This document shows, in pieces, positions 1 to 64,000 of a DNA stretch of 64,000 nucleotides (its first letter is position 1; every line of letters begins with the position of its first letter). Under the pieces are notes generated by a model, which saw only the letters and a list, made by a program, of their open reading frames with translations, was not told where the DNA came from and did no database searches. The stretch spans positions 1,049,387 to 1,113,386 of the forward strand of contig NW_019217784.1 of assembly GCF_002571385.2 (NCBI RefSeq), given 5' to 3'. The DNA comes from Stylophora pistillata (lineage: Eukaryota). The position numbers and the translations under genes are program-made.

Positions 1-1575
1 ATGAATTTCAAACCAGTTGAGTTATATTTCACTTTGCTGTATGTGTCGTGATCATGAAATTCTTATTTCTTAAGATTGATGATATGAATTAACTTTTATG
101 TTCTCTTCTGTTTAAGGTAATGTGAAGTGACCCAATAATTGGTAGTATAGATAGAATGGATGGCTGTGACATTTACTGTGGCAAGCTGTTATTCAAGAAT
201 TTGTCATTATTTCCAGAAACTTACCACTGGTTTAAATTATTAGTCTTTTTTTCTCTGTACCCAACTTGCCTAGACTAATATGCTATATGGGAGTTATGTC
301 TACTTTATTTGTAAAATTGGTAAAATTACCAATAAAATTTCCGATAAAGTTTTCAGAAGTTTTGTCAGATTTCATTGAAAATGAATGTGAGGAGTTATCA
401 GTCATATTCCTTAAGAGTGTTTAAGCTTCCAGGATGAGAGCTTCTTCACTGATACTATCAGCTGTACAAGTTCTCGTCAAATTGTCACATAAATGTCATA
501 ATTTAATAGGTTGAAAAGTAAGGTTGCTGAAGGTGTATGTGATGTTTTTGGGCAGTCTCTGGGCTTTTACATAGATCAACCAGAGAAGCATTTTGTCTGC
601 ACGTGTTCAGTAAATTTTTGTTTGAAGTGGATAACTGCTGCTACATGCCTGTGTGGGTGTCCTGTAAAAAAAGTGAAGCAGGAAAATGCGGTGGAAAACC
701 ATAGTAGAGTGAGTTCTTGAGACAACTTTTCTTGTCATTTTTCCCTCTGTAACTTAGACAGAAGCACCCTAGTCTTAATATGGTTGTGTGGTGTGAAAGG
801 AAGTCACATTGATTGATTTTCCAAATGCAAAAGTGTGTGCAATCGAGTTCAATTCCTTTGAGTGTTTTAGAGCTTAAACTGCTAGTGCAATGTATTTGCA
901 ATTTCAGCAAAAAGTAGAAGTTCACAGAAGTTTAGGTTTTGGTTGAAAAGTTTTTTTTAACAAATCACAACTGAATCAATTATTTTCCTAATAAAAAATA
1001 TATTTGACTTCATCCATCCTTTTACAGCCCAAAAACATAACCCTCAACAGATGAGAATTGCACCATAAGTAGAGAGGTGTGTACAAAAAAAGAAAGACCA
1101 CCCTGTTGCCTGAATGTGAATAGAATCAAATAGCAAATTATGAGTTTCCAGTTGTAATAATAATAGTTAAATGAATCAATTATTTTCCAAATAAAAATTA
1201 TATTTGACTTCATCCATCCTTCTTAAAGCCCAAAAACATCACATACACCTTTTGCAACCTATTAAGTTANTAGAGTTATCTGACAATTTCATAAGCACCT
1301 GCACAGCTGATAGTATCAGTGAGGACAAAAACAAAACTTTTTCCTAGGGCTTGTATCCCCTGGGAACAAGACTGAATGAAGTCAGATTAAAATAACAAGG
1401 AGAGTTGTTTTTTTATGAAAATAAATCATTTACACCTATTAGAGTTTAGAGAAATAAGACTGAAGTCAAAAGGAGACTTTGATACTGCATATTAAGTGGT
1501 AACGAACACCAACCTGGCTGCTATGTAAAGAAATTTATAGACATTTGCCAGGGGGTTTAGCTGTGACAATTTTAC

Positions 1576-2293
1576 NNNNNNNNNNNNNNNNNNNNNNNNN
1601 NNNNNNNNNNNNNNNNNNNNNNNNNNNNNNNNNNNNNNNNNNNNNNNNNNNNNNNNNNNNNNNNNNNNNNNNNNNNNNNNNNNNNNNNNNNNNNNNNNNN
1701 NNNNNNNNNNNNNNNNNNNNNNNNNNNNNNNNNNNNNNNNNNNNNNNNNNNNNNNNNNNNNNNNNNNNNNNNNNNNNNNNNNNNNNNNNNNNNNNNNNNN
1801 NNNNNNNNNNNNNNNNNNNNNNNNNNNNNNNNNNNNNNNNNNNNNNNNNNNNNNNNNNNNNNNNNNNNNNNNNNNNNNNNNNNNNNNNNNNNNNNNNNNN
1901 NNNNNNNNNNNNNNNNNNNNNNNNNNNNNNNNNNNNNNNNNNNNNNNNNNNNNNNNNNNNNNNNNNNNNNNNNNNNNNNNNNNNNNNNNNNNNNNNNNNN
2001 NNNNNNNNNNNNNNNNNNNNNNNNNNNNNNNNNNNNNNNNNNNNNNNNNNNNNNNNNNNNNNNNNNNNNNNNNNNNNNNNNNNNNNNNNNNNNNNNNNNN
2101 NNNNNNNNNNNNNNNNNNNNNNNNNNNNNNNNNNNNNNNNNNNNNNNNNNNNNNNNNNNNNNNNNNNNNNNNNNNNNNNNNNNNNNNNNNNNNNNNNNNN
2201 NNNNNNNNNNNNNNNNNNNNNNNNNNNNNNNNNNNNNNNNNNNNNNNNNNNNNNNNNNNNNNNNNNNNNNNNNNNNNNNNNNNNNNNNNNNNN
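1576..2293. other. Assembly gap (run of N)
   Basis: About 718 consecutive Ns; ORFs spanning it are artefacts. Confidence 0.99.
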
Positions 2294-3024
2294 AGGCAAT
2301 AGTAAAAATTACCACAAAAACACAGTAAAAAAATAAGCCAAAACCGGAGTTGATTGAGGTAAGACGATAACAATTGTTAAGACACATGCCTACCTACCAT
2401 GTACAACAGACTAGGAGAGCAAAAAGGCCAAAGACGGTTTTGGATCATGACTTGGAAAATCCACCAAAACCTCCCGAAAAATAATTCGCTGAGGGTTGTA
2501 GTAAGAGCAACTTACTCCTGAAGCTGGAACATTTTTTAAAGCCTTGTGTCCTATATGACTGTATAGAGAACGAAAAGACGATGTTATTTAAAGTGATTTG
2601 ATGCTTGGGGGCCACCTCAAACTTAACGCAATTTTACTTCGAAGTTGAAGTAAAATAAGATCAAAATCTAAATTTCCATCTTTCCTCGGATCAAATATCT
2701 CACGATCGTCTCCACATACAACTTGGTGATTCACAAAAATAAAACATCAACATCTTAAGACTAACCTTCAAGGTTTGTTGTCTCATGTGTACATTTTGAT
2801 CTTCAGTAAATCAAATCTCAAACTTCAAGTTTTCGGGCTTTTTTCGCGTTTTGTTCGCACTTTGATCATTAAAATATCCTCAACTGAAGAGCCAGCACAC
2901 ACCACGAGTATCCACAGAGTTAGAAATGTTGGTTAACTTGTCATACTCCTTCATCCATCTTCCAAAATTATTACAAAAAGGTGGCGATCGTCCAGTTGAA
3001 ACCTCGCAGAAACGCGTCGAAAAC

Positions 3025-3075
3025 TTCACCAATGGCGCCGAATACGAAAAGCCAGTTCCATTCGCGCATGCGCAG
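3025..3075. promoter_or_regulatory. CpG-rich promoter-like element upstream of DMGDH (NRF1-type GCGCATGCGC palindrome, YY1-like AATGGCG)
   Basis: Motifs visible at ~3031 and ~3064-3073; CCAAT/ATTGG boxes at ~3735-3775. May also serve an unidentified divergent gene. Confidence 0.4.
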
Positions 3076-3860
3076 ACAAAATGCCTCTCTACTCTGCGTT
3101 TTGCAATTCTAATGAGAAAGATGGATTATTCTCAAGGCCATTGAGTACTTTTTTCGATTTGGGAGCTCAAAATGTTTTTCGTTAAACTTTTATCATATAC
3201 CTCTGGCTTTTCAAAATTAAAACCTATCGTTTTTCAGTTTAAGCCTTGAATGTTCAAGAGAAAATAGGCTCCAAAGGGATGTTGATAAAGGTTAACCGTA
3301 ACGGACAAAGCAGAGTCTCAAATCACGCGAACAAGGCCGGATTCGAATGTGGACATACATACGTGGTACATCATCAACGCCTAATGAAAAGGTTACTGTT
3401 CATATTTGTTTGTGCTTTCATTTAGAGGAGGAATTAGAGGTGCTGGGGCCTTGAATGGCTGCTCAGTTCATACTTTGCTTACTGCTTACTGTTTATTTAC
3501 TTATTTTCGTTTTTATGGATGAGTGTGCCTGTACAAAATCATTCAACAGACAACGTATTGTTCTTTGAGCATCGTGAGCAAGCAGTGCAGTACTGATTAA
3601 TTTTACCGCTTGACTTTTGCTCAGGCGTTCGTGCTTGTCCGGTTCCTTTGTCTTGTTTTTCAAGTTTCGCTCCAAAAAGAACGGAATCCCGCTTTTGAAA
3701 GCTTGTCAGGCTACCTGTTCAAAGCGACACTTTCATTGGTTGACACCCCTAAAAATCCTCTATGATTGGTCAATCTATTATGAATGACGGCATGTAGTCC
3801 AATTCAAGTATCATACTTGCGAAAACTTGCTATATACGAAATAACGTGGAAGATGTAAAC

Positions 3861-6800
3861 ATGGCGAACGTCCTCAGGGTTGGTAGTTTACTACGTGGAA
3901 TATTTCGAAGCAGTAGCGTTAAAATCAGTCGTAAGCGTTGTGCTTTTCTTTCTACCACTTCGTGGCGCCATGGAAGCTCAGATTCGAGGTAGATTGTTCA
4001 TAAGTAAGATCCTAAATTAGGATGACGATGAGAATGAAAGCATTGTATGCATCAGGGTCCTGTGTAATTAGCTAGAAGCTAAGTAACCTACAAGTTTAAG
4101 TGGAGAAAATATATCAGATGAATAATCAGACTTAAAATAAATACACGTAAATGCAAAATATACTTTCATGATATACGTAATTTCAATTCAAAATTGTACG
4201 TCGTAGTTCTTTCACAACCATTGTCGCAGGCATTGTGAGGAGTCTTTGATCAGTGGTCGCGTAACAATCATCAGTTTCCATGTGATTCTATAAATATACT
4301 AAAATTGTCGTCAAGTTCTCTAGATCAAGTCGAGCAGTGAGTTATGTTTCAAGTTAAGAAATATTTATGCGATGCTCATCGCATGTAGGACTGAAATGTT
4401 TCGTAACAATTTTGTTCTCATATATAGCTTAAACAATTATTGCACACCTTTTTTAACAGCTTCATAACGATAAATGTTTTTAAAAGCTAAGAAGACGTCA
4501 TAGAAGCAGTGCAACTTGAAAAAAGTCCCTTGATCGCCTCTGATAAATGTGGATAAACAAATATTTTTTGCTTTCCTTGATGAAATTACCAATTGAAATC
4601 GAATTTTGGTAAGAGGCATTGCTATCTGACAATCTAGCCTTAGTGAAATTTAAAAAAAATCTCAATTGTTCATGAAAAAGTGACATTGCTTTTAATGTGG
4701 TATGCAGTACTTTAATATTAATTTTTCCATTTTAGTTCATCTAAACTGAACAAACGTTTGAAGGAAGATGCAGAAGTTGTTATCATTGGGGGTGGTGTAC
4801 TGGGCACCAGTATTGCATACCATCTGGCCAAACAAGGCATGAAGGATGTTGTGCTCTTAGAAAAATCAGAATTAACAGCGGGATCAACATGGCATGCTGT
4901 AAGTAGATTGCATATTTGTGTAAGGGTAAATCATAGCATGTTGAACTGTAATTACATATAGAGTCGAAAAAAATTACTGATGGACTTGCATTAAGTATAG
5001 GGCATCCAGCAGTAGTCAACCATCTTTCTTCAGTTTACGGTGCTGGCATACTGAGCCTTCTCGCACACAGGTGCCTGTCACTATCTCAGTGAAGAGTTCT
5101 TGGCAGATGAGTGGGAGAGTATCTGGCTGCAAAATCAGAAGACGTGGGGGTTGAATCCCTTGGGGGGGGGGGCACTCGTGCTTGTGAAAAAATAACATCT
5201 TTCTGTTTTCACATCTGTTAACAGGCTGGGCTGACAACATATTTCAACCCTGGAATAAATGTCAAACATCTTCACTATTACAGCATTCAGCTTTACTCAA
5301 AATTGGAAGAAGAAACAGGGCAGGTAATCAGGATTTCACTGTAAATGTTTGCAAAAGAATTATCCAATTTCAGATTTTTTTGTCAAAAGGTTGCTTTTAA
5401 GATAAAATGATTATATATTTTTTTGTTTAGTTTGAATAAAATTTTCTAAACCTTTGACTCGTAAGATTGACTAGAATGGATGGCACATCAATGAATCACA
5501 CTCCAAAGTCTCGACAATAAAGGAAAATATTACCAACTAAAGAACCTCTTGATTATTAAACAAATTCTCTGTAGGAATTGTATTGAGAACAGTATGAAGA
5601 GAAAGGCATTATGATGTTACAGTCTACAGGGTTAATGAAAATGTTGATGAAAGGCTCCTGTGATCACAACAAGTAATAAATTCATGGTGATATTTCTCCT
5701 AGAATGTAGGATTCCACACACCAGGCAGTTTGCGGCTGTGTACAACACCTGAACGCATGGATGAAGCTAAATACCAGATGCAGAGACATGGATGGCATAA
5801 GGCTCCACAGTGGCTGGTTACTCCAGATGAGATTGCAGAAATGCATCCACTATTAAAAATGGATGATGTTTTGGGAGGCTTATTCAATCCTGGTTAGTTT
5901 TACTTCGGCAACAGTAACCTAAGATGATTTACAGTCTAACCTGTATCAAGCAGCACCTTTTTAAGAGGTCACCTTGTATGAAGCAGTTCAAAAGTCCTGA
6001 AATTTTTACCCCTCAATTGTTGTGATTTTTACCCCTATTAAGTAATTGTGATCACCCTTTACTGCAGCTTTACTATGACTGCCTGTATTGTATTGAATTT
6101 TCACTCAAAGTGGAACCAAATGTGATCTTTGAAGTAAAATTTAACCCATATTTATCTCCCAAAATTATTGTTCTTAGTATTTTTGTGTAAGTCTGCACAT
6201 TAAGTGTTTAATTATGGCATATAATGATGTTTTTATCGTTTCTTTATAATATCCCTGTAGTGTGGAACCTATATTAAGGGGTCAGCCTGTGTCAAGTGGC
6301 CAACATGCCATTGGCAGTGGGTGATCACTTGATACCAGTTTGACTGTAATTAACCTTGTAGATAAGCATGCTCAGTTCTTTATTCGCTTTATATAGATGT
6401 GATGATGGTCAAGTATGTAATTTTATAATGGATTAAATTATGTTTAACTTTATCAGATGATGGCCACATTGATCCTTACTCATTGACGCAAGCCTTGGCA
6501 ATTGGAGCAAGAAATTATGGAGCCAGTCTTTACCTGCCAGCACCTGTGACGGGACTGAATCACAGAACTGATGGCTGCTGGGATGTTCGCACTGAACATG
6601 GAAACATCAAAGCCAAGCAAGTGGTCAATGCTGCAGGTACTAAAGATGGAAATGAAAATGTTTGCATGAAATGGTCTTGTTTCATTTAGCTTCAGAACAC
6701 TTAACAACTGTAATTGTTGTTCTAACCCTTTGACTTTTAAAAGTGATTAGCATTTAATTTCTTGTCACATTATCATCCCTAAATCAAGCACATGGTCAGG

Positions 6801-9800
6801 AGATTAAAAGAAATGATCACCAATGAAAGAAGTCCTTGACTGTTAAACAAATTCTTTTAATCAGCACCTTAAGGAATGTACAGATAACAATGGACAATAT
6901 GCTTACTGATGTTGGGGCTCACAGATGTAAAAATTAGTGGGATGAGAGAATTCCCCAATCTCTGTATAAATTATATCTTGAGCTGCTTGATAAGGCTTGT
7001 CACTATGATGATCCACTGATATTTTCTGTGAAAACAGTACTATGTTCTCATAAGTATTTTAGGGTGTGGAGCCAACTTAATTTTGTGGGGTTTGAGGTCC
7101 CATAGCAAGTGATTTGAAATGTAATGCATTTACAGCATGATAGTAAATGCTAACCAGTGGTTATTGAATTTTACTTTCATTTGTTATGCTATTTCCTAAT
7201 ACTTATACACTTTATTGTTGTTAAATTTAGGGTTCTGGGGTCGGGAAGTTGGTCAAATGGCAGGACATGAGCTTGCAATGGCAGCCATTCACCATCAGTA
7301 TGTTGTCACGTCTACCATTCCTGAAGTTGCAGCTCTTAAGCATGAGGTACCTGTCATCAGGGATCTTGAAGGATCTTACTACTGTAGACAGGAGAGGAAA
7401 GGCTTGTTATTTGGACCATATGAACTTCCAGAGAAGATGAAATTGCAGGATGAATGGTATTTGACTTGTACTTTATTCGCTCATGTCTTGCACACCAAAC
7501 TTTTCAGATCAATGTCAGTGTTTGAACAACTATGCACCTTCCCCTCCCCTCCCCTCCCCTCCCCTAACCCAACAACAGTCAATCAATAACAAGTTAGGTC
7601 AAATGTTGGGCTAGGGGAGGGGTGGGTGAACAGTTGTTCAGATACTTACTTAAGTCTAACCTTGCCTTGATCAACATTATTTAATATTCCATTCAAAGTT
7701 ATGAAGTTTGGTTCAGTTTGTTTGTGGTTCTTCACTATGTGAAGAACCACAGCCTTTTTATGACTTGCAGCAATTTTTTAAAGAAGAATTATTTCCAGCA
7801 TCAAAGGAATTAAATGACTATTTACAACTTCATCAGGTGGGATGGTGTGACACCAGGATTTGGGAAGGAACTCTTTGAAAGTGACCTAGACAGAATCAGT
7901 GATAATGTTGCTGTGGCAATGGAACGCATTCCAGTACTCGCAGATGCAAATATTGCAAGTGTTGTGTCAGGTCCTATAACTTACAGTCCTGATGTCAGTG
8001 CTATAATTGGACCTGCATTTGATGTGCCTAATATGTGGCTGGCTGTTGGCACTGGTTATGGCATTATCCATGCAGGTACATGCATGCTGATACAAAGTAC
8101 ATGCAATGTGAAAGTTACTCTCTGTTTCTAGATATTTTTCCTGGTTACCATATGTTTATTCACTTAGTTGAACTCACCAGCTGCGTGACTCTTATGCTTG
8201 CAATGTTTCCCTCACAATTCACTGGTACCCATTTCTACTTCCGGGGGGAGAGAGTAAGAACACAAAACAATTACCTGGGCAGATCTCAAACCTGCATATT
8301 TCAACCCAGAGTCCGGGGCATTTACCATCATAGTTGAACCATTTTGTTTTGATAGTGACTTGATAGCACACAGGTCTAAATTAATACAGCTCCATGTACC
8401 TCAAGTCAATGCAATGGAGTTTTTTAAATTTTGACCTAAGGTGGCATTGGTAAATACATTGCGGATTGGATGCTGGATGGAGAGCCACCTTATGATTTAA
8501 CTGAACTAGATCAGGGTCGCTATGGCAAGTGGACATCAAAGGAGTATGTAATGGCTAAAACGAGGGAATCATATGGCTTGAATAACCAACTTGGTCATCC
8601 TAAACTTGAAAGGCCTGCAGGGCGACCTGTCAGAAAGAATGCTATTTTTGAGGTAGGGTTTGACTCTAGATAATTGTAACAGCTGACTTGAAGCCAAAAA
8701 GAGCAAATTAAGTTATCATGAGGGACCAAGAAGAATAGAAAGTAAAAACAAGAAGACTGCTTGTGACACGGGAAATGCAGCTAATACTCTGCTCAAACAA
8801 AAGTGATCAATTTGCTAATTTGTGTGTTGCTCGATAGTATCCATGTATTGTGCTAAGACCTGGATTCTCGTATCCTCAATTTGTCGGGTTGATAAACAGT
8901 ACTCAAACCAATAAATAATGTTATATCTTTCAAACTTTGATACACGCTTTATTTATTTGCAGCGTCTTGTAGAACGAGGTGCAGAAATGGGATTCCACGT
9001 GGGTTGGGAGCAGCCAAACTGGTTTGCACTGCCAGGCGATGAGGGTGGTTACAAGCCGAGCTTTAGGAGAACAAACTGGTTTGAGCCGGTTGGACGAGAG
9101 TATGACTTAGTTCTCAATAAAGTTGGTATTATCGATCTGACACCATTTGGAAAGTTTGAAGTGAAAGGAAAAGATGCTTCAAAATTCATGGATATAATGG
9201 TTGCTAATGTTTTACCCAAGGTAAAGGACGGAAGGTCTTGCTGCTAGCCAGATTTCGTTGGTGAAGTTTGGACATATGTTTTCAGTTGCTACAGACACTG
9301 TGTACTTTTTCGTTACCATGTTCGCGGGCACGTAATTTGACCAAAATAGAAGAAGCTTTTTTGGCAAACTTAAATTTCTCACGTTGAAAGAGAACTGTCT
9401 TTAAAGGAAGTGAATTCTGCTGAAACTCACTGAATGCCGCCGATCAGAGTTGTCTCATTTCACTGATTTTTTTAAAGCCTGAATAAACAGATTAATCATT
9501 TAACAAACATTTTAAAATACTTTGTACCGGAGCAAATAACTCACAATTTTCGTGTCTTTTCCATTTCAAGTACAAAGCCACACGGTATACCCTAAATGTT
9601 ACTCGCAACAGAACAAAACCCATGCCATTTTCACGTGAAACAAATCTATAAACCTGAGTATGAGTTTATGAACGAGTAAGTTCCATAAGCATTTTCCCCG
9701 CACCTTTTTCTAGCGCCTGTCTTTGGGCAATCGAGAACTTGGAAAATGCAGCAAATGAGTTACGATGCAGAACGAACTGTATAAAAGGTTTGAGATTTCT

Positions 9801-12171
9801 CGTTCCTTTGTAGGTCGGCTGCACCAACATCAGCCACATGTTAAGTCCAAGAGGCCGAGTATATGCTGAGCTGACTGTATCCACCGTATCACCTGAAGAG
9901 TATTTCTTGTTGACAGGAAGTTCCACAGAATTTCACGATCTCAGGTTAGTGCGGCGCTTTAAGTTATGGTAACTACATTATGTTTGTAAAGTAAAATTCA
10001 TAGGCATCTGTATTGATCAACAACAAAAACTGTGCAACTTAGTAGTCAGTCAGTTGTTTAAAACAACTTGATGAATAGATAGGTGGACGTCGCAGAGGGG
10101 GATCCAACTGTTTATCGTGCCAAGGCTCTGCATTCGTCATCGTTTACCGCTCCCTCCTCACCAATCTCCATCTTTCTTTTATTATAAATAGAAACTAGAT
10201 TATGCGCTCTTTCCACTGCAAGAAGCGAGGAAAGGGATATTTGTTAAAAATACTTGTTTTGTTTTCCAATCATTTGTAGATGGTTACAAGATTATGCCAG
10301 GAAAGGGAATTTTGACGTCACTATTGAAAATGTAACAGATAATATCTCCGTGTTGGGTATTGCAGGCCCTTACTCCCGCGGCGTCCTTTCCAAACTTACC
10401 CCCACAGATATGAGCCACAGCCAGTTTAAATTCCTGACATTTAAGGACATGGAACTAGCTGGTCTCCCTGTACGTGCTATGAGAATTTCGTACTCTGGTG
10501 AGTGAGAGCGTTAGCCAGTGGAACTCTGATCTGGACTTCTTGACCAGAATGTCTTTGAGTATTTTCAGGTTTGACTGTACTAATTTCGTTGCCTCGTTTA
10601 ACAAATTACAAGTGTTTATGAAATGTTCATTGTAGGTGAACTCGGTTGGGAGTTATACCACAAGAATGAACACACAGCCGAGCTGTACGAAGCTCTTTTG
10701 AGAGCTGGGGAGGAGTTTGGCATTGGAGACTTTGGTACTTATGCCATGACGGCGCTGAGGATTGAGAAAGGATTTAGGGCTTGGGGACAAGAGGTACACT
10801 GTGTGTTTCAATTAAATCTCTCACTAGCCGAGCATCCTCTGGCCACGCTCTGGATATGAGGCGTAATCATGTTAATCTGATTCCTTTTTGTCCGTTTGGT
10901 ATTTTTTTTTTTTTTTGTAGTGGTCCTCGTTGAGACCTTTCCGACGTCCTCTTTACGTCTTATGAAAAAAAAAGACGCAACCAGTAGCGGTTCGCCTGTT
11001 CCTGGCAATCGGTTTTTTTTAGGACGAGTGATAAGAGCTAGAGAGCAAAAAAGAGAGGACTAAGGAGAGGAAAGAAAGGAACCCTTTCTTTCTTTACGTG
11101 ACTTCTGTTGAAAATCCCACTGGGCTTTTCTCACCCTATTGTCTGTCTCCGCTGACCGAGAGATTGGTAAGGGTTAGAAACTAAATAGTCACATGGTATT
11201 TCTGTAAAGAAAAATTGTTTTCATCATCTCATTTTCCATCAGATGAATATGGACACCACCCCTCTGGAGGCTGGCTTGGATTATTTCGTCAAATTTGACA
11301 AGGTAAACTAAACGCTGACGTAAATTATCGTGATATTACATGTGGCGACTGAACTTAAGCTTTTTGTTCACAGGGTGTGGACTTCATTGGGCGACAAAGT
11401 TTACTTCAACACAAGGAGAATGGAATCGAGAAGAAACTCTGTATGTTGACGGTTGACACAACTGATGCGGATCCTGAAGGAAATGAAACTATTTGGTTTG
11501 GAGGAAAAGTATGTTACTTGTGAACTACTATTGTTCTCGTTTCCTTTTTCACTCTCCGAAAATGTTTATAAAACCTATCTCTGGTAAAGATATTTCACAA
11601 CTTATGATCGCACGATTCTATTTTACATCAGTACCTTATTGATTCAGTACAAGTGGTTTTTTTTCTCCATCAATAAGCCGTAAAAGTTTATTCGATCAGG
11701 AAAAAAGGAATCTTCGGACCTTAAAATTTCTCTGAGTCACAAAACAGCGCCTATGGTTTTCGAAAATCGCGTAGCCTTATGGTCCATCTGACAAAGTTTT
11801 CTACCACCTTCCTCGTCTTTTTATGTCTACCCTCTAAGTCCTACCACATCATTCCCCATCCCCCTTTCACCATTTCTCAAATCATATTCCTTAGAATCGT
11901 ATCTCTGTGAACTTCTCACTAAAGCAAACCTCTTTGGCAGGTTGTTGGTAACACGACGTCTGGTTCGTACAGTTACAGACTTAAAGAGAGCATCGCAATG
12001 GCGTATTTACCTCTTGAACTCACGGAACTCGGATCCCGGGTCGAAGTGGAGCTCTTGGGAGCCAAATGTCCCGCAACGGTAGTAAAAGAACCACTGTTCG
12101 ATACAGAACCTGTGCGCACAAGACGGCTACTAAAAGCTGCCAAATTAACCAAAGGAAAGACTGCTATATAA
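3861..12171 (+). CDS. DMGDH: Dimethylglycine dehydrogenase, mitochondrial (15 coding exons: ~3861-3988, 4736-4898, 5225-5323, 5703-5892, 6458-6636, 7231-7456, 7837-8075, 8441-8652, 8963-9220, 9814-9944, 10280-10497, 10636-10793, 11243-11302, 11374-11508, 11941-12171)
   Basis: Arg/Ser-rich transit peptide; Rossmann VIIGGGVLG; [15 protein letters not shown] (covalent-FAD His); HQYVVT; GcvT/folate-binding C-terminal motifs ([43 protein letters not shown]); GT-AG introns keep frame. Confidence 0.95.
5447..5635. mobile_element. Short ~190-bp interspersed MITE-like repeat with TTAACCC...AGGGTTAA-type ends (related copies ~6722-6920, ~44485-45197, ~46790-46980)
   Basis: Shared internal motifs (aaggaaatgatcaccaa, gttaaacaaattct, gagaacagt-tggagaat) recur in several introns; ends resemble piggyBac-type TTAA-CCC. 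Confidence 0.55.
5932..6346. mobile_element. Tc1/mariner-pogo-type MITE in DMGDH intron 4
   Basis: TA|CAGTCTAACCTGTATCAAG ... CTTGATACCAGTTTGACTG|TA terminal inverted repeats with TA TSD; related partial copy at ~15848-15920. Confidence 0.7.
7508..7648. repeat. Short foldback element
   Basis: tgaacaact...cccctcccctaacccaaca / tgttgggctaggggagggg...agttgttca inverted arms. Confidence 0.6.
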
Positions 12172-12522
12172 TGTAAAGCAGACCGCAAAGCACAATCATC
12201 TCACCCTCCACCTCCCCCCTCCCCACCGTTAGACAGAATCTTCTTCCTGTTCCTAGGTTCCAAAAAAATAGCCCGTTAACGATTGAACGGCTTTTTGTCT
12301 TCGCAACAGGAGAGTTAAATAATTCAGCAACACATGCTTCTGACCAGAAGGCTTCTTAGAAGATTTCATCTTGACCGAATAAAAACGGTGTGTGCCTGTT
12401 CATTATGCGCAACTTCTAATGTTTATACATCGACACCCCATTTCGGTTTGGAAAGAAATTAATCAAGCTGAATTGTGTAGATACTTTTTAAAGAAATAAC
12501 TGAACTTATTAAAAACTAGATC

Positions 12523-12540
12523 ATTGGATAATGTAATTCT

Positions 12541-12573
<33 letters not shown>

Positions 12574-12685
12574 TAGCCAATATACCATAATCTACAAATA
12601 TGGCAAGCGTACGTGTCAGCTTAAAATTAAAAGGAGCCAAAAATTTAATAAAATTTAATAATTTAATTCAACGGTTTTAGTAAAA

Positions 12686-12722
<37 letters not shown>

Positions 12723-12803
12723 TATAGCCAACTCGGCGCTACGCGCCTTGTTGGCTATCTATCATCTCATATCCAACACGTGCTCGTGGAATAATTGTTA
12801 ATT
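12523..12803 (-). mobile_element. Non-autonomous element ending in a long hairpin (12684-12799), between the DMGDH and BHMT 3' ends
   Basis: ~55-bp inverted arms bounded by AACAATTATT...AATAATTGTT; minus-strand apex GCGC-GTA-GCGC. Confidence 0.65.
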
Positions 12804-13364
12804 ACACCTTGTCGATATTCAGTACTTTGTGTGATTTTGATGCTGCATGAATGTCATGTAAATAGATGATTGTAAAAGTGTTAAACCTGGCTCAGAGTTT
12901 ATGAATAGACTTCTCCAGCAAAACAAATAAATGTTTCAAGCAAAGCAAAGGTAAAAAATGTCATCTTTTATTATGCATCTTTTAACTCTTACAGCACACT
13001 TTCATAATTTTTATTTAATTTTCAGATGTCAAGGCATTGGCGCTTCTGCGAATAACCATAGCACACCAAAGGCGTGTCAGTGATTAAGACACCGCTATAA
13101 TTAAGCTAAACGAGTTTATGTGAAGAAGTTCATTGAGATAGTTCCCAATTAAAATTTATAACTACCCAGTAATCCCATGGATCAAATCCTAAATTATGAC
13201 AAACTCTTTCTTTTTTAGCGTTTTAACAAAAAATCTGATCACGCAATAAGGCATTTAATGTCCCTTCAAAAACCTATTTAGTAAGCTGACTCAGCAAGGT
13301 AAGACTTGGAACAAGCCAAGATTATTGCAATCTGAACACGAATACTCAGTTTCAGGCTTGAGTG

Positions 13365-38600: not shown

Positions 38601-38761
38601 TACCTATCAATTTCTTATTCTTTCTTTTTCTTTTTGTGCAGGATAATATTGAAAATGTGAGCTATGTGTGGGCACTGTGTCGTGATCAGAGCATATTGGA
38701 TCACAGATCTGCTTGGAGGGTGTTGGAGTTTGGAATTCAGAATAGCACTTCTTACCTTTGA
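32650..38761 (+). CDS. TIMM44: Mitochondrial import inner membrane translocase subunit TIM44 (~16 coding exons; first coding exon MAQ 32650-32658)
   Basis: EANEDATGVVLHKDSKWYQQWKEFKDNNPV, YDESDN, IIPSVLEAFLKGDLEILKDWCHE, AMAKVMEQGPVLVLTF, YVWALCRDQ...AWRVLE. Confidence 0.93.
34585..36010. mobile_element. Degenerate Penelope-like retroelement with 5' inversion, in a TIMM44 intron
   Basis: Minus-strand RT piece (FKQTNGITMGTKMGPSYANLF...YGRYIDN, 34611-34910); plus-strand RT C-terminus and GIY-YIG endonuclease remnant (CTSANV...YIGETGR, ~35510-35820); terminal hammerhead remnant at 35914-35947. Confidence 0.88.
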
Positions 38762-40043
38762 CAGTTTTTCATTTCGATATTAAATGTTATGAAATATTCA
38801 AAGACAAAAACTACTGACAACTTTGTCCCCTTGTTAAAGACCATTTTTCAGTTTGTTGTGTGTTTTTGTCACTTCAAGAAGGAGGAACTTGAAGTGAGCT
38901 AAAGTCATGTGAAACATGATTTTAGGAGTAACATTTGCTAACATTTTGCATCATCATGTATCACATGCTATTTTTCTTGGATGCTAAAGTGATAACAATT
39001 TTCTAAGTAGCCAAACCAATTCTACTGAGTAGAGATTATTATTTAAGGCTCAATTACAGCTGCTCTTTTTGAGGTGGGAGAAACAGATTAAAGAAACAGG
39101 AAATATGCAGTATCAAGTATTAAAATCAGCAATAATACAGCTCTTGTGGTCAGCTTCGGTTTGGTTGTCTATCCAATTGTTGATTTGTAAATATATTGTA
39201 CAGTTGGACAATTTTTTAAGAGGAATTGGTGATTATACTTTAGTGCTTCCAGTTTGGCGTATGTTGTACCAATTGCTGTCAAATGCTTTCTTTTGTTCAT
39301 GAACATTTTAATATATAGATTGATAGTTCTACTAGTAGTATTACTAACCAAACTGGTGTAGAGTAAAATAATAGAAGCAGATATGAATGTCACTGAATTA
39401 AACAGTGTATGGCATCATTTTCTTTTGTGATTGTCTCTGGAATAATTTATGTGAAGTTGTGTTGTGAATTTGTCAACAAGAGGAAATTATAAAACGTTTT
39501 GTTGAAGGAACTTTGACCTCATAGATTAGGTAATTTGTTTACTTTATGGACAGTGTCATCATGAGATGAGGGGATGGGAGAGGATGGAGAAAGGCAAATA
39601 ATAACAGCATTTTAATATCTAGTTATTTTATACTATCATCAATTTTAAATGGGTAATCTTGATCTTTAAGCTCCAGATTCGTTTGAATTTGACTAGGCTT
39701 TTTTTCATAAAACGCCACATAATGAGCTATCCTCGATACTTAATGCATGTGCAATAGGCCTCATCTGGGCGTGCATGTAGGAACCGCGAGAGAACTGGAA
39801 CTCAATTTGGAAGTTGCAGCTGAAGCGCTACCGCGCTTGCATTGTTCTGTTGTGTTTTCCCTCCGAATTTGCGTTCATACTTTTGCTTTATTAGAAGTAG
39901 GAAGATGATAGAATAGAGAACTTGGGAAAAACCCATCAAACTTCTTTCTCGAGAGCCTCTACTTGCGCACTAACGAACGTCACGTGACTGGTCTTCTTGG
40001 TCTCTTATCTTTTAAACCTCAAGCTGAGGTCGACTTATTAAAC

Positions 40044-41353
40044 ATGGTCAGTGCAGTGGTTAAGAAAACTGTCACGGGGCTTCTTGTGATAGCTTTCTTC
40101 GTAGCAGGCATCGCGAAAATCACGGACAAACTTTCCCCTAAAGTCCACCACCAAATGGTAAGCAGTCTCGATCCGTAAGTTGGTGTAAAACTCACACCTT
40201 GTGCTTTAATGCCTTCTCTTTCGATTGAAACGTATCAATTTACCACTCATCCTCGTCTTGTCCGTCTTGTTGATGTTATGTAGCCCTTTGTGCTTCAATT
40301 AAAATTTTTATTCCACATGCGTTGTCACGTCATGTCACGCGCATCTCTCACTATCTCTGAGATGTTTTGCCTTTGATTTGATGAGAACCATCCCCAATCT
40401 TCAGGAACAGTTTCAGTTACCTTGGAATTGTGTTGTTTCCAAAACTTACACAAGAGAACAAGTTATTATTTCCCAGTGGATTACTGATTTCTGATGTCGC
40501 CTTTCATTTAATTTGTTACATTATTTTAAGATGCAAATCACACGATCACTACGGATTTTGTTCATTACACAAACTTTGTTCCTAATCTTTCTTTATCTCG
40601 TCTATAGATTACTGTTCCTCTTAATCATGCTGTGTTTCCATGTAGAATTTTTTGCAAAGTCAGTACTTAAAATTACACTCAAAGGAGGGTAGCAAAGAAG
40701 CAGGAAGGGGGCAGATCCCGTTTCATACTTGAATTTTAGGAATATTCACGTAAATACTTTAAGCAGTATTTCATGTGTCACTAATTTCAAAGTAAATTCA
40801 CATGTCACATATCTATTTTGGGCCTAATCTTGCGTCAATTAGAAAAACCTTTTGTAGCCCTCTTTGAGTAACTTTAAATAGAGGTCAGATGGGGGNGGGG
40901 GGGGGGAGGTGGGTGATGGGTGGCAATGGTCATTAAGCTTCTGGAATCCCTCCAACGGGGTAGAGGTGATGTCTTTTTGAAAAAATATGGTATTTATTTT
41001 TTCTTCATGACAGTTTTCCTTTAACTCACCAGAAACGGGATTTTGCTGACCTGGCAAAAGTACATCCTTTAAAAGTGTGGTTTCATCGTGATGTAAGCTC
41101 AGACATGTATCGTCTTGTCATTGGCTACTTGGAAGTAATCTGTGCTCTTGTTCTGTATTCTGCACCAAGGCCTCTCAAATTTGCAAGCATCATAATCCTT
41201 TTAATTGTCATGGCAATGATAATGCAAGGACTTTATTGGCTGGGAAAACCTGCTGTTGTTTTTGCACCAGGAGCAGTCTCCTCATTCCTGCTTGTAATTA
41301 ATTTTATGACACTGCTAGGAGAGGCCCCACCAAAGCAGAAAAAGAGAGAGTGA
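40044..41353 (+). CDS. TMEM35/NACHO-like DoxX-family ER membrane protein (exons 40044-40157, 41032-41353)
   Basis: FFVAGIAKITDKLS...MKR, RLVIGYLEVICALVL, four hydrophobic helices, C-terminal KKRE ER-retrieval motif. Confidence 0.8.
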
Positions 41354-42171
41354 TTTGCGACTGTTGGACGAGCCCTTATCATAGCCTAATTATTGTCCGA
41401 GAGGAGATCAAATGCTCTTAGACACATCTATCCACTGCATCCTGTTACTTGTCTATCTGTGAACAACCAATTAGAATAAACTTTTTGCATAGGAGAAAAG
41501 GAACATTTCTTGAACAGTCCCTGGTACTCTTAAACCTACTACTTGCATGAATGCAACTTTTCATTTAAATGATTGTGATAGGCTAAATCTGTGAGGCTCT
41601 TGTGATTTTGTGCTGATAGAAAGTTAACTGATTTTTAAGAAGCGAGAAACACGTAGAATACTTTGAAGATTTCTCCATGTCTCCTGCCAGTGCCATTTTG
41701 CTTTGGTTGATGTTATTAATATGAAATACACATTCACAAGTTATCCGTCTCGTTAGCTGGAGAGCATTTTATGTCCTTGTGAATTAGAACTGAGATCGAG
41801 AGCTGATATTGTTTTGTTTTGTTTTGTTATGTATCAGTTACGATGTAATTTTTTGTTTGTTTTTCGTGTTGCAATAAATAACGTAACCTTTAGCTTGTTG
41901 AGATTTTTTTATAACGCGTGCCGCGCTCCATCCCCCCTTAGCCAAATACAGGGCCCCACGGGTACAGGTACACTCAAATCCCAGCTGCTGAACTTACCAT
42001 AGCCAGGATTTTTGGCATGACGAAAATATTTTCAACTATTTGCGATTTTCTTTTTGGTCGAAGTCACGCAATCTCACTTCCGGCGCCAAGTTGTGACATA
42101 TTTGCGCGTGAATTGCCCAGGAGGATGATGTTTTTCTTTATTTGCGCCAAAGTAAACTGTCCTACAATTTA

Positions 42172-42392
42172 ATTGGCCACCGCAAAGAGTTAAAAAGCTG
42201 ACGTTACGAGCGTTAGCCCTTCCTCAGAGCCCATTCGCTCTGACGAAGGGCTAACACTCGAAACGTCAGCTTTTAACTCTGCAGTACAGAGGCCAATTTA
42301 CAACTTCAACTTAGTTGATAGAACCAAATTACCTTGTTACCCCCACCGACGCTGCACTACAGTTTAGAAACTTACCACCTTTATTCATTTGT
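42172..42392. mobile_element. Solo Penelope pseudo-LTR with inverted partial copy
   Basis: Same family as 35905-36010; inverted copy 42172-42230 abuts the forward copy. Confidence 0.8.
42237..42270 (+). ncRNA. Minimal type I hammerhead ribozyme motif (Penelope-associated)
   Basis: GCT-CTGACGA-A-GGGC(TAAC)ACTC-GAAA-C-GTC-AGC: both core boxes intact, minimal stem III, one stem II mismatch. Confidence 0.75.
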
Positions 42393-42604
42393 CCCACCAT
42401 ACATTTGGCTATTGTGTATTGTGAAAACCTTACTTTGTTTTCTTTGGACGCAGTTATGTCTCAGAGGGTATTTTGTTATCCTTACATGTAAGACCTGTCA
42501 ATCTTTCACAGCGAAAAAAGGTCAAATATCTGGTTTCCTGTTGCGAAAGGGAAACACCATCCGAACGCCCCCAGTTACATATCGAGTTAAAACTGGTCGC
42601 AGTT

Positions 42605-45600
42605 ATGGCCGACAAACGTTTTCTTCTTGTGATTGTTTACATAACGCTCTGTTGTCTGGCAGAAAACAACGGAAGGTAAGTTAAGATGTCTCCTGTATGA
42701 ATCCTGCTTTTGAGATAGTGCAGACAGCTTTTTCTGCCTTGTGCCAAGCAGATTGTGAGAGTCAAATGCAGGTCCATGAAGGTTAACGGTACTGTCCAAA
42801 TTCTCGTTTACCACGACGCATAATGAATGAAACGAGCTTTCAGAATAACGTCGTTCACTAACGCCATATTAATTTTAATGACATGATTACTTCCCATCTT
42901 CCAAGCTCGCATTGTCAGTCAGTGGAACTGATACAGGAAATTCAGCTGTGCACTGAATTTTTTTGGTATCATTCAGAACAGTGTAAGCCAACAGTTAAAA
43001 AAAAAATTCACGGAAAATTAGTGATAAAGAAAAATGCCCGCACATTGTGAAAAAAAAAAAAAAAAATACAGGCAAATTAATATTGTTTCCACATAAATTA
43101 ATCTTCAGGACACAATCTTGCTTATCATAGTAAATGTGACTTTCTTTCATTTCATCCACTCTCTTAGGAATCCCCCCAAAATAGTTACCAAACATGGCAG
43201 CCTGGTTTTAAAAGCTGGTGAAGAAGGTGATATTATTTTTGAACCAGGCCAAGGAAAAAAAGTCTTCATTGGTGGAAATGCTCTAGTAAGGAATGATCTT
43301 TCTCTTGATAAACCTTGGGTTTTGCGATCCTAATTAAGTAACTGCATTACCTGTGGACCTGACTACATATCAATTTTTTTTGTCATCTTTTGGCAGAATA
43401 TGTCTGCAGTCTCTGGTGCTAAAGGAGAGGTATTTGGACAATTTTACTCCAAAATTAGTGTTTTTACTTGAGAATAATAAATAATTATTTTAATTACTAA
43501 GGATTAGCAGTATCATTCTAAATTCAAAATTGTTTGGATTTTTTAGAAAGGGGATCAAGGAAGTCAAGGACCTGTGAGTAACAAATTTCATTAAAACTGT
43601 ACCTTGATTTTTAAAATTACTTTTCTCATTTTGATAGTTAATTAGTAACATTCATTACATCACAATAAGTTTTGATTACATAAAATGTGATTGAAATTTT
43701 TAAAAGTGGGAAACAATACGTCATTGCATAAATTAATATTATTAGTCCTCACTTAAATTGTTTTAAAATTCATTATGGTATAATTTTCTCAATTATAGGC
43801 AGGAGCCAAGGGTGAAAAAGGAGAGATGGGGCCGCCAGGACGTGTAACATCCATGGTAATCATCATCACTATCATCAATGTTATCAATCTCTTTGTATCA
43901 TGAATTGATTTTTATTACTGGAAATTGCAAATGGTTTGAATTGTATTAAAACTGATCTTCACAAGTTTGCATCTGCTTCAAATTTATATTCAGAATGGAA
44001 GAGTAAACATGACTGGGCTTCCTGGGGAAAAAGGAGAACAGGGAGACCAAGGACAGCCTGGAAATCCAGGTCTAAATGGGACTAAAGGGCAGGTAACTAA
44101 TCATTTTTTCCACCTCCTTTCTTTCACAACAATCCCTTAATAAAATAAGTTCAATACGTGAACCTAACTTTTGATGACACAAATTCCTGCAAACATTAAA
44201 TTTTAGATTCAATCAGTGTTTAGTAATAGGATTGCTTTAATTCACTATGTTCTAGTATTTAGTGCACCCCTCTGGACATTGAGTTTCTGGTTTTTATTTT
44301 TAAGCAATTTATATATTTTCCACACAGAAAGGTGAACCAGGCATTCAAGGACTAGCAGGGAAGGTTAGCACAGGGTTTATTTATTGCAAAATTTTCATTT
44401 TATTCATTCATTTTAAAGTTCTCTTGACTCACAAGCCTGGAAGTGTATGGCACACTTCAAGAAGGCCCCTCTGTTACTTGAATTTAACCCTCTAACTTCC
44501 ATTAGTGATTGAAATATAACTTCTCCTTACAATATCCATATGTTAGGGACCTAACATTATTTACAGGGAGGGGGGGGGCTGGTGGAAATGAGGGGGTGAC
44601 CAAAAATTTGTGTGCTCATAAAAAGAGGGGACCAAATAAAATTCTGCAATATCAATACCAGCAAAATTGACTTTTTATGTTTTAATTAGAGACTCTGATA
44701 AAGAGAAGACTCAATCCCAATCTAAACAAACGGTTGACAATTGAAAGTCCTTAAAGTATTTCATCCTCAGATTCACTGCTTTCCCCTCTGTCACTTTCAT
44801 CTATTTGTGCATCACTTTTAAAAAAGGTAGGATGGTATTCTTCATAACATTTCATTTTGGTTTACATAAAATGTTTTGGTATAGTATCTTAGATCATTTT
44901 TTGAGTGCCAAAAAATTAATTTAAAGAATTATGGAGGGGGGACTTAAAGGGGGGACTTATAAAGGGGGGGAAGTTTATTGAGAAGTTTTTGAGAAGTTTA
45001 TTTCTCATTTCCACCAGCCTCCCCTCCCTGTAAATAATGTTAGGTCCCTTATCTACCAAACAGTCGATGAGAATACCCAAACTTATCAGGTGGAAGTTAT
45101 CTTAATCTAATGCAAAATTCTCACAATTAATTTACAGGGAAATGTGTAACAGATAAAGGGGAGAATTAACAGTTGGATCTTGAGAGGTCAAGGATTGAAG
45201 TAATGTGATCGAATCTTGAAGTAAAAGGTTGATAATTATTTCATTTGTTATGTAGAATGGATCTGATGGCATTCAGGGTCCCTCTGGTGCAAAAGGGACT
45301 AAAGGAGAACCTGGACAGCAAGGCCCACCAGGGCCATTATTTAATACCTTAACTCAAACCACTTTGAGGTGGGTCCTTTATTGAAAATGTGAATGAAATA
45401 TCAAAATAATGTAATTAANNNCAGATGTGAAAACGTTTAGTTTCTTAATTAACAAAAAAAAAGCCAAAAATAGCAGAAAGCAGTTTAGAAATGTTCATAG
45501 CATGATAAATGCTGCTGGAATCATTAGTTGCAATATAAAAGTGGACTAAAATATCCAAAACAAATGTGAAAGCAAAATTGAAGTTAGTTGATTACGATAG

Positions 45601-48444
45601 CTCCAATCCTTTTTGCTCAGCCTTTTTTTCATTCCATTTCTACAATGAGTACCTCAAAGTTGAACATAAAAGCAATGTGATGGTGTTCCAAAAATTACCT
45701 CCATTATAATACTGCTGAAGATAGCTAATAATGCATTGCATGTATGAAGCAATAATTTTTCAGCATCATCAAAAGGAGCAATGGTTGCAGTTTTCCTGCG
45801 ATTTTGTAAAGCCCCCCAGAATGAAACAGCTTTGCAACATTTTTTTTTCTTTCTTACAGCAATGCAAGAATTTTTTTCTGTTACATTTGGGCTGCATGCA
45901 TTTTTTTTCTTCCAACAAGCGCTTGCAGGAAATTTTCTTTCAAAATCACCCACCCCCTTCAAGAGTTAAATGGTCGGCCCCTTAATTATTCTCAGGTGGA
46001 ACCAAATGATGTTTGTTGTCTCTGCATCCTTTTCAGATGTGAAAATGCCAGCGATCATGGCTCAGTTAGGTTTATGTCAGGATTTCTTCAGGTAGTTGCT
46101 GATCTGTAGTTGTATTTTTGCAATCCTCACTGACTCAAACTAACAGATAACATGATTTATAAATTGATAAGTCCATTCAAGTAGTTACTGACTTAAATAG
46201 GGTTTAAGTGAACAGAAAGTGAACTTTTATTATCATGTCATTTTATTACTTCTCAAAAGTGGTGATAATGGGAACTTGAAAATGTTTCAAAACTAAACAT
46301 TTAGCCACAATTTTATGATTATGACTTTACAAAAGTCAAAAGAGGTTAATTACTGAATCTTTCTGAAGTGGAAAGTCACTAACAATCACTCAAACCTGCT
46401 GTAGGTTTGCACCAAACTGGGCTGGCAGAAGCTTGCATATCAGGGAGGTCTGTGTGAAGAGCTGAATGTACCACAGATAAACCATGAAGCTTTTCAAAGA
46501 TCAACATTTGGAGTGCTGTTACAGTTTAATGGAAATCTGGATGTTAACCTCAGTCCTAACACAACTCTAAATAACATCACAACAGGTAAATCTAACCAAT
46601 GATAAATCATACTCTTCTATTCTGTGCAGTAATATGTACGAATTAAGTTGTGATTACTTAACATGACTCTTCAGTGATTAGAATCCAAGAAGGGTGAAAA
46701 GAGCTGTCTGCTAGCAAGCGAAGTAGAGACTTTGTAATTTGTTTCATTGCAAATGCTCCTCTCTACTTTTTTTCTTTTTAAAGAACTGACTTCCTTAAGA
46801 GTGACCTGCTTTTAATTTCTCCAAGGTTACATTATCACCCTTGAATCAAATATAAAGGCTATGAGAATAAAGGAAATGATCACCAATTTAAGAAACTCGT
46901 GATTGTGAAACAACTTTTACTTGTCAGAACCATATGAAACATAATGAGAACAGTGTGGAGAATGATGCTAAAGGGTTTAGAACTTGACACACAAAAATGC
47001 AAATTGATAAAAGATACCAATTGATAAATGAATAAGGCATTACTCTAAGACTGCATTTTGAAAAAAGATATTTATATCTCTGATCTTAGAGTACCAGGGC
47101 AATGCTGGAGGACAAAACATCACTCAATATATCCAAAGTGTAATGGGTCAAGCAGTGAAGCTTAAAGGACTGGAATATATCAATTTGCATGGTATCCCAG
47201 CAAATTTCTGGAGTGGTGATGAATGGTCTGTTATGACCTTACTTAAGTTTCATGATGATGGCCTACTAGGAAATAACAAAGACATTCTTGTACTTGGAGA
47301 TGGAATAGCAGCAAATAATGAGGGCTTTCACCTTGGATTACGACAACAGGTATAATCTGGCAGCCACAGAGCTATTTCACAACAGCAAGCATAAGTATAA
47401 TTATAATGTGTGCATGCTAATTAGCTTTTGAGTTAAACTTCTATTATTTTCACTGATGTTGACATCATGCCAAGTGAACAAAGATATATAAAATAAAATA
47501 GAATAGCAACTTGTAGGCTCACCATGGAAGATATCTATGATTTAACCTTCAAGATAAATTTGTTTGCTGTAAAATTGTTATTAGACTGCCTCTCAGTGTA
47601 AAATGATGACCAAAAATTAGGTTTCACATTCCCTTTGTTCTTTTAAATTTTGACTTACATTTGACTATAGCAAGTGCCAAACTGAAAAAAAATTAAAGAA
47701 AACAGAAGGAAAAATTGATGTATATTTGTTTCTTTTGTTAATTCTTTGCACTCTCCAGAAAGTCATGTATGGATTCTATTCAAGTGACACTTTGGGGTCT
47801 CAAACTCTTTATTATGGAAAATGGTACCACATCACATGGACATGGACAAAAGCTAATGGAATACGGTGAGACAGATGCTAAATATGTATGCTTTATAAAC
47901 ACTTTGTCATGTGAACACTGCGTGTCCTCTTTCCTCCTTTCTTCTTGAACTATCTCCTTCCAATAGTGCTGTGTGCTGGGCCATGCAGCTCCCCCCTCCC
48001 CCCCATGCTTGTACCAGTGGGTGAGGCTCTTGAGAGGAATTTTATTAATGGGAATTTTTTTTCAATAAAAGCAGTGAGGCCCATACTGGTCAATAGATAA
48101 CTATTTATATTTTTTTCTATTTCTTAAGTCCTTTTCAAGTCTACAAGAAAAGGAATTTGTTTTAATTGATAAATAATTACTAATTAAATTTTAGTTACAC
48201 CAGTCTTGCTAATCTCCACAGAAAAATATTTGTCAATGGTAAAATTGACAAATCTGCAGACAAAACAAGTTCCTATCGAGGAATAAGTGGAAAAACTCAA
48301 ATCGGAACTTGGTGGAGTGGAAACAATGGATTGAAAACCAATGTAGAGATTGATAATCTCTATATAATTGATGAAGCAATTGAATACCCTCGCTTAAACC
48401 AACAGCTGTGTTATGCCAAGGCATTCAACTTGAACATGCCATAG
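42605..48444 (+). CDS. Secreted protein: signal peptide, cubilin-N-terminal-like segment, interrupted collagen (Gly-X-Y ~10 + ~22), Cys-containing neck, LamG/ConA-like C-terminal domain (13 coding exons)
   Basis: Exons ~42605-42675, 43168-43285, 43397-43429, 43547-43573, 43799-43855, 43994-44092, 44328-44363, 45256-45368, 46037-46091, 46405-46585, 47090-47349, 47759-47865, 48222-48444 join in frame; LamG3-type motifs GQAVKLKG, WSVMTLLK, GKWYHITWTW, KIFVNGK, IGTW, IDNLYII. Confidence 0.85.
44546..45048. mobile_element. PIF/Harbinger-type MITE nested inside the ~190-bp TTAACCC repeat
   Basis: TIR GGGACCTAACATTATTTACAGGGAGGGG...GGCTGGTGGAAATGAG; TTA TSD on both sides. Confidence 0.85.
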
Positions 48445-49015
48445 GAGAATAGAGATGCAAAACATTTAGTGGGTTCAGCTATCACTTTTCCACCATATAG
48501 GCCAGATGAATTCTTTCTCCTTTCCTGTCATCAGATGATAAGCTTTTTAAAAGAAAGTTCTATCAGCTCATCATCATCAGTTTTTATACACTCAACCGGC
48601 TTTAATTTGCCATTATCCACATCACCTGGTGCATTTATGCAAATTGTTTGACATTCATGACTTCCCTTCTTTAATAAATATTACCAGCTATCATTTTCTG
48701 ATTGATCATTAAGATATTATGCATTAATTGAGCCATGTGAAATTAATCCTCTGAGAGAATTAAGGACTTTTCTGTCTGAAAGAGCAGCAGAAAAAGTTGG
48801 GAAAAAGTAACCTTTCACACAATAATACCAACTTTGATATTCTTCACTAGATTTCAATCTGAAGCTCACTACCAATCCTTTGTTCAGTTTCTTATAATGC
48901 ACTCCTTTCCCTTCTAGCCTCTTTTTAATCTATCACAATCTTAATTGGCTAAACAGGTCAGCTGACCAAACTGTCTCCAAGTACTTTCTCCTTCCACTTC
49001 ATGATGTTAAGCATC

Positions 49016-51909
49016 TCAGTAGATTGGCCCTTCATCCATGTCGTCATCTTCCATAAAGGCATCTTCGTCATCATCAAAGTGTGACACCAAGTAATCATTT
49101 TCCTGAAAGGTTTATAAATTGTTAAAATAAGCCAGTCAGTCGTCTCTCAATGAATAGCCTTAGCACCCAAATTCATTTGGTAAGTTAAGTTTATAACAAA
49201 AGGAAAAAAAATATGCTTCAAGTATTGATTATTTTTTTACCTCTTCCTGTTCTTCTTCATCATATTCCAGTTCTTCTTCTCCACTCTCTCCTTCTGTTCC
49301 CTCTTCCTCTTGATCATTAGCCTTATCATTATCAACCTCCTTCTGAACCATTTCCTGAAGAGGCAATGTAGATGCAGGATTGATGTACTATTTCAAAAAC
49401 GAGTGCAAGGTTTCATCAGGGTTTCCAAACATGAGAAAACTAATGAAAGCCCGAGGTCACAGGTTTTCAAGTGTTTGGAAAGCCTGACGAAACCTGATCC
49501 ACAAGTTTTTGGGTGATCACCTTTTGAATAATTAATGAGTTTGAAAATAAACGACCAAAACTAAACCTCATCCCACCCTCCCCCCCCCTCACAAATCTAG
49601 TGAATTTCCTGCCAATGAGGAATGTTTATGTGGCACAGTTATTATATAGTGAATTTATTTGCCATGAAAACTCAGTGGTGTCTCTCTATTTAGAAGTAAA
49701 TGAACAGAATTTAAATATGGGACCACTTTTCACAGATAATGTATTATGGTATTACTAGTAGACAATGTATTTGTTTATTCCAAACTCTAATAAGCAGGTC
49801 TGCCAGGTGTACAAATTAGTCATCAACCATACAGAATAATTTAAATATTTTCATACCTCTAGCTGCTTCAAGGCCTCCACACCAGCACTATTCTTTTTGA
49901 TTTGTTTGACAATTCTTGGTCCTTCCAAAAGGACAAAAAAAATAAAATAAATACTTAGTGAAGGTGTTTCTTCTGAATCAAATAACCTTTTTTTTGAATA
50001 CCCTTGAATAATAATTTACCCAACAAAATATGAAATGACTCTCAATATTGAAATGTAAGTGCATCGGCAGTAGAGTGCGCTGGTGTTAAGATTTAAAACT
50101 TAAGTCTTGTCCCTGACCAACAACAGAGTATAAGGTAATCAGTTGGGAGAATTAAATTTCAAACCTTGTGGGTGACAAGAAAACAATAAGAAGTAAGGGT
50201 TGTTTCAATCAAGAATGACTATTTAGAGGACTGTTTCTTGTTTTTGTAGTATTCATACTTGCATTCCTGGGAGTCCTGTGTCTTTTCACCTTTATTTTCA
50301 ACTCATTTGGAAATAATGTCCAGTCTGGCAGGAATGAAAAAGACAAGTCTGGTTGATGATGATGTGTATTTTTAATATACATGTTCTTTTATACATGCAT
50401 GCACTATTGATCATAAAATCCTAGGGAAATTCCCATCACCTGGTTGCCAGTCCAATCCTTGTTTTTTCTTTTCTCTGTATCTGTCTGAAAACCTCTCAAT
50501 ATCTGACTCAGAAAAATTAAGAAAATGGCCAGAACCTGTTAATAACTGTGTGTAAATAGAAGATATTACATGGCCGCATTAACACATTAAATTTCTCTTC
50601 AAGTGTTGAAAATTTTTTCATGAGTGGGGGAAATGAACAGGTGAAATATTTTCATTATGAGAAGAGAAATTTTGTATTTCCAAGCTGCCATGTAACATTA
50701 TTTTTATTGCATAAACACCAATGAATAACCAAACCATTCCACTTTCCCTAGCTAAGGCTCGATTTGTTGTGTAACCATAGTAACTGTTATTTTCATGTAA
50801 GATTACATGTTAATTTCATGTGTTTCATTCAATTTGGTGTTTATATAATAAGCAAAGTTATGACATTCAGATCTGAAAATTTTAAACACACTAAGAGACA
50901 ATCATGTTTCTGTGCTTAAAATGATTCAGTTTGACTATTTTCCTGCACCCCTTTTACAAATTATTTACTGGAATGCTTTTACAGAAAAAAAGTATGCTAC
51001 TGATTTGAAAAAACTGACTCTTACCTTTGGACTTAATTTCTGCCTTCACAAAATAAGGTAGTTCACGCATGCACCCTGTTATCTCTTGTTTCAATGCAAG
51101 CATGTATTCATCGGCATCTGTCTGCCTTAATGGCAATGGCTTGATATCTAGAGGCTATAATATTCAGATATGATCTTCATAATTGTAATCATTGTCATTA
51201 ATAAAAATTTAGAGTATTTTGAGAATATGATGACAAAATAGCTGATTAAAAAAGTAACACTTAGAGCCTTCTTCAAAGGATAACCTAGCGTACAAATGGA
51301 GGATGGGAACTACATACAACAACATAATTATGTGACTTTCTCTCTCTTTATACTGGAAGATTTTACTCCACCATCGTCGTCGGTATAATTATAATATTAA
51401 TATATGCAATAAAAAATTAAAATTAAAAAAATAAAGAAAAAAATTGGAAATATAACTATACACTAACTGAAGGATTTTAGACTGGGTTAGTGGCGTCACA
51501 TCATTCGCCGTTATCTGATGTGCCATGAAGGATGAAAATCCAGCTGAGCTTTAAAATTAAGGAAAATTAGAGAAATAGGCAACTGCGCAATATATTGCAG
51601 ACTTAATGTCGGGAATCAGGTCAGAAGTGAAGAGTGTGTTTAATTCAGACCTTACATATGGCCTTCACAACCATAATTACAAATAGATTTTTACGCTTTC
51701 CAGAGTTCGAACCTCAACCAGCTTTATGTTGTCAAATAATTATCGGTGCAATTTCAGTCTGCAAGCGACGCAAAGAATACACCGACCGGATAAAATGGAG
51801 GGGGCTGTTGTATTGCAGCAGGTAATGCTTCTCCTCGCTTAAAGCCAATCATTCCAACGTCAAAAGAAAACCCTCGTCCTCTACCTCTTCCTCGACCTCG
51901 ACCCGCCAT
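49016..51909 (-). CDS. POLR3G: RNA polymerase III subunit RPC7 (POLR3G/POLR3GL family), ~7 coding exons
   Basis: MAGRGRGRGRGRGFSFDVGMIGFKRGEALP...QPPPFYP, LPYFV, DIERFSDRY, DWTLFPNEL, acidic tail ENDYLVSHFDDDE...DEGPIY. Confidence 0.9.
49394..49510 (+). mobile_element. Degenerate hairpin element with apex deleted
   Basis: aaaaacgagtg..ggtttcatcagggtttccaaaca / tgtttggaaagcctgacgaaacc..cacaagttttt inverted arms. Confidence 0.5.
50557..50850 (+). mobile_element. Degenerate (CpG-decayed) hairpin element
   Basis: ttacatggc...aaatttctcttc / gaagagaaattt...gccatgtaa inverted arms at 50566-50695. Confidence 0.5.
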
Positions 51910-52025
51910 CTTAGACGAGTTTCGGACGAAAGACTGGACACGCATCGCGCGTTACTCATTCTCAGGTTCCGGCCGATCACTGTTAGTCACGGAATACATC
52001 ATGTCACAGTTAGATCATACTAACT
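51910..52025. promoter_or_regulatory. Compact bidirectional promoter POLR3G/PGPEP1
   Basis: Divergent start codons ~120 bp apart in a CpG-rich patch. Confidence 0.65.
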
Positions 52026-52031
52026 ATGATC

Positions 52032-52395
52032 ATGTCCGCAGAGAAAGCGACAGTTTTAGTAACAGGTAAGGTGATTGAGGTACATTACATGTTTTGATTT
52101 GCTACCTAATCGATTGTTTTTCCGATTAAAAATCCTTTCGTAAAGGTACATGGGCAAGATTTATGTTTAACGCCTTGCTTCCCTATACATACAAATACTT
52201 GATGAAAGCATTCTTCCTAAGAAACAAAATATAAAGAGGTTAGGTTACCTTTAGTACAAACGCTTTGTTTGAGAAAAGTGTGAGGATATGCAAAAATCCT
52301 TTCCGGGTTGTTTGTACTGAACAGGTTAAAATAGCCCGTATCACATGCGCATTTGATCATATATAAATGGAATTTGCGCACTACAAATATTAAAC

Positions 52396-52446
<51 letters not shown>

Positions 52447-54240
52447 CACAACAATACCGTTATCATTTGGAGGAATGTTGGTGTTGACCTCCATCAAGAT
52501 GTTAATTACGTACTAAATTAATCTCTGTCACGGAATATAGAAGGGTATTGTGAATATGAGGTTCAGGATAATGTGTATACTAAAAGCAACATGATTTGTG
52601 CTGATGTGTAAGTTAAATCTATTTTAAAAAATTGAATTTATATATAGTTTACGTGCTTGGCTCGTTAAAAGAAAAAAAATAGAAAGTTTTTACCCAGATT
52701 TTCTCTCATATTATGGCTTCATGCTAGTGAAGAGTTTGTGGGATTTTTTTTTTTTTTGCTAATAAGGGTCACTATCATTTTGTGTTTCTGTTATTCGGCA
52801 GGGTTTGGTCCATTTGGTGTACACCAAGTTAATACCAGTTGGGAGGCTGTCAAGGTATGCCATGATGCTTCAAAATGTTAATTTTACTACATTCACTGTG
52901 TTAATTGCTTGTTTAATTACTTATGCGATTTTGGCCACATTCAGATAACTGTGTAAGAAGAGATCACCATGTCCATGTTCAATAAATCTGTTCTAACTTC
53001 TTAGGAATTACCAAACACTGATCTTGTAGAAGAAGTCAATTTGGTGATAAAAGAGATTCCTGTGGAGTACAGTGCAGTGGATGAACAGGTTCCTCAGTTA
53101 TGGAATGAAGTAAAACCCAAGGTAACTCCAGAGATATTTATTATTATTAGAAAAGACCTCTTCTTGACATGCAGGGTGCTGACCTCAAATCTCAAATATG
53201 GTGAGGATTGGTAAATAATTAGACAGGTATGAGGATGTAGAATGAGACAGTGCAAAAACTCTGCTAAGAACAATTATGATGGTGTTGATGAGGTTAATAT
53301 TGATGACGATGATGATGATGATGAAAATAATCGGGCATTATTACATTTTCTTTTTGAAGAGAGATTGTATATCCCCTGGGGGTCCCTACTTATACCCCAC
53401 CTTAGCTGCACCCTTGCAACATTGATGTTAAAACTGGAAAACCTTAAGCATGGATGTTCCTCCCTTTATCAGCTCTGTGTACATGTGGGTGTTCATAGTC
53501 TTGCTGATAGCATTCAGCTGGAGATGTGTGGTCGTAACTATGGTTACAACAGACCTGATGAGGCAGGTAAAAAGTGTGAAAAAGGCTGCTGTGTTGATGG
53601 TGAGTTGTTCTTCCTCACTAAGTTGACTGCAGACAAAAGGTATGACAACTATTCTTGTCATCCCTTTTGTCAGCATAGATTATGTTCGTATGGTGGTGCC
53701 CCCCCCTGTCTTCACCCCTTGAGATCACCCTTAGAATCAGGCTTCTTGCTCCAAATATTGATCAGCAAATAGCTACATAGGCCTTAAAATTTTCCTTTGT
53801 GTCTTCAAGGATTGTAAATGTTTCAGCTATGATACTTCATTATACTAAAATAAATTGTGATTTGTTCAGGAGGAGAGGAGTGCCTGTTTACTTCTCTTGA
53901 TTTGGATAGACTGTGCTCTGAGGTGATGACAGCTAAAAGCCCCTGTCTTGTTGGAACTTCTGATGATGCAGGAAGGTTAATATCTGCATTTATTTTGGTG
54001 CTAGCAGAAAAATTAACAACATCAAAAAATTTGGTGTTGATGTAATAATCATGTGTAATTTTGCTTTTCCTTCTCAGGTTCTTGTGTGATTATTCTTACT
54101 ACAAATCTCTTCATCTTGGACAAGGCCGAGGCACTGTGGCATTTGTTCATGTCCCACGGGTAGACTCACCCTATAGCCTTGAGGATTTAGTGATCTCGCT
54201 AAGACTTATTATCTTAGCTATGCTAAAGCAAATCAGCTAG
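52032..54240 (+). CDS. PGPEP1: Pyroglutamyl-peptidase I (C15 cysteine peptidase), 6 coding exons
   Basis: VLVTGFGPFG...NTSWEAV, EIPVEY, VHVGV, catalytic triad IQLEMCGRN / DAGRFLCDYSYY / AFVHVP. Confidence 0.93.
52397..52446. repeat. (TAT)n microsatellite
   Basis: ~16 perfect units in PGPEP1 intron 1. Confidence 0.95.
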
Positions 54241-54950
54241 TGGAACTGTTGAGGTGGGAAGAGCCTCTCAAAGTAGCTGTTAGGACATCTTGAATACTAT
54301 TGAATTTTCTCCTTTCTGTAATTATAAAACACTATTATAAAAAAAAAATACCTAATTAAGAACAGTTATACAAAGCTGATATGGTGTTATTTTTATCACT
54401 ATTTAAATGGAAGACTCCCAAGTGGTCACTTCTTTGCTGCTACAATTTTGCTATTTTACATAACAAGCTAAAGGAGTGAACCCCACAGTTGTCCATCATA
54501 ACAGTAGTTGGCCATAACAGTTATCATACGTTAGTGTTCTAATTAGGTGATCACAAGCACACAGGATGTTGTTGTCATATCTCCTGCAAGACCTCTCATA
54601 CTTGTACTCAGGGGCTCTTACAAGAAAAGAGTTTTTAAAGGATTCCCAATAAAAAAAAGATTGGATTGGGTTTTGGTCTGATACTGATAACTTTCAAGCC
54701 TTATGATACTCGTCATTCTGCTCAAAGTCATCAAATAATCGTTAAATATCTAAGGGCCACCTTATCGTTGTCCAGTTTACTTCACAGGTGTATAAGGAAT
54801 GTCACTTACAAATAAAGTCATGTTTGGAAAATATTTGAAGGCTTCTTTATCTACTGATGATTTATTCGTGACTTGAGCTTATTTGAACAATGATCCTATA
54901 GATGAGGGAAGTCTTCAATTTGTGATTGTGAACTCTGACTGACGCTTTTC

Positions 54951-55050
54951 TTGACTGTGAAAATAACTTCCGGTCAGTTGGTAAGAGCTTCCATCACTTC
55001 CTCAGACGACGATCCTTCTTAGAGCTACCCTCACCCGGACCACATACCTA
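54951..55050 (+). mobile_element. Possible highly decayed Penelope-type terminal repeat upstream of SMN
   Basis: ttgactgtgaaaataacttccggtcag...ctaccctcacccggac resembles, from memory, a PLE terminus; the hammerhead core is not intact. Confidence 0.35.
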
Positions 55051-55244
55051 TTGCTACTCACAGGTCCAAACCACTCCATGTCATACCTATATTAGGTGGA
55101 GATGAAGGTATAAAACGAAGCGAAATCTCACTGAGCTGAGTGGCCAAAGGAGGAAAGAATCCCAGCTCAAGTCCATACGCTGCTAGAGCCAGGTTTCCCA
55201 ATAATCGAATATTGCGCGAGGCTTGGTGATGAAGTAATATTAAC

Positions 55245-58200
55245 ATGGCGGCCAACAGTGGAGATGTTATTTTCAGAGTCGGTGAGGTAAGAAAGCATGG
55301 CATTCACCTCAATTTTAGGGACGTACTCAGGAATGCAATTTAAGGACTTGAGGTCTTTTATGTTAGTGTTTTCTCATAAGTGATTTAACTTCCGTTTAGC
55401 AACAATTCTGAATTCAAGGCCACCAGATGTTACAACACAGCCGTTACCTGATGCGAATTTTGTTAGACCGTCTTTTATGCCCGGGCTTTTATAATAGAAT
55501 GTTACCATTTTTTCTCTCCTCAACTTGAAGAAAATCCCTTTGGAAGCCTTGTCATGTATACTTTAATTTTCCAAACAAAACCAAACCGTAAACATTTTAT
55601 TCCAGGTATCTTAAGTCATAGATCACTACAGCTAGTGAAATGAACTTTGTATTGAGAATGTGTCTTAACATCTCAGAATCTGTTGATGATTTTTCTAGCA
55701 GGCTGACGCGTCAGACATCTGGGATGATACTGCGCTAATAGAGGCATACGATCGAGCAATAAATGCCATCAAGGTATTTGTTGATTGTTGTCCCGTTATT
55801 TTCCCCTGACATTGGGCAGCCTTTTGTTATTCCATGGTTAAAAGTGTTCATATTGTTTTTAAAATTACTTTTCTTCGCTCAGTTTAATTTTAACGTCTCA
55901 GCTATAAATTATGGGTAAAACTACCAATACTTAGTTTTATAATTTGCTGTACATCCAGATTTTATTTGTTAGCATTTTAACAATGTTGTTCTATAGTTTT
56001 AGTGCATGGCTTGTTATTCAATGATATTCCTTTGTTTCTTTAATGACTTTTTTATTGATCAGAATGGAGGAAAGAGTAGTGGCACAAAAGGAAAGAATGG
56101 TGGTAAGAACAGGTATGAGTAAAAACATTGCAGAGACTTTGTTTTCATCATAGAGGGAGAAAGGAATGTTCTGCTTGGAAAAGAAAATTGTGTCAATGAC
56201 AGCAATAACAGAAGTAACAGCTTCATTTTATCCTAACATAGACTGCTGTTAACAAGTTCTTAGCTAAAACATATGGAGTACTCATGCTATGTTTAGTGTT
56301 AAACATAACAGTTTTTCAACTCTTGCTGGCCAGGAAACATCAGTTGTCAAAGAAAAAGGACAAGAAGAAACCAACAGAGCAGGTAATAAAGGCAAGAGTG
56401 ATTCTTGAAAAGCTAGTTTTTTTCATTTAGGACACAAATTATAGAAACAGTGAGTATGAAAGTTTGGGACTGCAAGAGATACTTTCTTAGATTTTTTAAA
56501 TAATTACAATGTAATGTGAGGGTAAGGAAAGTGAAGAAAATTGTTAGCGCAGCAAAAACTTCATTATTGGCAGGGAAAATTTAAAGATTCAATGAGGCTA
56601 AACTGCAGAATACCCTGCCACTCATTTACATGTCATTGAATAAGAATAGCCTCTATTGTGAAGAACGAAGACAACACAATAGAGGCCATTCTTCTTCAAT
56701 GAAATGTAAATGAGTGGCAGGGTATTCTGCAGTTACTCCAAGGTAACAGTTTCTCTTGCATTGTAATCCATCTAAATACTGGGAGGTGTAACTGCATTTG
56801 CTAATAAAACTTTTTATTATTTAAAAGATGTTTTATCATTCAGAGTTTGAGAAATGAATTTTATAAACATTAAAGCTGAAACTTGATGCATCAAACTTTT
56901 ATTTCAGTGGCATGTTGGTGATAAATGCCGGGCTGTTTACTCTGAAGATGAAAAGATTTATGATGCAGTGATAATTTCGCTTAATGGCAGTTCCAGTACT
57001 TGTGTTGTGAGGTTTTGTGGCTATGGCAATGAAGAAGAACAAACCTTGGATGATCTTTTACTGCCATCAAAGAAAGACTTTAAGTCTCCCAAACAAAGTG
57101 GACCTCAGTCTGGCTGGCTGGCATCTCCAGAACAAAATGTAATTCTTTCCCTTAGTTTTGGAGTTAGTGATTGTGCGCAGTACTCTAGATTTTCCAACTT
57201 AATTTTTACTCTCGTTGGGAATGTTTGTTAGAGTTGTGATAATGAAATGGACTGGAGTACTGGGGACCAATCACCCATCAGATGGCAAGTTAGTGACTTA
57301 TGCCTTGCTCCTGAACAACCTAGTCAGCATCTTCATGAAGCAGTTATCAACTCTTTTCCAACATCATACACCTGCAAGGTCACTTTCCTGAGATCCAGGC
57401 AAAGGTTAGAACCTTCATGTTTGTAATAAATCTCTCCATGGGAAAGAAGAACCTTTAAAATTAGTCTTGCTCCCAACTTGTGGTTTTGTTTCGTAGTTGA
57501 TAGTAGTGCCCAACTAGTAGCTGTGGGGCACTGGCTTCTTTTCTGTAATTTCTAAAATTACAGCTCACCCATGAGGATCATGGGTCTATCTAAATTTGAA
57601 AGAGACTACAGTATCAAAGTTTTACTTCTAAATGAAGAATAAAGTATTATTGGTTGAGTTTATTAGCTTCAATGTTTACTATTCAGACAAGATGTTGACA
57701 TATCAACACTGAAGCCTTCACATTCATCACGCCAAGTGCGCCTCAACCGTCACAATCATCGTAGTCATCATCACCCTTACACAGCTGACCAAAGATACCC
57801 TGTGTCAGGAGCTCCATTTACCAGTTATCCATTTCAGTCCAGCCATCAGTCTCCTGTAAGTATTCAGTAATATAGTAGACACGGGTATTGCAATATTATA
57901 CACTATCGAGAAAGAGAGGTCTGTAAATGTCCTCAGAATACTAGCTGTCTTTTGTTTCATATATTTCTCAGTTATTAAATTATTTTCTCAGATGAATTTT
58001 TGTGCACCATTTCCTCCTCCTCCTCCCATACCACCTGTTCTCCTTCCTCATCACTGGCCAGACACCACAGGATTACAACCCTCAGCACCTACAAAAAACT
58101 CTGTAAGTCAAACATTAAAAGCATTTCAAGATTGTTTGGAGCATCAGGGTCTATGAAATAATAATCCCTTATTCAGTGGATAATGACAGGTTGTAATTAA

Positions 58201-59247
58201 GTAATCACTACTTGTCTATCTTTTTTTAAGACAAAATTTATAAATTTTTCAACTCACTGTTTGCAAATGTTATAAAGTTATAGACAGAAGTAAATTAAGT
58301 AAATAAGGGTGTACAATATCGCAAAAAAAAAAAAAAAAACAAACATAAGGGCCTGTCAGTACCTAGAGATATAAAATAGGAAGTTAATGACTTTGCTACA
58401 TGTACTTCTCTTCTCTTCTATTTGAGTCCAGTTTACCCTATTTCTCCTGTGCCATCTACCAAGGGCTTAGTTTGCCATCTACCAGTAGACTCAGATTGTG
58501 TAAAATTGGGTATCTGTTGAGTTTTACGACCAAGAGCAAACAAATTAGGCAAAATACTAAACATAGGAGCAGGGCCAACCTTCCTACCAAAGTCAGTCCT
58601 CAGACCATGAAAGTTTTATCATTTCCAAGGACAGGTCTCAGTAATGTTCTACTGTTCAGATCACAAACCTGTACACCTAAGTCCTGACTCTAGTGGTGCT
58701 TTCCTGTACAAAGGCTGTTAACATTGTCCCACCATTAATTTATTGTATTATGTCAAGTGTACTGTTAGAATTTTTTTTCTCTTTCTTAACAGTTCCCATG
58801 TGCACCTATGCCTCCTCCCCCAGCTCCAGTAAACAGTAGTGATGTTTCTCATGATAATGATGCATTAGCAAGTATGTTAATGGCCTGGTACTTGAGTGGC
58901 TACCACACAGGTTATTATCAGGTGAGTGAATAGGTTGCAAAGTGATGTTCACTAGATTATTATGAAAGTTGATCAAACTAAGGTATTTGTGCATTCTTTA
59001 AATTACTTGGACTGAGAGAGACGATTCTTATTTGTTTGCAAGGACAGTAAAGAAACATATAGATCCATTGCTCTGTTTAGGCATGGTTGTTGTTTTGCAT
59101 ATTTCACAGGCAATGCAGAATCTGCGTCACAGCTCTAACCCAGGATCTGAGGAGCCTCAAGTGTCCACAAGTGATGTTTGTGATACAGATACTAGCAAAC
59201 AGACTTCCGTTGAAATGCAAATCAATGGCCCAACACAGCTGATGTGA
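55245..59247 (+). CDS. SMN1: Survival motor neuron protein (Gemin2-binding helix, Tudor, second Tudor-like repeat, Pro-rich region, YG box)
   Basis: SDIWDDTALIEAYD; WHVGDKCRAVYSEDEKIYDAVI...VRFCGYGNEEEQ; PPPPPIPP; LASMLMAWYLSGYHTGYYQ. Confidence 0.94.
56601..56733. repeat. Near-perfect 133-bp palindrome (foldback MITE) in an SMN intron
   Basis: aactgcagaataccctgccactcatttaca... / ...tgtaaatgagtggcagggtattctgcagtt. Confidence 0.85.
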
Positions 59248-59976
59248 CACATTGTTAAATTCTCTCATTTGCTTACTTCTCAGAATTTACATTTGCAATA
59301 AAAAATTATAATGAACTCCATTACATTTATTCATCAATATATTTATAAACTAACTGCAGGAGTGAGCTCATGACATTTGATTTCTACTCACAAATATGGT
59401 CGATAAATAGAGATTGGTTGACAAATAGTATGCGTAAGATAACCTTCATGCAGGCTCTCTCTTATCAGCCAGACAAGCAGCTTTACCCACAAGATAAATC
59501 AGCCGTGCAATCTGAATTAGTAAACCTGAGCAGACAAGTAGATGGTCATTTGTCTGTTGGGAAGGAATTTCCAAATAATATTTATGTGCTGTGGCATCAT
59601 TTTCTGTTTTTGAGAGTAGACACCTTTTTTAATGCAGTGAAAAAGGTTTTGGCTCTCACAGACAACATCTTACTGCATGAGAAGTTTTTAGTTATTAAGC
59701 ACAAACTAGTCATGACTTCCAGTAAAATATTGACTGGGTGTTCATTGGGTGTAAAGATTGAAAAATTGTCTGTATGCTACACAGAATTCTCTGTGTAAAT
59801 TTTATTTGCCTAAGCTACTTTCCATTCAACAAGGGAGAATATTCACTTGTTGTTTTATGCTATTCTCCTGCTTTTACTTTTCTTAATGCAAACCCTGACT
59901 CCTTGATCTCCCGCAGGTGCATGAGAATCAGTAAAAAGGCCTACAAAGTCATTCATGTGAGTTCTTAATGTTACAA

Positions 59977-61416
59977 TCAATCAAGGTTTGAGGATGCCAA
60001 TACTGTGGACAAAGCTTTAGCATATGCTTTAGGGTTCTTATAAAAAACGCAGTTGTTAGCACAAGTATCAGGGTTTGTGTCCCAGATTGTTAGTCCACAT
60101 GAACACAAGGGAGGAAGAACAATGTTCTTGCTTTGTGCCTTATCTCTTAAAACAGCCTGTAAAGCTTCAATGTATCTCTCTGTCTCCCTCTCTTTTTGGA
60201 GTTTTTTGTGTCTCTTAACCAAGTCCAATTCCCTTTTCTTTGCCTTTTGAGCTTTGAGAAAAGACTCCTCTTCTTTTCTGACTCTTTGCATTTTAAGATT
60301 GTCAATCTGCCGTTGCTCTATCTCGAGGCGTTCAACTTCCTTTTCAACTTTCAAAGTTTCCATTCTTTTACGATGCTCCCTCATCCGAATGTTTTCCCTC
60401 ACCTGCTCCCTCTCAATGTCCATAAACAGCCTCCTGTACACAGCAACTTGAGATTTTGCACGTGCTTTGTTTTCCTCCAATAGCTTAGCAGGCTGTAAAA
60501 GCATTTCAACATATTTGTCTTTTCTCTTGGCTGATGCATCATCATTTTTTTTAAGCTGGCTGTCCCAATCCTCGTTTTCTACCTCTGAATTTTCCTCATT
60601 TTCAAAGTGAACATGTTTTTCAAGTGATAACTGGTCTCCACTTCTTGGCAAACCACTCTCTGGAATGAAGTGATCTTGATCCAAACTTTGGTCTTGTATG
60701 GCATTTTCTCCAATCCAGTAATCACCGATTTCTTTAAGTGAATCACCACTACGAATTTGTGCCTCTGAGTGAGAAACTGGCTTCCTGGATAAACCATGAT
60801 CTTTAGTCGGAGAAGTACGCCACAAGCCTCCAGGAAGGAGTTTACTATATTGCTCAACTTCTACCCCAAGACTTTTGGAACTGAGAACCTTCCTTGCATG
60901 TTTCGAACAATTTCTGATTTTTTTCGCATGTTCATCCAACAGCTGGCTCGCACTATCCACTGCTGTGAAATCTCGCGTCACGCTCCTTTGGATTTTGAGC
61001 TCAGACTCATCCCGATAAACACAATTGTCCCGTCTGACAGTGCTAGGTATAGAACTCTGTCGAACAACATTGCGCTCCACTTCAAAAGCCTCCACCGACA
61101 TGCCATGTTGTTCCTCTCGTTTCATTTGCTCAATATTTCTGACTCTTGTTTTAACCACCTGCTGGAATTCTTTAAGCCTTTCTTCTTTCTCTTGTATAAG
61201 TTTTTTGAGTCGAAGTTCTTCATCACGGGCTCCATGTGAGCTTCTATGAGTCTGTCCACGATGCGGTTCTACCCAGGCCGAAAATGGCAAGATTGCAGAA
61301 GATCGATGTTCTAGTTGCCCCTTCGATCGCGTTTTCTGTGGCGGCTTTTTCTTTGCTTGCAGGTTCGCTCTTATTGGATTGTTTTGAGGCACTCTGAACT
61401 CGATTGAGGTTGCCAT
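59977..61416 (-). CDS. CCDC15: Coiled-coil domain-containing protein 15-like (centriolar), intronless, 479 aa
   Basis: AWVEP, FQQVVKTRV, LPGGLW, YRRLFMDIEREQVRE, C-terminal LPPLCSCG.TIWDTNPDTCANNCVFYKNPKAY. Confidence 0.85.
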   Translation of the reverse strand: MATSIEFRVPQNNPIRANLQAKKKPPQKTRSKGQLEHRSSAILPFSAWVEPHRGQTHRSSHGARDEELRLKKLIQEKEERLKEFQQVVKTRVRNIEQMKREEQHGMSVEAFEVERNVVRQSSIPSTVRRDNCVYRDESELKIQRSVTRDFTAVDSASQLLDEHAKKIRNCSKHARKVLSSKSLGVEVEQYSKLLPGGLWRTSPTKDHGLSRKPVSHSEAQIRSGDSLKEIGDYWIGENAIQDQSLDQDHFIPESGLPRSGDQLSLEKHVHFENEENSEVENEDWDSQLKKNDDASAKRKDKYVEMLLQPAKLLEENKARAKSQVAVYRRLFMDIEREQVRENIRMREHRKRMETLKVEKEVERLEIEQRQIDNLKMQRVRKEEESFLKAQKAKKRELDLVKRHKKLQKERETERYIEALQAVLRDKAQSKNIVLPPLCSCGLTIWDTNPDTCANNCVFYKNPKAYAKALSTVLASSNLD

Positions 61417-62664
61417 GTTCTTACCGTTAAAATTTCAAAAACATGGTCTGCAGGTTAGTGTGGTCAGCGGTCATTTTCCTTAGTTTTATACTTTGTGTAG
61501 AACATTTGCTTTATCGCGTGACATTCGTGTCACATAATCATGTATTAAAAGGTCGTTACCATGTCAAATTTTGTTGCACGATTAGTCTTGGCATGAAACT
61601 CCAATACGACTGTGTAGAATTTTAACTATATTTTATTCGTGGACTCCAGTCACTGACAGGGCTGTTAGTATATTTTATCCCAGATCTGAACAGATTAGTA
61701 ACGTGCTCTCAAGTTGGTCTGTTTAATACACAATCACCTAGCCCCAGGTTATGATGAAAATTTTCAGTTCTCTTTTAATAACATCTTACAGCTTTGCAAA
61801 GAAGTTTACCCTTTTTTTCAGTCCTGTATTTCCCCAAAACTGACGAAGGTCCCTTCTAGACATTTGCTTTACATTAGGATTTAATACTAGGGAAATGAAT
61901 GGGGAAAAACTTAGGAAAAGTTCTCTTTCCTCATCTAATAAGATTAGCATTACATACCTTCTGAACAACCATCTTCACTGTGTTTGCATCATTTTAACCA
62001 AAGAGGCATAAGAGCAGTTACAAGCTGCTCAATGCAGGAAAAACTAGTCATAGAGGGGTGCCACTTGATGCATTTTTGTCCTCCCCCCTCCCCATACACA
62101 TGCAAGGTTGATGATGGGGTTGTGAGAAATTATAACCCCTTGGCTTTCAAGATTGTTTGGTCAATCATGTGTAGAATAAGTTATTTATAGCTGTAAAGGT
62201 TAAAGAACTGAATATGGGGTAAAAAAGAGTTGAAGTTATGACAAAATCTGTCCACTCACTGGTGTAACATTTTTTATTCAAAACAAAAATCGGCCACAGG
62301 CCATCCAAGGTCGCAGTGAGAGAATTATTCAATACCTAACCAAAACACTCTGTGAAACACAACATTTGTTATACTTTTCTAAGGATCATTTAAAAATTAA
62401 ACAGGTTATAAACTTGGTATCAATCTGTAATTGTCACATCCATGTTACATTGAGCTGTGAAGCAAGTCCTGAAAAATATTGAAAACACCCAAAAAATAAA
62501 TTGAGTTGAATAATTTTAGTCTCCTCTACTTTTATTCCTTGTTAACTCTTTCAGCTGTGTAGGATTATTGACTCCCATCAAGATTCTAAATGGTCAAGCT
62601 TTCTGAAGCTCTATTGATTAACTATCAGGCTAAGTTGAAACACAGTACCTTGTACTAACAGATA

Positions 62665-63860
62665 TCACTTCATCTCCTCTATGGCAACATCAATATCGGT
62701 AATATGACTCTTCAAGGCTTCCCACTGACTCAGCTGCAGTGAGATGCCTAAAAGTGAAAAGCACTATTCAATCTCAGGAAATTTTGAGCATAACTTCATT
62801 CTTTGACTGTAATCTTTTAGTAGACAGTCACAACTGGTTCTGAGTTACTCAGTTTCCATATCACCATCTTACCTTTTCTTCCTGGCTTCATTTCACCTTC
62901 ATTATCTTCATAGAACTCCCTAATGTCAACCAGGATTTTGCCTTTAAACTCTCGCACAGTTACCCTACGTTTGTCAGATAACTGAAAACAGAAAACAAAA
63001 AAAACAAAACAAAAAAGTGTGTTTAATCAAAGAACCTGCCTAATGTATAAAGAGGTTAGTCTTATATGTAACATGTTTGGCCACCTTACTGTTGCCATAG
63101 AAACATGTGGCTGGCATACATTTCCTTAACTGTTACCCCTTAACATCAAACAGTTTAGATACTCAATTATACCTGGTGAGCTCTACCACAAGATCTTTAG
63201 GACATGCTTTTGATGAAATTTGAGAAATACTTCAGCATTGTACCTATGTCATAAATTCGTGTGATATTACCCTACAGTCGATCCACTTTTATTAATTACA
63301 ATTTAAGTTTTCATAATTCTTAATCGGCAGACATATGCTGATTGTCTAGGATCGTTGATATTCATATTTTACATATTTATATATTCATATATTCACATAT
63401 TTTTTCTGAGAAAATTTTAATTGTAAGCTATAGTGTATTTCTGTTTTTGACTGCAACTCTTTTAGCAAATAAAGCATCTATCTATCATCTATCTGATTAT
63501 AAAAAATCTAATAATTTTAAAAGTTTCCCACACTTATAAGACTAGGGGAATCGGTCTGTTGAATCGTTAGATCTCCCCCACCCACCACCCTCGCTTAGCC
63601 ATGCCTTCGCTGAGCCATGCCTTCACATGAAGCCAGAACAGAGGAAGGAAATCCAACCTTTATCAATCCAAACCTATGATAATCAGAAAACTTGTAATTG
63701 TTTGCTAAATAGCAGTAGTTTAAAAAAATCCCACCAAGTTTGAACTACGTATTAAAATATCTACACGAACCTCAAACACACCGGGCTCTGTGTCTTCGGT
63801 GCTACTCTCCTTTATCGATTTCTTAGACTTGCTCTTTTTTGATTTAATCTGAACCTCATA
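62665..63860 (-). CDS. SUB1: Transcriptional coactivator PC4/p15, 3' exons (~63860-63771, 62981-62873, 62747-62665); 5' end lies outside the window
   Basis: [61 protein letters not shown]. Confidence 0.92.
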
Positions 63861-64000
63861 CTAAGAAAAAGCAGAGAAGATTAAAAACAAGAACATTAAC
63901 TTTCCAAAGCTACGATTCTAACTTGTAAAGTGTGCAATGAACTTATTCTTTCTTACAAGCAACTACCTCTTCTCTCTTACAAGCAACTACCTCTTCTTCA

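What the first reader, a model, noticed from the sequence alone, without database searches (positions are those of the whole stretch)
12523..50850. Repeats with divergent arms share one strand-specific ssDNA hairpin design (C-GNA-G triloop plus tandem CGAG/CGAG G.A pairs)
Seen: three long hairpins with different arm sequences (12684-12799, 19543-19688, 26004-26108; the first and third share AACAATTATTC ends) and two decayed ones (49394-49510, 50566-50695). On one strand each intact hairpin has a C-GNA-G apex (GTA, GCA, GAA), and recurring mismatches are symmetrically placed CGAG opposite CGAG (three times in 19543-19688). Established: GNA triloops and tandem sheared G.A pairs in a CGAG context are unusually stable in single-stranded DNA, while the complementary strand (CTCG/CTCG) cannot form them. 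Strand-discriminating imperfect hairpins are how HUH-type systems (IS200/IS605, REP/RAYT, parvoviral termini) and integron attC/tyrosine recombinases recognise ssDNA. Inference: these are non-autonomous elements selected for DNA structure rather than sequence and mobilised through an ssDNA intermediate by an unidentified HUH or tyrosine-recombinase partner. I could not find TSDs.
Basis: partly seen in the sequence, partly recalled or inferred. Interest (0 to 1): 0.7.

Follow-up and report, generated by a model that had tools for sequence, protein, structure and literature searches.

The report
Crypton transposons with strand-specific folded ends
The hairpins are the right ends of small, very abundant jumping elements derived from tyrosine-recombinase (Crypton) transposons, and their odd mismatches all favour folding of one particular DNA strand, so these elements likely move as a folded single strand, as bacterial integron cassettes do, rather than as the double-stranded circle usually assumed.

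Summary
Each intact hairpin is the right end of a 294-316 bp element with over 1,200 candidate copies in this animal genome. For all three I found 1.9-2.3 kb versions with the same two ends around a Crypton tyrosine-recombinase (YR) gene; no HUH or reverse transcriptase. The two decayed hairpins belong to sister families.

Across 15 hairpin families, 26 of 38 2x2 internal loops are GA/GA on the strand with the C-GNA-G loop and 2 lie on the other strand. Stems between related families change compensatorily.

Layout is a...a' b-hairpin-b', where a'b mirrors the end-to-end joint (5-nt versus 7-nt spacer). A folded single-strand circle would therefore form a YR-like site with a 2-nt bulge. Insertion leaves no TSD, favours TA-W-N6^N-TA, and keeps the element's spacer on the right only. 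That polarity fits one strand exchange on the GNA-loop strand.

Verdict: non-autonomous Cryptons (about 0.97); selection for folded ssDNA likely (about 0.85); integron-like single-strand recombination inferred (about 0.6), untested. Earlier scan notes report the same end layout in other genomes.

The parts
12506..12801 (+). F1, whole non-autonomous Crypton element (296 bp), layout a...a' b-hairpin-b'
   Evidence: Boundaries from 30 loci; both ends flank a YR gene in L150, L144, L286
12506..12516 (+). F1 left arm a (begins TTATT); inverted copy a' at 12673-12683
12673..12693 (+). F1 internal mirror of the end-to-end joint: a' + 5-nt spacer + start of b
   Evidence: the tandem junctions in L020-L028 show the real joint with a 7-nt spacer
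12684..12799 (-). F1 terminal hairpin; C-GTA-G loop (12740-12742), two GA/GA loops and one GC/AA loop on the minus strand in the family majority
19378..19693 (+). F2, whole non-autonomous Crypton element (316 bp); a 19378-19390, a' 19527-19539, 5-nt spacer 19540-19544, 7-nt end 19687-19693
   Evidence: first ~150 and last ~170 nt flank a YR gene in L122, L124, L125
19543..19688 (-). F2 terminal hairpin; C-GCA-G loop (19616-19618), three CGAG/CGAG loops on the minus strand
19250..19377 (+). Host repeat into which F2 inserted (continues from 19694); its paralogues give the empty site
25817..26110 (+). F3, whole non-autonomous Crypton element (294 bp); a 25817-25845, a' 25975-26003, 7-nt end 26104-26110
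   Evidence: (loose ends at 25815-25817 and 26110-26114); both ends flank a YR gene in L284/L148
26004..26108 (-). F3 terminal hairpin; C-GAA-G loop (26055-26057), three GA/GA tandems on the minus strand in the family majority
49391..49511 (.). Decayed hairpin of a sister family (CC-GTA-GG apex in younger copies; such hairpins lie 160-232 nt from YR genes in L163, L171)
50553..50850 (-). Decayed whole element of a fifth family (hairpin 50563-50698, a' about 50700-50725, a about 50823-50850); family majority has GC-GAA-GC and GA/GA on the window plus strand; related to the end of YR-bearing L114/L106/L141

Best explanation
The hairpins are the right ends of non-autonomous Crypton DNA transposons, and the element likely moves as one folded DNA strand that its own tyrosine recombinase would join to the target by a single strand exchange. 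SHOWN: F1, F2 and F3 are internal-deletion derivatives of 1.9-2.3 kb elements whose only gene is a DUF3504/phage-integrase YR. The layout is a...a' b-hairpin-b'. The GNA loop and the GA/GA loops lie on the same ('bottom') strand. a'b is the reverse complement of the end-to-end joint, with 5 nt against 7 nt of spacer. Insertions make no TSD and prefer TA-W-N6^N-TA. INFERRED: (1) The bottom strand, freed at a replication fork or gap, folds. The GNA triloop and sheared tandem G.A pairs make this strand, not its complement, the stable, SSB/RPA-resistant one, while the double helix stays an imperfect palindrome. (2) a pairs with a' and b with b', which brings both ends together on the internal mirror; YR releases a single-stranded circle. 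(3) In that circle the joint paired with the mirror is a double-stranded YR core (TAA-spacer-TTA) with two unpaired bases just 3' of the predicted cut. (4) YR cuts this strand and the target's bottom strand after TA-W, swaps them once, and host replication resolves the junction. This gives exactly the observed product: target spacer left, element spacer right. (5) The left junction is again a target, giving head-to-tail arrays of the same or different families.
For: Partners: both ends of F1 around a YR in L150/L144 (PF12012 E 2e-9, PF00589 E 5e-6); F2 in L122/L124/L125; F3 in L284. R, HxxR, H and Y motifs are intact in L150 and L284. A 93%-identical database relative folds like Xer/Cre (best Z 15.1, rmsd 3.1, 175 aligned). 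43 of 82 YR loci have a hairpin of this class within 1.3 kb against 16% of random intervals (partly circular). Design: 26 of 38 2x2 loops are GA/GA on the GNA strand, 5 are GC/AA, 2 are TC/TC; tandem GA/AG 31 versus TC/CT 2; 13 of 15 families. Related families keep G.A columns while stems covary, e.g. 16 compensatory versus 4 one-sided changes, and 12 versus 5 with all 6 G.A kept. Arm conversion erases outer loops in 8 of 51 F3 copies, yet family majorities keep them. The 5-versus-7 geometry reads cleanly in 11 of 12 families; the circular fold of the F3 bottom strand leaves the two bases unpaired. Target: TA at -9,-8 in 88 of 136 left junctions; T 93% and A 82% at +2,+3 in 55 right junctions. 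F1 right spacer is exact in 30 of 34. The element's own spacer is at the left in 3 of 136, each time as the end of a neighbouring element. Empty sites show no TSD and no deletion. Precedent: attC bottom strand, single exchange and replicative resolution (PMC3458562); most mobile-integron attC bottom strands carry a GAA loop (PMC5027507); DIRS ICR is essential (PMC7192593); DNA GNA mini-hairpins are far more stable than the RNA ones and bind SSB poorly (PMC13037366); CGAG blocks by NMR (PMC10085684).
Against: No single-stranded or circular molecule was seen; neither read-laying run listed a circle joint among the rows shown. ViennaRNA DNA energies do not separate the strands: in 7 of 15 families the other strand is equal or lower, so strand preference rests on published physical chemistry, not on my folding. 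The junction polarity also fits a double-stranded circle recombining over a very short TTA/NTA core, or a top-strand cut at the same place. Three families (L117/L160, L114, L244) have the apex on the other strand from their outer loops, so inner flips are tolerated or arose after insertion. One family (L095 group) does not parse cleanly as 5 versus 7. The L117 family shows a short direct repeat at both ends. The 15 families are related in pairs and were picked for having a GNA apex, so counts are not independent. Converted arms may be assembly artefacts. The YR model is no closer to integron integrase (2a3v, Z 10.2, rmsd 7.1) than to other YRs.
Confidence: 0.6

Rival explanations
1. The strand does fold, but only to make or copy the circle. 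The internal mirror acts as a DIRS-type splint for joining the ends, and the GNA hairpin as a priming or protection signal like phage single-strand origins. The circle is then made double-stranded and YR integrates it over a 2-3 bp TTA/NTA core.
For: The same ICR topology in DIRS-1 is proposed to give a circle junction before double-stranded integration, with a trinucleotide at both ends (PMC7192593). Here TTA starts the element and NTA follows it. GNA mini-hairpins occur at phage ssDNA priming sites (PMC13037366). A double-stranded circle is the standing model for Cryptons (PMC13565253).
Against: Does not explain the constant 5-versus-7 spacer difference or the preferred TA nine bases upstream of the cut, which makes a 6-bp-spacer YR-type target. 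A two-strand exchange across mismatched spacers should leave the element's spacer at the left junction in a share of copies; this was seen in 0 of 133 junctions not preceded by another element.
Confidence: 0.25
2. The mismatches are neutral by-products of template switching in palindromes (CTCG and CGAG are reverse complements), and the hairpin is a double-stranded protein-binding site or cruciform.
For: Arm conversions and inner flips do occur (8 of 51 F3 copies; 1 of 64 and 1 of 43 apex flips). Energy models show little strand difference.
Against: Neutral micro-inversion predicts GA/GA and TC/TC equally and other symmetric loops too; observed 31 versus 2. Conversion removes mismatches, yet they persist across families whose stems have turned over.
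Confidence: 0.06
3. The elements are RNA-level parasites (mini-DIRS) copied by a DIRS reverse transcriptase, the structure being selected in RNA.
For: ICR-like layout; tandem G.A pairs are also stable in RNA (own knowledge); RNA energies favour the GNA strand in 11 of 15 families.
Against: The long partners hold only a YR gene, and the dispersed copies inspected keep a GT-AG intron (inferred from frame and splice signals). GNA mini-hairpins are much weaker in RNA.
Confidence: 0.04
4. The short elements are mobilised in trans by a HUH enzyme, as Helitron2/Helentron-type elements with asymmetric inverted repeats plus a 3' hairpin.
For: Superficially the same layout (5' ATIR, subterminal 3' ATIR, then hairpin; PMC3627910); no TSD; tandem copies.
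Against: All three families are deletion derivatives of YR-only elements. The hairpin is 105-146 nt and reaches the end, against 20-30 bp in Helitron2. The target has YR-like dyad symmetry. I did not search the genome for Rep/HUH genes.
Confidence: 0.03

Closest known systems
Animal Crypton DNA transposons (CryptonA, DUF3504 group) and their non-autonomous derivatives (Kojima & Jurka 2011, PMC3212892; Eulor5/6 and salmon Crypton-N, PMC5753468)
   Same: Single YR gene with DUF3504, about 2 kb, no C-terminal GCR1 domain, no TSD, far more non-autonomous than autonomous copies, present in cnidarians.
   Different: The 2011 paper reports no terminal repeats in animal Cryptons (supplement: n.d. for all), and a 2026 review still assumes a double-stranded circle. 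Here the ends are defined, asymmetric, with a 105-190 nt terminal hairpin, an internal mirror of the joint, strand-specific GNA and GA/GA motifs and a TA-W-N6^N-TA target. Repbase/Dfam entries could not be checked and may already note the hairpins.
Integron cassette attC sites with IntI (PMC3458562, PMC5027507); CTX phage attP (named in PMC3458562)
   Same: YR, imperfect hairpin, one strand favoured, purine-rich unpaired parts with a GAA loop on the recombined strand, unpaired bases in the core, product polarity consistent with one exchange.
   Different: Eukaryotic. The core site is built from both ends plus an internal mirror rather than from one hairpin. The target is a loose palindrome, not attI. 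Tandem GA/GA blocks were not in the attC passages read. Single-strand recombination is proven for attC and only inferred here.
DIRS-1 retrotransposons (internal complementary region; PMC7192593)
   Same: YR, an internal segment complementary to both outer ends, single-stranded DNA intermediates, no TSD, insertion into existing copies.
   Different: No RT, RNase H or gag; introns retained; the second arm pair is a local hairpin rather than long inverted repeats.
Helitron2/Helentron (PMC3627910) and IS200/IS605
   Same: Asymmetric inverted repeats plus terminal hairpin, no TSD, strand-specific hairpin recognition.
   Different: The enzyme is a YR, not HUH; much longer hairpin; dyad-symmetric target.

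Membership tests
Crypton (CryptonA/DUF3504 group) | Encodes a tyrosine recombinase with the R-H-R-Y tetrad as its only enzyme | tested here: met
   L150 and L284 carry R, HxxR, H, Y; Pfam PF12012 and PF00589; fold like Xer/Cre and QRICH1. Every genomic copy inspected also has a stop, frameshift or gap elsewhere.
Crypton (CryptonA/DUF3504 group) | No reverse transcriptase; DNA transposon of about 2 kb without a C-terminal GCR1_C domain | tested here: met
   1.9-2.3 kb between shared ends, one YR reading frame with an inferred intron; no other Pfam family but QRICH1 on the 5 frames scanned.
Crypton (CryptonA/DUF3504 group) | No target site duplication | tested here: met
   Empty paralogues of the window F2 site, L059 and L067; flank logos.
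Crypton (CryptonA/DUF3504 group) | Non-autonomous derivatives share both ends with the autonomous element | tested here: met
   F1 90-95%, F2 about 90-96%, F3 89-93% identity at both ends.
Crypton (CryptonA/DUF3504 group) | YR groups phylogenetically with named CryptonA rather than CryptonV or CryptonI | not testable with these tools
   No Repbase/Dfam sequences available; database relatives are unnamed or labelled KIAA1958-like/QRICH1-like in corals.
Crypton (fungal/oomycete type) | 4-6 bp direct repeat at both termini | tested here: not met
   F1-F3 share only TTA/NTA. The 2011 paper also found none in animal Cryptons. One sister family (L117/L092) shows a 5-bp repeat.
DDE MITE | Terminal inverted repeats at both ends and a TSD | tested here: not met
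   Ends are asymmetric and there is no TSD.
Helitron2/Helentron non-autonomous elements | Autonomous partner encodes Rep(HUH)-helicase | tested here: not met
   Partners with the same ends encode only YR.
DIRS | Internal region complementary to both outer ends | tested here: met
DIRS | RT/RNase H and gag genes | tested here: not met
attC-like single-strand YR substrate (works like) | One strand folds preferentially, with unpaired bases in the core | tested here: inconclusive
   Motif bias 31 versus 2 and the 2-nt bulge support it; nearest-neighbour energies do not.
attC-like single-strand YR substrate (works like) | Single strand exchange resolved by replication | not testable with these tools
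   Junction polarity is consistent with it; needs a strand-tagging assay.

The most novel reading that the evidence does not exclude
Animal Cryptons are eukaryotic single-strand tyrosine-recombinase transposons. One strand, singled out by GNA triloops and tandem sheared G.A pairs, folds so that both ends and an internal mirror build the recombination site, and a single strand exchange plus host replication inserts it. This would be a eukaryotic counterpart of integron attC and CTX-phage recombination, and a case of non-Watson-Crick DNA pairs kept by selection in thousands of copies of a dozen families.
Probability: 0.55. Interest if true: 0.85.

Novelty: new variant of a known kind. Interest (0 to 1): 0.68.

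Why it matters
Crypton transposition has not been shown experimentally and is assumed to use a double-stranded circle (PMC13565253). This locus set gives exact ends, the joint, a target consensus, the predicted cut strand and position, and a near-intact enzyme family, so the question becomes directly testable with oligonucleotides and one protein. It also supplies natural, selected examples of sheared G.A DNA structure, and a way to annotate a repeat class that is common here (32 hairpins of the class in 567 kb of randomly chosen sequence).

Tried and rejected
(1) Folding energies as a strand test: ViennaRNA DNA parameters gave differences of a few kcal/mol in both directions; uninformative.
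(2) Empty alleles of the window copies in other samples: none for F1 among the joints shown in 4 raw-read runs at roughly 1-2x unique depth (6 rows hidden); none for F3 in 4 contig runs (10 rows hidden). The F2-skipping reads most likely come from paralogues of the host repeat, so polymorphism is not shown. Circles could not be told from tandem arrays.
(3) Parvovirus-like flip-flop: whole-hairpin inversion in 1 of 30 F1 loci, apex flips in 1 of 64 F3 and 1 of 43 F2 copies (13 and 10 unassigned; the F1 pattern in that call caught only 4 copies). Too rare for rolling-hairpin replication or for 2-micron-type inversion amplification.
(4) Tn916-type coupling sequence: rejected, because the variable bases left of the element match the empty target (L265).
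(5) Automated orientation calls were noisy for F1 and F2; I used curated patterns instead.
(6) The F3 partner was missed in the first DUF3504 screens, half visible, and found with a protein search.
(7) Rfam found no family on the hairpins.
(8) No special closeness of the YR model to integron integrase; inconclusive.
(9) Literature: 9 searches listed no paper describing hairpin ends, an internal mirror or ssDNA recombination for Cryptons. Most hits were seen as listings only. The 2019 Kojima review is not held; Goodwin 2003 and Poulter & Butler 2015 were not read; Repbase and Dfam could not be consulted; Fig. 1c of PMC5753468 is a picture I could not see.
Full report
Setting. The window is bases 1,049,387-1,113,386 of contig C1 of a 398-Mb animal genome, G000. 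The nearest named relatives of the recombinase found below come from corals, so a coral host is likely.

Observation. The three intact ones close on the minus strand with C-GTA-G, C-GCA-G and C-GAA-G. The window holds 7 hairpins scoring 18 or more; 5 Markov-simulated windows hold none.

The hairpins are ends of elements. Genome searches gave 1299, 2027 and 1680 candidates, of which 40 each were scored, at 96-100% identity. Flanks show that each hairpin is the right end of a longer unit: F1 12506-12801, F2 19378-19693, F3 25817-26110. All three read a...a' b-hairpin-b': the left end a has an inverted copy a' directly before the hairpin. So a'b is the reverse complement of the sequence formed when right end meets left end. 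Such joints exist in head-to-tail F1 arrays (L020/21, L024/25, L026-28) and between families (F3 then F1 in L013, F1 then F3 in L327/328). The decayed hairpin at 50566-50695 is the end of an old element (50553-50850; 174 candidates, 70-81% identity), and the majority of 7 copies restores GC-GAA-GC and GA/GA loops. The one at 49394-49510 matches a family with a CC-GTA-GG apex.

The partner is a Crypton recombinase. DUF3504 has 91 matches in the genome; I examined 90 loci around them. Both ends of F1 flank a YR gene in L150 and L144, both ends of F2 in L122, L124 and L125, and both ends of F3 in L284. The long forms are 1.9-2.3 kb with one YR frame and an inferred GT-AG intron. L150 and L284 keep the R, HxxR, H and Y motifs, though each has a break upstream. 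Pfam gives DUF3504 and phage integrase. A full-length relative, P0001, was modelled (pLDDT 73) and matches Xer, Cre and the Crypton-derived QRICH1. Of 82 loci with a YR hit, 43 have a hairpin of this class within 1.3 kb against 16% of random intervals; the families were partly defined from these loci, so this is inflated.

The mismatch design is real. In 567 kb of randomly chosen sequence, 14 of 35 strong hairpins have an intact C-GNA-G or C-GNNA-G apex. Clustering gave 23 groups with such an apex; I dropped 8 as fragments or subgroups of others and counted 15. Oriented by the apex, 26 of 38 2x2 loops are GA/GA, 5 are GC/AA and 2 are TC/TC; tandem GA/AG columns number 31 against 2 for TC/CT; 13 of 15 families follow the rule. 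The two exceptions, and L114, have outer loops on one strand and the apex on the other, so an inner flip is likely. Between related families stems covary while G.A columns stay: 16 compensatory versus 4 one-sided changes (G3/G4), 12 versus 5 with all 6 G.A kept (G1/G68), 9 versus 4 (G2/G6), but only 10 versus 9, 6 versus 10 and 19 versus 8 in the three poorer pairs. In 8 of 51 F3 copies one arm has been converted to a perfect match, with no shared changes in the body among those printed, so the loops are erased copy by copy (or by assembly) yet kept in the lineages. Against this, ViennaRNA does not rank the GNA strand consistently lower. The strand argument rests on published work: DNA GCGAAGC melts at 76.5 C, the RNA tetraloop counterpart at 39 C, and such hairpins bind SSB poorly (PMC13037366, passages); CGAG opposite CGAG forms sheared tandem pairs (PMC10085684, passages).

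Target and junctions. The window's F2 sits in another repeat; 19 paralogues lack it, and they show insertion before GTAC with nothing duplicated or lost. L059 and L067 agree. Left flanks have TA at -9,-8 in 88 of 136 junctions; right flanks have T 93% and A 82% at +2,+3 (n=55). The target is thus TA-W-N6^N-TA, a loose palindrome with a 6-bp spacer of YR type, opened at the right edge of the spacer. The right junction keeps the element's 7-nt spacer (30 of 34 exact in F1). The left junction has it in 3 of 136 cases, each the end of a neighbouring element. The internal mirror has 5 nt where the joint has 7, in 11 of 12 families parsed; the 7-nt end is confirmed by many flanks only for F1-F3.

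Mechanism (inferred). If the bottom strand of a circle folds, joint and mirror pair into TAA-spacer-TTA with two unpaired bases; the circular fold of F3 shows this. YR chemistry (own knowledge) cuts the bottom strand at the right edge of a spacer. One such cut on element and target, one swap and replication give exactly the observed junctions, and the unpaired bases lie just 3' of the cut. The strand that must be cut is the one with the GNA loop and GA/GA pairs in F1-F3 and most sister families. That coincidence is the main reason to prefer single-strand recombination. A double-stranded circle using a TTA/NTA core is not excluded.

Comparison. Kojima & Jurka 2011 (PMC3212892; parts 1-2 of 7, passages and supplement 1) describe animal Cryptons with non-autonomous derivatives and no terminal repeats. 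Kojima 2018 (PMC5753468, passages) assigns Eulor5/6 to Crypton by terminal similarity; that these ancient repeats are hairpins is my recollection, unchecked. A curation guide (PMC8969392, passages) lists only a short direct repeat as the Crypton mark. A 2026 review (PMC13565253, passages) says the mechanism is undemonstrated and assumes a double-stranded circle. DIRS-1 has an essential internal complementary region and single-stranded intermediates (PMC7192593, passages). attC recombines by one exchange on the bottom strand (PMC3458562, abstract and discussion), and most mobile-integron attC bottom strands have a GAA loop (PMC5027507, passages). Strand-biased YR elements exist in Vibrio (PMC9345347, passages). 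Helitron2 has a similar outline but another enzyme (PMC3627910, passages). Nine searches listed no description of this end design for Cryptons; key reviews and Repbase/Dfam were out of reach.

Earlier scan notes. After I had reached this reading (notebook), look-ups showed several AI notes on other genomes with the same internal mirror, integron comparison and GNA loops. They are leads, not support.

Verdict. Membership: non-autonomous Cryptons of the DUF3504 group, about 0.97. Selection for folding of one DNA strand, about 0.85. Integron-like single-strand integration, about 0.6. New variant of a known kind; interest 0.68.

Noticed in passing
window 42186-42280 and 35908-36014: Inverted pair and a further copy of a repeat with CTGA(C/T)GA...GAAA; resembles a hammerhead-ribozyme repeat of Penelope-like elements or retrozymes (label recalled). 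Similar long palindromes in L068, L152, L177, L256. No Rfam hit at gathering score.
   Followed up: partly
window 27772-28394: Nested inverted repeats at 97-98% identity holding two oppositely oriented tRNA-like genes (27893-27965 minus, 28246-28318 plus).
   Followed up: partly
window 56601-56734: Near-perfect 60-bp-arm hairpin with a 14-nt loop, without the GA/GA design.
   Followed up: no
window 20540-21354: 166-bp tandem duplication and inverted copies of a GC-rich MITE-like end.
   Followed up: no
window 22447-22612: Minisatellite of a 22-bp unit with a palindromic core, inside short inverted ends.
   Followed up: no
window 34332-35497: Inverted repeats of about 130 bp around a reverse-transcriptase-like frame at 34611-35000 (label from the look of the protein).
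   Followed up: no
window 7200-9247, 30940-32595, 43800-45330, 56887-57231, 59977-61434: Host genes by eye: dimethylglycine-dehydrogenase-like exons, an intronless lariat-debranching-enzyme-like frame, collagen-like repeats, a Tudor-domain exon, and a 485-aa coiled-coil-rich frame (labels recalled, not searched).
   Followed up: no
L148/L284 (G000:C6 about 177,600-180,800): Cluster of an F3 copy, an F1 copy, the long F3 partner with a shortened hairpin and another F1 copy, side by side: families pile up next to each other.
   Followed up: partly
L092, L117, L160, L174: One Crypton family has its terminal hairpin upstream of the YR gene, a second 60-nt hairpin downstream, and a 5-bp direct repeat at both ends.
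   Followed up: partly
window 14942-15250 and 18675-19208: Further multicopy repeats by read depth; the first has joints between opposite strands at 14947/15250, suggesting inverted ends.
   Followed up: no
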